From an uncultured Thermococci archaeon (lineage in GTDB: Archaea; Methanobacteriota_B; Thermococci; Methanofastidiosales; B48-G16): a DNA stretch of 64,000 nucleotides. The number at the start of each line of letters is the position of its first letter. Position 1 is the stretch's first letter. The stretch is from NCBI GenBank assembly GCA_964595645.1, contig CAZQQT010000004.1, positions 96,001-160,000 on the forward strand, read 5' to 3'. Both the position numbers and the translations under genes were made by a program. Under the pieces are notes generated by a model. It was not told the origin of the DNA. It did not search any database and saw only the letters and a program-made list of their open reading frames with translations. Positions 1-64,000 of the stretch are shown here, in pieces.

Positions 1-1
1 T

Positions 2-325
2 TCCGGCACTCAGTGTTTCTCCAAAGATAATTTCGGAGTTTGCCAGGAAGTTGTAGAGGAATGTTGTCCCTATTCCAAGGAATGCAATGCTGACAAATCC
101 AAGTGCCCCAACGCTTTCCAGGATTGAGAGGTTGCTCTTCTTTATTATATCTTTAATGGTGTCGTATCCATAGGCAATTGCAGCCATCGCGATTGCAGAG
201 GCAACCACTGCACCTCCCTGGAATCCTCCACCAGGGGTGAGATGTCCGTGCATTATCACATAAAATCCGAAGATGACCACAAAGGTATACAGGATCTTTG
301 TAATCGTCCTCACTATCTTCGACAT
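2..325 (-). CDS. mbhF: MnhB/MbhF-type subunit of Mbh/Mrp-like membrane complex (runs off window edge)
   Basis: Not in ORF track. Manual translation from ATG at 325: MSKIVRTITKILYTFVVIFGFYVIMHGHLTPGGGFQGGA, the MnhB GH..PGGGF signature. Confidence 0.85.
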   Translation of the reverse strand, partial: MSKIVRTITKILYTFVVIFGFYVIMHGHLTPGGGFQGGAVVASAIAMAAIAYGYDTIKDIIKKSNLSILESVGALGFVSIAFLGIGTTFLYNFLANSEIIFGETLSAG

Positions 326-591
326 CATTTTTTCAGCCTCCTGAATACGACGGACACACCTATCACTGCCGTGAATAGTACAGTGGCCTCTCCAAGTGTA
401 TCAAATCCTCTGTAATCGAATACCACTGCTGTCACCACGTTATTTGCGGCTGATTCCTCCTGCGCAAAATCGATAATGTAGTCATCCATATCTGACACAG
501 CAGGGGATCCAAACTCACGCATTTGTGTTGCAGAGAGAATTAAAAAACCTGCAACTACCATTAACGCTACAAAGACTGTAAATCGCTTCAT
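325..591 (-). CDS. mbhE: MbhE-like subunit (MnhB N-terminal related)
   Basis: NVVTAVVFDYRGFDTLGE motif; operon position. Confidence 0.85.
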   Translation of the reverse strand: MKRFTVFVALMVVAGFLILSATQMREFGSPAVSDMDDYIIDFAQEESAANNVVTAVVFDYRGFDTLGEATVLFTAVIGVSVVFRRLKK

Positions 592-839
592 ATCTCTTCC
601 CTCCTTTCACTACCTCTAATCGCAAGAACAAATATTGCTGTGGTGAGGGCTGCTCCAATTCCAGCCTCTGCTATCGCAACGTCTGGAGCCTGCAGGAAAT
701 AGAATTCCAGCGCGAGCAAGAGGCTTGTAGCCGCAAAAGAGATAACAGCTGCCAGAAGATCCTTGAAGGTCACGGCCATCACCGCTGTGCCAATTATAAG
801 CAACAAAATTACTATCTGAAGTGCTTCTTCAATCATCAT
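588..839 (-). CDS. mbhD: MbhD-like subunit (DUF4040)
   Basis: LQAPDVAIAEAGIG motif; start trimmed to MMIEE. Confidence 0.85.
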   Translation of the reverse strand: MMIEEALQIVILLLIIGTAVMAVTFKDLLAAVISFAATSLLLALEFYFLQAPDVAIAEAGIGAALTTAIFVLAIRGSERREEI

Positions 840-1185
840 CCTGATCACCTCGAAGTTCGTCGACCACGGCTCTCTTAGGAAATACACCGCTTTTGTGTGC
901 TGCACGGGCGATTGCGTGGGCTCCTGTCGGGTTGGTAATCACCAGCGCGAGCAACGCGATGAACGCGTGAATGGCCAGAACGCCGTAAGCCGTAGACTCA
1001 GTGTGCCAGTAATAAAGCCCATAAAGAATCACACCAGACGACGTGAAAATAGAACCGAATGTCGTACATTTTGTCCCCGCATGAAGCCGTGTGTAGACAT
1101 CGGGGAAGCGTATCAATCCAAAGGATCCGAGTCCGTTGAAAAAGACACCTATCGCGAGAAGTATATATATTATTGTCTCTATCAT
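829..1185 (-). CDS. mbhC: MnhG/MbhC antiporter subunit
   Basis: RFPDVYTRLHAGTK and NPTGAHAIARAA motifs. Confidence 0.9.
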   Translation of the reverse strand: MIETIIYILLAIGVFFNGLGSFGLIRFPDVYTRLHAGTKCTTFGSIFTSSGVILYGLYYWHTESTAYGVLAIHAFIALLALVITNPTGAHAIARAAHKSGVFPKRAVVDELRGDQDDD

Positions 1186-1442
1186 CAGAGATCACCCTCC
1201 AAGTAATTTGCAATATACAGTGTTCCTACAAAGGAAAGCAGTGCATAGACAATTGCAACATCGATGTATATCACTTCTTCATAGGCCGCTCCGAGTACAA
1301 TCATTGCAGCGATTACAAGAGTATTGATCGTGTCAAGTCCCACTACTCTGTCCGGCACTGTCGGTCCGAAGATAATTCGTATCACTCCAAACGCCATAAA
1401 AATCAGCAAGAAAATAGCTACTATAAAGAACGTCTCCATCAT
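1185..1442 (-). CDS. mbhB: MnhF/MbhB antiporter subunit
   Basis: GPTVPDRVVGLD motif; start trimmed to MMETFF. Confidence 0.9.
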   Translation of the reverse strand: MMETFFIVAIFLLIFMAFGVIRIIFGPTVPDRVVGLDTINTLVIAAMIVLGAAYEEVIYIDVAIVYALLSFVGTLYIANYLEGDL

Positions 1443-1942
1443 TCGGCAATCCTCCTTATCCATTTTGGAAATCCATCGCAAACTTCTTCTATCGACGGTT
1501 CCTTGTGCAGTACGTTAATCCAGTGTATATACAGGTGATTCTTTTTCTCATCGACATCGACACTCAATGTTCCAGGAGTGAGTGTAATCGAGTTCCCAAG
1601 CATTGTTACAGCCAAATCTGTCTTAAACTCGGGATTTATCTTCACGATGCCGGGTTTAATTCTCCCTGTGATAACTCTGTATGCAACATCAAGGTTCGCC
1701 TTCGCCATTGCGAGTAAGAACGGTCCGAGATATGCGATAAAGTAGAGCCATCGCACCGGATTGAGCATCCTGTAATCTCCGTTTCTGAATAAAAGTGCTC
1801 TTCCAACTATTCCTGCAATAGCAGCGAGAATAATACCGGCCACAATCTCTGCACTACTCCAGAAGAGAATGTCACCAGTTCCAACAGTCAAGACAAGATA
1901 TAAAACAAATGCTACTGCAGATGTAACCAACGTCTTCTTCAT
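1439..1942 (-). CDS. mbhA: MnhE/MbhA antiporter subunit
   Basis: NSITLTPGT and LYIHW motifs; GGAGG RBS and TTTAAATA box upstream. Confidence 0.9.
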   Translation of the reverse strand: MKKTLVTSAVAFVLYLVLTVGTGDILFWSSAEIVAGIILAAIAGIVGRALLFRNGDYRMLNPVRWLYFIAYLGPFLLAMAKANLDVAYRVITGRIKPGIVKINPEFKTDLAVTMLGNSITLTPGTLSVDVDEKKNHLYIHWINVLHKEPSIEEVCDGFPKWIRRIAE

Positions 1943-2026
1943 CCATATTCCTCCAGTATCACTCTTTTACCAGAGATGGAAAAGATGTATATTTAAAACT
2001 TTCGATGAGGTTCGGGGGCAGTATGC

Positions 2027-3082
2027 TCAGGATTCTTCTCTCTGCCGCTCTAACATATCTTTGACAGTTTTATTGGAGTAAAGGAAACATGGGATACCAA
2101 TGAAAATTCCAAGCCAGTAGGAGAGTAATCGTACCAATATTGTAACGGATGCTGCGACCGCACTTTGTATGCTAAATATAGAAAATATTAAGATCATGAT
2201 CCCCTCGTGTGCACCGAGGCCCCCAGGAAGTAATGGAATCATTCCTACCTGTATACCTACGATAGTCACAATAATGGGCACAATGAAATTTACATCCTGT
2301 CCCACAGCTATAAACATGAGATAAACTCTTAAAAATGCGCAAAAAAGCATTAAAAATGATAATGAGAGAGCTTTTACCATTATTCCTCTATTTTTACTAA
2401 TTCGTACAACGGTCTTGTTGAAACTTATGATTCTTTCTTCAATGAGATCGGTATATTCCTCTACCTTCGGGAAAATCTTTCCCACCAAATTTATCAGTGC
2501 GAACACGACTTTTTTTGCTGCTTCTAGATTTATACAGAGGTAGATCGTGATGAAAAGAAGGAATATAGAAAAAGATAGTGCAAAAATAAGGACATATTGC
2601 ACCCACGAAGGAATATCCTTCAAGAAAAAAAGATACGCGATAGAAAAAAGAGACAGAGAGGCAAAAGGAAAGCTGTCAAAAACTCTGTCTGCTGTTGTTG
2701 TGGCAAAAACTCGTTCCACGGTAATATCCTCCATGATGCCCAGTGTGTACGCCCTCACCGGTTCCCCACCGGTCTTTGCAGACGGTGTGATATTATTAAT
2801 CAGTACTCCCGAAAAAAGAGAGATAAAAAGATTTTTTGTCGATATAGTCCCTTTTGCTGCTCCTAAAATTATTTTCCACCGATACGACCAGAGAGCAAAA
2901 CTGAGAAGTTGGATAGAGAGACCGAACAGGAGGAATGTACTATGTGCCTCCCGTAACACGGCCCAAGTTTCTTGGATCCCTATATACCGTAGTATAAAAT
3001 AGATCACCAAGAAACCCAGTGTGAACAATCCAATGATTCTAAGGCTTTTTTTCCGCATGAATGCCTTCATATACAGTAACAT
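2027..3082 (-). CDS. UPF0104 / lysylphosphatidylglycerol-synthase-TM flippase-like membrane protein
   Basis: NNITPSAKTGGEPVR, DR.FD and PGGLG motifs; many TM segments. Confidence 0.85.
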   Translation of the reverse strand: MLLYMKAFMRKKSLRIIGLFTLGFLVIYFILRYIGIQETWAVLREAHSTFLLFGLSIQLLSFALWSYRWKIILGAAKGTISTKNLFISLFSGVLINNITPSAKTGGEPVRAYTLGIMEDITVERVFATTTADRVFDSFPFASLSLFSIAYLFFLKDIPSWVQYVLIFALSFSIFLLFITIYLCINLEAAKKVVFALINLVGKIFPKVEEYTDLIEERIISFNKTVVRISKNRGIMVKALSLSFLMLFCAFLRVYLMFIAVGQDVNFIVPIIVTIVGIQVGMIPLLPGGLGAHEGIMILIFSIFSIQSAVAASVTILVRLLSYWLGIFIGIPCFLYSNKTVKDMLERQREES

Positions 3083-3127
3083 TTATATTTATCGCTCTCG
3101 TATTAAAACGTAATTGAATCATAGAAG

Positions 3128-4342
3128 GTGAAGCCTCTGTATAAAACAGATGAGAAACTGGATTATGATAGATTTAATTTGGAGAGCAATCCGTTTTCAA
3201 GACTCTCTAGTGAGGGTATAAAGGATATAGATGATATCCACGTATTTCAGAATATAGACTCAAAGATTACAGAGATGCTCTCGGAAGTAATCAACAAAAA
3301 ATCATCGGTTGCCTTTGCACTTGTAGGGGATCTCGGATCTGGAAAAACACAACGGCTGAAGGGAGTCCATAGACTCTTCCAAGAGGCTGGATTTTCTATG
3401 TATATCAAGATAGATACAAACGATCCGATAAAGATCATTAAGGATATTTTTTCAGTCTTTTACTATATGAAAGAAGATAGAAAAAATAGATTTGATCGAT
3501 TTAAGGATAGATTTGATCGATTTTTGGGGAAAAAACTGGAATTCGACGAAATATGGGAACTAAAAAGTGGAGAATTTAAATCTACAGAGATAGGAAGCAC
3601 GCTGAAAGAGTATATGTCTGATTTTGATGTCTCCTGTTTAATCCTTGATGAGGTAGAGAATCTCGTTTCGGCGCCGGAAGAGAAGCTCATCTCCTTTTTC
3701 GAAGTGTTGAGACAGTTTATCAGCGATATGCCAGACTCATCCTTATTCGTCATGGCGTGTACCAAAGAAGGTGCTGAGAAGATAAAAAATTCAAATCCCG
3801 CATTTTTCATGAGATTACATCGTGTTCTGGAACTTGAACCGTTTACAAATGAGAAAGCACTGGAAATGGTAGAGAAAAGAATCGCAAAAGAGAGAATAGA
3901 CCCAGAAAAGGATTTAAATCCGATTTATCCATTTGAAAAGTCAGGAGTAACGTACGTGAATGATATGGTAGATGGGAATCCACGGCTCCTCCTTCGAATG
4001 CTCCACACTGTCCTTACCTCCGCAGTAAAAAACGATCTGATCGAGATCATCGACGATAGGTATGTCAGCGATCTTCTCAGTACCCCTTCGTCTGTTGAAG
4101 AGTATATTCTGAAGGTACCCGAAGAACTAAGGGATCTCGTAACATTAATCACGAAAAAATTCAATGGGGGGCCGGTGAGTTATATAGAAATTGCGAAAGA
4201 AACGAAGATGAATCCCACTGCTGTGTATGAAAATATGAAGGAACTTACCGGAATGGGGTTAATGACGAACGAGAAAGGGAAATTTGAGGTTGTTCCTGGA
4301 ATAAAATCAATGATAGAAGAAACGGAAGAAAAAGAGAGTTAG
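3128..4342 (+). CDS. AAA+/P-loop ATPase with C-terminal winged HTH
   Basis: Walker A GDLGSGKT, Walker B LILDEVE, GNPR motif, C-terminal HTH-like SYIEIAKETKMNPTAVYENMKEL. Confidence 0.8.
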   Translation: MKPLYKTDEKLDYDRFNLESNPFSRLSSEGIKDIDDIHVFQNIDSKITEMLSEVINKKSSVAFALVGDLGSGKTQRLKGVHRLFQEAGFSMYIKIDTNDPIKIIKDIFSVFYYMKEDRKNRFDRFKDRFDRFLGKKLEFDEIWELKSGEFKSTEIGSTLKEYMSDFDVSCLILDEVENLVSAPEEKLISFFEVLRQFISDMPDSSLFVMACTKEGAEKIKNSNPAFFMRLHRVLELEPFTNEKALEMVEKRIAKERIDPEKDLNPIYPFEKSGVTYVNDMVDGNPRLLLRMLHTVLTSAVKNDLIEIIDDRYVSDLLSTPSSVEEYILKVPEELRDLVTLITKKFNGGPVSYIEIAKETKMNPTAVYENMKELTGMGLMTNEKGKFEVVPGIKSMIEETEEKES

Positions 4343-4373
4343 GGGATTTTGAAGGAGGAATATGAGAGTGTAT

Positions 4374-4484
4374 TTAAACCCTAACTCTCAGGGCAGTCAA
4401 CAATACTAGTAGTGCTGCGGCAATAATGCTCACCAATATTGAATTTTTTTTGGTAGTATTGATGGCCCTTGTTTTTCTTCTCAT
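4374..4484 (-). CDS. Putative 36-aa single-pass membrane microprotein
   Basis: MRRKTRAINTTKKNSILVSIIAAALLVLLTALRVRV; BRE/TATA-like AAAACCTTAAATA about 24 nt upstream. Confidence 0.45.
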   Translation of the reverse strand: MRRKTRAINTTKKNSILVSIIAAALLVLLTALRVRV

Positions 4485-4609
4485 ACAACATTATTGATGA
4501 GCAATACTATTTAAGGTTTTCGGTAGTTATACAGAACAGTAAAAGTCATATACTATGGGAAAGCTATATAAATGAAGAAAACAATATTAAGGTACAACGG
4601 TGATCACGG

Positions 4610-5053
4610 ATGAAAGAAAATCTGGAAGAGAGTATTTTAAATTATCTTAAGGGAGCAGAGGTAGGCGCTACTGCTTCCGAGTTATCGAGAGAACTGGACA
4701 TCAATAGAATGACTGCAGTAAAGTACCTCGAAGTGATGAGGGCAACAGGGCTGGTTGATTACAAAAAGGTGGGCATGGCAAAGGTGTATTACGTATCTAC
4801 TGAGTTCTCTTACGCACAGCATGTACTCTTACTTAAGACGCGGCAGCTCTTACAAAATATAGAAACTCCTGAAGAGCATTATACTATTCTTGAGAGTGTA
4901 TTGGACTCTCATATTGAAATCGCTTCCACTTATAAGAAAGAGGAACGAGAAACGATAGCAGAACTTCTAGAAGAATCCGCAGAAAAAGTACGGAAGGCTG
5001 TGGCAGAAGGTAACGAGGAGGAAGAAAAAAGGAAAGAGAAGGCGCCACAGTAA
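4610..5053 (+). CDS. Winged-helix transcriptional regulator
   Basis: TASELSRELDINRMTAVKYLEVM..GLV..KKVG.AKVY wHTH pattern. Confidence 0.8.
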   Translation: MKENLEESILNYLKGAEVGATASELSRELDINRMTAVKYLEVMRATGLVDYKKVGMAKVYYVSTEFSYAQHVLLLKTRQLLQNIETPEEHYTILESVLDSHIEIASTYKKEERETIAELLEESAEKVRKAVAEGNEEEEKRKEKAPQ

Positions 5054-5187
5054 GATCCTCTTATTCATCTCTTTATCTCTTCTCATTTAATAAGAAAACA
5101 GATCCTTTAAAATGCGACATGCCATTTCCCTCGGGACAGCCGTCTCTATACATAACTATTATATATGCTCAATGGTGATGATGTCAT

Positions 5188-5460
5188 ATGAAACAGGTGC
5201 ACATCTTTGTCTCAGGTAGAGTGCAGGGAGTATTTTATAGAGCCAATACAAGAAAAACGGCAAAACGTCTTGGACTTACAGGGTGGGTACGAAACCTCAG
5301 CGATGGGAGAGTAGAGATTGTGGCTGAAGGAGAAGAAGAACCCCTCAAAGAACTGATAGAATGGTGTCACGAAGGGCCACAAATGGCCTCTGTTACCGAT
5401 GTTGAAACGGAATGGCGTGAGTATGAAGGAAAATACGAAGATTTTTCAATATGGAGATAG
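5188..5460 (+). CDS. acyP: Acylphosphatase
   Basis: VSGRVQGVFYR and GWVRN signatures. Confidence 0.95.
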   Translation: MKQVHIFVSGRVQGVFYRANTRKTAKRLGLTGWVRNLSDGRVEIVAEGEEEPLKELIEWCHEGPQMASVTDVETEWREYEGKYEDFSIWR

Positions 5461-5839
5461 GTTGAGGGTATTATTACCAATTATTTTGGTAATATTTTTT
5501 ACAGGCTGTATCACGCATTCCTTTGCCATTACAGATGTGACCCTCTGCACCGCTGTAGACAATGGAGAGCCATCCAGTGTGAACACTGTCTTTGCACCAG
5601 CAGACACTGTGTACTGCTGGATCGAGTACGAGTACGCTCTAGAGAACACACCGATAAAAGCGGTCTGGTATTACGAAGGAGAAAAAATGTACGAGAAAGA
5701 GGCCGTCCTCCAAGAAGGTTCCGGGAAAATTTGGTTCTCGATGTATGCTACAGGGCAGGATCTGCCCGTCGGTAGTTACACGGTGAAAATCTACGTTGAT
5801 GGTACAATAAAAGAAAAAAAGTTTTCTATATCTCAGTGA
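5450..5839 (+). CDS. Putative lipoprotein with Ig-like domain (start uncertain)
   Basis: Hydrophobic stretch ending FTGC; G.YTVKIYVDG Ig-like tail. Confidence 0.55.
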   Translation, partial: YGDRLRVLLPIILVIFFTGCITHSFAITDVTLCTAVDNGEPSSVNTVFAPADTVYCWIEYEYALENTPIKAVWYYEGEKMYEKEAVLQEGSGKIWFSMYATGQDLPVGSYTVKIYVDGTIKEKKFSISQ

Positions 5840-6902
5840 ACTCTTTCGGCGCAGAGGTGAGAATCTCTACACCATCTTTTTTCACCACCACGTCATCCTC
5901 GATTCTCACGCCGCCGTATCCAGGGAGGTAGATGCCCGGTTCAACGGTGAAGACCATATTTTCCTCGAGCGTGAGATCGTAGGCAGGATGAAGTCCATAG
6001 CCGTCGTGCACCGAAAGCCCGATTGAGTGCCCGAGTCCATGGGTAAACCTATCCTTGTACTTCGTCGAGTTGATAAACTCCTCTACAGCCTCATGGGCGT
6101 CGCCACCCCTCACTCCCGCATGGATCTTGTCAAGTCCTATCTGCTGAGCCTCCTTCACCGTGTCGTAGATATCTTTTTTCTTTTCTTCCGCTTCTCCATA
6201 CACAAAGGTTCGTGTGATATCCGAGACGTACTTTCTGTACTTGGCTCCGAAATCAAGGAGGATGTAGTCTCCCTTTTTTAACGTTTTATCGCCGGAGGTA
6301 TAGTGAGGTTCTGCTGTGTGTTCTTCAAAGGCGCAGATATTGGTGAAGGCCGGTTCAGTAGCACCTTTTTTTAACATGAGATATGTGAGCTCCGCAGAAA
6401 GTTCACATTCCTTGATTCCCTCCCGCATATACGAAGTGATATGATCACAGACATCAGATACAATGTCGCAGGCCTTTTTGATCTTTTTTATCTCATCCTT
6501 TTCCTTGACAAGTCGCGCCTTCGACACTGCATCAGATACATCGATGATCTCGGCATCGGTGATCTCTGTCAGTGTATTATACGAGTCATAGGTCAGCCCC
6601 TTCCCATTGATCCCGATTCTGTCCACGTCGAGTTTTTTCTTCAGTATCTCCTTTCTCTCCTCCTTCTCTTTGAATATCTGGATCTCGTCCTTTTCAGCTT
6701 TTTTCGCGCTTTCCTCTTCCAGACGGGACACTACCAGCCCGAGAGAATCGGGGTATGCCAAGGCAACACACCCCTCAAAGAGTCCGGACTCCGCTCCCGT
6801 GAGGTAGAAAAAGCTCATGTCAGGCGTAATACTGTTCTCTAGATAGATCAAATCGACGTCTTCCTCCAGGTTGTCATAGATTTTCTGTAATTTGCTGTTC
6901 AT
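5826..6902 (-). CDS. pepQ: Xaa-Pro dipeptidase/aminopeptidase P (M24B)
   Basis: DFG..Y.SDITRT, HGLGHSIGL.VH, TVEPGIY, GVRIED. Confidence 0.93.
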   Translation of the reverse strand: MNSKLQKIYDNLEEDVDLIYLENSITPDMSFFYLTGAESGLFEGCVALAYPDSLGLVVSRLEEESAKKAEKDEIQIFKEKEERKEILKKKLDVDRIGINGKGLTYDSYNTLTEITDAEIIDVSDAVSKARLVKEKDEIKKIKKACDIVSDVCDHITSYMREGIKECELSAELTYLMLKKGATEPAFTNICAFEEHTAEPHYTSGDKTLKKGDYILLDFGAKYRKYVSDITRTFVYGEAEEKKKDIYDTVKEAQQIGLDKIHAGVRGGDAHEAVEEFINSTKYKDRFTHGLGHSIGLSVHDGYGLHPAYDLTLEENMVFTVEPGIYLPGYGGVRIEDDVVVKKDGVEILTSAPKEFTEI

Positions 6903-7027
6903 GGTACTACATACACCCCATACTAATAAAAAGGTTGCTTGGGAAGATGACTTTCCACAATAATGTCCTTGATCGCAGTCCGATCCTCAGGGGTTACATA
7001 CTGATGGAATAGAAGACAACGAACAAC

Positions 7028-8167
7028 CTATCTCTTTCGGTTCCACAGCGTGATACCGCCTACCAGTACGATAAGGATGATTGCGGATAATACCAGTAGT
7101 TCCGTAGTTTTGGGGCCATTTTCCACAATAACGGTATTGTTCTCCTCAACATTTCCTGAAGATTTTTTGAGAGCAATGCCAGATTTTCTCGCTTTTTCTC
7201 TCCCGTCACTGAGATCCTCTCCATGCCTATCAATGAACTCTGCCTTTTCGAAGGTATAGAGGAGATTATCGTGGATGTAATTATTGTGGGAAAACCGCAG
7301 TCCCACGCCGCAAGGCTGTTTACACGCGTGGATTACATTGTCATAGACCTCTGAATCCTGTACATCAAACTCAAAGAAAATTCCTGTTCCCACTCCAGGG
7401 GAATCACAGCTCGCATGAATTTCATTATCGTGTATCGTGATATTTCTGGCCCTGCATACCCAGATACCCTGTTCTAAGTTGTTCATCAGTGTGTTATTAT
7501 AAATTTCTACATTTTGTGCAATACCTTTCCAATCATCATTTAAGTAGTCCTGGCCGGTAACAGATATACCATCACTCGTTGAATTGATCACTGTATTGTG
7601 ATGTATTTTCATATTTTCAGGTCGTACCGCCCAGATCCCGATGATGCGAGGTCCAGATCCACCATCGATGAAAAACCACTCCCTGACGCCGTTGTCTTCA
7701 AGGGTGTTGTAGGCAATCTCGGAATTCGTGCAGTGATCACACCGAATACCGCTAAAATAAGTACTATTGGTGATTGAATTATTGAGAATCGTTACATTGT
7801 GTGATTTTCTGATATACGGACCAATGAGGTTGTTTTCAAAAGTGTTCTGTGATATCTCAATATGATCGGAGCTATCGACATAAAGCGAGTAAAACTGTCG
7901 GAGACCCTCCGGCGAGTTCCCTGTCTCCTTGGCACAATCATGGAAATAGTTGTTCCGTATGAGTATATGGCTTGAGTTTCTCACTATCAGGCCACTGCCT
8001 TCATCACAGGTGATATCCATTCCTTCGATAACGTAGGGATTCTCCGCTGTGGCGTGGACATTTTCGATGAGGAGCGGATCGTGCTGTTCGTATGCGAAAA
8101 CAGGAACGAACATTCCACAGAGAACAATGCATGCAATGATAGGGGGAAGAAGTAATTTTTTATTCAT
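7028..8167 (-). CDS. Right-handed beta-helix (NosD/pectin-lyase-like) surface protein with C-terminal TM anchor
   Basis: Signal peptide, repeated I..N.I..N units, C-terminal TM plus RKR. Confidence 0.75.
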   Translation of the reverse strand: MNKKLLLPPIIACIVLCGMFVPVFAYEQHDPLLIENVHATAENPYVIEGMDITCDEGSGLIVRNSSHILIRNNYFHDCAKETGNSPEGLRQFYSLYVDSSDHIEISQNTFENNLIGPYIRKSHNVTILNNSITNSTYFSGIRCDHCTNSEIAYNTLEDNGVREWFFIDGGSGPRIIGIWAVRPENMKIHHNTVINSTSDGISVTGQDYLNDDWKGIAQNVEIYNNTLMNNLEQGIWVCRARNITIHDNEIHASCDSPGVGTGIFFEFDVQDSEVYDNVIHACKQPCGVGLRFSHNNYIHDNLLYTFEKAEFIDRHGEDLSDGREKARKSGIALKKSSGNVEENNTVIVENGPKTTELLVLSAIILIVLVGGITLWNRKR

Positions 8168-8267
8168 GGCTCCATGTCAGAGGGATACCATAAAAATATT
8201 TCTATTTTTACTCCTGTAGGGAAACACTTTTAATTGTGGGGTGATTAATAAAAATAAGAGGGATAAA

Positions 8268-8585
8268 ATGGCTATAAAAAAGGGAGATTATGTAGAAGTA
8301 GACTACACAGGAAAATTAAAAGATGGAACGATTTTCGACTCGTCTATTAGAGAAAACGCAAAAAAATCTAAATATTACGATAAAAATCGTGAGTATGAGC
8401 CCTTAGGATTTACTGTTGGCGAGGGAAGGCTCATCCCAGGATTTGAAAAAGGTGTTATCGGGATGGAAGCCGGTGAGAAAAAGAAAGTTGAAATTCCGCC
8501 GGAAGAAGCGTACGGCAAAACAGGTAATCACCCACTCGCCGGAAAAAGATTGATCTTCGAGATAGAAGTGAAGAAAATTAAATAA
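8268..8585 (+). CDS. FKBP-type peptidyl-prolyl isomerase (short form)
   Basis: [36 protein letters not shown]. Confidence 0.92.
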
Positions 8586-8662
8586 TTCACCCCTTGTGTA
8601 TCACTAATATTGGAGTTCTGAAACAAAACAATGCTCGAAGCGATGTGCCGTTGCTCGCTACA

Positions 8663-8917
8663 TCATAGTGCATATAGTCCTATGATCATTAGCGTGACAA
8701 GAAGTATTGCTAAACTCCAATATAGTGGATTATCACATTTCACTGTATTGTTCTGGCCCCTTGTAATAATAAAAACAATGAATAAATAGACAGGACTATT
8801 TGATACAATAAGATCGGCTTGAACGTGAAGAACATTCTTAAATATAATTGCAATGCTGAGTATACAAGCTCCCGTTACTAACGCAACCTTCACTTCATCA
8901 GCTAATTTCATGCTCAT
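8663..8917 (-). CDS. Small hypothetical membrane protein (3 TM)
   Basis: Hydrophobic ORF; GGAG RBS and TTTATAAA upstream of ATG at 8917. Confidence 0.6.
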   Translation of the reverse strand: MSMKLADEVKVALVTGACILSIAIIFKNVLHVQADLIVSNSPVYLFIVFIITRGQNNTVKCDNPLYWSLAILLVTLMIIGLYAL

Positions 8918-9032
8918 AGTTACGTCTCCTTGATTTATAAATTTTTTCAAGTGAACAAGCAACTTTCTATACCATTTTGCTGTTCACAGTGGCGAAGACA
9001 AGTGATAGTGGGACTGAAGCCGATATTCCTTG

Positions 9033-9386
9033 CTAGATGTTCTTTTTGGGATTATACGCTATCCCCTGTGTCTTGCCGTGTTCTATCGCTTCTTTCCATG
9101 TACTCGTATCGTTTTTCATCAGCTCAAATTGCTTATCATTGTAGACCACTATGATCTTGTTCTGGTGCCAGAAATGTGCATACCACCCGGGTAAAATATA
9201 CGGCTGCAAATTATCAATTTCCTCCCTTGAACAGCGTACGCCATACCCGTACCATCTTCCGAGATTTCCTTCGTAGTCGATCGGCATATTATCCTCGCTA
9301 ATCGTTGCTTCGTAAACAGAAAAATTGTTGATAACTGTCGGATCGCGTAATCCCTCTGCAATAATATCGCCTTTCCACTTCTTCAT
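9033..9386 (-). CDS. Hypothetical protein
   Basis: 117-aa ORF with RBS; GWYAHFW segment. Confidence 0.6.
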   Translation of the reverse strand: MKKWKGDIIAEGLRDPTVINNFSVYEATISEDNMPIDYEGNLGRWYGYGVRCSREEIDNLQPYILPGWYAHFWHQNKIIVVYNDKQFELMKNDTSTWKEAIEHGKTQGIAYNPKKNI

Positions 9387-9591
9387 CTTGTATCATCCTT
9401 TTTGTTTTATTATGGCTCTAATACTTATTAATTTTTCTTTCGGAAACGATATTTCTGTATATTAGTTATTTATTATACTGTAAATTAAAACTTTATAAAA
9501 TTTTCTATTCCTCACAGTTTCTTCATTTTAAAAGGTGGGAAAGAAGATGTTATCTCGTAAATTTTTTATTGCAGCTCCTCCATTAAATTGT

Positions 9592-10098
9592 ATGACTGAT
9601 AAACCAACGTTAAAATCTATCTTAAAAAAGGGTGGAACCTGGGAAGGACCGTTCATCAACTACGTGAAAGGCCATCCAGGAACTGGTGAAAAAGGAGTGG
9701 TCCAGCGAGGAAAATGGGTGATGGAAATCGATGTTGAGGGGGGGACACTCATTGTCACAACCACGTTTTTCGATCAGGAAGGGAATCAGACAGGAACAGG
9801 GGGCTCGATGAAAATTACATTTGAGGGTGATACCGTCCGCCAGTTGGGGGAGACTGATATCGACCCGACGACAGGAAATAAACTAAAAGAGTACCAGTTT
9901 GAAGGCTACATCACAGAGAACCATATGTTCCTCAAAGAAGCGTTTATCGAAGTGGTGGAAGAAAAGAAAGAACAGCACAGACGGAATAGTTTGCATTACC
10001 ACCTAAAAAAGAGTAATGAAATCCTGCAAACGTTAGATATATATGTGGATGGGAATCTCTTACTCTTTGGAGCTATCGAACTAAAGAAGAAAGGGTGA
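9592..10098 (+). CDS. Hypothetical protein (beta-strand rich)
   Basis: ORF with host-like codon usage; start trimmed to MTDKP. Confidence 0.6.
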   Translation: MTDKPTLKSILKKGGTWEGPFINYVKGHPGTGEKGVVQRGKWVMEIDVEGGTLIVTTTFFDQEGNQTGTGGSMKITFEGDTVRQLGETDIDPTTGNKLKEYQFEGYITENHMFLKEAFIEVVEEKKEQHRRNSLHYHLKKSNEILQTLDIYVDGNLLLFGAIELKKKG

Positions 10099-10106
10099 CC
10101 TATCAT

Positions 10107-10895
10107 TTACATGTGCATATAGCTCAAGATTTTATAGAGGAAGTTCGCGGCCGTTAATGATGTCCTGTTTACTGTTCTCGCACGGACCTCACAGATATCG
10201 AACCCCAGAATCTCGTTCTGTGCGATGATTTTTTTAATCTGGGTGATACCCTGAGAAAATGTCATGCCGCCAGGAACGTAATTCCCAACATGCTCACAAT
10301 CGAAGACGTCCATATCGATACTCAGGTAGATTTTTTTGCCATAGGGAATATTCGTACTAATGTCAGCATCCTTGATAAACTCGTACTCCTCCTTGCTCAC
10401 CTGACGCACACCGAGAATATGCTCCTGAATCCCCAGTTCATAAATACGCCGCATCACACACGCATGGGAGAGTGTTTCACCCAGATAAGTGTTATGAAGA
10501 TCGAAATGTGCATCCAAGACGACAACTGCCTCCGGTTCTATCGCTTTCACCGCAGGATACGTGATGGAATGCTCTCCGCCAAGCACAGCTACTTTTTTTT
10601 CTTCGTACTCAGCGATGGCCTCCTCTACCCGCTCCAGTGTCTCCTGAATATTCCCTGGTACCACGTGGAGATCACCGGCATCGTGGAGCCGTATTGTGGA
10701 GAGATCCGTCTCCGTCTCCATATCGAAAAGCTCGAGATCGAAGGATGCTTTTCGGATCGACGATGGACCGAACCGCTGTCCTGGGAGAGAGGACGCAGTA
10801 GAATCCAATGGGATACCAAGAAGAATGATATCAGCGCTGCTGTAGGGTGTGGTATCTAACGGGAAAAAAATTTTCGACGTGTGCAAGAAGGTCAC
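10107..10895 (-). CDS. speB: Agmatinase (arginase family)
   Basis: GGEHSIT, DAHFD, SIDMDVFD; adjacent to eIF5A. Confidence 0.9.
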   Translation of the reverse strand: MTFLHTSKIFFPLDTTPYSSADIILLGIPLDSTASSLPGQRFGPSSIRKASFDLELFDMETETDLSTIRLHDAGDLHVVPGNIQETLERVEEAIAEYEEKKVAVLGGEHSITYPAVKAIEPEAVVVLDAHFDLHNTYLGETLSHACVMRRIYELGIQEHILGVRQVSKEEYEFIKDADISTNIPYGKKIYLSIDMDVFDCEHVGNYVPGGMTFSQGITQIKKIIAQNEILGFDICEVRARTVNRTSLTAANFLYKILSYMHM

Positions 10896-11293
10896 TCTTT
10901 AACCCGGATAATTTTTACTCTGCCCAAGGTCTCCCAGTACTCGACGTTCACTCCTTGTGCAATCTCCCCTTGTACCTCATCGGGATCCGGCATCGGGACG
11001 TCGAAGGTCTCGTAGGAGTTCATATCCATGAGCTGAATCGTGTCATTGATGATGGCTGTGACCATTCCAGTATTTTTATCGATGATTGGCACATCGATTT
11101 TTGTGTCTACCGGTTTTACGACGCTCCTTTTCCTGCCATCGAAAACACCGACGGCCATTATTCGTGACTTTGCACTTCCGTGTTTTCCGGGAGATGAGGT
11201 CTGTATCTTTTTAATCTCGCACGGTTCACCGTCGATCAACATGTATCGTCCTTCTTTGAGTGATCCTACTCGTGTCTGTTGCTTTCCGCCCAT
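10892..11293 (-). CDS. eif5a: Translation factor aIF5A
   Basis: Hypusine motif SPGKHGSAK; start MGGKQQ. Confidence 0.97.
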   Translation of the reverse strand: MGGKQQTRVGSLKEGRYMLIDGEPCEIKKIQTSSPGKHGSAKSRIMAVGVFDGRKRSVVKPVDTKIDVPIIDKNTGMVTAIINDTIQLMDMNSYETFDVPMPDPDEVQGEIAQGVNVEYWETLGRVKIIRVKE

Positions 11294-11336
11294 GATTTTT
11301 CCCTCTTGTCTTTTTTGGAAGAAGAAAATAAAAAGG

Positions 11337-11540
11337 TTATTGTTCTTCAATATACCGTAAAAGAATTGTGATATCTGTCCGCAGGGTCGGATTTGCCTTT
11401 TTTCTACGCTTTTTCAGCTCTTTTATCACATCATTTTTAGATTTTCCTTCTAGTGCTGAAACTATCTCCTTTACCTTCTTTAAATACGCAAGATGTGGAG
11501 CTGCCTCCTCATATATTTCCATAAGGCTCTTGGATGACAT
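11337..11540 (-). CDS. Small hypothetical protein
   Basis: 67-aa ORF in same-strand operon. Confidence 0.55.
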   Translation of the reverse strand: MSSKSLMEIYEEAAPHLAYLKKVKEIVSALEGKSKNDVIKELKKRRKKANPTLRTDITILLRYIEEQ

Positions 11541-11555
11541 TGGTTTCCTTCCCGA

Positions 11556-13169
11556 TTATACTAGTTCCAAAACTTCAAAATCTATCACGACTTCATCCTG
11601 AATGAACACGACTACTCCTTCCTCTATATCTATCCGTTCCTTAAGTATTTTTTCACTTTCAAGTGTGATCTCCCTCGTGATATGATCCTGCGCAACATTT
11701 GGATACTGTTGTGTTTTGTGCTCCATATCCTTATAGGTTACAATGTAGAGTGTGTACTTCTCAGAAGAAGGCTGCAACGGTGTGATTTTTATGGTGAGTT
11801 CATTATTTTCATAATTGAGATCGATGATAGCGTTGTCGTCCTTCTGGAGCTCCTCGTCTATTTTCTCTCGATACTTTGCCGCAACGCCTGTGTATCCTCC
11901 AATAACTTTGTTGTTCCCATTGAAATATACCGTAGGATATCCCTCAAATCCATAGTGATCGAGCCGTTTTTCTGAAATAGTGGTCTCCATGAAATCGCCA
12001 GGATGGTACTGAATACAGAATACCTCCTCTCCGTACTCCTGTGATATCTCCTCTATTGCCGCTTCTGCCTCGGGGCAGTACTGGCACCATGTTGCCGTGA
12101 ACATCTCTGCGAAAACCTTCTTTTGTGTTCCACCTGTCACAATCTGCAGTTCGATTTCTTTTTCTAGTCCTGATTCAGAGTTGACAGAGAGAGAGAACTG
12201 CGCATCTGAGTGTACTTCTGGAACTGTGACGGTAACACTGGACTGATCTCCAGAAGATAATTGAATCTCCTGTTCTGAGAGGATTCCTTCCTCCGTCTCA
12301 ATGGAGTATGTGTCTTCAGCGTTGCCGGTATTAGTGATCTGTACGTTGAAGGTTACATCGTATCCTTTTGGTGTGTACTTTTTCGGTTCTGCACAGCGCA
12401 GTGTGAAATTGTGTTCCTTTTTTATCTGGGCCGTGAGTGTGATACGCTTCTCTTCACCATGTTGGGGAATAATCCGTAGGGACACCGTTCCTTCTTCTCC
12501 TCCATCTCCGTTATACGATGTAGTAACAAATACATCCAAAGTTTTCGACTCATTCTGTGCTAAAGAGAGACTCTCATCGGATAGAGAAACTTTCCACGCT
12601 TCTGGTAGATTTTTTTCCGTAGAAAATGAGTACGTATCTTCTTCTCCCATATTTTTGATGTCCAAGGAGAATTTTGCTGTTTTTGAAGCTCCTACCTCCT
12701 TCTCCTTTTCACCGGTCACAGTATACCTGTATTCCTTTTCCTCAACGTCTGCTGTGACGTAGAACTCCTTCTGGTATGAGTCATTCTCATCTTGAATGGA
12801 GAAGGTGACCGTTCCTTCCTCGTGCTGATCGAAATCTGGCATCACACCAATCACAACATCAAGACTCTCCCCTCCTTCTATCGTGCGCGTAGCATTGTTG
12901 TAGAAACAGAGATCGTTGAAACAGAAGTTTGCTTCCCATCCTGCTGGCAGGTTCTTCTTCAGATGGAAGGTAAGATCCTGTGGTTCTATCTCCGTGTTCG
13001 TGATATTCACTGTGAAAGTAGCATCGCCGGTACTGAGTGCTTGTGTTCTTTCCGGATAATAAATATCAAGTCCACCCTCTGTGACTGCTTCACTCTCGAC
13101 TGACATGCGAAGGTATCCGAGCATGAGCGCACATATGATTGTCGTTACAGCCACATACTTCAGGAACAT
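11556..13169 (-). CDS. Exported protein with three Ig-like (NEW3-like) domains and C-terminal thioredoxin/Omp28-like domain
   Basis: N-terminal hydrophobic signal; repeated N.G..DTY; FTATWCQYCP and GYPT. Confidence 0.75.
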   Translation of the reverse strand: MFLKYVAVTTIICALMLGYLRMSVESEAVTEGGLDIYYPERTQALSTGDATFTVNITNTEIEPQDLTFHLKKNLPAGWEANFCFNDLCFYNNATRTIEGGESLDVVIGVMPDFDQHEEGTVTFSIQDENDSYQKEFYVTADVEEKEYRYTVTGEKEKEVGASKTAKFSLDIKNMGEEDTYSFSTEKNLPEAWKVSLSDESLSLAQNESKTLDVFVTTSYNGDGGEEGTVSLRIIPQHGEEKRITLTAQIKKEHNFTLRCAEPKKYTPKGYDVTFNVQITNTGNAEDTYSIETEEGILSEQEIQLSSGDQSSVTVTVPEVHSDAQFSLSVNSESGLEKEIELQIVTGGTQKKVFAEMFTATWCQYCPEAEAAIEEISQEYGEEVFCIQYHPGDFMETTISEKRLDHYGFEGYPTVYFNGNNKVIGGYTGVAAKYREKIDEELQKDDNAIIDLNYENNELTIKITPLQPSSEKYTLYIVTYKDMEHKTQQYPNVAQDHITREITLESEKILKERIDIEEGVVVFIQDEVVIDFEVLELV

Positions 13170-13894
13170 ATATCTCCCTCGATGTCCTCTATAAATTTTT
13201 TTGCGGTATCAACATCAATACACTGAGAACGGAGTTCTCGCATCACCCGTTGTATTGAATACCGTGTGAGGAACGGGTACTTCTCATGTAACTGTTTAAG
13301 GAACGCACACCCAAATTCCTGTGATTCCTCGCCTGTGATCTCACGATGATCCTCCTTCGTAAACGAGAGCATTGCAGGAATATTGAGCCGATACAGCTCC
13401 CCTACTTTGTAGATTGCGTGAGAACCGACAGAAAGCATGTCCCCAAATCCAACGAATTTATATCCATTGTGTTGAGCAAACTCATAAATTTTTTCTTCTA
13501 TAAAAGAATGACACCGTCCACACGGATGAAAACGCTTTTTTTCTGCCTCCTGCCAAATTTTTTGATATGTGTTATCATGAATAAAATTGAGAGGGATCTC
13601 ATGATCTTCGCAAAAGCGTTCTACAGGCTCCTTTCGTGATTTTGATACCAAAAATGTGACGGCCTCTGGAGTAAGGTGAAACTCTTTGGCAACGAGCGCG
13701 GAGGCCTTGCTGTCAATTCCTCCAGAAAGTGCTATCAGCGTCTTGGCACTTTTCGGTGGTTTTTCCGTCTCGCCAAGCCTTGATTTGAGTATAGGCTTTA
13801 TATATGTATCTAAATCTTTATCTCCGTATTTCTCCAATCTTTTTAGTGCGTTCCGCACCCGATAAGTATCTCTAAATGTTTTTGCCTGTTTCAT
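13160..13894 (-). CDS. PP-loop ATPase (COG1365/QueC-like)
   Basis: ALSGGIDS PP-loop, HPCGRC, FGDMLS.G, GC..L. Confidence 0.8.
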   Translation of the reverse strand: MKQAKTFRDTYRVRNALKRLEKYGDKDLDTYIKPILKSRLGETEKPPKSAKTLIALSGGIDSKASALVAKEFHLTPEAVTFLVSKSRKEPVERFCEDHEIPLNFIHDNTYQKIWQEAEKKRFHPCGRCHSFIEEKIYEFAQHNGYKFVGFGDMLSVGSHAIYKVGELYRLNIPAMLSFTKEDHREITGEESQEFGCAFLKQLHEKYPFLTRYSIQRVMRELRSQCIDVDTAKKFIEDIEGDICS

Positions 13895-14718
13895 GATTTT
13901 CCCTTGTAATATGTATAGACGCTGGTGGACCCCCATTTCGGTTCGCAAAGTCCCTCATACACCTCCCAGAGTGTTTTTTCGAGAAAGATACTGCTTTTTT
14001 CCCGCATGCAGGAGTCCTTTTCTTCGGTGAGATTTTTTCTCTTCCACCTGTTCAGCCAAAAAAAGGTGGTGGGATTCACAAGGATTGTACCATCGTGGTA
14101 CTTGATTTCTTCATCAAAATCACCCAAAACAAGGGGAATGTCGTTTTTCTGTGCATACTCCAGCGCACATTTCCGTGTTGTCTCTTTACACTCGCTACAG
14201 TCCTGGATTCTCTCCTCAATGATCACGGATTCATAGGAACTCGTGATCTTTGGGTAGGTGAGGCGGATGGTGAGTGGAGTAGGATCGAACCCCAGTATTT
14301 TTGATATACGGAATGAATGGAGACTTTTGCAGGGTACTACTAATGACTTACCATTCGTTGGAAGCGGATCCATCTCCCCTGCAAGATTACGTTCGTTTTC
14401 TAGGTATTTTTTGAGTCTTTCTGAGATAGGATCGTCCTTTAACGCGTGAAGGCTTTTTGTGAGGAGTTCCTTCCTTTTTTTTCTATCGAGATGAGAGAGT
14501 ACTGTCACATACCGCACACCGACTCGTTTTTTGAGCTCTGCCACCACCTTCCCGTATCCAATGATATTGCTCTTATCAGCCCTGTCTTCGGCGATAATGT
14601 AGAGGGTATCTCGCTCTCCATTGTAGATAGTTTGTTTTATTTCTGGTGTCCTCTGTGGAAATCCAAAGTCTTTTCTGATGGCGATAATCTCCTGCAATAC
14701 CCTATCCTTGTTAAACAT
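13891..14718 (-). CDS. COG1365-related protein (KH-like N-terminus, degenerate PP-loop half)
   Basis: LYIIAEDRADKSNIIG; CSEC retained; no SGGxDS. Confidence 0.6.
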   Translation of the reverse strand: MFNKDRVLQEIIAIRKDFGFPQRTPEIKQTIYNGERDTLYIIAEDRADKSNIIGYGKVVAELKKRVGVRYVTVLSHLDRKKRKELLTKSLHALKDDPISERLKKYLENERNLAGEMDPLPTNGKSLVVPCKSLHSFRISKILGFDPTPLTIRLTYPKITSSYESVIIEERIQDCSECKETTRKCALEYAQKNDIPLVLGDFDEEIKYHDGTILVNPTTFFWLNRWKRKNLTEEKDSCMREKSSIFLEKTLWEVYEGLCEPKWGSTSVYTYYKGKS

Positions 14719-14834
14719 TCGTTGTTACTCGTCGCAATGGTTATAAAAAGGTTTGGTTATACACGCTGTACTCCAAAAATTGGACTTCCCCCCACATAAA
14801 AAAATTTTTATAGCGTGAAAAGATAAAATTGCCT

Positions 14835-15572
14835 ATGGAAACACCGAAAGAGAACATTTTTGAAGAGGCGAAAAGAATCATTGATGTTACCATCGAAAAT
14901 GATGTGCATCTCAAACTCATGGGGGGACTCGCGACAAGGATTCACTGCGAGGTAGAAGGGTTTTGTAACCGTGAGTACTCGGATATCGATGTCGTCGGTC
15001 TGAGCAAAGAAAAAAGCAGCATCGAGGATATATTCTCACAGTTGGGATACATACCGGATACTCGGTTCAATGCACTCCACGGACACAAGCGACTCAAGTT
15101 CGAGGAGGATATATATGGCAGGCATGTGGATGTGTTCCTCGATCGATTTGATATGGACCACGACTGGGATCTCTCCACACGGTTGAATAGTGAAGCGCAC
15201 ACGCTTCCCCTGAGCGATCTTCTTCTAATGAAACTCCAGATCTGCAAAATTAACGAAAAAGATATACGGGATATCCTCACCATGGTAAAAGACGCGAGGA
15301 TAGGAGAAGAGGAGGCACCCCATACAATAAACCTAAACTACATCGCAGAGAGATGTGCACAAGACTGGGAACTGTATGAATCTGTGCTCGAAAATATAAA
15401 GAAAATAGGAATGATGCTGGATGAGTACGATCTTAGTGGAGAAAAAACAACAATCGAAAAAAGATTAAAAAAGTTGATGAAAAAGCTAATAGCGCATCCT
15501 AAGACGGCAAAATGGAAGCTGCGTGCTGTTATAGGAAAACACCGCAAATGGTGTCAGACTGTTGAAGAATAA
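14835..15572 (+). CDS. Pol-beta superfamily nucleotidyltransferase
   Basis: LMGGLA...R.YSDID, third Asp in VDVF, KLQI..NEKD..D. Confidence 0.75.
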   Translation: METPKENIFEEAKRIIDVTIENDVHLKLMGGLATRIHCEVEGFCNREYSDIDVVGLSKEKSSIEDIFSQLGYIPDTRFNALHGHKRLKFEEDIYGRHVDVFLDRFDMDHDWDLSTRLNSEAHTLPLSDLLLMKLQICKINEKDIRDILTMVKDARIGEEEAPHTINLNYIAERCAQDWELYESVLENIKKIGMMLDEYDLSGEKTTIEKRLKKLMKKLIAHPKTAKWKLRAVIGKHRKWCQTVEE

Positions 15573-15653
15573 ACGCAGATATTCATTTATTTTTTTGGAT
15601 ATGGCAAAATTGCGATCGAAAGGTTTTTAAACAAGAAACATGATAATAGTAAA

Positions 15654-15727
15654 GAGGAGGCTGGGGAGCAAACAGCTCTTCTGTTCACCACCTCCCACAC
15701 CCCCCACTCCTCGGCCTCCTCACTTTT
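15654..15727 (+). ncRNA. Candidate small RNA: 15-bp closing stem, internal hairpin, C-rich loop
   Basis: GAGGAGGCTGGGGAG (15654-15668) pairs with CTCCTCGGCCTCCTC (15707-15721) using two G-U pairs; TTTTTAAA box about 22 nt upstream; T-tract after. Confidence 0.55.
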
Positions 15728-15856
15728 TAGATGGATAATTTAACTGAATAGGTAACACCGTTTGGAGAGCGTGTATATTAATCTTTCCCCTGATTTAAAA
15801 TTTTCCTTATAATTGTATATGAACAATATATTGAACTATAAAAAAAGAAAAGAAGA

Positions 15857-17290
15857 TCAGTAGTGTTTCGCGAAGTAGACAAGATCGTCAGTTTCCTTTC
15901 CACAGACCACGCATTCTCCTTTTTTGGACTCTTCAAAGAGAATACACGCAGAGGTCGCTCCTGTATCGTCCTTTATTCTTTCTTCACATTCTATGGAACT
16001 ACAGAAAGGAATTTGCACCATCTTTCTTTCCTCTATCGCCTTTTTTAGCTCGTCATAGGAGTGTACCTCGATGGTATTATCTTTGAGGAAGGTTTGTGCC
16101 TGCGTGTAGAGATTCGTCTGTATCGCCTGGAGGGTTTTTTCTGTTTCTTCGGCGATGGTTTCCATGGAGACCGCCGTCTTTTCTCCTGTATCTCTCCTCA
16201 CGAACATTACCTGGTTTTTCTTGATATCCCTGGGACCGATCTCGATACGTAGCGGCACACCCTTCAGCTCCCAGTGATTGAACTTGTACCCTGCAGTATA
16301 CTCCTCTCTATCATCGAGATGCACGGAATGCGTTTTCTCCAGTACGCTTCTTATTTCTTCAGCTTTCTCCAGTACACCCTTCTTCTTGTCTTCAAAGACG
16401 ATGGGCACTATCACGATCTCTATCGGTGCTACTCTGGGCGGGAGTACGAGTCCTCTGTCATCCGCATGGGTCATTATTAATGCTGCGATAGTTCGGGTTG
16501 TCAGACCCCATGAGGTCTGCCAGACGTACTTCTCCTTCTCATCGCTATCCGTATATGTGATGTTGAAGACCTTGGCAAAGTTTTGACCGAGATTATGGGA
16601 CGTGCCGCCCTGTACCGCCCGTCCATCGGGCATCAGCGCCTCCACGGTAGTGGTGTACAGCGCGCCGGCAAATTTCTCATTTTCCGTTTTATATCCTGAT
16701 ATCACTGGAATCGCCAGCAGCTCTTCGTAAACTTCCTTATATATATCTAGTATCTTCAGCATCTCTTCATCCGCCTCCTCCTTTGTAGCGTGGCAGGTGT
16801 GCCCTTCCTGCCACAGGAATTCTCTGGTCCGCATGAAGAGCTTGGTCATCTTCGTCTCCCACCGTACAACATTCGCCCATTGGTTGATGAGGAGGGGGAG
16901 ATCCCGGTAACTTCGTATCCACTGTGCGTACATATGGTTGATGATGGTCTCAGAGGTCGGCCGGATTGCCAGTTTCTCGTGCAGTTTCGAACTCCCTCCA
17001 TGGGTCACCCACGCAACTTCAGGGGAAAATCCTTCCACATGATCTGCTTCTTTTTTAAAAAACTTCTCTGGGATGAATAGGGGAAAGTACGCGTTTTTAT
17101 GTCCTGTCTCCTTGATTCGTCTATCCAGATATCCTTTAATTTTCTCCCATATTTCGTATCCGTAGGGCCGTATCACCATACACCCTTTTATCGGGGAGAA
17201 ATCTGCTAGTTCTGCTTTTAAAACCACCTGATTGTACCATTCTGAAAAATCTTCAGATTTTTTTACCATTATACCTTCTTCTTCTGCCAT
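15857..17290 (-). CDS. proS: Prolyl-tRNA synthetase (archaeal/eukaryotic type)
   Basis: RPTSET, RWE....FMRTREFLWQEGH, GTSHNLGQNF, C-terminal Tyr. Confidence 0.98.
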   Translation of the reverse strand: MAEEEGIMVKKSEDFSEWYNQVVLKAELADFSPIKGCMVIRPYGYEIWEKIKGYLDRRIKETGHKNAYFPLFIPEKFFKKEADHVEGFSPEVAWVTHGGSSKLHEKLAIRPTSETIINHMYAQWIRSYRDLPLLINQWANVVRWETKMTKLFMRTREFLWQEGHTCHATKEEADEEMLKILDIYKEVYEELLAIPVISGYKTENEKFAGALYTTTVEALMPDGRAVQGGTSHNLGQNFAKVFNITYTDSDEKEKYVWQTSWGLTTRTIAALIMTHADDRGLVLPPRVAPIEIVIVPIVFEDKKKGVLEKAEEIRSVLEKTHSVHLDDREEYTAGYKFNHWELKGVPLRIEIGPRDIKKNQVMFVRRDTGEKTAVSMETIAEETEKTLQAIQTNLYTQAQTFLKDNTIEVHSYDELKKAIEERKMVQIPFCSSIECEERIKDDTGATSACILFEESKKGECVVCGKETDDLVYFAKHY

Positions 17291-17333
17291 AGGCTAACCC
17301 TCCTGTAATTTTTTTGTTTCTTTGCAAGAAAAG

Positions 17334-17399
17334 CATCACTAAAAGAAGATTTTCTCAGAAAATTACCGACATGGAACTACATCACTTCTTTTAGTCATG
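17334..17399 (-). promoter_or_regulatory. Structured proS leader with inverted repeat and short uORF
   Basis: 14/15 inverted repeat 17334-17348 / 17385-17399; minus-strand TATA-like TTTTTATA near 17420-17427. Confidence 0.4.
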
Positions 17400-17583
17400 A
17401 GTGTACATTTTGAGAAGGCTATAAAAAGGTTTCGGTGACTGTGCATCGCGAGATGGTTCGCATTTTCGTGCGAGGGTTTCTCTAGACAAGAGTGCTGCAA
17501 AAGACCATGTGAACGAGGTTCGACGCATATGGAAGAGAAGGTTATTAAAATAATAGGAAGGAAAGATACTCAGAGGAATTGAC

Positions 17584-18027
17584 ATGCAGAGGATCGAGGT
17601 AATAGGAAGGATACTGTTGAGGAGCGAAAATCATCTCCTTCTCACCAAAAAAGTGGATAGATCGTACACCTTTTTACCCGGTGGTCACGTGGAGTTCAAC
17701 GAAGAGACGAAAACCGCTATCCTACGGGAGTTAAAGGAAGAATTCAATGGGCGGGCGAACATCAACGAATTCGTTGGGGTTCTCGAATGTTCATTTGACC
17801 AGGACGCTCGACGACATCATGAACTGAACTTCCTCTTTTCTGGTGAACTGTTAAACTACCGTTACCCTGCGCCACCAGAACCACGTGAACCTCACCTAAA
17901 GTTCCTGTGGCAGCCGATCAACGATCTGAAGAACGTGAACCTGTTACCTCCCCCGATCATCCCTCTCATTCACAACTACTATGCACATGGGGGAAAAGGG
18001 ATATGGAGAAGTGGGATGGAAAAATGA
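17584..18027 (+). CDS. NUDIX hydrolase
   Basis: LPGGHVEFNEETKTAILRELKEE Nudix box. Confidence 0.9.
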   Translation: MQRIEVIGRILLRSENHLLLTKKVDRSYTFLPGGHVEFNEETKTAILRELKEEFNGRANINEFVGVLECSFDQDARRHHELNFLFSGELLNYRYPAPPEPREPHLKFLWQPINDLKNVNLLPPPIIPLIHNYYAHGGKGIWRSGMEK

Positions 18028-18752
18028 AGATGTGCAGGAACGGATCTCTCCCCAAGGGGATGCTCTTCGATCTGGACGATACAATCGTCGCCTTTAAAGC
18101 AGTGGCCGATACTGTGTGGAAGGAAGTCTGTGAAAAATACGCTGAGTACCTTCCCACGTGTGACACGGAGGAACTCTACACAACAATCAACAGCGTCCGA
18201 CGGTGGTACTGGGGAGATCCAGAACGACATAAAGAAGGAAGACATAGAATTGAGAAGACGCGAAGAAAGATCGTGAGAAATGCCTTTAAAAGGCTTGAAA
18301 TGGACAATCACTCCCTCGCCCACGAGATCGCCGATGCATACTCGACGCAACGCCTGGAAGCGATGCATCTGTTTCCAGGGGCAAAGGAGACACTGACATA
18401 CCTCACCGATCACGGTGTATCCCTCACACTTGTGACGAACGGGCCGGGACCGTACCAGCGAGCGAAGATAGAACGGTTCGATCTGGAACGCTTTTTTTCT
18501 TCCATCCTCATTGAAGGAGAACTCGGATACGGAAAGCCCGAAAGGAAAATTTATCTTCGAGCGTTGGAAGAGTTAGGATTGGAACCAGAAGAGGTGTGGT
18601 CAGTAGGAGACAATCTCAAATGGGAGGTCGAAGCTCCGCAACAGCTAGGGATCTACAGCGTGTGGCATGATTACAAGAGAGGAGGACTCCCGCCGGGAAG
18701 CAAGATTGTTCCTGACAGAATCATTCATCGGATCGCAGAGTTAGTTGAATGA
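18024..18752 (+). CDS. HAD-superfamily hydrolase
   Basis: FDLDDT, TNG, GKP, VGDN motifs; start trimmed to MKMC. Confidence 0.9.
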   Translation: MKMCRNGSLPKGMLFDLDDTIVAFKAVADTVWKEVCEKYAEYLPTCDTEELYTTINSVRRWYWGDPERHKEGRHRIEKTRRKIVRNAFKRLEMDNHSLAHEIADAYSTQRLEAMHLFPGAKETLTYLTDHGVSLTLVTNGPGPYQRAKIERFDLERFFSSILIEGELGYGKPERKIYLRALEELGLEPEEVWSVGDNLKWEVEAPQQLGIYSVWHDYKRGGLPPGSKIVPDRIIHRIAELVE

Positions 18753-18844
18753 ACATTTGTGTACTGTGGGGGCGAGAAAAGCGCAAAAAGTTTAAAAAGA
18801 TTTAAACCATATTCTCTGTGAAACATTACAAGGAGGTAAAATAG

Positions 18845-19591
18845 ATGGAAAATAAATGGAAATATATGGGCCTTTTAATTGTAGCCGTCATGCTGGTTTC
18901 AGCTGTAAGCGGCTGCATGGGCGGAGAAGAAGAAAAGAAAAAAATAATCGTAGGAACAGCTGCAGGATTCGCTCCTTTCGAGTACAAAGAAAACGGAGAA
19001 ATAGTGGGCTTCGATATCGATATGATCAAGAAAATAGCGGAGGACCAAGGGTACGAAGTAGAAATACAGAACATGGCCTTTGATGCACTGATACCTGCGC
19101 TGAAGAATGAGAAGATCGATGTGATTGCTGCTGCCATGACGATCACAGAAGAAAGAGCGCAGCAAATATCCTTCACCGACCCCTATTACGAAGCAGATCA
19201 GTCTATTCTCGTGAGAAAGGGCTATGAAGAAGTGCAAAAACCTGAAGATCTGAAAGGACTGAAGGTCGGTGCACAGACCGGTACCACTGGGGCTGGTTGG
19301 GTAAAGGAGAACATTGGCGATGAAAATCTCAGTCGGTACGAACAGTACCCACTCTGTGTCAAGGACCTGATAAACGGGAACATCGATGCAGTGGTCCTCG
19401 ACAAGCCGGTGGCCAAGAACTTTGAACAGCAGGAAGATGTTGTTGTCGCTGTTACCATTGAAACGGGAGAGGAATACGGACTTGGAGTCAGGAAAGGAGA
19501 CACAGAACTTTTGAACGACTTGAACGAAGGATTGAAAAATCTAAAAGACTCCGAAGAGTGGAATGAACTTGTGAGCAAATACTTCGGCTGA
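18845..19591 (+). CDS. Polar amino-acid ABC transporter substrate-binding lipoprotein
   Basis: Lipobox VSGC; FAPFEY..GFDID; GAQTGTTG. Confidence 0.95.
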   Translation: MENKWKYMGLLIVAVMLVSAVSGCMGGEEEKKKIIVGTAAGFAPFEYKENGEIVGFDIDMIKKIAEDQGYEVEIQNMAFDALIPALKNEKIDVIAAAMTITEERAQQISFTDPYYEADQSILVRKGYEEVQKPEDLKGLKVGAQTGTTGAGWVKENIGDENLSRYEQYPLCVKDLINGNIDAVVLDKPVAKNFEQQEDVVVAVTIETGEEYGLGVRKGDTELLNDLNEGLKNLKDSEEWNELVSKYFG

Positions 19592-19613
19592 ACTACCAAG
19601 GGAACGTGATTAC

Positions 19614-20297
19614 GTGGACGTCAACTACCTAATCAATGCACTACCGCAACTCCTTCACGGACTGAAAACGACACTAGGACTCACAGTACTGAGCCTGGCC
19701 CTCGGGACTCCACTGGGGATCCTGATGGCCTTTGGACGTTCCTACGGAAACAAATTTCTTTTTTTTCCTATTTATGTGTATGAAAGAGTGTTGAGAGGGA
19801 TCCCCCTTCTCGTCATATTCTTCCTTATCTACTTCGGATCTTCCCAGATAGGAATCAATCTGAATGCCTTCACAGCTGCAATACTGGGTCTGGGGCTCCG
19901 AAGCACCGCGTACCAAGCACAGATCTTTCGAAGTGCGATAAATTCTATTCCACGGGGGCAGATGATCGCCGCTAGAAGTATCGGCATGTCGAAACTCCAA
20001 TCGATCCGTCACATCATTCTTCCCCAGATTCTGCGGCTCTCGATTCCCGGATGGTCCAACGAGTATACCATTCTATTGAAGGACACATCCATCGCCTTTG
20101 CAATCGGAGTACCGGAGATGATGGAAGCGGCGAATGCCCTGATTACAAGCATCAACACCCCCCCAGGAATCATCCTTCCGCTGTATCTCATAGTGGCAGC
20201 GATATATTTTGTCCTGGTCGTATCAACTAACCAAGTATTAAATTACTTAGAGAGGAAATACAAAATGTCAGGATTTGAAACGGAGATAGAGAGGTGA
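19614..20297 (+). CDS. Amino-acid ABC transporter permease
   Basis: [29 protein letters not shown]. Confidence 0.95.
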
Positions 20298-20301
20298 TAC
20301 C

Positions 20302-21045
20302 ATGCATATGTTAGAATTAAAGAACATTCACAAAAAATATGGAGATACAGAGGTTCTCAGAGGAGTATCGTTCACCATGGAGAAGGGTGACACAAAGGTG
20401 ATTATCGGTCCCAGTGGAACGGGAAAAAGTACCCTTCTGCGATGCATCAACCAGCTAAGCCCACCGGACAAGGGAGAAGTGTGGCTCGATGGAGAGGAAG
20501 TGACCGATCCAAAAAAAGATATAAACAAGAACAGACAAGAAATAGGCTTTGTATTCCAGAATTTTAACCTGTTCAATCATCTCACTGCATTAAGAAATGT
20601 TTCTCTGGGTCTAGAGAAAGTAAAGGGAATGAAAAAGGAAGAAGCAAAGGAAAAAGCCATGGAAGAGCTTCGAAGAGTGGGACTAGAAAATCAGGCAACG
20701 CAGTATCCCGCTGAACTCTCAGGAGGACAGAAACAACGGGTGGGAATTGCCCGAGCACTTGCCATGGAACCGAAGATCATGCTCTTCGACGAACCAACCT
20801 CCGCACTGGATCCCGAGCTGATCGGTGAGGTGCTGGAGGTAATGAAAGGCCTCGCTGGAGAAATGACTATGCTGACCGTCACACACGAGATGGGCTTCGC
20901 AGGAAGCGTATCGGACGAAATCATCTTTATCGAGAACGGTGTAATCGTGGAGAAGGGATCTCCCAAAAAAATGTTTAACAATCCGGAGAAAGCGAGAACG
21001 AAGGAATTTCTTGGAAAGATCGCTACATTATATGGAGGAGAATGA
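20302..21045 (+). CDS. Amino-acid ABC transporter ATP-binding protein
   Basis: [26 protein letters not shown]. Confidence 0.96.
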
Positions 21046-21048
21046 GCA

Positions 21049-21735
21049 ATGGGAACAATAGAGTTCTTTCTTCAGTCGCTGCCTCATCTGCTCGAGGGGT
21101 TGGAGAAGACACTGTTCCTCACCTTTTCATCTATTGCAATAGGGTTTATTCTGGGTATTTTACTCGCACTGGGAAGGGTGTACGGTAATAAGCTCGTTGC
21201 CGGTCTTTGCACAGGATATATTGAATTTATCCGTGGCACCCCCCTTCTTGTGCAACTGTTCATATTTTACTTCGCCTTTCCAGAGTTCTTTGGAATCAAT
21301 TTAACGCCGTTGATGGCAGCGTTTGTGGGTCTAAGCCTCAACAGTGGTGCGTACCAAGCAGAGTACCTTCGAGGATCGATACAGGCAGTAAGCTCCGGCC
21401 AGATGATCGCCGCACGAACCATAGGGATGTCCACGGTACAGTCGATCCGTCATATCATCCTCCCGCAGAGTCTCAGGATTGCAATTCCAGCCTGGTCCAA
21501 TGAACTCATCTATCTTTTGAAGTACACGTCAATCGCGTATATCATCCAAGTGGAAGAACTGACTGCAGAGGGGAAGTTCATTGCCGCAGAAACATTTAGA
21601 TATATAGAAATATTTGCTTTCATCGGGATTATCTATCTGTTCTTTACCATTGTCCTCTCCGAGATCACAGACAGAGTGGAGGAACGAGTGAGAATTCCGG
21701 GCATTGGCGCAATAAAGGGTGAAAGAGAGGTATAA
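21049..21735 (+). CDS. Amino-acid ABC transporter permease
   Basis: RGTPLLVQ, AYQAEYLRG, IILPQ. Confidence 0.95.
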   Translation: MGTIEFFLQSLPHLLEGLEKTLFLTFSSIAIGFILGILLALGRVYGNKLVAGLCTGYIEFIRGTPLLVQLFIFYFAFPEFFGINLTPLMAAFVGLSLNSGAYQAEYLRGSIQAVSSGQMIAARTIGMSTVQSIRHIILPQSLRIAIPAWSNELIYLLKYTSIAYIIQVEELTAEGKFIAAETFRYIEIFAFIGIIYLFFTIVLSEITDRVEERVRIPGIGAIKGEREV

Positions 21736-21802
21736 GGGAGTTACTCTCTCATTTAAAAGCATATTTTAGTGTAAACAGGAACACCGGTCCATCGTCACCT
21801 TC

Positions 21803-21818
21803 CGGAAAGGTTTATATA
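21803..21818 (+). promoter_or_regulatory. BRE/TATA of pcn operon (probably leaderless mRNA)
   Basis: CGGAAAGG-TTTATATA ending about 21 nt before ATG; no SD upstream. Confidence 0.6.
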
Positions 21819-21839
21819 TTCCGCCTCTGATTTCTCTTT

Positions 21840-22568
21840 ATGTTCAGTGCGAAGCTTGAAGCGAGAATATGGAAAGATATCGTTGATACGGTGAGCAGTA
21901 TTATAGAGGAGGCACCCTTTGAAGTGAAGGAAGACGGACTCTACATGAGGGCAATGGATCCCTCCCACATCTCAATGCTCGATCTCGTTGTGTCGAAGGA
22001 TCTCTTCGACGAGTATTCCTTTGACAAAGAGATCTCTCTGGGAATCGATATGGGTGAGATAAGCAAGATTATGAGAAGGGCCAAGCCCAGCGATACCCTT
22101 GTTATGGAGGCGGATGAGTCAAGAATCAACCTCACATTTGTCGGGGACTCGGAGAGAAAGTTTGGTCTCCCTATTATTGATGTACTGGAAAAACGATCGA
22201 AACTCCCGGATGTCGCATTTACCACCACAATTAAAGCGAATGCAGAACTTTTCCAAGATGCGATCAAAGATGCGTCCGTCGTCGCAGACCATATCACATT
22301 TGAAGCAAAAGAAGACAAATTTTTGGTGATGGCTCAAGGAGACATGAGCGATATCAGGACGATCAATAAAAAGGACACTATGGAAGAGTACACGGTGGAG
22401 GAAGAGGCCAAGGCCACATTCAACCTCAGCTACCTTTCAGATATCTCCAAATCGCTTTACGGTACCATGGTGATGAAGCTCGGAACGGACGTCCCTATGA
22501 TGCTCGAGTTCGAGATAGATGGAGCAGAGGTGAAGTTCGTCTTGGCTCCCAGGATTGAACGGGAATGA
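21840..22568 (+). CDS. pcn: PCNA sliding clamp
   Basis: RAMDPSHISM and C-terminal LAPRIE. Confidence 0.97.
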   Translation: MFSAKLEARIWKDIVDTVSSIIEEAPFEVKEDGLYMRAMDPSHISMLDLVVSKDLFDEYSFDKEISLGIDMGEISKIMRRAKPSDTLVMEADESRINLTFVGDSERKFGLPIIDVLEKRSKLPDVAFTTTIKANAELFQDAIKDASVVADHITFEAKEDKFLVMAQGDMSDIRTINKKDTMEEYTVEEEAKATFNLSYLSDISKSLYGTMVMKLGTDVPMMLEFEIDGAEVKFVLAPRIERE

Positions 22569-23044
22569 TAGAGGAACTGCTGAAAAGGGAAAGGGAAGAA
22601 GTGCGGTTACAAAAACTCCCTCCAGAGATTTATTCCAATGTGTTACATTACATGAGGGAGATAAAAAATAAAATAAAAACAAAGGAAGGACTCGAAAAAA
22701 GAGTACTTGAGAAAGAGCTAGAAACCGTAAGAAAACAATTTTCCGAGCTGATTGAGACGAGGATAGAAAAAGTAGTGGCCGTGGAAGATCAGCATCTCAC
22801 ATCCGAAGAGGAAAAGATTTTTAAGGAGATCTCCGAGTTAATAAAAAAGTATAAAAAAGCAGTGGTAACAAAAACTATACCGAGAACAGTTACAGTACGG
22901 TTAAAAAAGGACCTTCCCGAGATCGTGGGGCCCGATCTCAATGTATACGGACCCTTTAAGGAAGGTGAAGATGTAGAATTACCGATAGAAGTTGGAATTC
23001 TGCTCATGAAATCAAAAATAGGTGTAAAAGGTGAGAAAGAATGA
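22565..23044 (+). CDS. GINS subunit (Gins51/Gins15-like)
   Basis: LQKLP..IY, R..K, B-domain [13 protein letters not shown]; conserved position between pcn and rpl44e. Confidence 0.8.
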
Positions 23045-23313
23045 AGATGCCAAAAAGAATGAGAACATATTGCCCTTATTGTAAAAAACATACAGAACAC
23101 AGATTAAAGATACAGAAAGCCAGAAAAAGAGGAGAATTGAAACAGGGACAGAGAAGGTTTCGAAGAAAGACAAAGGGATACACAGGATATCCGCGACCGA
23201 AACCGAGCGGCTCAAAAAATACAAAGAGACGCGATATACGGTACATCTGTACCGAGTGCAACAAAATGCACACCAGAGAAGGATTTAGAGCAAAAACGAT
23301 AGAGCTCACGTGA
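23041..23313 (+). CDS. rpl44e: 50S ribosomal protein L44e
   Basis: [25 protein letters not shown]. Confidence 0.97.
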
Positions 23314-23317
23314 TACC

Positions 23318-23497
23318 ATGAAATCTGCACCCATATCTAAGTTCATAAAAATAAAGTGTCAGGACTGTGGAAACGAACAGATAGTGTTTAACAAGCCTGC
23401 AACAGCAATCGAGTGTCTGGTCTGCGGGAAAACCCTAATAAAACCAAAAGGTGGTTTTGGGGATATCAAGGGAGAAATACTCGAGGAGTTAGAGTAA
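23318..23497 (+). CDS. rps27e: 30S ribosomal protein S27e
   Basis: Not in ORF track. 59 aa: [29 protein letters not shown]. Confidence 0.95.
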
Positions 23498-23498
23498 G

Positions 23499-24260
23499 AT
23501 GAACGGTAAATATCCCGAAGAGGGCGAGTTTGTCATCGGTACCGTAGTAGAGATCCATCCGTACGGTGCAATGGTAGATCTCGATGACTACCACCAGCGA
23601 GGAATGATCCATATCCGAGAGATCTCTTCCGGCTGGGTAAAGAATATTCGAAACCACGTGAAGATGGGACAGAAGGTTGTCACCAAAGTTTTGAAAGTGG
23701 ATCCCTCGAGGGGACATATCAACCTCTCACTCAAACGAGTGAGTGAACGACAGAGGAAAGTAACGATAAAACAGTCAAAATTAGAGAAAAAGGGTGAAAA
23801 ACTCCTTGAATACTTTGCAGAAAGAAATGAAATCTCGTTAGACACAATGAAAAAGGAGATAATGGAGCCCTTGAGGAAAAAGTATGGGTATGTCTACGAC
23901 GCATTTGAAGAAGCGTTGATAAGTGGAAAAGAAATACTGAAGGAGGATATACCTGAAGAGTATGTTGACAATCTGTATGAACTTCTCTCCTCCACTGTTG
24001 ACGTTCGAAAGGTGGAGATAGAATCCAGGATGATTATAGAGTGTTATGAGCCCAACGGAGTCGACGTGATAAAAAACGTGATAACTCCAGAGAATTCAGA
24101 CATCGTGGTAAAACTCCAGGGATCGCCAAAGTACTCCGTGAAGATCACGAGTCACGATTATAAAACAGCAGAGGAGATTCTTGCTGAGTACACGAGTAAG
24201 GTGAAGAACGCAATGGATGGGTATGATGGCAAGGTAGAGTTCGAACGGGTAAAAAAATGA
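23499..24260 (+). CDS. eif2a: Translation initiation factor 2 alpha
   Basis: YPEEGEFVIGTV, S1 domain, GHINLSLKRV. Confidence 0.95.
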   Translation: MNGKYPEEGEFVIGTVVEIHPYGAMVDLDDYHQRGMIHIREISSGWVKNIRNHVKMGQKVVTKVLKVDPSRGHINLSLKRVSERQRKVTIKQSKLEKKGEKLLEYFAERNEISLDTMKKEIMEPLRKKYGYVYDAFEEALISGKEILKEDIPEEYVDNLYELLSSTVDVRKVEIESRMIIECYEPNGVDVIKNVITPENSDIVVKLQGSPKYSVKITSHDYKTAEEILAEYTSKVKNAMDGYDGKVEFERVKK

Positions 24261-24424
24261 AGATACGAAAATGCTTTGAATGTGGAACGTACACATTCGA
24301 ACCTGAATGTCCCCAGTGCCATGCCCCCACTCACCGTCCGAAGCCTCCTCGATTTTCCCCGGAGGATCCGTACGGAAAGTACAGAAGAAAAGCAAAGTTG
24401 GAGCGGAAGGAAGATGAAGACTGA
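24257..24424 (+). CDS. nop10: H/ACA RNP protein Nop10
   Basis: Not in ORF track. 55 aa: IRKCFECGTYT..CPQC..PPRFSPEDPYGKYRR. Confidence 0.95.
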   Translation: MKIRKCFECGTYTFEPECPQCHAPTHRPKPPRFSPEDPYGKYRRKAKLERKEDED

Positions 24425-25184
24425 GATTATTGAGTCAGAGAAAGTAACATTAACAACCCCTGTGTTTGTAGAAGGACTTCCCGGTATTGGATTAATTGGG
24501 AAAATAGCAGTGGATTATCTTATTGCTGAGCTGAATGCGAAAAAATTTGCGGAGTTGCACTCCCCTCACTTTCCCCACCAGGCGGTGGTAGAGGATGATT
24601 CGACGCTCCGCCTCGTACAGGATGAATTCTACTACAGCAAAGGAAAAAAGGACCTCATCTTTCTCACAGGAGATACGCAGGTCCCGCCCAACAACACACC
24701 GGGCCATTACGAGGTCGTTCAAACAATACTGCACTTCCTCCAGGCCTATAAGGTGCGAGACATCTACACACTGGGGGGGTACTCAACCGAAGGCGAGGAG
24801 GTTGAGGTTGCCAGGGTACTGGCATCGGGAACGGATACCGACATGATGAAGTCATTTGCAGATATCGATCCGTTGTTAACATTTAGAAAGGATGTGGGAG
24901 CGTCGATTGTGGGTGCTTCTGGACTCCTTTCGGTAATCGGAAAAATGAACCGTATGCGAGGCGTATGCCTTTTAGGAGAGTCATCAGGTATTGCAGTGGA
25001 TCCTCAGGCTGCGGCATCCGTACTCCGTTGTCTGTGTAAAATTCTTGAAATAGACGTGAATCTGAAAAAACTCGAGAAGAAAATCGAAGAAAACAAAGAG
25101 ATAATAAGGGAGATAGAGAGAAAAAGAGAAAGTATGATGGACGAAATCGATCAGAGGGGAAAGGATATGGAGTACATACGATGA
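24414..25184 (+). CDS. Proteasome assembly chaperone PAC2 family
   Basis: EGLPGIGLIGKIA, TLGGY, IVGASGLL, DPQAA; start trimmed to MKTEI. Confidence 0.9.
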   Translation: MKTEIIESEKVTLTTPVFVEGLPGIGLIGKIAVDYLIAELNAKKFAELHSPHFPHQAVVEDDSTLRLVQDEFYYSKGKKDLIFLTGDTQVPPNNTPGHYEVVQTILHFLQAYKVRDIYTLGGYSTEGEEVEVARVLASGTDTDMMKSFADIDPLLTFRKDVGASIVGASGLLSVIGKMNRMRGVCLLGESSGIAVDPQAAASVLRCLCKILEIDVNLKKLEKKIEENKEIIREIERKRESMMDEIDQRGKDMEYIR

Positions 25185-26365
25185 AAATTACGGCAGATTT
25201 TCATATCCACTCAAAATATTCTGCTGCAACCTCTGATAAGATGGAAATCCCTGTGATCTCGACGGAAGCGAAGTTGAAGGGTCTCAATATTGTGGGAACA
25301 TCGGATGCCTTTCATCCTTCCTGGCTCTCACATTTACGAACCTCACTGCACGAAGAAGCGGAGGGTACCTTCGAGGCGGGAGGAGTACGGTACATCCTCA
25401 CAGTGGAGATCGAGGACGTCCATAGGGTACATCATCTTATTATTCTCCCTTCGTTCTCACAGGCGGAGGAACTCTATGAAGAGTTCAAGAAGTACTCACA
25501 GGATATCGATACTAACGGGCGGTGCCGGGTGGAACTCACGGGAGATGAGATCGCCGAGCGAGTGAGGTCGGTCGACGGGATCATCGGGCCTGCACACGCA
25601 TTCACGCCCTGGACCGCAATATACGCGGAGCATGATTCTCTGCAGGAATGTTATGGAGAGTACGTAGACAAAATAGACTTTCTGGAGCTTGGACTTTCCG
25701 CAGATACGGATCTAGCCGATCATATCTCGGAGCTACGAGACCTCACCTTCATGAGCAACAGCGACGCCCACTCTCCCTGGCCACACAGGATGGGGAGGGA
25801 GTTCAACATCCTCAGTGTCGAGGAGCCCACCTACGCAGAGATCGTGAAGGCACTCAGACGGAAAAACGGGAGAAAATTCGTAAAGAACATCGGGCTTAAC
25901 CCCCGGCTTGGCAAGTACCATAAAACAGCATGCATACAATGTCACAACCAGTATACACTGGAGGAGGCAAAGGAGATGCACTGGCGGTGTGAGTGTGGAA
26001 AGACAATAAAGAAAGGTGTGTACGACAGAATTATGGAGTTAAAGGATCATGAGCACACACATCCTGCACATCGACCTCCCTATCTGCGGATCGCTCCTCT
26101 CGCGGAGATCATCGCACTGAAAAAGAGACACAGTCTCTCCACCAAAAACAACACCGCACTGTACAAAAAATTTCTAGAACAGTTCGGTAGCGAGATAGAT
26201 ATCCTCGTCCATAGTGGATATGATGAACTCAAAAAAGTAGACAAAGAAACGGCAGAGTACATTTTGAGTTACAGGGAGGAAACGATGGAGATCACGCCTG
26301 GAGGGGGAGGGAAGTACGGGACCCTACACATGACACCGGAAAGTCTCGAGGACTGGATTACGTAG
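25181..26365 (+). CDS. TIGR00375 family PHP-domain protein
   Basis: DFHIHSKYS, PAHAFTPW, ELGLSAD, NSDAHS, GGGKYG. Confidence 0.9.
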   Translation: MKITADFHIHSKYSAATSDKMEIPVISTEAKLKGLNIVGTSDAFHPSWLSHLRTSLHEEAEGTFEAGGVRYILTVEIEDVHRVHHLIILPSFSQAEELYEEFKKYSQDIDTNGRCRVELTGDEIAERVRSVDGIIGPAHAFTPWTAIYAEHDSLQECYGEYVDKIDFLELGLSADTDLADHISELRDLTFMSNSDAHSPWPHRMGREFNILSVEEPTYAEIVKALRRKNGRKFVKNIGLNPRLGKYHKTACIQCHNQYTLEEAKEMHWRCECGKTIKKGVYDRIMELKDHEHTHPAHRPPYLRIAPLAEIIALKKRHSLSTKNNTALYKKFLEQFGSEIDILVHSGYDELKKVDKETAEYILSYREETMEITPGGGGKYGTLHMTPESLEDWIT

Positions 26366-27545
26366 CCGCGGAGACGATCTTTATCACATCTCCATGCTGG
26401 AGCTCGTACTCTTCGGAGATTCTCATCTTCGTCCGCGCATTCACCGCGTGGATAAAGTTCTCTCCGATATCTGTGTGGATCTTGTAGGCGAGATCCTTAG
26501 GGGTCGAGCCTTTCCGCATGAGGTACGCGTCGGGAAGTACATTGCCCTTCTGATCCGTGAAATGCGTCTCGTCCTCCACAGGGTACACGACAATTCGTTC
26601 CAGCACATCGAAGATTGCGTAGTTCAGACACTGGACCACACCTGTATTTCCATAGGTGTTCATCACATGGTGGATGAGATCCAGCGCCTTCTTCTGCTTC
26701 TCTGTGAGCGTAACATCTTCCTTTACCGTGAAATCGCTGGCTCCGGGTGTGTACTCAACAAAATCCTTTGCCTTTCGGAGAATTCTCTCTGCCTCGGCAC
26801 TGGTCGGAATCACCTTGTGTCCTATCTCTTTTAAGCGTTCAACCTGTTCCTTCTTGGCGATATCAACTTTGTTCGCCGCGATCACAATGGGCTTTGTCAG
26901 TCGGCGGAGAATGGTGGAGAACGTCTCAAGATCCTCGTCTTCCCATGTGTCCGGTTTCTCAGCATCGAGATCGCACTCCCGCAGCGTTGCTCGAAGCGCT
27001 TCTTCTGTGAGCTCTAACCCCGTGAAGTGATCCGCCACGACGGTGGCGAAATCCTCGCCCTGCAGGTGGATCTTCCGTGAAAATTTCCTCCAATTTTTTC
27101 TCAGCGTGTTAAAAAACCATGAGTCGATCTCCTTCTCAAGAAAGTGAATATCCTCTACAGGATCGTGGGTCCCAACCTCACAGGTGTTTCCCTTCTCATC
27201 CGTACTGCCGGAAACATCCACCACGTGGATGAGTGCCTTCGCCCTACTAATATCGTCCAAAAACTTGTTGCCGAGTCCCTTCCCTTCGGAGGCACCGGGA
27301 ACGAGCCCTGCAACGTCGATGATCTTGGTGGGGATGAGCCTCACACCATCGACACACTGTGAGTTCTGTGGACTACACTCAACGCCAAGATCCGTACAGG
27401 GACAGGACGCTGTGACATACGCGACACCGATGTTTGAGTCGATGGTAGTGAAGGGATAGTTTGCAATCTCCGCTTCGCCCAAGGTGCAGGCGTTGAAAAA
27501 CGTGGATTTCCCCACATTGGGTTTTCCGACAATACTGACTTCCAT
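26358..27545 (-). CDS. ychF: YchF/Obg-family ATPase with TGS domain
   Basis: GKPNVGKST, NYPFTT, DVAGLV, ANKVD. Confidence 0.93.
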   Translation of the reverse strand: MEVSIVGKPNVGKSTFFNACTLGEAEIANYPFTTIDSNIGVAYVTASCPCTDLGVECSPQNSQCVDGVRLIPTKIIDVAGLVPGASEGKGLGNKFLDDISRAKALIHVVDVSGSTDEKGNTCEVGTHDPVEDIHFLEKEIDSWFFNTLRKNWRKFSRKIHLQGEDFATVVADHFTGLELTEEALRATLRECDLDAEKPDTWEDEDLETFSTILRRLTKPIVIAANKVDIAKKEQVERLKEIGHKVIPTSAEAERILRKAKDFVEYTPGASDFTVKEDVTLTEKQKKALDLIHHVMNTYGNTGVVQCLNYAIFDVLERIVVYPVEDETHFTDQKGNVLPDAYLMRKGSTPKDLAYKIHTDIGENFIHAVNARTKMRISEEYELQHGDVIKIVSAAT

Positions 27546-27722
27546 ACCTCTTTCCTTTCACAGGGAAAATAAAAAGGTTCTTATTGGTGTTGCACAACCA
27601 GGCCGTAGGGTTTACCTACATATGAGGGTGGAGTGATACACCGTACAAAAGAAGACTCCATGATGTATGGACCATTGTCGAACAAACACAAGATTTTAAA
27701 ATGGAAGCATCACTGTACATCT

Positions 27723-29060
27723 ATGCAAGATCTCACCTCAGGCGATATCCGCAAGAACGTGTTTCAGCTGGCATGGCCCGCAGTCATCACCATGCTTCTG
27801 CAGATGGTGGTGGGAATCGCTGATATTGCCATGGTGGGCAGACTCGGTGCGGAAGAACTCGCAGCGGTGGGACTGGGACGGCAGCTCACCTTTATTTTCT
27901 ACGGTGTGATCTCTGGGGTGAGTGTGGGAACAACGGCACTAATCGCTCGCTATATCGGAGAAAAAAACGAAAAAAAGGCGAGATTGGTGGGAGAGCAGTC
28001 ACTGATTTTTGGACTGTTCCTCTCGCTACTGATTGGTGTCCCCGGATTTCTATACGGTGATACGTTCCTCCGATTTCTAGGTGCAGAACCCAACGTGATC
28101 GTGATCGGCTATGACTACCTTCAAATCATGTTCGCGGGACTATTTGCTGTGTTCATGACCTTCGTGATCAACGCGATTTTTCGCGGAGCCGGTGACACAC
28201 GAACACCTATGTACCTCATGGGGGTTATCAACTTCTTGAATGTGGGGCTCAACTATATACTGATCTTCGGCGTCTGGAAGATTCCGTTCCTGGGCGTACG
28301 GGGCGCTGCCGTCGGCACGATCATCTCCCGCAGTCTCGCAGTGATCATCGGGCTGTACCTCCTCATCTCTGGAACGAGAGGGTTTACGCTGGCCCTCCGT
28401 CCCACAGTGGATCTCTCCATTATCCGCAAAATCGTGAAAGTCGGCTTTCCGGCATCGGGAGAACGCCTCATCAACTCCACTGCCCAGATCGCCTACACGA
28501 TGATCGTGGTCTCCTTTGGGACGGTCGCCGTGGCAGCGCACCAGGTCGCCATCCGATCCGAGAGTTTCTCCTTTATGCCAGGATTTGGATTTGCTATTGC
28601 CGCTACCACACTCGTGGGGCAGAATCTCGGCGCTGAAAAACCGAAACGGGCAGAGAAATGTGCGTACGAGTCGTTGAAACTTGCCGTAATGATCATGAGC
28701 ATTATGGGGGTCCTGTTCTTTGTGTTCCCCGAGTACTTCGTGTGGATATTCACCGATGAATCAGAGGTGATCGCTGCGGCAATTCCCTGTCTCATGATCA
28801 TCGCCGTCACCGAGCCGATGCTCGGTACGATGTTTGTGCTCGCCGGCAGCCTCCGGGGTGCAGGGGACACCACCTCACCGATGATCATTACAGGACTCTC
28901 CCTCTGGCTGGTACGAATCCCCATGGCATACTTCCTCGGTGTGACCCTTGATCTCGGGCTCACCGGTGCCTGGATCGCCATGAGCTTTGAGACGGCGGTC
29001 CGGGGAACACTCATGTACCTCCGGTTTAGAATGGGGAAATGGAAGGAAATTACGGTTTAA
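27723..29060 (+). CDS. MATE family efflux transporter
   Basis: LAWP, D.AMVGRLG, RGAGDT twice; about 12 TM. Confidence 0.93.
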   Translation: MQDLTSGDIRKNVFQLAWPAVITMLLQMVVGIADIAMVGRLGAEELAAVGLGRQLTFIFYGVISGVSVGTTALIARYIGEKNEKKARLVGEQSLIFGLFLSLLIGVPGFLYGDTFLRFLGAEPNVIVIGYDYLQIMFAGLFAVFMTFVINAIFRGAGDTRTPMYLMGVINFLNVGLNYILIFGVWKIPFLGVRGAAVGTIISRSLAVIIGLYLLISGTRGFTLALRPTVDLSIIRKIVKVGFPASGERLINSTAQIAYTMIVVSFGTVAVAAHQVAIRSESFSFMPGFGFAIAATTLVGQNLGAEKPKRAEKCAYESLKLAVMIMSIMGVLFFVFPEYFVWIFTDESEVIAAAIPCLMIIAVTEPMLGTMFVLAGSLRGAGDTTSPMIITGLSLWLVRIPMAYFLGVTLDLGLTGAWIAMSFETAVRGTLMYLRFRMGKWKEITV

Positions 29061-29913
29061 TATCGTGTCGCCAGACGTACTTCCCCGGCGCGTAGGACTT
29101 CACCTGCTGTGTATGAACAATGGGAAAGTCGAGTGCGTCTCTGGGCTTTATCGAGTAAAGGTGAATGATACCATCCTCCTTAATTTTTGTCAGTGCCGTA
29201 TCCATGAATTCGTGGGCCTGCATGGGGAGATTCATAATGATTCTGTCAAACTGAGGAAGATCCGTGACGACCTCTCTACAGTCACCTAAATGAGGAGTGA
29301 CATGCTGTACCTTGTTGAGTTCAATATTCTTTTTCAGGTAGTGGATGGCATCGGGATTGATATCGACGCTGTGGACCTCGACGTCCCGGTGTTTCGCGAT
29401 GAGGATGGAAAAAGGCCCCACCCCGGCGAACATATCGAGGATTGTCTCCCCCTCTTTCACCATCTCGGCCACACGATGTCGTTCCGTGGCGAGCCGTGGA
29501 TTGAAGTACACCGTGGTGATATCGAGCACATAGCGGCAACCGTATTCTTTGTGGATTGTCTCTGTCTTTTTTTCGCCTGCGAGATGGGTGTACTCTCTCG
29601 TTCTGTGCGTTCCCTTCACTTTGGTACTCTTTTTATACACAGCGTTGATGTTTTTTCTTTTGAGAATAGATGTATTGTTATCCTCTACTATTGCAATGTC
29701 ACCGATCACATCAAAAGTACCTTCGATGGATTCCTTCGCCGGGAGTTTCTCGAAGGTAGTCTCGACAATCTCTCCCTCTACTTCCTCTGTGATGGGGAAC
29801 ACGAGGTACTCCCCTTCATGTTTTATCTTGTACCCTGTGGCGAGGATGCCACGTCGTAAAAGAGACTGTCGTGTCTCTTCACCCTGTTTCTTCGGTACCT
29901 TCAGTCCCAGCAT
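29050..29913 (-). CDS. trm5: tRNA m1G37 methyltransferase Trm5 family
   Basis: VYFNPRLATER, DMFAGVGPF, DINP, MNLP; start MLGLK. Confidence 0.88.
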   Translation of the reverse strand: MLGLKVPKKQGEETRQSLLRRGILATGYKIKHEGEYLVFPITEEVEGEIVETTFEKLPAKESIEGTFDVIGDIAIVEDNNTSILKRKNINAVYKKSTKVKGTHRTREYTHLAGEKKTETIHKEYGCRYVLDITTVYFNPRLATERHRVAEMVKEGETILDMFAGVGPFSILIAKHRDVEVHSVDINPDAIHYLKKNIELNKVQHVTPHLGDCREVVTDLPQFDRIIMNLPMQAHEFMDTALTKIKEDGIIHLYSIKPRDALDFPIVHTQQVKSYAPGKYVWRHDIKP

Positions 29914-30496
29914 GGAATTCTCCTCTAAATACTCTATAGCCACTTCCTTTGTTCGCTGTTTCACAGTGTGTGAATATCTTTTCCATTTTCTTTTTGTAGC
30001 TCCTTGCTCCCTGCTTTGTCCGTGCAACCATGTAAAATGCCCCTTTCTTCTGCAAAAACGAAGGAACACGTTCGATCATCCTAAACACATAGTCCTTTCC
30101 CATTCGCAGAGGTGGGTTAGTCACCACGATGTCAAACGTTCGGTCCTCAAACTCGAAAAAATCCCGGTGCAGTACTTCTGCGTTGAAACAGTCGTTCAAC
30201 TTACAGTTTTTCCGTGCGAGACCAACGGCTCTCCTGTTAATATCGATCATATATGCCCGTTTCACGAACTTGGATAACACAATCCCTATCACACCGTATC
30301 CACAGCCAATATCGAGTATGGTATCCGCTTTATCCACGGCGACCGACTCGGCGAGGAGCTTGCTTCCATTATCAACTTTTTCTCTGGAAAACACACCCTT
30401 ATCTGTGAAAAACGCAAACTGCTTTCCTCGTACGACGTCAGTGATCTTCAGTACCTCGTGATCGGTATCCGGTGTTTCCGAGAAATAATGATCCAT
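29879..30496 (-). CDS. Small-domain (RsmC-like) SAM-dependent methyltransferase
   Basis: MDHYFSE, GVFS..VD.GS, DIGCGYG, TNPP. Confidence 0.88.
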   Translation of the reverse strand: MDHYFSETPDTDHEVLKITDVVRGKQFAFFTDKGVFSREKVDNGSKLLAESVAVDKADTILDIGCGYGVIGIVLSKFVKRAYMIDINRRAVGLARKNCKLNDCFNAEVLHRDFFEFEDRTFDIVVTNPPLRMGKDYVFRMIERVPSFLQKKGAFYMVARTKQGARSYKKKMEKIFTHCETANKGSGYRVFRGEFHAGTEGTEETG

Positions 30497-30556
30497 ATCC
30501 TATATTCGATAGAAACCTTTATAAACGATTTCAAGTCTGTGTTACTGGTGATACTT

Positions 30557-30934
30557 ATGGGTGTTTATCACGGTAAATCGAAACGAAAAAAATCCGGCGG
30601 ACGGTATGTCCATCCGCGGAAGAAACGGAAGTATGAGATGGGAAGAGATCCTACCCTCACACGAATACGAGAAGAACGGAAGAAGATCGTCACGACACAG
30701 GGGGGAAACGAAAAAATAAAGCTCAAATCAACCGAGTATGCGAATGTGATTACGCCGGAAGGTGCAAAAAAAGTGAAAATTTCAGATGTAGAGAATAATC
30801 CGGCACATAAACAGTTCACACGGACGAACATCATCACAAAGGGCGCGATAATCAATACCGAGGTAGGAAAAGTACGGGTGACCTCACGGCCAGGACAGGA
30901 CGGTGTGGTGAACGGCGTCCTGCTCGAAGAGTAA
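30557..30934 (+). CDS. rps8e: 30S ribosomal protein S8e
   Basis: KRKYEMGR, ITKGAII.T, VTSRPGQDG. Confidence 0.97.
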   Translation: MGVYHGKSKRKKSGGRYVHPRKKRKYEMGRDPTLTRIREERKKIVTTQGGNEKIKLKSTEYANVITPEGAKKVKISDVENNPAHKQFTRTNIITKGAIINTEVGKVRVTSRPGQDGVVNGVLLEE

Positions 30935-30981
30935 CTTTCTCTCTTTTTAAGTTGTTCTGTAGAGTAGAAAAAATATAGTGT

Positions 30982-31965
30982 TCAGTACCCCCGATTCACA
31001 TCGACAACGTTGACTTCGTTGCCCTCAACTAAGTTGTTCAGGATCATCGCGAGGTTTTTAATACGGTATTTTGCCCGTTGGTCGATATGTGTTGCCCGGT
31101 GTGGGCTGAAAATCACGTTCTCACACGTATCTAATGGATAGTTGGATGGAAATGTGTTTGTTCTCGCATCCTCATCCGGCGGGTATATCCACCACGTGTC
31201 AAGGGCAGCACCACCGACTTTCCCAGATGTGAGCGCGTGGTACAACGCCTCTTCATCGATCACCGGACCTCTGCCCACATTAACAATGTGTACACCGTTT
31301 TTCATCAGATCAAACTCTTTTTTACCGAGATATCCTCTCGTCTCTTCCGTTTCGGGAAGGGTACAGATGATGTAATCTGCATCGGGGAGAAGACCGTGGA
31401 GATCGTCATTGGTGCCTAAACAATCAACGAGATCACTCTCATCCGGTGTCTTTTTTACAGCGGTAATAGTCATATGAAATGCCTTGGCGATCCTCGCAAT
31501 TTCCTTCCCGATCGCACCAACCCCTACGATCAAGAGGGTGTTGTCCCGTAACGCCTGGCTCCACTGGTGCTCATACCGCGGCGTCCAGTCGCCCTTCTTC
31601 ATTTTCTGATGGATAGGGATGATGTTCTTCACAGACGCCAGTAACAGAGCGAACGCGTGTTCTGCCACCATCCAATAGTTGAAATGAGAGTTGATCACAG
31701 TGAGATGTGGAAAATCTGGAAGCGTTTCTTTATCCTGTGGTGGAATACCGACAAAGGGAATAATAAAGTATTTCAGGTTGACAGCCTTCTCTAGAAACTT
31801 TCGTGGAATGCGAGCTCCTATGACCACATCGAATTCTTCCGCCCGTTCAATTGCTTTATCTTTCTCATCTGGATCGAGTTCAACGATCTCTACCCGCTCA
31901 TCTGTTCGATCCCGTAAGGAGATATCGCTCTTCGTAGTGAAAGGGCTCATGTGAAGAACTTTCAT
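30982..31965 (-). CDS. D-2-hydroxyacid dehydrogenase
   Basis: VAEHA, GVGAIG, NVGRG, AALD, SPH. Confidence 0.9.
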   Translation of the reverse strand: MKVLHMSPFTTKSDISLRDRTDERVEIVELDPDEKDKAIERAEEFDVVIGARIPRKFLEKAVNLKYFIIPFVGIPPQDKETLPDFPHLTVINSHFNYWMVAEHAFALLLASVKNIIPIHQKMKKGDWTPRYEHQWSQALRDNTLLIVGVGAIGKEIARIAKAFHMTITAVKKTPDESDLVDCLGTNDDLHGLLPDADYIICTLPETEETRGYLGKKEFDLMKNGVHIVNVGRGPVIDEEALYHALTSGKVGGAALDTWWIYPPDEDARTNTFPSNYPLDTCENVIFSPHRATHIDQRAKYRIKNLAMILNNLVEGNEVNVVDVNRGY

Positions 31966-32101
31966 ATGGCAACGCCTTACGATATAAGGGGAGATATTGT
32001 TTTTATTTATTTGTGTGGTTAGTTGAAAATATTAAATGCAAGATGGACTAATAGTCGAAACTAATTTTCCAAGATACTCTCCAATTCTTCTCATGCGGTA
32101 C

Positions 32102-32466
32102 TTATCTCTCGTTAAACAAACTCAGTATATCTTCCTTTCCTTTTATCCTTGTACTGTCCTTGTTCTCAATATCTTCCAAAATCTTTATCATTTCCCTTTT
32201 GTTTACTAGTTCTCTTTTGTTCATCAGTGATAGTACATCCTTCAAATCTAACACAGATATTCCCTTTTCCTCACAAAACTCAACGACTTTGGAATACTAA
32301 ATATTTTGTTAGGAAAGGAGAAACCGATTTGTTTGGCCCGAAGAAGTTCCGTATACACGGATCCTGTAATGCAAAGATCGGATTTTGTGAATGTCTCCTT
32401 AAGAAGCTGTATTTTTTCTATTTTAGAAAAAGTACTTGCAATATCACAATCTAGAAGAATAATCAT
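32102..32466 (-). pseudogene. PIN-domain (DUF3368-like) toxin with internal deletion/frameshift
   Basis: N-terminus MIILLDCD..SVYTEL; C-terminus FCEEKGISVLDLKDVL..ER* in another frame; central acidic motifs missing. Confidence 0.7.
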
Positions 32467-32769
32467 TCAATCCTCAATCACTCGCGATATTCTTTTCTCG
32501 CTCTCTGTTTTTGAGCCCCCGCTTTCTATTTTAGCACCTCTACTCGAAAGAGCATCTTTAAATTCCTCGAGAGTCATTCCGGCAATTTCAGCAGCCTTCC
32601 AGAGGCTAATTTCTTTGTTTTTGTAACGATAAAATGCAATTTCTATCTTTAGATGTGGTTTAGACTCGAGCAATGCCCTGATAGCATCATCCACAATTTC
32701 CTCTTCTGATCGATAAATATTCCTTCTCAATAATGCATCGATCTCTTCTTTTTTAGTTTTCATAACCAT
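32467..32769 (-). CDS. UPF0175 family antitoxin
   Basis: Y...EISLWKAAEIAGM..EEF...L. Confidence 0.85.
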   Translation of the reverse strand: MVMKTKKEEIDALLRRNIYRSEEEIVDDAIRALLESKPHLKIEIAFYRYKNKEISLWKAAEIAGMTLEEFKDALSSRGAKIESGGSKTESEKRISRVIED

Positions 32770-32870
32770 CTACCCATTGTCTTCTTATCTGTCTTTTTAT
32801 AATTTATACTTCATGTACTACCCAGTAAGCGACGCTAGCACCTTCTCAAGTTCTGTTCAGCCTGTAACAA

Positions 32871-33150
32871 TCATCTCTTTTTCTTTCTACAGTGGGTCCG
32901 GGCCTCATAAAGTACTACCCGTCCCCCAAATACACGTTTGATGAATGGCCTGTATTTCATTTGTTCAATCTCCTCGGACGTGTACACGGATACACCCATC
33001 GCAAAAGCCGCATCTTTGTAGACTTCATCAAGGCGATCAAGAATTTTTTTGTCTGTGTTTTTTATTACAATGAGATCAATATCACTCAGATGTTTTACAC
33101 CCGTCCCTCATGCTAGAGAACCGAACAGTATCACCTTCTTTACTGCATCA
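32871..33150 (-). pseudogene. MNT nucleotidyltransferase pseudogene followed by HEPN N-terminal remnant
   Basis: KKVILFGSLA*GTG..SDIDLIVI..VYT.EE; in-frame TGA at 33108-33110. Confidence 0.75.
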
Positions 33151-33402
33151 ATTCATGAACAAAAATACAACTCAGGGGACTCTTACTCTATCTGTTTATG
33201 ATTGAAAAAATATTGGAAGGAAAAGAACTAAAAAGAGAGATTTTTTGGTGATTTATGCAATTGAACATGTTTATCATACCGCCCCACATTGTCCACCAAT
33301 AATGAAACCTTTTTATTCTCTCCTTCTATACCGATATTTATGCAGTACGGTCTTGATAGGGTGAAAAGAGGAAAAAGAAAGGGGCTCTACTCGTGCGTGC
33401 TA

Positions 33403-33864
33403 ATGAGTGACAAGATTTTCGAGATAATCCTCCCGGATCACCGTGAAAATATCGAGAAAAAGATAAAAAAAAGCTATACCCAATCGAAAAAGGCGGATAA
33501 CTTTGCACGGAGGGTGAACAGCTGGATACAGTATGGGCTGACATTTGAACATCCTTACGCGCTCCGAGGTACCTCCTTCGAAAAAAAAGTCTATAAAAAA
33601 GTGACGGAAATCCCTCCAGGGAAAGTAGCGTCGTACAAACAGGTGGCAGAATCACTCGGCTCGAGAGCCTACAGAGCCGTGGGGAACGCCATGAAGAAAA
33701 ATCCCATTCCGTTACTCGTGCCGTGCCACCGTGTGATAAATACGAACAGAGAACTCGGCGGCTACGGTGGAGGACTGGACCTCAAAAAAAGGATACTGTT
33801 CAAAGAAGGAGTAGAGGTGGAGAACGATAGAGTGCCTGGGCGATACTTCGTGGAAACACTATAA
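33403..33864 (+). CDS. ogt: Methylated-DNA--protein-cysteine methyltransferase
   Basis: IPPGKV.SY, RAVGNAM..NP, VPCHRV. Confidence 0.95.
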   Translation: MSDKIFEIILPDHRENIEKKIKKSYTQSKKADNFARRVNSWIQYGLTFEHPYALRGTSFEKKVYKKVTEIPPGKVASYKQVAESLGSRAYRAVGNAMKKNPIPLLVPCHRVINTNRELGGYGGGLDLKKRILFKEGVEVENDRVPGRYFVETL

Positions 33865-33969
33865 ATTCAAAGATTTCTCATGGTTGTTCGTCTTGAAAGG
33901 AGGAAGCTGTGATGGATATCAGAATCCATACTGACAAACTATTTATATCAAAAGAAAAAAAGTATACTG

Positions 33970-34290
33970 ATGCAACTACAGAAGCGGTACAGAAAAGCGA
34001 TAGATAAGTTTGTGAGAAGAGCGAAAGAAGAGTACGGGGATAAAATAGAAAGAATCGTGTTGTTTGGGTCTGTTGCACGGGGAGAAGCACAAGAAGAGTC
34101 GGATATCGATCTGTTAGTGATCTGGAAAGGGGAGGAAGAAAAAGGCTGGGAGGCCATGTCAGGGCTCGCATTTGATGTACTGTTGGATACAAAAGAGTAT
34201 ATTTCAGTAAAGGTTTACATTCCTTCTGATCTCGAGAAAAAAACCCCATTTAAAGAGAATGTAATGAAAGAAGGGATAACACTTGTATAA
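33970..34290 (+). CDS. MNT nucleotidyltransferase antitoxin
   Basis: LFGSVARGE..SDIDLL. Confidence 0.9.
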   Translation: MQLQKRYRKAIDKFVRRAKEEYGDKIERIVLFGSVARGEAQEESDIDLLVIWKGEEEKGWEAMSGLAFDVLLDTKEYISVKVYIPSDLEKKTPFKENVMKEGITLV

Positions 34291-34660
34291 AAAGTATATT
34301 GAACAAGCAGAAGAAAAGTTACATGCGGCTAAATATCTTTTAAAGGGGAAGTACTATAACGATGCTGTGAGCAGAGCATACTACTCAATGTTTTATGCAG
34401 CGAAGGCATTATTATCCACAAGGGATATATACCCGAAGGGGCATAAGGGAGTAGTAATAAAATTCGGATTGGAATTCGTAAAGAACGATTTCATAGAAAG
34501 TATGTACGGACGTGCACTATCTTATGCAAAGGATCGGAGAGAAGTCGCAGATTATGATACTGAAAAACACATACGCAAAGAAGAGGCAGAATCCATTGTA
34601 GAAAACGCAGAGAAATTCTTGGAGAGAATTAAAAGAGCGATAAAGGAAGTAGATTGCTGA
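34283..34660 (+). CDS. HEPN domain protein (UPF0332-like)
   Basis: AVSRAYYSMFYAAKALL, H.G, R..ADY. Confidence 0.9.
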   Translation: MYKKYIEQAEEKLHAAKYLLKGKYYNDAVSRAYYSMFYAAKALLSTRDIYPKGHKGVVIKFGLEFVKNDFIESMYGRALSYAKDRREVADYDTEKHIRKEEAESIVENAEKFLERIKRAIKEVDC

Positions 34661-34924
34661 AAAGTAGAGTACAAGAATGTGCCTGGGCGGTACTTTGTGG
34701 AAACACTATAACCTCAAAGAGTTCTCGATGAGTTTCGTCTTGAAAGGAGGAAGCTGTGATGGATACCAGAATCCATACTGAAGAATTATGTATATCAAAA
34801 AAAATATACTAATGCAACTACAGGGACGGTACAGAAAAGCGATAGATGAGTTTGTGAGACTGTGTATGATCGGAGGACTATCTTCTAATCTTTCTGTTTC
34901 AGTTAGCGATGGTGTCTCCGATCT

Positions 34925-35350
34925 TTAGCTCTTTGATGATAAAAATTTTAAAATGTGTGAAACATACTCTTCGATATCACATAAATCTTCATTCATCACA
35001 ATGAAAATCCGTTTCAAGTCAAGGTTCCCGTATCTGTGTACGAGGAGATTTCTGAATTTTGCCATTTCCTGCAGTGTTCCTGAAAGGCGTGGTTCAATTA
35101 CTCCCTGCTCTTCAAGGATCTTAAAAATATCCTTGTAGTCCTCAGCTCTCCTCCAGCCTTTTTCCGCGATGATATGGTTGCCAATATCCAAACACGCTTC
35201 AATTGCTTCTTGTAGACTATGCTTGGCAGCTTGAATATCCCGATAGTTCTTGGAAAATGACTCAAATTCCTCCCTGGAGAGTTTTCTTAGAAGTGTGAGA
35301 TTTTCCTCTACAATATCAATTTTAGCGTGAATAATCTCTTCGCTTATCAT
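34925..35350 (-). CDS. hepT: HepT-like (DUF86) RNase toxin
   Basis: Rx4H motif RNLLVHRY. Confidence 0.9.
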   Translation of the reverse strand: MISEEIIHAKIDIVEENLTLLRKLSREEFESFSKNYRDIQAAKHSLQEAIEACLDIGNHIIAEKGWRRAEDYKDIFKILEEQGVIEPRLSGTLQEMAKFRNLLVHRYGNLDLKRIFIVMNEDLCDIEEYVSHILKFLSSKS

Positions 35351-35790
35351 ATTCCCAAACGCTCCATTCTTGCCTTATTGTATCGATGTATGTACGGTTT
35401 AAAATCCATGTATCGGCTGATAGAATAAGCTTCAAAAGTAATACGCGCCCTCTCATTCTTTGAGTGAATAAGGGTTCCAGAGATGAGGACTTGATGTCTA
35501 AACCGTACGGGAGATCCATTGAGGATACGGAGGTCTACTGAGATTGTACTGTCCAGCGATTTTTCAATTTGTAGCGCAAGCCGTGAAGAATAGAGGGGAT
35601 CTCTTTCTGGTTCGTTATCCAAATAGACTGCAATATCCATGTCACTTCTTTCGGTCTGCGTACCCCTCGCATAGGATCCAAAAAGGTAGGCAAAAAGTAC
35701 GTGGGGCTCGTTTTCAAGGACACGAGCGATCTTTTCTCTTATTTTCTCTTTTTGATCTTTTCTGAGCGTATACGGTTTCATTGTCGTCAT
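35347..35790 (-). CDS. mntA: MntA-like adenylyltransferase antitoxin
   Basis: FAYLFGSYARG....SDMD (GSx10DxD), VDLRILN. Confidence 0.9.
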   Translation of the reverse strand: MTTMKPYTLRKDQKEKIREKIARVLENEPHVLFAYLFGSYARGTQTERSDMDIAVYLDNEPERDPLYSSRLALQIEKSLDSTISVDLRILNGSPVRFRHQVLISGTLIHSKNERARITFEAYSISRYMDFKPYIHRYNKARMERLGI

Positions 35791-36033
35791 TGATTTGTAT
35801 TTACTTCACATTTTATAAGCTTTTTGTAGTGTGTTTCCGGAGCTATATACCTGTTGCCATGATTGCTATACCTTCAGTGTACCTCCCGGATCATCGAAAG
35901 AAGAGGCAGAATCCATTGTAGAAAACGCAGAGAGATTCTTGGAGAGAATTAAAAGAGCGATAAAGGAAGTAGATTGCTGAAAAATAGAGTACGAGAATGT
36001 GCCTGGGCGGTACTTTGTGGAAAGGCTGTACTG

Positions 36034-36664
36034 TCACAGACACACCACACGGAGATGGGTGTATCGATCGATGTACCGAAGCGTATTGGATTTTCTCCCG
36101 AGCGCGACATCTATTACTAAAGGGAGGATAAAGGCTTTGGGGAAGTTCCGAATGGCCGCTTTTTGAATGGTTATCGCCCCAATAACTTGAATATTGAGCA
36201 GTAGATTTCCGAGGGTCTGTCCTCCTTCATTCTCAAAGATGGTGAGGTATATCCAGACCACGATCAGCGTTGCGAGGATGTACATAGGAGTAATCACGAA
36301 CTGCCGAGGGAGATCCACTGAATAATCAAAGAGAATGGGAACGGGTAAGAGATTCACGATGAGACTGACGATGCCCACCGTGAAAAGATCGATGAGATAA
36401 GCCGCTGTCCGTCAGGTGGCAGAGGTCTCCTCGATACGCTTTGGGACTTGCTGGAGAATTGAAAACGCTCGCAGTCCTCGCTCGGTAAGTGTGTAGCGCC
36501 CTTCTTCATCCTTCGTCACTAATTTCTCCAATTTCGTGAGATGAAAGGTGAGGTTTCCCGTCTCAATCGCCAGCGCTTCTAAAATCTCTGTATACCGCAT
36601 CCGCTTGTGTGCGAGCATTTCAATGATTTTCCGTCTAGTGGGATGGTTCAGTGCCGAAAACATG
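36034..36664 (-). pseudogene. ArsR-type wHTH-RDD fusion interrupted by in-frame TGA
   Basis: FSALNHPTRRKII..HL..L then TSAT*RTAAYLID..GGQTLG..IRN in one frame; TGA at 36412-36414. Confidence 0.7.
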
Positions 36665-37465
36665 GATGATCGTGGATTTATAGAGAATGAAAAGTATGAG
36701 AATGTACGCACAGATGAGTCCTATCCTCAGGAGGAGTAACAACCGAAGGTACCCGGAATAGCGGGTAAGTTCACGGAGGAACCACACCCCCTCAACAATC
36801 AGACTAGCTGATAGAGCAACCATGCACCCGGCATACGCCCACTGGTTGTTCATGTGTGTAGCTACAGCAGTAATCAAGAGCACCGCGTACACCATAGCCG
36901 TGATGATACTAAAATACGGTTCATATTCATACAGATCGAGAATCTCCCACGTGGAGTACATCTCGCTGAGCGTATCAATGACCCGTATTATGGAGAAGAC
37001 TGCTAGTAAAGGGAAGATCACTGCTACGGCCCGCCGATAGTTTCTGAACATAGCGGAAATCTCGCGCTGCGTATGCCGGTACAATACGTACAACGAGATA
37101 CCTCGCAACGGGAGCATGAAGAGTGAGGGTATCAGTATGCCATAGAGAGACGTATGTCGTGAGGTGGCACCCAAGAGGTAATCGATAACCACAGTGCTAA
37201 AGCCGAACGCATTCATGAAACAGGTGTAGCCTAAAAAGATCATGACCCCGTAGGATGCCCAGTCAGTTCCGCGATACCCAAGAATAACGAGGCTGAGCAT
37301 CGCTACATCGACGAGAATATGGTGGATCCGCCACGCATCGAAGATGTGTGCCACATCGGCGGGAACACCGATACCCAGCAGGTACAGGAGATGCTCCATC
37401 ATACTCACAATGAAGAAGATTCCCCAGAGAACGTACACAATTTTTGCTTCGGTCTCGTACTCCAT
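36635..37465 (-). CDS. Multi-pass membrane protein
   Basis: About 8 hydrophobic segments. Confidence 0.65.
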   Translation of the reverse strand: MEYETEAKIVYVLWGIFFIVSMMEHLLYLLGIGVPADVAHIFDAWRIHHILVDVAMLSLVILGYRGTDWASYGVMIFLGYTCFMNAFGFSTVVIDYLLGATSRHTSLYGILIPSLFMLPLRGISLYVLYRHTQREISAMFRNYRRAVAVIFPLLAVFSIIRVIDTLSEMYSTWEILDLYEYEPYFSIITAMVYAVLLITAVATHMNNQWAYAGCMVALSASLIVEGVWFLRELTRYSGYLRLLLLLRIGLICAYILILFILYKSTIIHVFGTEPSH

Positions 37466-37690
37466 GTAACTACTCAGATTTTTGTATATTTAACATTTTT
37501 TGAAAAGAAATCTTGTCATAAAGATGTTATCTAAACACAGAGAAAAATCGTACACCATTTCGAGAATATGGGGGTCCGTTGTCCTCTATGTAGAACTTAG
37601 TTGGTTTTTCATAGGGCCAGATCCTCAATTGTTTGAAGACATAACAATTTACGTCATTCATAGAATGAATGAGATTGTGGAATACAAGAA

Positions 37691-38422
37691 TCACTCGGGA
37701 AGCATGGCGTTTAACTCTTCAAGATGGTGAGACACTTCCGGAGCTTCTTTTTTCGTGTGGGTCTCCAGAATGGAACAGCAGTACCTCAGTTTCTTCAGGG
37801 CTTCCTCCCGCTCGGCATCAAGCATGATCTCACGATGGGTGGTGGAAATCTCCTGAAAAATATCGATAAAGTTTTTACATGCTCTGTAGCTCCCGGGGAG
37901 GTTCTCTGAAACTCGTTCTTCAATGTTCTTATGGAACTGCGTAAGGTACGTCATGAACTCCTTCCATCCGTTTCGCCAGCTCCGTAACTCACTGAGAGGT
38001 TCGGTGGAGGTCCTCACGATCATGGTATAGGGGGTGCGGTGATCAGGATCTGTAGAGCCTAAAAAGAGCGTGATCTGTTCCTCCCTCACGCTGGTGATCT
38101 CACTTACACCGATGTATCCCGTAACCTCCACGGTTTGGGTTGGATCTAAGAAGAAATCAATTCCGGAAAAATGGATAATCCAGCCGGGAGGGATTGTGTC
38201 ATCGTCTACGAGGATATGAAGCTCGTGGGTGTAGGATGATCTGTTCGTGATAGTAAAGGTGAACTCGGCTGCTCTATCAGCGGTGACAAAAACGATGTCT
38301 GGCATATTGAGTACGATATCCGCCAGCCGATGTCTATCCTTTAGGTAGAATGTGAGTGTACTTGCGATGACGAGAAAAATAAGAGTGAAAAAACTAGATA
38401 GTAATTCCAAAGAAATCGCCAT
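37691..38422 (-). CDS. Membrane-anchored protein with Ig-like domain
   Basis: N-terminal TM; F.ITN....PPGW Ig/NEW3-like pattern. Confidence 0.55.
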   Translation of the reverse strand: MAISLELLSSFFTLIFLVIASTLTFYLKDRHRLADIVLNMPDIVFVTADRAAEFTFTITNRSSYTHELHILVDDDTIPPGWIIHFSGIDFFLDPTQTVEVTGYIGVSEITSVREEQITLFLGSTDPDHRTPYTMIVRTSTEPLSELRSWRNGWKEFMTYLTQFHKNIEERVSENLPGSYRACKNFIDIFQEISTTHREIMLDAEREEALKKLRYCCSILETHTKKEAPEVSHHLEELNAMLPE

Positions 38423-38435
38423 GAACGCCCTCTAC

Positions 38436-38648
38436 TCAGAGTATCTGTGAAATCTTAAACGCTACGGATGCAAAAAACACAATAATTAATGGGACAGTGA
38501 TCGGCGCGAAAATGTGCTTTATTTCCTCTTTTGTTTTACTCGTCTCAATCAGTTCGTTCATTATCAAGTATGTGATCAAAAGGATTGCTGCCAGTGCAGA
38601 CCCACTCCCAACCATTAACATACTTGACAGTAACATGCTCGACATCAT
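38436..38648 (-). CDS. Small 2-TM membrane protein
   Basis: Hydrophobic ORF; start trimmed to MMSSM. Confidence 0.55.
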   Translation of the reverse strand: MMSSMLLSSMLMVGSGSALAAILLITYLIMNELIETSKTKEEIKHIFAPITVPLIIVFFASVAFKISQIL

Positions 38649-38784
38649 TTTATGCACCTTAATAATAATAGGAGTGTCTCCTTTATAAATCTTTCGGCAA
38701 AAATGCATTTGCAGAAAAAAAATGATATGCTCATATCTGCTAAGAACGCAAAAGTGTTTTAAACAGACAATAAGAGTAGTTGCT

Positions 38785-39549
38785 ATGAGAAGTGAGAAGA
38801 TCAGCTTGATCCTGATTGCACTGGTCCTCGTGGTGTCAGAGATTTCCTACACAGAGCTAAATCTCTCATTTGGACTGTACTGTTATGGGATCGCAGTTGC
38901 CGGGATAATCATCTCACTTATATTCACCAGCCAGAGCAGAGAAGTGGACCAGCTGCTCTACGGGCTCATGATTCTCCCAGTAATTCGTTTCGTGGGATCC
39001 TGTATGCCCGTACGTGAACTAGAGCCCTTACTTCGGGTGCCCATCGTCTATCTCGTCTTTTTTCTCTCCGTCCTTATCGTGTTCTACTACTCGGATCTTG
39101 ACTCGTACCGTCTCGGCATTCGGAAGGAGAAGCTCTATTTACTTCCTTTCGCCCTGCTCTTAGGTGCGGGATTGGGGCTCATTGAGTACCATATTCTACA
39201 ACCTGAGAAGCTCGTCCCTGCGTTAACAGTGGAGAGTATCATGGTAGGTGTGGTCAACATCAGTATCGTCACAGGATTTATCGAAGAGTTCATGTTTCGA
39301 GGGCTGATACAGAACTTCTCCAAACATATATTCTCCAAATGGTACATTCTCTACACAAATCTGATATTTGCTTCAATGCACCTTGTCTGGGGAAATATCA
39401 TAGAGATTGCGTTTGTTTTTCTTGTAGGGATACTGTTTAGCGTGATCTACCTGAAAACACAGAACTTGATCGTGGTGAGCGGGATCCACGCGTCGATCAA
39501 CTTCTTTCTCTACATTGTCTATCCAGTTTTTACCCCCCTCCTATTCTAG
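38785..39549 (+). CDS. CPBP (CAAX/Abi) intramembrane metalloprotease
   Basis: EEFMFRG, FASMH, H...N motifs. Confidence 0.9.
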   Translation: MRSEKISLILIALVLVVSEISYTELNLSFGLYCYGIAVAGIIISLIFTSQSREVDQLLYGLMILPVIRFVGSCMPVRELEPLLRVPIVYLVFFLSVLIVFYYSDLDSYRLGIRKEKLYLLPFALLLGAGLGLIEYHILQPEKLVPALTVESIMVGVVNISIVTGFIEEFMFRGLIQNFSKHIFSKWYILYTNLIFASMHLVWGNIIEIAFVFLVGILFSVIYLKTQNLIVVSGIHASINFFLYIVYPVFTPLLF

Positions 39550-39553
39550 AACA

Positions 39554-41011
39554 TTACTTCTTTTTCTGGAGATACACCACAAGAAGAATGAACGCACCGG
39601 CGAAAACAATACCGAGGTATATGAGTGGGTCGACACCACGTGCAGACGGTGCTGACGGCGTAGAGGGTGGAACTGTCGTGCTCGGGGGCTGGGTTGTTGT
39701 GGGCTGCGAGGTAGGTGGTATCTTTTTCGCAAGTGTAACGGAGATCTCCTTCCGTTCGCCCGGTGAGAGGGAAATTTCCTGTGTGTACGGTTCGTAGCCC
39801 TCTTTCTCTACCCGTACGGTATACGTTCCCTTTTCCAGTTCTAGATCCACCGGTGTCTCTCCCTTTTTTTCATCGTTGATATAGACTAAAGCAGTTGGAT
39901 CCGATGTGAGTGAGAGTGTTGCCCGTTGCTCTTCGAAACAGTAGAGTTTTCCATCGTACGATCCAACGTAAAGGTTGTCATTAGCGATAGCGGGAGAAGA
40001 ATGAACTTCATCGCCTGTTTCGTACTGCCATAGAAGGTTTCCTGTCTCCGCATCCAATGCGTAAAGAGAGGCGTCCCACGAACCGACGTAGACCTTTCCA
40101 TCGACAACGGCAGGTGACGAGGTCACCTCACCGTTCGTCGTGTGCTGCCACACGAGAGTGCCGTCCCTCATGGTGAGGCAGTAGAGGGATCCATCGCGGG
40201 ACCCGATATAGATATGTTTGTTGTAGATCGCGGGGGAGGATCCGATGGGACCGTCTGTCTCATGCTGCCACACCAGCGCACCCGTCGCGGCATCGAAACA
40301 GTAGACATTGTGGTCATAGGATCCTACGTAGACCACACCCTCTGCGACAGCAGGGGTGGAGCCGATCCAGTCATCCGTGGTGTAGTACCAGAGCCGTTCA
40401 CCGGTGTCAGCATCGAAACAGTACATATTCCTATCGTAGGATCCGACGTACACCTTTCCATCGGCAAATGCCGGTGAGGATCCCACGTAGCTTCCCGTCT
40501 CGTACTCCCAGAGAAGCGTTCCATTGTCTGCGTCGAGACAGTAAAGAGAGTGATCGTACGATCCCACGTACAATTTTCCATCGACGATAAGTGGAGACGA
40601 TCCAATGTTCCCGTTCGTTTTGTACTGCCATAGAAGTTTTCTTGTGTCGGCATTGAGGCAGTAGAGATAGTTGTCCCGGGATCCAATGTACACCTTCTCC
40701 TTGTGTACGGCGGGAGAGGATCCTATCCACGACCCCGTCTCGTACTGCCACAGCAGCTCGCCACTCTCCGCGTCGAGACAGTAGACACTGTGATCCACCG
40801 ATCCCACATACACACGGTTATTAACCACGGCGGGAGAGGAAAAAATGGAGTCCTCCGTATGGTAGCTCCACGCGAGCTCCATGTGATCAGGAAGCTCTCC
40901 GGAAGTACATCCAGTACGGTGCGAATCGTGGCGAAACAGCGACCAGTCCGCACCGACGGGAAGAACAGCGAGGAACCATACCAAGATCATAGCAAGAAGG
41001 ATTCGTTTCAT
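39554..41011 (-). CDS. PQQ-like beta-propeller plus PEGA domain surface protein with PT linker and C-terminal TM
   Basis: Eight 40-aa repeats SSPA....VYVGS.D..LYC.DA.TG.LLW; PEGA SDP.A.VYIN..GETP; TM plus KKK. Confidence 0.9.
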   Translation of the reverse strand: MKRILLAMILVWFLAVLPVGADWSLFRHDSHRTGCTSGELPDHMELAWSYHTEDSIFSSPAVVNNRVYVGSVDHSVYCLDAESGELLWQYETGSWIGSSPAVHKEKVYIGSRDNYLYCLNADTRKLLWQYKTNGNIGSSPLIVDGKLYVGSYDHSLYCLDADNGTLLWEYETGSYVGSSPAFADGKVYVGSYDRNMYCFDADTGERLWYYTTDDWIGSTPAVAEGVVYVGSYDHNVYCFDAATGALVWQHETDGPIGSSPAIYNKHIYIGSRDGSLYCLTMRDGTLVWQHTTNGEVTSSPAVVDGKVYVGSWDASLYALDAETGNLLWQYETGDEVHSSPAIANDNLYVGSYDGKLYCFEEQRATLSLTSDPTALVYINDEKKGETPVDLELEKGTYTVRVEKEGYEPYTQEISLSPGERKEISVTLAKKIPPTSQPTTTQPPSTTVPPSTPSAPSARGVDPLIYLGIVFAGAFILLVVYLQKKK

Positions 41012-41051
41012 GCGTTCCCATGATTCCTCACGTATTTAAAGGTTACCGCTG

Positions 41052-41579
41052 TCACATCGCCTGCTCGATGAACGCAATGAGACGATCAATGATACTTCCG
41101 AGTCCCATCTCCTCCAGCGTGGTGTTGATGGTGAGTGTTGTCTGGAGGGGCACGATAATATCCTTCTTAAAGGTGAGCTCCTTATGGAGGGGAACGTCTA
41201 CCTCCACGGTATCCTTCACGGGGACGGTGACCCGGGTATCGATGGGCACGACGATCCGCTGTCGTTTCCCGTTGAGTACGATGGTCGTCGCTACCTCGTC
41301 AACGATCCGTACTTCGGTGGTGGTGTCCACCGGAACCTCCACGGTCACCGTCTCATCGAATGCCGTGGAGAATTCCACGGGAACAACTTTCTCCTCGTCG
41401 ATGTTGTAGGTAAACGAGATCGGCTCATCCTTGAGATCCTCCAGTTCTTGGGAGAGGTGCGCCATTCCCGTGGAGATATCCTGTTTCGTGGAGTACAACG
41501 TGTAGATCAACGCAGCGTTTATCGTTAACGAAAGAATCACGCCGATGGTGAGTGCGTAGAGAACTTTTTCTGAGTTCAT
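41052..41579 (-). CDS. Membrane-anchored hypothetical protein with V.VP.-type beta repeats
   Basis: N-terminal TM; repeats VEVPVDT/VVPIDT/VPVKDT/VPL. Confidence 0.6.
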   Translation of the reverse strand: MNSEKVLYALTIGVILSLTINAALIYTLYSTKQDISTGMAHLSQELEDLKDEPISFTYNIDEEKVVPVEFSTAFDETVTVEVPVDTTTEVRIVDEVATTIVLNGKRQRIVVPIDTRVTVPVKDTVEVDVPLHKELTFKKDIIVPLQTTLTINTTLEEMGLGSIIDRLIAFIEQAM

Positions 41580-41650
41580 GTTAATATGCATATAGCTATT
41601 ATTTGATGTTCTCACTTAAATCTTGTGGAAAAAAGAAATAATTGGTATGT

Positions 41651-41708
41651 GTGTTATCCATAGTTAATAACACTTTTGTTAATTTGTTGGGAACAAAACA
41701 TTTATATA
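41651..41708 (+). promoter_or_regulatory. Putative AbiEi operator (two adjacent palindromes) plus TATA
   Basis: GTGTTAT-N9-ATAACAC, TTTTGTT-N11-AACAAAA, then TTTATATA. Confidence 0.5.
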
Positions 41709-41729
41709 CTGGAAATACGAAAAGAAATA

Positions 41730-42455
41730 ATGGATAGACTGACAATCGTGAAACGATTAGGCTCGTTGAGAACGGCTGTATTCACGCTTTCACAGATCTC
41801 TGCACTTTTTGATAAACCAATTGAGAGTACGAGAGTCTTACTGAGCAGGTTGGTGAAAGATGATGTACTTGTGAGGGTGAAACGTGGGCATTACTGTGTA
41901 CCGTCTACACCTGTCTTGAGCATTGCATCGAGTATCTACGTTCCTTCGTACGTATCTCTATGGGCTGCATTTGAGTATTACGGAACAACCACCCAGACAC
42001 CCCAGATTATCGATACTGTAAATACAGAGAAGTCCGGTAAAAGAGAATTATCTGTAGAGGAAGGAACGTTCACACTACGTTTTGTGAAAACCAATGAATC
42101 GTTTATGTACGGAATCAAAAAAGTATATCTCGATGGAAAAACAACGTTTATAGCCGAGAAAGAAAAGGCAATCATTGACGGATTGCTTTTTCATAATTAC
42201 GTTCCGTTAGAAGAGGTTATCGAAGCGATAAGGAATGGAATCGATAGGGAAAGAGCAATAACGTATGCGAATATGTGTGGAAAACAAGTGGTGATGAAAC
42301 GTCTTGGTTACCTAGTAGATCGGGAGGGAGAGGGATGTGATCCTGGAGAGTTCGGTAAGTTATCCGATACATACGTACCCTTGGACCCATCGTTTCCTCG
42401 AAGAGGATCGTATGATTCAACATGGCGTATTATTGATAATAGGAGGAAAAGATGA
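41730..42455 (+). CDS. abiEi: AbiEi type IV antitoxin
   Basis: N-terminal wHTH RVKRGHY, PSYVSLWAAFEYYG..TQ.P, AEKEKAIID. Confidence 0.88.
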   Translation: MDRLTIVKRLGSLRTAVFTLSQISALFDKPIESTRVLLSRLVKDDVLVRVKRGHYCVPSTPVLSIASSIYVPSYVSLWAAFEYYGTTTQTPQIIDTVNTEKSGKRELSVEEGTFTLRFVKTNESFMYGIKKVYLDGKTTFIAEKEKAIIDGLLFHNYVPLEEVIEAIRNGIDRERAITYANMCGKQVVMKRLGYLVDREGEGCDPGEFGKLSDTYVPLDPSFPRRGSYDSTWRIIDNRRKR

Positions 42456-43222
42456 ATAGAGAGGAATTGAAATCGTATGTAGGAACGACGGCGTTTTCGC
42501 TTGGTCACGTGGAAAAGGACTACTTCCAGCATATCGTGTTGGGAGCGCTTTCACGGAAATGGAGTGCGGATCTTATCTTCAAGGGGGGAACAGCATTGCA
42601 AAAGATCGGAGTGATACCACGATTCAGTGAAGACCTAGATTTCACTGAGGAAACAGACATTTTTCCAAAAAATCTTGCCGATACGGTAGTAAGAACTATT
42701 GAATCCTATAATTACCCAGTTGAAGTCGACAAGTTCACTGATGAAAGAAGAACAGCAGGATTTAGGGTGAAAATACGAGGTCCACTGTACAGAAACAAGA
42801 GGGGTGTATGTTCCATCCGGGTAGAGATCAGTAGAAGGGAGAAGGTGGTGTTGAAGCCGCTGTCAGAAGAGATCGATCCACCCTACAAAGATGTCCTCCC
42901 ATATGTAATACAAGTAATGAGGAAAGACGAGATACTCGCAGAAAAAGTCCGTGCGATAATGACCAGAGACAACGTGAGAGATCTTTATGACATCTATAAA
43001 TTGATAAAGAGCGGAGCAACATTCAGAAAAGAGTTAATAGATAAAAAACTTGAATATTACGGGATGGAGTTCGATACGGCAGCATCTATTGAACGGTGTA
43101 AGGAAGTGAGCAGAAGATGGAACGACGACCTCAGCAGTGTAATGGAACATGTCCCTCCCATGGACGTGGCGTTGGACACAGTGATCGATAAAATCTATAC
43201 ACGAGGGGAAGATAGATATTGA
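42452..43222 (+). CDS. abiEii: AbiEii nucleotidyltransferase toxin
   Basis: EKDY, FKGGTAL, RFSEDLDF, AEK..A...R..RDLYD. Confidence 0.92.
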   Translation: MNREELKSYVGTTAFSLGHVEKDYFQHIVLGALSRKWSADLIFKGGTALQKIGVIPRFSEDLDFTEETDIFPKNLADTVVRTIESYNYPVEVDKFTDERRTAGFRVKIRGPLYRNKRGVCSIRVEISRREKVVLKPLSEEIDPPYKDVLPYVIQVMRKDEILAEKVRAIMTRDNVRDLYDIYKLIKSGATFRKELIDKKLEYYGMEFDTAASIERCKEVSRRWNDDLSSVMEHVPPMDVALDTVIDKIYTRGEDRY

Positions 43223-43337
43223 CGTTCCCAAAATCTGTGTTGTAGAGATGGCGGCAGCTGTAAAAAGACTTGGCGATGAGGACCTGGCAATGAAAATTTC
43301 TAAAAAGATTGAAAATAAAGTAAAATCAGGTTTTTGA
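43204..43337 (+). pseudogene. Internal PIN/VapC-like fragment
   Basis: GKIDIDVPKICVVEMAAAVKRL overlapping the abiEii end; no start. Confidence 0.4.
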
Positions 43338-43440
43338 TAATATCTCATATATAAAAGAATCGTACAAGAAATACATGGATGAAATGACAGATACCGTTAT
43401 TAACATGTGGTGAATATTGTAACCAAGAGATTTCCCTGCT

Positions 43441-43590
43441 ATGAGCAAACGAATCCCTGTCTCCGAAAAACGATGGAAGGAGTTGTCTAATATAGAGGAA
43501 AATCCGAATGTATACCCTTTGATGGGGTAGAATAATATCGTATGAGGTTCGTATCTCTGAAAAAGTTCAAGCGTTTCTCCATGTACAAGG
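43441..43590 (+). pseudogene. Antitoxin plus RelE-like toxin remnants
   Basis: MSKRIPVSEKRWKELS...* followed by ISYEVRISEKVQAFL (start lost). Confidence 0.5.
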
Positions 43591-43649
43591 CAATCATTCC
43601 GGCGGTAGAAGTGATATATTTTTATGTGAAGACATCGTAGAGTAATCAT

Positions 43650-43871
43650 ATGAAATTAGTTGAGAAAGAGAGACTTCTGAAAATCATTGTCGATAGATGT
43701 AAAAAAAAGATCGGAGAAGATCTTGTGAGCATCATTCTTTTTGGATCCTTGGCAAGGGGAGATTTTGATGGACGATCAGATATAGATTTACTTATAGTAA
43801 TGGAAAATGATAGAAAGGAGGATATACTCAAGGACATAAGGCTCGAGTTCCTCAACGGTATTACAGTATAA
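43650..43871 (+). pseudogene. Truncated MNT nucleotidyltransferase
   Basis: ILFGSLARGDF..SDIDLL; only 73 aa; no partner gene. Confidence 0.7.
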
Positions 43872-43899
43872 GAACTATTTCCTTAAAGAAGGAAAAATA

Positions 43900-44102
43900 T
43901 GGCTTTTACTACGAACGGTGAACATCGCTTCATCACGGGATGAATTCGACAACTTTTTCTTTTTCATTAAAACAGATCGTAAATTGTGTGAAGATATCTT
44001 TTCTTCCAATAATATTGAATCCTATACCGAGTTGTCTCGAGAATCCAATTGTGGTGGAAAATGTCTTTTCTGCAAGTTGGACTGTACGTACGAAAACTTC
44101 AT
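43900..44102 (-). pseudogene. Retropepsin-like aspartyl protease with internal deletion
   Basis: MKFSY joined out of frame to ..GFSRQLGIGFNIIGRKDIFTQFTICFNE; D[ST]G motif absent. Confidence 0.6.
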
Positions 44103-44305
44103 AAGAGCGTCACTGTCTCCTCTTCTCGTGGTACATAGGTGATAGACACTTCTTTTTCAGGGTACTTCTCCTTCGCTTTTTTGAAGACCTCATTTTCACT
44201 ATCTCCAATAGCCACCAGCTCACTCCCCACAATTGCAATGTACTTTCCCGGATACTTTTCCGACCACTGTTGCGAATGGTTCAACAGATATTCATGTGCC
44301 TCCAT
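44099..44305 (-). CDS. DUF5678 family protein
   Basis: KYPGKYIAI...VAIG.S..EV...A..KYP. Confidence 0.8.
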   Translation of the reverse strand: MEAHEYLLNHSQQWSEKYPGKYIAIVGSELVAIGDSENEVFKKAKEKYPEKEVSITYVPREEETVTLL

Positions 44306-44559
44306 ACGTAATAGGTTGGTCTCTATGCTTATATATCTTTTCATTCGTTCTGTTGCTGCATACGTGAGATCAGATATGTGGGTGTTCCTCTCTCACTGCA
44401 ATGTAGAGATCTGGGTTGTATCTTCATTTTGCAAGAACACATAGAGGAGCCAGGGGAAAAATAGATGGTCTTTGAGGCATCCCTAGTGAATACTGTTAAT
44501 GTAGTAGAAATTACTGATACAATGATCGTCACTCTCGTGAAAAAAAGAAAAAAAGAGAG

Positions 44560-44733
44560 CTATATTTTCGCAATGAAAAAGCAGAACACTCCTGCGAGGA
44601 TCAGGACAATGCCAATGGCTCCTTCGAACACTGTCACTAGTTCCTCCCACCATCCTAACCCCTGCGGGATCAGGGTGTAGAGCCCTACTGCAATCAAGAC
44701 AATGCCAATCAGTACCCATACTAGCTTATGCAT
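44560..44733 (-). CDS. 57-aa two-TM membrane protein
   Basis: Not in ORF track. MHKLVWVLIGIVLIAVGLYTLIPQGLGWWEELVTVFEGAIGIVLILAGVFCFFIAKI; TATAAATA upstream. Confidence 0.7.
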   Translation of the reverse strand: MHKLVWVLIGIVLIAVGLYTLIPQGLGWWEELVTVFEGAIGIVLILAGVFCFFIAKI

Positions 44734-45047
44734 GATATCACTCGTGCTCCCTTCGTCTTCGGTATATTTATACCTTTTGCTCTTCCCACAGTTCCATCTT
44801 CAAATGTGGAAATATCGTGGTATATTGGAAAGTACGAGGAATGGAGAAAAAGTTTTTAAAGTCAGCCGGATAGATGATCGGGAAGAAGAGTAATAGAGAG
44901 GGGACCACGATCTCAATTGACGGAAGGATGAGAGGCGGACGTGGTCTGGGTAGTTGAAGGTATACACAGAACTGTCCTTTTTGAAGAAGTACGTGAAAAA
45001 TCGTGCAAAGATTTGTTAAGGTGAGAGAAGAATAAGCAATGATCTGT

Positions 45048-45310
45048 ATGAAAACAAGGGCGATCTATGAAAAGGGAACATTGCCATTATTAGAGAAGGT
45101 AGAGTTGGAAGAGGGTGAGAAGGTAGAAATCGAGTTTAAAAAGCAAAGAAAAAGATGATAAAAAAGATATTTTGAAATACGCGGGGATATTAAAAAATTT
45201 AAATGGAAAAGAAGAAAAATTGTTTCTAGACGCAGTAAAAAGAAGAAATTTTTTTGAGGAAACGTTGAAACAAGTGTTCTCATTACCTTCTTAAGGGGGA
45301 AAAGAACGTG
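45048..45310 (+). pseudogene. AF2212/DUF104 antitoxin (truncated) plus VapC N-terminal remnant
   Basis: MKTRAIYEKG.L..LEKVELEEGEKVEI; then VETSVLITFLRG. Confidence 0.65.
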
Positions 45311-45450
45311 CTTACCCCAAAGTATAGTGGTCATCGCATCATATCATAGTACGACTTCGCGTTGACGTATCGGAGAAATAAAATTAGATTTCTGGGGAAT
45401 AGATAGAGTAATAAAGAACAAAAACCATAAATGCATTATAGGGTGATCAG

Positions 45451-45751
45451 ACGGACATCGATGAAATCAATCATGAGATCATTAAAAAATGTATTCAAGA
45501 AGATAGATTTATTATTTCAAATCACGCAAGGGTGAGAATGTTCCAGAGAAATATATCCACAGACAATATTAAAGACCTTATAGAAAAGGGAGAAATAATT
45601 GAAGAGTATCCAGAAGATGAGCATGCCCCTCTGCGTTCACACCTGAATAAAAATCCTTATCTCTCAATGTGAAGATCATATAAGAATAGTAACCGTGTAT
45701 CATCCAGACAAAAATAAATGGATAGAGTATAAAGTAAGGAGGGATAAATAA
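45451..45751 (+). pseudogene. DUF4258 toxin pseudogene
   Basis: ACG in start position after GGTGAT; ISNHARVRMFQRNI..GEIIEEYPED; frameshifted IVTVYHPD..W. Confidence 0.75.
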
Positions 45752-46005
45752 TGAAACCAGAAAAATGTAGTTTTTGTAAAGGAAAGCTGTCCAAAGGGAA
45801 GACTGAGTTTGTTGCCAAAGTAGGAAAGGAAGTGATCTCCATCAACGATGTTCCAGCTTACATCTGTGAGGACTGCGGAGAGGCATATTACTCACCAGAA
45901 ATTTCAAGAAAAATAGACACAATCATGAAAGAGTTCCATGAGGGCAGACTCTTGGCACACCCTATAGCTGCTGGTGAGATCGATCTTGAGAATGTTAGTG
46001 TGTAA
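45751..46005 (+). CDS. YgiT-type zinc finger (MqsA-like antitoxin)
   Basis: CSFCKG...DVPAYICEDCGE.YY. Confidence 0.88.
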   Translation: MKPEKCSFCKGKLSKGKTEFVAKVGKEVISINDVPAYICEDCGEAYYSPEISRKIDTIMKEFHEGRLLAHPIAAGEIDLENVSV

Positions 46006-46268
46006 ATCGTATGGTATACTCTGGCACATGGAACGATACAGGGTGCACGAACATGAAGAGTGCGTATTCTCATGGTACACGGGATGAACATCCCATGACC
46101 CAAAAAATAGAGAAACTGCTGAGGGATAATACTAGATTACTCAAAAGATAGAGAGATCATCTTCGTGAATCCATGTACGAATATATCTGGAGATATATGA
46201 TGTGCAGGTAGAACTAATAGGCGTGTGGTCTGGGTAGTGGTTTTTTTCTATCAAAAGGAGGATAACAC

Positions 46269-46700
46269 ATGCGGCGAATCGTGGTACTCTGTGTCTGTCT
46301 GTCACTTCTCACCCTGCTCATGGGGTACTACGCGCTCACTTACGAGGAACACAAGGAGTACCCCACGAATGAAGAGGTGGTGAGAGGTGTCGAAGGAACG
46401 GTGTCCATTGGCGGCGTGGTGATCGGGGCTGAGACGATACGTATCGAGTACGGATCCAGCGAAAAGGAGATCATCGTCCACTCGGATGACGCGATGAACA
46501 AGGGGGACTTCGTGGAGATCCTCGGTGTGCTCCACGGCAACGAGATCGTTCCCGAGAAGATCATTGTGTATGAGAAATGGTCGTACTACGGTATCTTCAT
46601 TCGTTCTGCTATCGTAATCCCGATCATGCTGTACCTATTTTTCCGATACTGGATCTTCGATACAGCCGAAATGATCATCAGGAGGCGGGAGCATGCCTGA
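46269..46700 (+). CDS. Membrane-anchored OB-fold-like protein
   Basis: TM at both ends; GDFVEILG. Confidence 0.6.
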   Translation: MRRIVVLCVCLSLLTLLMGYYALTYEEHKEYPTNEEVVRGVEGTVSIGGVVIGAETIRIEYGSSEKEIIVHSDDAMNKGDFVEILGVLHGNEIVPEKIIVYEKWSYYGIFIRSAIVIPIMLYLFFRYWIFDTAEMIIRRREHA

Positions 46701-47160
46701 CTGGCTCGCTCATCTCGCCTTCGCCTACATCCTCTGCAGGATCCTCAGGTATAGATTTCCCTTTGACACGCATCGAACGATGCTCGTGATGGTGGGGTCC
46801 TTGATCCCCGATCTGGTAAAAATCGAACTGCTTTTTGATTTTTTTGGGATAGAGATGGAGTTCCTCACACCGCTGCATACACCCATCGGCTCGGTCCTTT
46901 CTGCGGCAATTGTTGCATCCTTGTTCTCCGAGATGATGCTCACCTTCTCCCTCTTCCTTCTCGGCGCTGCAACGCATTTAGGACTCGATCTCCTCATGGG
47001 GCATGTGGAGGGAGGGATACATCTACTGTTCCCATTCAGCTGGGACACATATCAGCTCGGGATCATTCAGTGTGACGAGTGGAGGCTCACAGTTGTGTTA
47101 GTTGTTGTTGCACTCGGAATTTTCCTCGTAGAGAGGTACATGCATAGTAAAGAATCGTAG
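46693..47160 (+). CDS. YdjM-like membrane metal-dependent hydrolase
   Basis: MPDW.AH, GSLIPD, HT, THLGLD. Confidence 0.8.
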   Translation: MPDWLAHLAFAYILCRILRYRFPFDTHRTMLVMVGSLIPDLVKIELLFDFFGIEMEFLTPLHTPIGSVLSAAIVASLFSEMMLTFSLFLLGAATHLGLDLLMGHVEGGIHLLFPFSWDTYQLGIIQCDEWRLTVVLVVVALGIFLVERYMHSKES

Positions 47161-47196
47161 AAGAGAAGTACTATGAAATTCGTTAAAAGCTAAAAT

Positions 47197-48117
47197 ATGG
47201 TGATGAATATGAGAATGCTCGTGACAGGAGGCGCAGGGTTCATCGGGAGTAACCTGGTGGATCTGCTCGTAGAGAAAGGACACGATGTTGTGGTGGTCGA
47301 CAATCTCCACACCGGAGCGAAAGAGAATATTCGAGAGTTTAAAAAAGATATAGAGCTCATTCACAAGGACTGTGGAGACGTGACATCGGAAGAAGTTGAT
47401 GAGATTGACGGAATCTTCCATATGGGGATCTACTCTTCTTCCCCAATGTACTGGGAGGATCCCTCGCTCGTTGGGGAAGCAGTCAACGACTTCCTGCACA
47501 TGCTGGATCTAGCTCGAGAAAAGAACGTGAAGATGGTCTGGGCGTCCAGTTCCTCCATTTACAACGGGAACCCCACGCCGTGGAGAGAGGATATGCCTAT
47601 TTATGTGAAGGATTACTACACGGAGGCACGGTACTCCATGGAACGGCTCGCTAAACTCCACTACGACTGGCACGGAACGGAGACGATCGCACTCCGGTTC
47701 TTCTCCGTGTACGGACCGAAGGAAAAGGCGAAGGGACGGTACGCGAACTTGGTGTCACAGTTCTTATGGAAAATGCAGGAGGGAGATACGCCGGTGATCT
47801 ACGGCGACGGTACGCAGACACGGGATTTCACGTACGTCGACGATGTCACAGAGGCCATTCTCGCCGCGTTCAATGCGGAAATCGAACACGATATCTTCAA
47901 TGTCGGCACGGGCGAATGCTACAGTCTTAACAAGCTCGTGGAGATTCTCAACGAGATACTGGAAACTGATATCACACCAAAGTACGTGGAGAACCCGATA
48001 AAGGGATACGTGCAGGAAACACTGACAGACACGACCAAGGCGAAAAAGGAGCTGGGGTTTGAGGCGTCGATAGGGCTGAGAGAAGGGATAGGAAAGTTGG
48101 TTGATGAAGGAGAGTAA
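47197..48117 (+). CDS. NAD-dependent nucleotide-sugar epimerase/dehydratase
   Basis: [24 protein letters not shown]. Confidence 0.9.
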   Translation: MVMNMRMLVTGGAGFIGSNLVDLLVEKGHDVVVVDNLHTGAKENIREFKKDIELIHKDCGDVTSEEVDEIDGIFHMGIYSSSPMYWEDPSLVGEAVNDFLHMLDLAREKNVKMVWASSSSIYNGNPTPWREDMPIYVKDYYTEARYSMERLAKLHYDWHGTETIALRFFSVYGPKEKAKGRYANLVSQFLWKMQEGDTPVIYGDGTQTRDFTYVDDVTEAILAAFNAEIEHDIFNVGTGECYSLNKLVEILNEILETDITPKYVENPIKGYVQETLTDTTKAKKELGFEASIGLREGIGKLVDEGE

Positions 48118-48119
48118 CA

Positions 48120-49370
48120 ATGAACATCTCAATTATTGGCACAGGTTACGTTGGGCTCGTGACAGGAGCCTGCCTCGCCAGCCTTGGCCATACCGTGACC
48201 TGCGTGGATATCGTACAGGAAAAAGTAGATCGTATCAATAACAAACAGCCACCTATTTATGAAGGGGGGCTGGAAGAGATATTACAGGAGACGGTGGGAA
48301 CAAGGCTGTCAGCCACCACAGACCTCAAAAAAGCGGTACTTAACTCTGACATCACATTCATCTGTGTGGGGACGCCCTCAAAGGAAGATGGATCCATCGA
48401 TTTGATGTATATAAAAAAAGCCGCAAGGCAAATAGGCACGGCCCTCAAAGAGAAAGAGGAGTACCATCTGGTGGTAGTAAAATCCACCGTTATTCCTGGA
48501 ACAACAGAAAAAATAAAAGAAATTATAGAAAAATCCTCAGGAAACCAACACTTCGGCATCTGTATGAACCCCGAGTTTCTTAGGGAGGGAAAAGCAGTCC
48601 ACGATTTTATGCATCCCGATCGGATTGTAATCGGTGTCGACGAGAAAAAAAGCGGCGATATGCTCGACAAATTGTACAAAAATTTTTCATGCCCAATCCT
48701 CCGCGTTGATATACGAACGGCAGAGATGATAAAGTACACGTCCAACGCGTTTCTCGCAACGAAAATCTCCTTTATCAATGAGATCGGGAATATCTGTAAG
48801 AAATTAGGCATCGACGTGTACGATGTCGCCGAAGGGATGGGGTTAGACACACGGATCTCGCCGAAGTTCTTACGGGCGGGCTGTGGGTTTGGCGGCTCGT
48901 GTTTTCCCAAGGACGTGAAGGCACTGATTGCCAAAGCGATGGAGCTGACCTACGATCCCACGCTCCTCGAAAGTGTGATGAAGGTAAACGAGCGGCAGCC
49001 GCTACAAATGATTGAGCTGCTGAAAAATAAGCTAGGAGATGTAGAAAACAAAAATATCGGCGTACTGGGGCTTGCCTTTAAGCCCGAGAGCGACGATATT
49101 AGAGAGTCCCGTGCGATCCCGATCATTCAGGGGCTAATAGAAGAAAACGCGAATGTCTACGCGTACGATCCAAAAGCAATGGGACACATGAAGGAACGCT
49201 TCCCAGAAGTAAGGTATGAAGACAATGCTCAGTCCGTGATAGACAAAACTGAGGCCGTGTTACTAGTCACAGCATGGCAGGAGTTTAAAAATCTCAACTA
49301 TAACAATAAACTGGTGATCGACGGTAGAAAGATTCTCGAAGGAAACAACTACGAGGGGATATGTTGGTGA
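48120..49370 (+). CDS. ugd: UDP-glucose 6-dehydrogenase (AglM/Ugd)
   Basis: GTGYVG, NPEFLREG, GFGGSCFPKD. Confidence 0.95.
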   Translation: MNISIIGTGYVGLVTGACLASLGHTVTCVDIVQEKVDRINNKQPPIYEGGLEEILQETVGTRLSATTDLKKAVLNSDITFICVGTPSKEDGSIDLMYIKKAARQIGTALKEKEEYHLVVVKSTVIPGTTEKIKEIIEKSSGNQHFGICMNPEFLREGKAVHDFMHPDRIVIGVDEKKSGDMLDKLYKNFSCPILRVDIRTAEMIKYTSNAFLATKISFINEIGNICKKLGIDVYDVAEGMGLDTRISPKFLRAGCGFGGSCFPKDVKALIAKAMELTYDPTLLESVMKVNERQPLQMIELLKNKLGDVENKNIGVLGLAFKPESDDIRESRAIPIIQGLIEENANVYAYDPKAMGHMKERFPEVRYEDNAQSVIDKTEAVLLVTAWQEFKNLNYNNKLVIDGRKILEGNNYEGICW

Positions 49371-49374
49371 TCAC

Positions 49375-50154
49375 ATGGTGAAGAAAGGAGTAATTCTCGC
49401 GGCTGGCGAGGGAACACGGCTGCGGCCTATCACGAAAGCGATTCCGAAGGAGATGATTCGAGTCGGAAAAAAACCGACGATAGGGCACGTGGTTGAAGTA
49501 CTACGGCATGGGGGGGTAGAGGAAGTGTTGGTGATCGTGGGAAGAAAGAAACACGCCATCATCGATTATCTGGGATCAGGGGATGAGTTTGGTATCGATG
49601 TGTACTATCGAGTCCAAGAAGAACCGAAGGGTACGGCCCACGCCACTGCCCTAGCCGAAACGTTCATCGATCACGACGACTTTGCCCTGATCTATGGGGA
49701 CAACTACATCTCGCCGTACAACGTGATGAAAGAAATTGTTGCTTTTCATAAGCAAAAAAACGGTGCGGGGACTTTGGTCTTGAACCCTGTCAACGATCCT
49801 CGCCGTTTTGGGGTGGTAAACCTCGATGATGAGAACAAAGTACGTGGAATCATAGAGAAACCCACCTTGAAAGAGGCCCAACCGTACAAACGGAACGATC
49901 ACTGGCTGAATATCGCTGGGTTGATGATACTCTCATCCAAGATATTTACGTATATACGAAAAGTGGAGCCGGGGAAAAACAACGAACTCTGGCTCACAGA
50001 CGCCATTGAGCTGATGAGAAAGAATAAAAATGACCTCTACGGCTATATCTATAAAGGGAAACGGTACGATATCGGGACCTTTGAGTCGCTGAAAAAAGCT
50101 GATGAGCTTGAGTTAGAAAGAAGAAAGGAAAATTCTAAAAACAAGAAAGAATAG
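49375..50154 (+). CDS. Sugar-1-phosphate nucleotidyltransferase (AglF/RfbA-like)
   Basis: LAAGEGTRLRP.T...PK, EKP, DIG. Confidence 0.9.
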   Translation: MVKKGVILAAGEGTRLRPITKAIPKEMIRVGKKPTIGHVVEVLRHGGVEEVLVIVGRKKHAIIDYLGSGDEFGIDVYYRVQEEPKGTAHATALAETFIDHDDFALIYGDNYISPYNVMKEIVAFHKQKNGAGTLVLNPVNDPRRFGVVNLDDENKVRGIIEKPTLKEAQPYKRNDHWLNIAGLMILSSKIFTYIRKVEPGKNNELWLTDAIELMRKNKNDLYGYIYKGKRYDIGTFESLKKADELELERRKENSKNKKE

Positions 50155-50165
50155 GTGCTGAAAAT

Positions 50166-51131
50166 ATGACAACAACACTTGTCACTGGTTCTGCGGGTTT
50201 TATTGGGTTCCATGTTGCGAGAGCTTTATTGGAGAAAGACGAACAAGTTGTAGGGATCGATAATGTAAACGATTATTATTCTCAGAGATTGAAGTGGGAT
50301 AGGAATTCAATATTGGAAGAATGCAATGAGTACAAGTTTTATCATGAGGATCTTTGTGATTTGAACAAATTGGAAAATATTTTTGACAAACATAGTATAG
50401 ATAGGATATGTCATCTCGCTGCGCAGGCAGGCGTACGCTACTCTGTAGAAAATCCTCACGCATATCAGAAGTCCAATTTGGAAGGATTTACTAATGTGTT
50501 GGAGATGGCAAGATATAGTGATGTAAAGAATTTTGTGTATGCTTCTTCTTCCTCCGTGTATGGCGGCAATGAAAAGATTCCTTATTCGGTCGAGGATGAC
50601 GTTACAAAACCTGTCTCGTATTACGCTGCTACAAAGGTTGCGAACGAGGTAATGGCTCATTCGTACAGTCATCTGTACGATCTACCCTGCACAGGGCTAC
50701 GGTTCTTCACTGTCTATGGACCGTGGGGGAGACCAGACATGGCTTTGTTCAAATTCACGGACAGGATCGTAAATGGAAAATCCATTGACGTGTACAACTA
50801 CGGTGATATGAAAAGGGATTTTACCTATATCGACGATATTGTAGAAGGTGTTATTTCCTCGCTAAACAAGGCGTTTGATTATGAAATATTTAATCTAGGA
50901 AACAATACTCCTATAGATTTGATGGATTTTATTGGAATGTTAGAAGATACAGTGGGGATGGAAGCTGAGAAGAACATGATGCCGATGCAGCCTGGAGATA
51001 TGAAGATCACCTACGCCGATATTTCAACATCGCAAGAAAAACTGGGGTATGAACCTAAAACTGATTTGAAAGAAGGTACCAAAAAATTTGTAGAGTGGTA
51101 TATGGATTATTATAACGTAAGGTTGAGGTGA
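50166..51131 (+). CDS. UDP-glucuronate 4-epimerase-like SDR
   Basis: HLAAQAGVRYS, YAATK, GPWGRPDMA. Confidence 0.88.
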   Translation: MTTTLVTGSAGFIGFHVARALLEKDEQVVGIDNVNDYYSQRLKWDRNSILEECNEYKFYHEDLCDLNKLENIFDKHSIDRICHLAAQAGVRYSVENPHAYQKSNLEGFTNVLEMARYSDVKNFVYASSSSVYGGNEKIPYSVEDDVTKPVSYYAATKVANEVMAHSYSHLYDLPCTGLRFFTVYGPWGRPDMALFKFTDRIVNGKSIDVYNYGDMKRDFTYIDDIVEGVISSLNKAFDYEIFNLGNNTPIDLMDFIGMLEDTVGMEAEKNMMPMQPGDMKITYADISTSQEKLGYEPKTDLKEGTKKFVEWYMDYYNVRLR

Positions 51132-51134
51132 AAG

Positions 51135-52408
51135 ATGGTATTAAAAATGAAAAAGGAAATAGAAAGAGGCGAAGCTACAGTGTGCATAGTTGGGCTGGGC
51201 TATGTCGGGTTACCCCTCGCGGAGGCATTCTCCAATCACATAAGAACTATAGGAATAGATATAGATAAGAATAAGCTAAAAACTATAGAAAAAAATAATA
51301 AAAATTTAATCTGTACCTCGGATCCTTCACTGATAAAACAAGCAGATTTTATAATTATCACGGTACCAACACCAATAACGCAATCGAAAGAACCGGATTT
51401 ATCCTATGTAAAATCTGCAGCAACGACGGTAGGAAAAAATCTCAAAAAAGGTGCAACGGTGGTATTGGAATCGACCGTGTACCCTGGTGTAACTGAAGAA
51501 ATCGTTGTTCCTATTTTGGAGTGTGAATCGGGACTTGTATGTGGAAAGGACTTTAAAGTCGGATATTCTCCCGAAAGAATTAACCCTGGCGATGAAGATC
51601 ATACCTTAGACAAAATTACAAAAATCGTAGCAGGGATCGATGAAGACACAACGGAAACGCTAGCTGAACTATATGGGCTGATTACCGATGTCTATAAAGC
51701 TAAGGACATTAAAACAGCGGAAGCGGCAAAGGTGATGAGAATATCCAACGAGAATTGAATATTGCGTTGATGAATGAGTTCTCTCTCATATTCGACAAAA
51801 TGGGCTTAGATACAGATGCCGTGTTGGATGCTGCAGCGACAAAATGGAATTTTCATTGATATAGCCCTGGACTTGTAGGAGGGCATTGTATCCCTGTAGA
51901 TCCGTATTATCTAGTATATAAAGCGAAGGAAATTGATCACCGTCCCCAGCAGCTGATCCTCGCGGGTCGTTCCATCAACGATAACATACCCAACCACGTG
52001 GCGGACATGACTATCAAGGATCTGAACGAAACGGGTAAAGTGATCAAGGATTCTAAGGTCATCGTGATGGATCTTACCTATAAAGAGAATGTAGCTGATA
52101 CGAGGAAGTCTCCAGCTAAGGATCTGATAAAAGAGCTGAAGGCCTTCGATATCGATGTTTACGGCTACGATCCTCTACTGAGTGGGGAGGAAATCAAAAC
52201 CTTTGATGTGAAACCCTTGAGCAACATCAATAATCTAGATTTTGATGTGGACAGCTTTGTTTTCACTGTTTCACACAATGAGTTCAAAGATATATCAATA
52301 AATAACTTGAAAGCTTTGACTAATACTAACCTGTTGCTCATCGATGTACGAGGAATATTTTCGAAAGATGAGTCTGAAAAAAATGGGTTCATCTATAGAA
52401 CACTGTAG
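51135..52408 (+). pseudogene. UDP-N-acetylhexosamine 6-dehydrogenase (WbpO/WecC-like) pseudogene
   Basis: GLGYVG, SPERINPG; 1-nt loss near 51736 (V-I-ENIQR); TGA at 51857-51859 before PGLVGGHCIPVDP. Confidence 0.88.
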
Positions 52409-52448
52409 GTACAGAATTACAAATGATCGAAAAGGGTGTATGAAAAAA

Positions 52449-52638
52449 CAGACGTAGTTCGTGTACAAACAGCGTCTGTTACCTGACGGCGTTCGTGTAT
52501 GAATCACCTGACGTCATTCGTAATGAAATTGGGGATAACAAACGCTGTTCGTACAAAATATTTGGATGAGTCGATAAGGATTTTTTGATGTCTGGATAAG
52601 AAATCAGTTAACGGCAATTGGATTATGAACAGCGTTTG
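52449..52638. repeat. Array of six ~15-bp motifs C(A/T)(G/A)ACGnn(G/A)TT(C/T)(G/A)T, four direct and two inverted
   Basis: Copies at 52449, 52483, 52508, 52539 (+) and 52464-52478, 52624-52638 (-). Confidence 0.65.
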
Positions 52639-52696
52639 GTGGGGTTGGTAAACATCCGTCCAATAACTTTAAAAGTTTAAGTCGTTTTCACTATGT

Positions 52697-54142
52697 GTGA
52701 CTCTTAAGCAAACCGTTAAGGACATAGGCATAATCGGAATCTCAAAGATGCTACTTTCAGTAGCAGGGATAATTTTAATCCCTTTTTTGACCAAGATCCT
52801 GGGCGAACACGATTATGGTTTGTGGGTACAGGTAAGTGCAACAATAGGCATTTTAAACCCCATCATCAGAATGGGGTTGCCCTATGCCACTGTGCGCATA
52901 TTCCCTTCAAAAGATGATATCAAAGAGATCGGTAAGGATTTCTCTGCGATAACTTTCCTTGTTCTAACCACTTCTATCTTCGCTTCCACATTGATATTTT
53001 TATTCCCTTCAATACTGGCAAATACAATATTTGAAGGACGTATTATAATCGTACAAATCCTAGCCGTATTTTTGTTCGTCCGTTCTATGGATGAACTGTT
53101 CATAACTGTATTTAGAGCTTTTAGAGAGATGAGAACCTATGCCATTTTGGAAGTGACCACCAGATATTCCGAAATAGCTCTTGCAGTGTCTTTGGTTATA
53201 ATGGGTTACGGCCTGATCGGAGCAGTACTCGCATTGGTATTTGTGAGAGGTTTATTGTTTATTGTTCTCACGATTTTAGTATCAAGAAAGTTAAAATTTA
53301 CAAGACCTAAATTCTCCAGAACGAAGGAATATCTAAACTTTGGAATACCTCTAATACCTTCCGATCTTTCAGTATGGTTGGTTAGCACTAGTGATAGACT
53401 TCTGATAGGTTTCTTTTTGGGTGCTACCTTTGTTGGTTATTATACTCCTGGCTACATGTTAGGGATGGCAATACCTGCAATGTTCACTGGAGTTCTCGTT
53501 TTTGTTTTAACGCCTGCCTTTTCAGAATATTACGAAAATAATGATTTGTCAACTATCTATGTGATAACAAGCTATTCGGTGAAGTTCTTTTTGATTATCT
53601 CTTCTCTTTATTTTATAGGTGTACTACTCTTCGGAAGACGTATTCTTGAAATATTTGCAACCCCTGCAATTGCAGAAAACGGTTACATCATAATTATTTT
53701 TACATCTATTACGGGTTTCTTTATGGGTATTTACACGCTTTTTTCAAGATATATAATATTAAAAAATCGAACAAAATTAATAGCGAGTTTTTGGATGATC
53801 GCAAGTTTCGTGAATATTTCAGGAAATATTTTGTTAATCCCACGCATCGGTATAATCGGTGCTGCAATTACAACCGTTATATCCTACTTCATACTGGTTA
53901 CATTAGCTTTAAACTTTGCATTGAAAAACTTTGATATCACAATAAAACTAGATTATATTCCAAAATTGGTTGTTTCTTCTTTTCTTACCTCGATATTCAT
54001 CTTTTTTTTAATCAATTATCTAACAATAACACCCATATACATCGACATCGTTTTGGGTTCGGGTTTTTATCTATTATCCGTTTTGATTTTTAAAATATTA
54101 AAAAAAGAAGAAATTACTTTCGTTAAGAGTATAATAGGATAA
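52697..54142 (+). CDS. Polysaccharide flippase (Wzx/AglR-like)
   Basis: LTKILG..DYG, DRLLIG.FLG...VGYY, LIP.IGIIGAA. Confidence 0.9.
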   Translation: MTLKQTVKDIGIIGISKMLLSVAGIILIPFLTKILGEHDYGLWVQVSATIGILNPIIRMGLPYATVRIFPSKDDIKEIGKDFSAITFLVLTTSIFASTLIFLFPSILANTIFEGRIIIVQILAVFLFVRSMDELFITVFRAFREMRTYAILEVTTRYSEIALAVSLVIMGYGLIGAVLALVFVRGLLFIVLTILVSRKLKFTRPKFSRTKEYLNFGIPLIPSDLSVWLVSTSDRLLIGFFLGATFVGYYTPGYMLGMAIPAMFTGVLVFVLTPAFSEYYENNDLSTIYVITSYSVKFFLIISSLYFIGVLLFGRRILEIFATPAIAENGYIIIIFTSITGFFMGIYTLFSRYIILKNRTKLIASFWMIASFVNISGNILLIPRIGIIGAAITTVISYFILVTLALNFALKNFDITIKLDYIPKLVVSSFLTSIFIFFLINYLTITPIYIDIVLGSGFYLLSVLIFKILKKEEITFVKSIIG

Positions 54143-54171
54143 TGAGATAAATTCATATCATTTTTTGATAA

Positions 54172-55317
54172 TTAAGCAATCACGTTTTTAAAAATTAAAA
54201 CTATATCTGATTGGTTTAATACAATAGGATTGTTTTTCAAACGTTCCATATTTACTCTAGATACAAAATCATCTAATCGAATATTTTCACAAATATTCCC
54301 TAAATATGGTTCCAAACCTATCTCGTTCATCATTCGGCCGATGAAGTTTAATGCCTCTACAGGAGATGAACCATCCATCAACGAATATAACTCTGATATA
54401 ATCTCCTGATAATAATCCGTACCCCTTTTGTCTATCAGTTTATCAATATTTTCTCCATTATACTTCAAAAACTCCTTCATCATTATCGCAACTGCATGCC
54501 CATGTGGTATACCACATTTAGAGGTGATTACGTAGGAACATGCATGAGGGGCTGTAGTCTTTGAGATGTTAATAGCCTTTCCGGAAAGATTAGCTCCCTG
54601 TAACATGTTTTTTCTAGCTGCTAAATCATCTGGTTTTTCATACGCTCGGGATATGTTTTCGAGTATCAATTCAATAGCTTTTTTTGCATATTCTTTAGAT
54701 TCTTCTGTCGAGTTAACACTCCAATATGATTCAATGCCCTGGCATAAAGCATCCATGCCTGTACAAGCTGTTTGATACTTAGGTAAAGTTAACGTTAATT
54801 TAGGATCCAAGACCACATAATCCGGCAATATATATTCATGAGCAACCGAATATTTTTTCCCATCCATGTAAACCACAGCAAAATGCGTAGCCTCGCTACC
54901 CGTTCCAGCAGTGGTTGGAACAGCTAGAAAGGGTAACCCGTTGGACTCGATACTTTTTTCCTTCAAAACATATTTTTCTGGATTAGACTCTTGGAAAGAA
55001 AATATGTTGATCAACTTAGCAACATCAATGGCACTCCCTCCACCTACAGCCATAACTAAATCATTATCGTTTTTATTAAATTGTTCTACCCCATTTTTTA
55101 TCTCTTCAATTTTAGGATTCGAAGAATAATCTGTGAACTCGTCGAATTCAACATCCATCTCATCTTTGATTTTTTCTAACTCCTCTTTAGCTCCATTCAT
55201 CGAAAAGGATTTTTCACCATGAACTAGAAAAACTTTTTCAGCTTCTAAGTCATCCAAAACAACTCTAGTTTTTTCGATTGCTCCATCCTCAAAGAATTCT
55301 TTAACCATATCAATCAC
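54172..55317 (-). CDS. Phosphonoacetaldehyde reductase (Fe-dependent ADH, PhpC/FomC-like)
   Basis: GGGSAID, PTTAGTGSEATHFAVVY, DALCQGIES, SKTTAPHA, PHGHAV; follows ppd in operon. Confidence 0.88.
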   Translation of the reverse strand: MIDMVKEFFEDGAIEKTRVVLDDLEAEKVFLVHGEKSFSMNGAKEELEKIKDEMDVEFDEFTDYSSNPKIEEIKNGVEQFNKNDNDLVMAVGGGSAIDVAKLINIFSFQESNPEKYVLKEKSIESNGLPFLAVPTTAGTGSEATHFAVVYMDGKKYSVAHEYILPDYVVLDPKLTLTLPKYQTACTGMDALCQGIESYWSVNSTEESKEYAKKAIELILENISRAYEKPDDLAARKNMLQGANLSGKAINISKTTAPHACSYVITSKCGIPHGHAVAIMMKEFLKYNGENIDKLIDKRGTDYYQEIISELYSLMDGSSPVEALNFIGRMMNEIGLEPYLGNICENIRLDDFVSRVNMERLKNNPIVLNQSDIVLIFKNVIA

Positions 55318-56020
55318 CTAAAAAACTTTTAGCCTTTTTCAAATCAGGTTCAGTATCTATCTCCATGCAGAAAAGATCAGAAAAATCAACACTTTGTATC
55401 TTTAATTTTTCTTTTTTCAATAAGGGATTCAAAGCGTTTTCAGCGTACACCCCTTTTTTTCCATCTTCTACAAAACTTTCCATGGACCCCATCCATCTTT
55501 TAAAATCTTCATTTTTCAAAAAATAAAATGGCATAAAACCTACTTTTCCATCTATATCTACACCTATCTCTTTTACAAATCCATCTTCTATACAAGCATT
55601 GAAATCTTTTTTTAATGATTCGTCATGATTCACGAGTCCACGGCTATACTTATCATCATATAACAGTAAATCTAAAATCCTTTTTTCGAATACTAAATCG
55701 CCGTGTAGTAACAAAATATCTTCAGGCCCGATCAATTCCTTTGCCAGATAGAGAGAATAGATATAATTTGTAGATTTGTATTCTAGATTGTGTACGTATT
55801 CGATTTTTAACTCGTTATAAACTTCTTCAACATGTTCTTTTAGTTTATCTTCAAAGGGTCCTGTTGTTATGACAATCTCCTTGATACCTTTCTCCGAAAG
55901 CAATCTTAGCTGCCTAGACAATATAGTTTCATCATTTAATTCCACCATGCATTTAGGCTTGTCATCGGTATAGTGCCCCATCCTCTTACCTTCACCTGAA
56001 TTAAGGATTATAGCCTTCAT
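55310..56020 (-). CDS. Phosphocholine/phosphonate cytidylyltransferase (LicC/PntC-like)
   Basis: ILNSGEGKRM..T...PKC, TNYIYSL, HGDL, EIDT..DL. Confidence 0.85.
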   Translation of the reverse strand: MKAIILNSGEGKRMGHYTDDKPKCMVELNDETILSRQLRLLSEKGIKEIVITTGPFEDKLKEHVEEVYNELKIEYVHNLEYKSTNYIYSLYLAKELIGPEDILLLHGDLVFEKRILDLLLYDDKYSRGLVNHDESLKKDFNACIEDGFVKEIGVDIDGKVGFMPFYFLKNEDFKRWMGSMESFVEDGKKGVYAENALNPLLKKEKLKIQSVDFSDLFCMEIDTEPDLKKAKSFLGD

Positions 56021-56029
56021 GGTCTCACT

Positions 56030-57166
56030 TTAATCCTGCAAAAAATCCATGAACATCTCTTTTCTTTCTATCGGTCCGATATCTGGCCTACCTAAATCTT
56101 TTCTAGCACCTTTTTTAACTCTAACTTCAAGAAGAGCTGGTCCTTTTGTTTTCAACAACTCCTTAATTTTCTCATCTACTTCCGATGGAGTGTTAGCTTT
56201 CATTACTTTGTTATATCCCGCTCCTTCAGCAATCTTTTGGAAATCTACAACTGGAGCAGCTGTAGGCTGACCACCTACAGAATCGTGGGCACAGTTATTT
56301 AGTATTACATGTTTAAGATTGACTGCATCATTCAAGCTTATTGTAGATAAAACTCCCATGTGCATGATCAAAGAACCGTCACCTTCAATGCATATAACCT
56401 GTTTATCTTCATTTCTTAAAGCTATCCCTAAAGCTATCTGTGAGGCGTGTCCCATCGAACCGACCATCAAAAAATCTTTCTCATGTCCTTGGTTCAATCT
56501 TCCACGTACTTCGTAAAGCTCCCTAGATATCTTACCTGTGGAAGAAACCACAAGATTTTCTCCAGTCTTCCATTCAATATTTTTTATAATCTTCTCGATC
56601 GCTTCTTCCCTAGTAATATCACAACTGATATTTTCATCCTGTTCTAAAGTATATTCTAAGAAAGTTCCTCTCTTAACAACTAATGCTCGAGGTTTTTTAT
56701 CGTCTTTCATATCCTTAACAATCTCTTCGACCAAAGCTTTAGCTTCTGATATCTTTTCAGGCAAAACAAAGTTGGGTATATCCATAGTATCCAACAGATC
56801 TCTAGTGACTTTCCCTTGTTTGATGTGCTGACAGGTATCTTTCTTACCTGGTTCACCTCTCCATCCTATCATCAAAAGAACAGGTATATTGTACACTTCT
56901 TCATCTACCAAAGACAACAGCGGATTAGTAGCATTTCCCATACCAGAATTTTGCATGTAGACCAGTGGAATTTTTCCTGTGGACAAGTAATACCCCGACG
57001 CTACACCAATTGCATTACCTTCATTCGCAGCGATAATATGATTTCCTTTAGATACGTTATCTGTGACATAGGCACAAAAACACTTCAGTAATGAATCAGG
57101 AACTCCAGTAAAAAACTCTACATCATTATCAATCAATGTAGAGAAAAATTCTCCAGGATCTAACAT
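56030..57166 (-). CDS. aepY: Phosphonopyruvate decarboxylase
   Basis: FTGVPDSLL, ANEG.A, YMQNSG.GN, GWRGEPG, VGSMGH, GDGS, DSVGGQPT, LGRP. Confidence 0.95.
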   Translation of the reverse strand: MLDPGEFFSTLIDNDVEFFTGVPDSLLKCFCAYVTDNVSKGNHIIAANEGNAIGVASGYYLSTGKIPLVYMQNSGMGNATNPLLSLVDEEVYNIPVLLMIGWRGEPGKKDTCQHIKQGKVTRDLLDTMDIPNFVLPEKISEAKALVEEIVKDMKDDKKPRALVVKRGTFLEYTLEQDENISCDITREEAIEKIIKNIEWKTGENLVVSSTGKISRELYEVRGRLNQGHEKDFLMVGSMGHASQIALGIALRNEDKQVICIEGDGSLIMHMGVLSTISLNDAVNLKHVILNNCAHDSVGGQPTAAPVVDFQKIAEGAGYNKVMKANTPSEVDEKIKELLKTKGPALLEVRVKKGARKDLGRPDIGPIERKEMFMDFLQD

Positions 57167-58468
57167 CTATTTCCCTCCAGGTATAAGAGTTAAGATGTCT
57201 CTTATACCCATACAGTACTTTTCGTCTGCTTCCTTAGCTCGATTGTGCTCCAAGATACTTTCAGCAGCTTTCTTCATAGCTGGATATGCACTACGCAGGA
57301 GATGATTGGCATAAATAACCACATTTGCTCCGGCTTCTATCAACTCTTCTTCGGTTATTTGACAATACGTGGTTGGAACCACGACAACTGGAACCTTATA
57401 CTCAAAATCTTCATACTCGTCAAAGAACGCTAAGATATCATCTGGATCATCGTCTTTGCTGTGGATCATTACAGCATCTACACCAGCATCTATGTAAGCC
57501 TCAGCCCGCTCCAAGGCATCATCTAATCCAGCATCAAGTATCAAGCTTTCTATACGAGCTATTATCATGAAATCATCAGTGACCTGTGCTTTTTTACCTT
57601 CTGATATTTTCCTCGTAAAGTTTTCTATAGTATCCTGTTTTTGCTCCACTTCTGTACCGAATAAGGAATTTCTCTTCAATCCTATCTTATCCTCTATTAT
57701 CACGGCAGAAACGCCTATTCTCTCTAGGGTTTTAACTGTGTAAACAAAATGTTCGACTTTACCGCCTGTATCCCCATCCAATATTATCGTTTTGGTCGTA
57801 ACCTCCAAGATCTCATTAATCGTATTGATCCGTGAAGTTTCATCGACTAACTCAATGTCAGGTTTTCCTTTCACTGTAGAATCACATAAACTACTTACCC
57901 ACATCCCATCGAAGCTTTCTATTTTATCCTCTTTAGGGAATTTTGTTTTCTCGGCTATCAACCCAGTTAATCCGTTATGAGCTTCTATGATGCGAACGAT
58001 GTCTTTTTTTTCTATAAGCTTTCTAAGCTTCTTCCTTCTTTCATCTGGCGTTGTTCCCAATTCTTCAATCTTTTCATCCAATTTATCTAGCGAAACATCT
58101 TTCGTATATTCAACTTCGACTAGTTCTCCTCCCCATTCCTCTAAAGTTTCTATAACTTTTTCCCTAATTTTTTGTTGAGGTCCAGTCTTCCAATCTTCTC
58201 CATGGACTACATAATCCGGCTTTAGCTCTTTCAATGTAGGGGTATAATCAAGTTCTTCTTGCCTAACTACGTTTTCAACGCCTTTGATATTTTCTATCAC
58301 TTTTTTGCGTTGATCGTACTCTAATAGAGGATAACGCTTATAGCTAGCCATTACTTCATCCGTCAAGATTCCTACTGTTACTTCCCCTAACTCCCTAGCC
58401 TTTTCTATCACGTTTATGTGGCCATGATGTATTATATCCGTTCCTATCGTAAGATAGACTTTTTTCAT
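57167..58468 (-). CDS. pepM: Phosphoenolpyruvate mutase with N-terminal HxGH cytidylyltransferase domain (Fom1-like)
   Basis: PepM signature EDKIGLKRNS (EDKx5NS), DGDTGG, IARIES; N-terminal HHGH and VHGEDW. Confidence 0.96.
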   Translation of the reverse strand: MKKVYLTIGTDIIHHGHINVIEKARELGEVTVGILTDEVMASYKRYPLLEYDQRKKVIENIKGVENVVRQEELDYTPTLKELKPDYVVHGEDWKTGPQQKIREKVIETLEEWGGELVEVEYTKDVSLDKLDEKIEELGTTPDERRKKLRKLIEKKDIVRIIEAHNGLTGLIAEKTKFPKEDKIESFDGMWVSSLCDSTVKGKPDIELVDETSRINTINEILEVTTKTIILDGDTGGKVEHFVYTVKTLERIGVSAVIIEDKIGLKRNSLFGTEVEQKQDTIENFTRKISEGKKAQVTDDFMIIARIESLILDAGLDDALERAEAYIDAGVDAVMIHSKDDDPDDILAFFDEYEDFEYKVPVVVVPTTYCQITEEELIEAGANVVIYANHLLRSAYPAMKKAAESILEHNRAKEADEKYCMGIRDILTLIPGGK

Positions 58469-58504
58469 TTTTTACCTCCTTTTATTTAATTAGACTATTA
58501 CTCT

Positions 58505-59197
58505 CTAATCAATTATTGATTCATCATCTTTATAATAAATATAATCTTTTTTAGGTGTTTTCCAGTCTTTACCATATCTATATTCGAGATATTCTTCCAC
58601 AGGACTAGGAATATTGAATTTTATACCGTAAAATTGTATTGTAGATAACTCATTAAAATATTTTGCAGGTATTGAGATGAAAATTTTAGATGACAACATA
58701 TCATGGATTTTATTTAGACTTTTAATCATTTTCCTTCTGATTTCCGGAGAAAATTTGGAAAAAAAGTGTCCCATAGCGTTAGTTAGAAAAAAGGGATATC
58801 TTATTTTAATAAATTTAGCACTTCTTTTATCTTCAACTAAATGTCTAATATAATTAATCATTGGTCCAACATAATAATCATTTACTTTCCAAAAGGTAGT
58901 TGCAGTATCATCTTTTTTATCATACAATGTTATATCGATTCTAATATCTTCATAATAAATATGTATGTGTTTTGAATAAATAACTAAATAATCACTAGGA
59001 AGTTGGTGGAGAGCCTTTTTTACTTCATTATAATTGTCACTCCAACTTCCTAAGTCAATATCATTATCCCCTTCTATTATCTTTCCATCTCTAACTGCAC
59101 CAAGTAATGTTCCAGAATCCAACCAGAAACATATATCTTCCTTATCCAAAAGCGTTCCAATTCTTTTCAAGATTTTTGAAGCTTTTTTTCCTTCCAT
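58505..59197 (-). CDS. licD: LicD family phosphotransferase
   Basis: WLDSGTLLGAVRDG...D.DID, YLEYRYG.DW..P. Confidence 0.9.
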   Translation of the reverse strand: MEGKKASKILKRIGTLLDKEDICFWLDSGTLLGAVRDGKIIEGDNDIDLGSWSDNYNEVKKALHQLPSDYLVIYSKHIHIYYEDIRIDITLYDKKDDTATTFWKVNDYYVGPMINYIRHLVEDKRSAKFIKIRYPFFLTNAMGHFFSKFSPEIRRKMIKSLNKIHDMLSSKIFISIPAKYFNELSTIQFYGIKFNIPSPVEEYLEYRYGKDWKTPKKDYIYYKDDESIID

Positions 59198-59227
59198 TCT
59201 GAATCACGTTATATAGAGGATTTATTA

Positions 59228-61006
59228 TTACGAATTCATTTTTTCAATTTTATAGGTGTAATAAAATTCATTGTCGTATACCCTATTTACTGAAGAATCA
59301 TTATTTAATTTATTATATGTTGTTTCATTAAAAAACCAGTCTTCTTCATAATCCGTAAATACTTCATAAAATAATATGCGCGTTACATCAGTATGAGTGA
59401 TATATCCAGAAAAGTTTTCTCCTACCGTCTCATGTTCCTTATATCCAAAATGTTGTGGCATTTCTTTTTCTTGTTGGCTTTGAATTCTATCCGGAACAGA
59501 ATACCTTCCATAAATAAGATGTCCCATCCTTTCTCTATCTGTCCCAAAACTCCAAATTGATTCATTCCCTTTGCTGTTTTCTAAAAACCATTCTGATCCG
59601 ACTACTTCTTGCAAAGAAACTTGATTATTAGCCTCTTTGGATATAGAGGAAGGATGTACACTAAAAACAGAAATCACTATAATAATAAAAATTAAAATAG
59701 TCAATATTATTGTTTTGGTCAATCTATTTTGAAAACTAAAGTTTATTATTATTGTGCTGATAAATATAGAAAAAAATGTAAACCATTTAAAAAGCCTATA
59801 AAAATGTACAAAATCAACAAAAAAATTCATTCCGGACCAAACTACAAAAGTTAGAAAAGATAAAATAAAAAATCCGGACAGATTTTTATTAAAAAAAACG
59901 AAGATAGTACTTTTTCTCTGTTTGACAAGTGTAAATAAGATAATCAATAACGAAAAAAATAACAGAATCATTTCCAAACCAAATCTAAACATTATTATTT
60001 GTATAGCATCTATAACTTTTACATCATACACATTCAAAGCCGCAGTATAGTATACTAAAGCAGGATTAATTGCTTCTTCAATAAATAATGAATATAAAGC
60101 TTTTCTAAATCCATGTTGTATTGTAGGAAATAAAAAATACCAATTAAACCAGAGTGAAAATAAAGCTAATACACCTTTATTTGGCAAATTTCTAAATTGG
60201 TGTTCGTCACTATATTTCAAAAAACTGCTGTGATAAATATAAAGATCGAAAATGATAAGAATTATAAAAATATAAAATGAGGATATTGGATGAGAAAAAA
60301 TCAAACCAACCATCATTATAAAAAAACAAATTAATGTATTCTTTTTCTTTTTTTCTCTGTAAATTTTGATTATTAAATATATAAGTAGAGGAAGAAATAA
60401 AAAAACCATGTTGTTTGGTTTAATATTCAAATGTACCGCCCCAAAAATCAAGAGTATTCCTAGTAAGATAGGATACTTTCTGTTTATATCATTAAAACCG
60501 TGTTTAAAAAGTATATATATCGAAGATGAAAAAAATATGTAAAAAACAATTGAAAAGAATTGAAATATTATAGTTACAGGCATCTTTGTTATCAATGCAA
60601 AATTTGTGGCAAAGACATGTAATCCGGGGTAGTAATTTTGATCGTGGACGAACCCCCTGCCCATTAGATCCTTAATACATCCTATATGAGTTATTATATC
60701 TCCTCTACTGTAAATAAAGTAACCTCTAAAAATCGGTAAGGATATAATTAAAATATTAATATATAAAATTACTCCAACCCCATACAAAAGATATTTCTTA
60801 TCATCTGAATGAATAACTACTAATGAACCAAAAATAAGAGAAATTACTATTAATAACCAAAAGTAATTTGGAAACGCGGAATATATTGATGGTTCATATG
60901 ATTCTACTTGGGGTGTAATAATAAGTATAATATCAATTAGTATTGAAGATATCAGTGCTAACAAAAGAATGAACCGGATGTGAATAGCTTTTAAATTAAT
61001 ACCCAT
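59228..61006 (-). CDS. Large polytopic membrane protein (GT-C/polymerase-like)
   Basis: More than 12 TM; GD...H and NYYPGLH loop; C-terminal ..RVYDN. Confidence 0.65.
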   Translation of the reverse strand: MGINLKAIHIRFILLLALISSILIDIILIITPQVESYEPSIYSAFPNYFWLLIVISLIFGSLVVIHSDDKKYLLYGVGVILYINILIISLPIFRGYFIYSRGDIITHIGCIKDLMGRGFVHDQNYYPGLHVFATNFALITKMPVTIIFQFFSIVFYIFFSSSIYILFKHGFNDINRKYPILLGILLIFGAVHLNIKPNNMVFLFLPLLIYLIIKIYREKKKKNTLICFFIMMVGLIFSHPISSFYIFIILIIFDLYIYHSSFLKYSDEHQFRNLPNKGVLALFSLWFNWYFLFPTIQHGFRKALYSLFIEEAINPALVYYTAALNVYDVKVIDAIQIIMFRFGLEMILLFFSLLIILFTLVKQRKSTIFVFFNKNLSGFFILSFLTFVVWSGMNFFVDFVHFYRLFKWFTFFSIFISTIIINFSFQNRLTKTIILTILIFIIIVISVFSVHPSSISKEANNQVSLQEVVGSEWFLENSKGNESIWSFGTDRERMGHLIYGRYSVPDRIQSQQEKEMPQHFGYKEHETVGENFSGYITHTDVTRILFYEVFTDYEEDWFFNETTYNKLNNDSSVNRVYDNEFYYTYKIEKMNS

Positions 61007-61064
61007 ATATACTCCTCAATTTACCAACTTTTTATAACCTTGAAGTTTTATTTTTAAAACTAAT

Positions 61065-61982
61065 TTATCTAATAAAATCAAACAATTTCTTAAATCGTTC
61101 TTTTCTATAATATTCAATCACATCCGGATCATTAATTCTTTCTTCTTGATTTATAAATGCTTGGAGATACCCAGAAATATGCCCAATACCATATACAGGT
61201 TTAGAAAACATACAAAAGAATATTCTAGCTAATAACATGAGAGGATGATAATATTGAATGTAGGCCCTGTATCCATGAAATTTCCCCATCTCATACATAT
61301 TTTCAAGTGTAGTATTAGTTTCACGAACCAAACACCCCCAAACATCTTCGATGTGAGCAACTTCATAACCATTCATTATAGCTTTAGCATGGATTATATC
61401 CGATGATGCATCCGTGATAGGAAAGCCGCCGATTTCATTAAGAAACGATTTCCTATAAATTCTGATTTCATCAAACGGTTCATCAACTCTATTTTCGCTG
61501 CTGTAAATTACTAAATTTTTATCATTTAGAATTCTTTGAGGTTGCTTTAGGGCTGAAACATCTATACTCTTTTTCAAAGTCATTAAATTTGGACTAGCTA
61601 TAGCTAAATCTGGTCGTTTCTCCATTTCGTTAATTATTCTTTCAAATGTTTCATCATGGAACCTAGCATCCGCATCAGCTTTGGCTAGATATTTAACCCT
61701 ATTAGAAATTTTTAAGGACTTATCAAATCCTGTGCTTAAAACTTTAGCAAAATGTTTTCCGAATGTCCTCTCTGATTTTTCTGACATCCTAAACGAATGT
61801 ATCCAGCCGTATTCAACACATAATTTTTTTAATAGTTCAGGCGTACTGTCAGTACTACCGTCGTCTATTATTACCCATGCTTGAGGTTTTTGCGATTGAT
61901 CTATAACACATTTTGCTAAGTCATTAATGTTTTCTTCTTCATTTTTTACTGGAGAGATTAAATTATAATCTGGGTTGACCAT
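61065..61982 (-). CDS. Glycosyltransferase family 2
   Basis: ISPVKNEE, IDDGSTD, DAD, IGGF. Confidence 0.9.
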   Translation of the reverse strand: MVNPDYNLISPVKNEEENINDLAKCVIDQSQKPQAWVIIDDGSTDSTPELLKKLCVEYGWIHSFRMSEKSERTFGKHFAKVLSTGFDKSLKISNRVKYLAKADADARFHDETFERIINEMEKRPDLAIASPNLMTLKKSIDVSALKQPQRILNDKNLVIYSSENRVDEPFDEIRIYRKSFLNEIGGFPITDASSDIIHAKAIMNGYEVAHIEDVWGCLVRETNTTLENMYEMGKFHGYRAYIQYYHPLMLLARIFFCMFSKPVYGIGHISGYLQAFINQEERINDPDVIEYYRKERFKKLFDFIR

Positions 61983-62064
61983 GTTACATACCCCTCTCTA
62001 AATTAGATAAATATTTTTTCAACCACTTCACCATTTTGTTCTCAGCGCCTAATTTTCTTATTTT

Positions 62065-63057
62065 TTATTCTCCAATACTGTCTGTTACAGATTCAAAATT
62101 TTGAACATCATACATAACCATTCCAATATCCTCTTCTTCCAATAAATCAACAGTATGAAGAGATTGTTCTTCATTGACCTCTAAAACCGAACTCAATATT
62201 TTGGCATTAAACCCTAATTCTTCTGCAAAGTTATGTATAGCTTTTACATCTTTTGGGAAGCAACTACCTCCAAAGCCGGCTCCTGCATTCAAAAAATCTC
62301 TGTTGATTCGATGATCTAGGCCTACTCCATCCATCACGTCTATACATCGATTCCGACTTTTTCGCAAATTCTTGATAACTCATTCGCAAATGATATTTTA
62401 GTGGCTAGCAAGGCATTCGAGGCATACTTTATCATCTCTGCAGTCCTTATATCGGTCTTAACCACAGGCGCATCGAAATTTTCATAAGCTTTAGAAACCT
62501 TATTGACCGTTTTTTCATCCCTTCCTCCTATCACTATCCTATCGAGATTTAAGAAGTCATCCAATGCAATGCTACCCCTTCCCGTAAAAATTCAGGATTC
62601 ATACCGAGGCCCAAATCTTCTGCAATCTCTTTCCCGCTCTCTTCTAAAATGGTAGGACTTTTGTGTCAGTGGTAGTTGGAACTACGGTACTCTTAACACA
62701 AATTACATGATAATCATCTTTTTCTGATAAAGCCTTAGAAATATTTTCCGCAGTCTTTTCTACATCACTGGTATCGATACTACCATCTTGTTTAGAAGGA
62801 GTTCCCACACAGATAAAAGTAACATCGGTTTGTTTTATCGCATCTACAGTATCCGTCGTAGCTATCATTTTATCTTCATTAACTACTTCTTTCAATAATT
62901 TGTCTAGCCCCTCTTCGTATATAGGCGGAACTCCCTGATTGATTTTGTCGACTTTTTCTTCATCTATATCTACACAGGTTACTTCATGACCCTTGGATGC
63001 AAATCCAGTTCCTGAAACTAATCCTACGTAACCTGTACCTATTATGCTTATTTTCAT
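62065..63057 (-). pseudogene. Second UDP-glucose dehydrogenase, multiply frameshifted and 3'-truncated
   Basis: GTGYVG..KSTVVP / MNPEFLREG / AEMIKYASN / GFGGSCFPKD separated by frameshifts. Confidence 0.88.
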
Positions 63058-63071
63058 CCAAAATCACCGTT

Positions 63072-63998
63072 CTAGTCTTTTCTGAAGTATTCTATCGTCT
63101 TCTTTAAACCTTTTTCTAATCCTATCTTCGGCTCCCAATCCAACTTTTCTTTGGCTTTAGTGATATCTGGTTTCCTTCTCTCTGGGTCGTCTTTTGGCTG
63201 TTCCTCATAAGTCAGATCACTATCAGTATCGATCAACTCTATTGTCTTCTCGGCAAGCTCTAAAATGCTGATTTCATGGGGATTACCTAGATTTACAGGA
63301 GTGTTTACATCTGCCTTCATCAACATCCAAATCCCCTCGATCAAATCATCAATATAACAGAAACTCCTAGTTTGACTGCCATCTCCATGGACTGTAAGAT
63401 CTTCGTCATTCAGTGCTTGAGTGATAAAGGTGGGAATCACTCTCCCATCATCGGCTCTCATCCTGGTCCCATAGGTATTAAATATTCTAGCCAACCTAAT
63501 ATCTATATCATGTTTGCGATGGTAAGCCATACATATCGCTTCTCCATAGCGTTTTGATTCATCATAACATGATCTGAAACCTATCGGATTTACATTACCC
63601 CAATAATCTTCTGTCTGAGGATGTACTTCAGGATTGCCGTAAACCTCGCTTGTAGACGTGAAAAGATACTTCGCATCTTTAGCTTTAGCTAATCCCAAAG
63701 TTTTGTGAGTTCCCAATGCGCCGGATTTCAATGTTTTTATTGGATATTCCTTGTAGAATATGGGTGAAGCTAAACTTGCCAGATGTAAAACCCAATCAAC
63801 GTCTCCCCCTACATGAATGAAATCAGTAACATCATGTTCATAGAACTGGAAATTTTTGTGGTAAAAGAAATCGTTTAAATTTTCATCTCTTCCGCTCACT
63901 AAATTGTCTAAACAAACAACTTCGTGGCCTTTATTCAATAAATACTCACATAAATGACTTCCAATAAAACCAGCTCCTCCGGTTATTACTATCCTCAT
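63072..63998 (-). CDS. UDP-glucuronate decarboxylase (UDP-xylose synthase)
   Basis: [32 protein letters not shown]. Confidence 0.92.
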
Positions 63999-64000
63999 CT

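What the first reader, a model, noticed from the sequence alone, without database searches (positions are those of the whole stretch)
52697..61982. Archaeal phosphonoglycan system: PEP to 2-hydroxyethylphosphonate (HEP), CMP activation, LicD transfer
Seen: a co-oriented run GT2 - polytopic membrane protein - licD - CyTase/pepM - ppd - pntC-like - Fe-ADH, whose last four genes abut or overlap, facing a Wzx flippase. All reading frames are intact although neighbouring sugar genes are broken. Known: PepM + Ppd + PhpC/FomC-type reductase make HEP; the Fom1 CyTase domain makes HEP-CMP; LicD proteins move phospho-substituents from CDP/CMP donors onto glycans. No AepZ aminotransferase, MpnS, Fom3 or Fom4 is in the window. 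Inference: this archaeon decorates an S-layer N-glycan or other surface polysaccharide with HEP, a C-P modification resistant to phosphatases. The archaeal phosphonate pathway I know as characterised is the Nitrosopumilus methylphosphonate one, so a HEP-glycan in this lineage may be undescribed.
Basis: partly seen in the sequence, partly recalled or inferred. Interest (0 to 1): 0.88.

Follow-up and report, generated by a model that had tools for sequence, protein, structure and literature searches.

The report
Archaeal hydroxyethylphosphonate surface-glycan gene cassette
An uncultured archaeon carries an intact gene set, apparently borrowed from soda-lake bacteria, that should make the carbon-phosphorus compound 2-hydroxyethylphosphonate, activate it with CTP and hang it on a cell-surface sugar chain; this kind of system is known from bacteria, so it is a new host rather than a new invention.

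Summary
All eight genes are intact at the stated coordinates, and two neighbouring sugar dehydrogenase genes are broken. PepM and Ppd score above NCBI's equivalog cut-offs. The domain fused to PepM is about 53% identical to the Fom1 HEP cytidylyltransferase. The closest solved structure to the Fe-ADH is sulfoacetaldehyde reductase, the reference structure for PhpC. LicD keeps its DxD motif. The polytopic membrane protein is a GT-C glycosyltransferase.

The core CyTase-pepM/ppd/NTase/ADH is collinear in soda-lake archaeal contigs and in the cultured bacterium Halanaerobium hydrogeniformans. No other genome of 132 in the host's class has pepM. In the PepM tree the window groups with soda-lake archaeal and metagenome sequences, sister to Halanaerobiales. 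The cassette is therefore an inter-domain, habitat-bound import, and the contig is not a chimera.

One new detail concerns the LicC-like transferase. It carries His where the AEP enzyme PntC has its amine-binding Glu, and this His form travels with ADH rather than with the AEP aminotransferase.

This is a new member of a known kind. The same scan already reported similar cassettes on other DNA (Asgard archaea and several bacteria). The product and the acceptor remain untested.

The parts
52697..54142 (+). Wzx/MOP-family flippase, convergent with the cassette
   Evidence: Pfam Polysacc_synt 2.2e-25 and Polysacc_synt_3 4.1e-24. A MOP flippase also lies beside the cassette in L004, L033 and L061.
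54172..55317 (-). Group III metal-dependent alcohol dehydrogenase, predicted phosphonoacetaldehyde reductase (PhpC-type) making HEP
   Evidence: Fe-ADH 2.2e-41 plus ADH_Fe_C. TIGR03405 Phn_Fe-ADH gives 169.9 bits, below the 423.7 cut-off. Best PDB match is 6jko/6jkp at 7.8e-41, with GGGS, the Asp and both His ligands aligned. 6jkp is the sulfoacetaldehyde reductase used as the PhpC structural reference (PMC13576164). ADH and class-V aminotransferase are mutually exclusive across related loci.
55310..56020 (-). LicC/PntC-like nucleotidyltransferase, His106 variant; predicted HEP cytidylyltransferase
   Evidence: NTP_transf_3 9.9e-12. PDB matches are LicC 1jyk at 7.5e-12 and Tde-PntC 6pd1 at 3.9e-5. 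His106 aligns with PntC Glu104. The HGD motif is found in 12 of 12 NTases (11 in ADH-type loci, one on a short unclassified contig); ESD in the NTases of the AEPT-type loci. Of 36 metagenomic HGD-type loci with flanks, 32 carry Fe-ADH.
56030..57166 (-). Phosphonopyruvate decarboxylase (Ppd)
   Evidence: TIGR03297 gives 479.3 bits against a 312.5 cut-off. The TPP motif GDG...NN starts at residue 262.
57167..58468 (-). Bifunctional Fom1-like cytidylyltransferase (residues 1-140) fused to PEP mutase (145-433)
   Evidence: TIGR02320 gives 397.9 bits against a 319.55 cut-off. EDKIGLKRNS at residue 259 and HHGH at residue 14. The CyTase domain aligns without gaps to Fom1 CyTase 5x3d at 6e-47, about 53% identity.
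58505..59197 (-). LicD-family phosphotransferase with no TM segment; predicted to move the HEP group from CMP-HEP to a sugar hydroxyl
   Evidence: Pfam LicD 48.8 bits against a 22.6 cut-off. Its GDNDIDLG motif aligns with the DYDVDLG motif of FKRP 6kaj. It is the only LicD in the genome. A LicD lies beside the core in L002-L005 and L031-L033.
59228..61006 (-). GT-C fold membrane glycosyltransferase (DUF6541 family)
   Evidence: AlphaFold2 model has pLDDT 92.7 and pTM 0.93. Foldseek matches STT3, AftA, DPY19, AglB, PglB, Pmt4 and ArnT at probability 1.0 and TM 0.43-0.49. The family has at least 1821 representatives, with invariant E38 in the loop after TM1.
61065..61982 (-). GT2 glycosyltransferase
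   Evidence: Glycos_transf_2 5.4e-13. Only weak TuaG/PgaC-type hits in NCBIfam.
62065..63057 (-). Broken UDP-glucose 6-dehydrogenase (neighbour, not part of the pathway)
   Evidence: Two fragments match AglM/NDP-sugar dehydrogenase positions 1-134 and 241-311.
51135..52408 (+). Broken TviB-like NDP-sugar dehydrogenase (neighbour)
   Evidence: Two fragments match TIGR03026 positions 2-210 and 301-412.

Best explanation
This is a five-gene phosphonate-decoration module, licD - CyTase::pepM - ppd - LicC-like NTase - Fe-ADH. With a GT-C transferase, a GT2 and a facing Wzx flippase, it sits in a roughly 22-kb low-GC surface-glycan island of an uncultured, MCR-less, Theionarchaea-like archaeon. The proposed route runs as follows. 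PepM converts PEP to phosphonopyruvate. Ppd decarboxylates this irreversibly to phosphonoacetaldehyde. The ADH reduces that to 2-hydroxyethylphosphonate (HEP). A cytidylyltransferase makes CMP-HEP. The soluble LicD then transfers the phosphonyl group onto a sugar hydroxyl of a lipid-linked glycan at the cytoplasmic face. Wzx flips the decorated precursor, and the GT-C enzyme (or AglB, encoded elsewhere) attaches or extends it outside. Family memberships, motifs, gene order, distribution and phylogeny are shown here. The chemistry of each step, the division of labour between the two cytidylyltransferases, and the acceptor are inferred. The module was acquired horizontally from a soda-lake gene pool shared with Halanaerobiales bacteria and Thermoplasmata archaea.
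For: PepM and Ppd score above their equivalog cut-offs and carry the EDKxxxxxNS and GDG..NN motifs. The CyTase domain is about 53% identical to the Fom1 HEP cytidylyltransferase and aligns without gaps (Fom1 activity as described in PMC6697681). The ADH's best solved relative is sulfoacetaldehyde reductase 6jkp, the PhpC reference structure (PMC13576164). Across about 37 related loci an Fe-ADH or a class-V aminotransferase follows Ppd, never both. No AEPT reaches its cut-off in the genome. The LicC-like NTase has His at the PntC Glu104 amine contact. The His form tracks ADH (32 of 36 metagenomic loci) and the Glu form tracks AEPT. LicD keeps the DxD motif and recurs beside the core. The module is collinear in at least five archaeal or soda-lake contigs and in H. 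hydrogeniformans. Non-synonymous divergence is low while synonymous sites are saturated, which indicates purifying selection. The membrane protein has a GT-C fold. Alg13/Alg14, GalU, a sugar dehydrogenase and epimerase-type genes in the island point to assembly of a lipid-linked glycan. In the tree the window falls in a soda-lake clade (100/97) sister to Halanaerobiales (100/99). pepM is absent from the other 132 genomes of the class.
Against: There is no biochemical or NMR evidence. The ADH falls well below the TIGR03405 cut-off (170 against 424 bits), so its substrate rests on context and on a sulfonate analogue. Two cytidylyltransferases for one substrate is unexplained, because the PepM-fused CyTase also occurs in AEP-type loci. 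No LicD-family enzyme has been shown, in the papers I read, to use a CMP-phosphonate donor. A generic class-V aminotransferase (192 bits) exists elsewhere in the genome. The His/Glu correlation is drawn from related sequences, and the metagenome scan selected for the HGD motif. The neighbouring genes are decaying, so the island may be on its way out.
Confidence: 0.68

Rival explanations
1. The module makes CMP-HEP, but LicD puts the phosphonate on a membrane lipid (a phosphonolipid head group or glycolipid) rather than on a glycan or glycoprotein.
For: The only NCBIfam model that LicD hits is Mf1, a diacylglycerol cholinephosphotransferase (57.5 bits). Phosphonolipids are a known fate of phosphonates (PMC8942020).
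Against: The Mf1 hit is far below its 225-bit cut-off and is the only LicD-family model that matched. The gene lies between glycosyltransferases and beside a Wzx flippase, in an island of nucleotide-sugar genes. LicD has no membrane segment.
Confidence: 0.12
2. The end product is not HEP. Phosphonoacetaldehyde is instead aminated to AEP by an unlinked aminotransferase, or HEP is processed further (for example methylated or oxidised) before transfer, and the ADH has a side role.
For: A class-V aminotransferase scoring 192 bits against the PhnW-AepZ model exists on contig C6. A B12 radical-SAM gene and a methyltransferase lie in the same island, 4-7 kb past the window end. The PepM-fused CyTase is also found in AEP-type loci.
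Against: The aminotransferase is far below its cut-off and is unlinked. The ADH overlaps the NTase gene by 8 nt and is conserved with the core across domains. The radical-SAM enzyme matches HpnJ end to end (369 bits) and matches PhpK-type P-methylases at only 107-108 bits. The NTase lacks the amine-binding Glu.
Confidence: 0.1
3. The cluster makes a free, secreted small-molecule phosphonate (fosfomycin-like natural product), and cytidylylation is only transient.
For: The first steps (Fom1-like fusion, Ppd, FomC-like ADH) are those of fosfomycin biosynthesis (PMC6697681). In H. hydrogeniformans the core lies next to an ABC exporter and has no LicD.
Against: There is no Fom3-, Fom4- or FomD-type gene. 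Every ORF of 160 aa or more in the island has another assignment. LicD, Wzx and glycosyltransferases are adjacent in the archaeal loci.
Confidence: 0.05
4. The island is an assembly or binning artefact: bacterial DNA joined to an archaeal contig.
For: The cassette has 35% GC against a genome value of 43%. The nearest cultured relatives of PepM are bacteria.
Against: The island lies at 147-169 kb of a 207-kb contig. Archaeal-type genes lie on both sides: class I ProRS, TIGR00375 and archaeal YchF on the left, and an archaeal KaiC and a GGGP-type prenyltransferase on the right, with paralogous beta-propeller proteins on both flanks. Genome contamination is 0.63%. The closest cassettes (80-89% PepM identity) are in a Thermoplasmata MAG, in an unassigned MAG contig that carries an archaeal-type CCA-adding enzyme, and on short soda-lake metagenome contigs.
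Confidence: 0.03

Closest known systems
Bacterial phosphonyl-tailoring (Pnt) pathway: Ppm-Ppd-AEPT-PntC with LicD-like transferases (Rice et al. 2019, PMC6697681)
   Same: The logic is the same: make a C-P compound, activate it as a CMP conjugate, and transfer it with a LicD-like enzyme to a surface glycan. The PF01467-Ppm fusion is shared (23.6% of Ppm enzymes). A second, LicC-like NTase one or two genes away is also shared, an arrangement the paper notes.
   Different: The branch enzyme here is an Fe-ADH (giving HEP) rather than AEPT (giving AEP). The LicC-like NTase has His where Tde-PntC has the amine-contacting Glu104. The host is an archaeon. A GT-C enzyme and Wzx are adjacent.
Early fosfomycin steps in Streptomyces wedmorensis: Fom1 (CyTase-PepM), Fom2 (Ppd), FomC (PnAA reductase)
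   Same: The fusion architecture is the same, and the CyTase domain is about 53% identical to the solved Fom1 domain (5x3d). The Ppd and Fe-ADH steps, and the predicted CMP-HEP intermediate, are also the same.
   Different: There are no Fom3, Fom4 or FomD genes. An extra LicC-like NTase and a LicD are present. The genes sit in a glycan island, not in an antibiotic cluster.
HEP-bearing exopolysaccharide of Stackebrandtia nassauensis (and Glycomyces), cited in PMC8942020 as one of only two PhpC-type gene cluster families with an isolated product
   Same: The predicted product class is the same: HEP conjugated to a polysaccharide.
   Different: Those organisms are actinobacteria, and I did not compare gene content here. 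No archaeal product has been isolated.
Nitrosopumilus maritimus methylphosphonate cluster (as described in PMC8942020 and PMC9381506)
   Same: It is an archaeal PepM-Ppd-PhpC route through HEP, with sugar and LicD-type neighbours, and is thought to decorate exopolysaccharide.
   Different: That pathway continues to methylphosphonate via MpnS, an O2-dependent step. No such gene lies in this island, and this host is a different, probably anaerobic, lineage.
Streptococcus pneumoniae Lic pathway (LicC, LicD1/2, flippase TacF); from my own knowledge apart from LicC, which is covered in PMC6697681
   Same: A LicC-type cytidylyltransferase, a cytoplasmic LicD transfer onto a lipid-linked glycan, and then a Wzx-type flippase.
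   Different: The donor there is CDP-choline (a phosphate ester). The donor predicted here is a CMP-phosphonate.

Membership tests
PEP mutase (TIGR02320) | Score above the equivalog cut-off | tested here: met
   397.9 bits against 319.55; 399.3 bits in the genome search.
PEP mutase (TIGR02320) | Ppm-specific EDKxxxxxNS motif (PMC6697681) | tested here: met
   EDKIGLKRNS at residue 259.
Phosphonopyruvate decarboxylase (TIGR03297) | Score above the cut-off, and the TPP-binding GDG...NN motif | tested here: met
   479.3 bits against 312.5; motif at residue 262.
Fom1-type HEP cytidylyltransferase domain (PF01467 fused N-terminally to Ppm) | Domain architecture, HxGH motif and close similarity to the characterised domain | tested here: met
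   PF01467 at 11-104 plus PEP_mutase at 148-406. HHGH at residue 14. Match to 5x3d at 6e-47, 133 aligned residues without gaps, about 53% identity.
Fom1-type HEP cytidylyltransferase domain | Catalyses CTP + HEP -> CMP-HEP | not testable with these tools
   Needs an enzyme assay. The same fused domain also occurs in AEPT-type loci, so its specificity is uncertain.
PhpC-type phosphonoacetaldehyde reductase (PF00465; NCBIfam TIGR03405) | Member of PF00465 with NAD(P) motif and metal ligands | tested here: met
   Fe-ADH 2.2e-41. GGGS at residue 92. The Asp and two His align with 6jko, with Gln at the +4 position in both proteins.
PhpC-type phosphonoacetaldehyde reductase (PF00465; NCBIfam TIGR03405) | Score above the TIGR03405 cut-off | tested here: not met
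   169.9 bits against 423.7. PhpC-type enzymes are reported to be very divergent (PMC13576164), so this only weakens the assignment.
PhpC-type phosphonoacetaldehyde reductase | Genomic coupling to pepM-ppd as the branch-point enzyme, in place of AEPT | tested here: met
   The ADH overlaps the NTase gene by 8 nt. ADH or class-V aminotransferase, never both, across the related loci.
PntC (AEP-specific LicC-like cytidylyltransferase, PMC6697681) | PF12804/LicC-like fold encoded next to ppm | tested here: met
   NTP_transf_3 9.9e-12; LicC 1jyk at 7.5e-12 and Tde-PntC 6pd1 at 3.9e-5.
PntC (AEP-specific LicC-like cytidylyltransferase, PMC6697681) | Acidic residue contacting the AEP amine (Tde-PntC Glu104; LicC Asp105) | tested here: not met
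   His106 aligns with Glu104. It is therefore not filed as an AEP-type PntC. It belongs to an HGD subfamily that travels with ADH.
LicD family (PF04991) | Pfam score above the gathering threshold, and a conserved DxD motif | tested here: met
   48.8 bits against 22.6. The DNDID motif aligns with the DYDVD motif of FKRP 6kaj.
LicD family (PF04991) | Transfers the phospho or phosphonyl moiety from a CDP/CMP donor to a glycan | not testable with these tools
   Needs an assay with CMP-HEP and an acceptor.
GT-C glycosyltransferases | GT-C fold with an acidic residue in the first extracytoplasmic loop | tested here: met
   About 30 GT-C structures matched at Foldseek probability 0.97 or higher. Invariant E38 lies in the loop after TM1.
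AglB/STT3 oligosaccharyltransferase | Sequence membership of PF02516 | tested here: not met
   The membrane protein matches no STT3 Pfam model. The genome's two STT3 homologues are on contigs C2 and C6.
Fosfomycin biosynthesis | Fom3-type B12 radical-SAM methylase, Fom4 epoxidase and FomD hydrolase | tested here: not met
   The only B12 radical-SAM gene in the island is HpnJ-like (369 bits), against 107-108 bits to P-methylase models. No unassigned ORF of 160 aa or more remains in the island.
Methylphosphonate pathway (MpnS) | MpnS/HEPD-type dioxygenase next to pepM-ppd-phpC | tested here: inconclusive
   No unassigned ORF of suitable size lies in the island. I ran no MpnS model against the genome.

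The most novel reading that the evidence does not exclude
The LicC-like enzyme represents an unrecognised, widespread subfamily of phosphonate cytidylyltransferases, specific for HEP and defined by a Glu-to-His change at the amine-contact site of PntC. The PepM-fused CyTase would then have a different, branch-independent job. Through this module, soda-lake archaea of at least two classes would carry HEP phosphonate esters on their surface glycans, a trait passed between bacteria and archaea within one habitat.
Probability: 0.35. Interest if true: 0.6.

Novelty: new member of a known kind. Interest (0 to 1): 0.45.

Why it matters
Phosphonate decoration of cell surfaces is well documented genomically in bacteria. 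In the literature I could search, its description in archaea is limited to marine ammonia oxidisers. This locus shows that the bacterial HEP-type tailoring module works as a portable unit that has crossed the domain boundary inside one extreme habitat (soda-lake sediments), and that it plugs into archaeal lipid-linked glycan machinery. If the product is real, it adds a phosphatase-resistant, negatively charged C-P group to an archaeal envelope at high pH and salt, and it adds archaea to the sources of HEP esters in sediments. The His/Glu signature gives a simple sequence rule for predicting HEP or AEP activation. It also sharpens an open question left by Rice et al. 2019: why many clusters carry two cytidylyltransferases. 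H. hydrogeniformans, which is cultured and carries the same four-gene core, offers a direct experimental handle.

Tried and rejected
1. Fom3 idea. A B12 radical-SAM gene lies 4.7 kb beyond the window, but it is HpnJ-like and not a P- or C-methylase of the Fom3/PhpK type. Rejected as part of the phosphonate route.

2. Synteny with the same-genus genome G005, to define the insertion site. DNA identity is too low, and only a 0.5-kb stretch matched. That stretch has no Rfam family.

3. A first attempt at the left-flank DNA search failed because the query was one base too long. I did not repeat it.

I did it through handles instead.

5. A mixed HEP-type/AEP-type NTase alignment had no stretch conserved enough for a metagenome scan. 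I used the HEP-type alignment only, so that scan tests only one direction of the association, and the HGD motif is there partly by construction.

6. dN/dS could not be computed for most pairs because synonymous sites are saturated.

7. The word-index protein search found only 8 relatives of the membrane protein. The exhaustive search found 1821.

8. Not tried: residue-level comparison of the second PntC contact (Glu196), prediction of the NTase or LicD structures, a complex prediction, and a test for MpnS in the genome.

Full report
OBSERVATION. The gene run is real and lies at the coordinates given. ORF listing, Pfam and NCBIfam give the following. A Wzx/MOP flippase is at 52697-54142 (+). 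On the minus strand, in transcription order, lie GT2 (61065-61982), a 592-aa polytopic membrane protein (59228-61006), LicD (58505-59197), a cytidylyltransferase-PEP mutase fusion (57167-58468), phosphonopyruvate decarboxylase (56030-57166), a LicC-like nucleotidyltransferase (55310-56020) and an iron-type alcohol dehydrogenase (54172-55317). PepM and Ppd abut. Ppd and the NTase are 9 nt apart. The NTase and the ADH overlap by 8 nt. The ADH and Wzx stops are 29 nt apart. Two neighbouring nucleotide-sugar dehydrogenase genes are in pieces: 51135-51758 with 51998-52408, and 62644-63057 with 62065-62367. Every cassette protein spans its family model.

THE ENZYMES. PepM (397.9 bits against a 319.55 cut-off) and Ppd (479.3 against 312.5) are equivalog-level matches. 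They carry the Ppm-specific EDKxxxxxNS motif and the TPP motif. The N-terminal 140 residues of the PepM protein align without a gap, at about 53% identity, to the solved cytidylyltransferase domain of Fom1 (5x3d, E 6e-47). Fom1 is the enzyme that makes CMP-HEP from CTP and HEP (as summarised in PMC6697681).

The ADH is a group III dehydrogenase. It reaches only 170 bits against NCBI's phosphonate Fe-ADH model, whose cut-off is 424. Its best solved relative is 6jko/6jkp. A 2026 study of PhpC enzymes identifies 6jkp as sulfoacetaldehyde reductase and uses it as the structural reference for PhpC (PMC13576164). Sulfoacetaldehyde is the sulfonate twin of phosphonoacetaldehyde.

LicD passes its Pfam threshold. 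It keeps the DxD motif that aligns with fukutin-related protein. It has no hydrophobic segment, and it is the only LicD in the genome.

The membrane protein was of unknown function (DUF6541). An exhaustive search found at least 1821 full-length relatives. An AlphaFold2 model built on 80 of them reached pLDDT 92.7. Foldseek matched about thirty GT-C glycosyltransferases (STT3, AglB, PglB, AftA, DPY19, Pmt4, ArnT) at probability 0.97-1.0. An invariant Glu sits in the loop after the first helix. It is not AglB, because the genome's two STT3 genes lie on other contigs.

HEP RATHER THAN AEP. No aminoethylphosphonate transaminase reaches its cut-off anywhere in this 99.96%-complete genome. I compared about 37 loci that encode related CyTase-PepM proteins. 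They came from bacteria, Thermoplasmata, DPANN and Asgard archaea. In these loci Ppd is followed either by an Fe-ADH or by a class-V aminotransferase, never both. This is the branch-point logic used by Li and Horsman (PMC8942020), who put HEP-type neighbourhoods at 8.5% of all ppm neighbourhoods.

TWO CYTIDYLYLTRANSFERASES. Rice et al. already noted clusters with a Ppm-fused NTase and a second NTase nearby (PMC6697681). They showed that the LicC-like PntC of Treponema denticola contacts the amine of AEP through Glu104 and Glu196. In the alignment to that structure (6pd1), the window's enzyme has His106 at the Glu104 position.

HGD is found in 12 of 12 LicC-like NTases: 11 encoded in ADH-type loci (archaeal and bacterial, 41-66% identical) plus one on a short unclassified contig. 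The NTases in aminotransferase-type loci, most of them fused to the aminotransferase, have ESD like Tde-PntC. Other blocks differ as well: ILNSG against ILAAG, and TNYIYS against TGSM.

A metagenome scan seeded with the HGD-type alignment found at least 467 relatives. Of 36 loci with at least 1.5 kb on both sides, 32 carry an Fe-ADH and one carries a class-V aminotransferase. The scan selected for the motif and the sequences are related, so this is supportive rather than proof. My reading is that the LicC-like gene is the branch-specific, HEP-type cytidylyltransferase. What the branch-independent fused CyTase adds is open: redundancy, a second donor, or channelling.

ORIGIN. The window is C4:96001-160000 of a 1.97-Mb, 14-contig genome. 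ProRS on the left flank is closest to Theionarchaea among named sequences. There is no McrA. The size pattern of the class (133 species, one genus with 62) suggests GTDB Thermococci, which is an inference. pepM is absent from the other 33 genomes of the order and from the other 132 of the class.

The nearest PepM sequences (80-89%) are on Kulunda-steppe soda-lake sediment contigs, including a Thermoplasmata MAG (sample names checked in PMC6704655). Next come Halanaerobium hydrogeniformans and Natroniella at 76%. A maximum-likelihood tree puts the window in a soda-lake clade (ultrafast bootstrap/SH-aLRT 100/97). That clade is sister to Halanaerobiales (100/99), followed by Dethiobacter alkaliphilus (88/91). 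Archaea are never monophyletic, and at least five or six switches between the domains are needed.

The four-gene core is collinear in H. hydrogeniformans, where transposases flank it. The archaeal and soda-lake contigs add one or two LicD genes and often a MOP flippase. LicD diverges fastest (28-46% identity), as expected if it follows the acceptor. Synonymous sites are saturated while dN is small, so the genes are under purifying selection and the transfer is not very recent. In every other genome the cassette's GC content matches its surroundings. Here it is 35%, inside a 27-38% GC island, in a 43% GC genome.

NOT A CHIMERA. The island occupies about 147-169 kb of a 207-kb contig. On the left are an archaeal/eukaryal-type ProRS, TIGR00375 and an archaeal YchF. 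On the right are an archaeal KaiC-domain protein and a GGGP-type prenyltransferase. Paralogous beta-propeller proteins occur on both sides. AbiE toxin-antitoxin pairs bracket the glycan region.

CONTEXT BEYOND THE WINDOW. The island continues for about 9 kb past the window end. It holds GalU, an Alg13/Alg14 pair, a methyltransferase, a PF01663 alkaline-phosphatase-type enzyme, an HpnJ-like B12 radical-SAM enzyme and another GT2. The left arm (47197-52408) holds an epimerase/dehydratase-family protein, a UDP-glucose dehydrogenase, a sugar-1-phosphate NTase and a GalE-like epimerase. This is the toolkit for a lipid-linked oligosaccharide. It fits a model in which soluble LicD decorates the precursor in the cytoplasm, Wzx flips it, and a GT-C enzyme acts outside. 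The model parallels the pneumococcal LicC/LicD/TacF logic (my own knowledge).

COMPARISON AND NOVELTY. The system works like the bacterial Pnt pathway with the HEP branch. It shares its first steps with fosfomycin biosynthesis but lacks Fom3, Fom4 and FomD. HEP-bearing polysaccharide has been isolated from Stackebrandtia, and the only archaeal product known is the Nitrosopumilus methylphosphonate conjugate (PMC8942020). Marine surveys list pepM/aepY/phpC with LicD-type neighbours in Thaumarchaeota (PMC9381506). I found no paper describing this cassette in Theionarchaea-like, Thermoplasmata, DPANN or Asgard archaea.

The cassette is not unique in archaea. Of 401 sampled genomes of the class that holds the soda-lake Thermoplasmata MAG, 14 have PepM, and about half of these have the ADH. 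This scan had already reported similar cassettes on other DNA (Asgard archaea, a gammaproteobacterium, Omnitrophota). I therefore rate it a new member of a known kind. Two modest additions are the His-variant cytidylyltransferase signature and the habitat-bound inter-domain transfer. Product, donor specificity and acceptor are untested.

Noticed in passing
L030:6662-8098 (- strand) = G000:C4:164662-166098, 4.7 kb past the window end: A 478-aa B12-binding radical-SAM protein matches the hopanoid enzyme HpnJ end to end (369 bits, below the 578 cut-off). It sits between a GT2 and a PF01663 alkaline-phosphatase-type protein in the same archaeal glycan island. It may rearrange or methylate a sugar. 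An HpnJ relative in an archaeal glycan locus is odd.
   Followed up: partly
window 41676-43222 and L030:9597-11050 (C4:167597-169050): AbiEi/AbiEii-type toxin-antitoxin genes lie on both sides of the roughly 25-kb glycan region: a full AbiEii/AbiEi pair on the right, and an AbiEi homologue with an adjacent unassigned ORF on the left. They could mark or stabilise a mobile island.
   Followed up: no
L031 and L032 (soda-lake metagenome contigs Ga0207421_10010706 and SL_8KL_010_SEDDRAFT_10006827): The closest relatives of the cassette carry two different LicD genes, one on each side of the four-gene core. This suggests two acceptor sites or two donors, which may relate to the two cytidylyltransferases.
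   Followed up: no
L034 (Halanaerobium hydrogeniformans CP002304, 40937-62238): In this cultured bacterium the same four-gene core is flanked by transposase and integrase genes. It lies beside an ABC exporter and has no LicD within 10 kb, so the fate of the phosphonate there may differ.
   Followed up: no
L053, L058 (Thermoplasmata) and L020 (Lachnospiraceae): These loci encode 668-673-aa triple fusions of LicC-like NTase, CyTase and PepM, followed by an Fe-ADH. This shows that both nucleotidyltransferases belong functionally to the HEP route.
   Followed up: partly
L074-L153 (metagenome contigs): The HGD-type LicC-like NTase is abundant in metagenomes (at least 467 relatives in one capped scan), among them contigs labelled human gut. 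HEP-type tailoring may therefore be common in anaerobic communities.
   Followed up: partly
L030:15794-16319 (C4:173794-174319): This is the only stretch of the right flank conserved at DNA level in the same-genus and same-family genomes (66-79% identity). It has no Rfam match and no long ORF, so it may be a small conserved gene or an unclassified RNA.
   Followed up: partly
L030:5076-6641 (C4:163076-164641) and L002:4220-5494: A PF01663 (type I phosphodiesterase/AlkP-superfamily) protein lies in the glycan island here, and one also lies 4.5 kb from the cassette in the Thermoplasmata MAG, next to a sulfotransferase. It could process phosphonate or phosphate esters, or act as a transferase.
   Followed up: no
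window 59228-61006: On the evidence from this member, Pfam DUF6541 can be assigned to the GT-C glycosyltransferase superfamily. Invariant residues in 80 relatives are E38, Y42, R94, D103, Y126, H130, P206, H239 and R404.
   Followed up: yes
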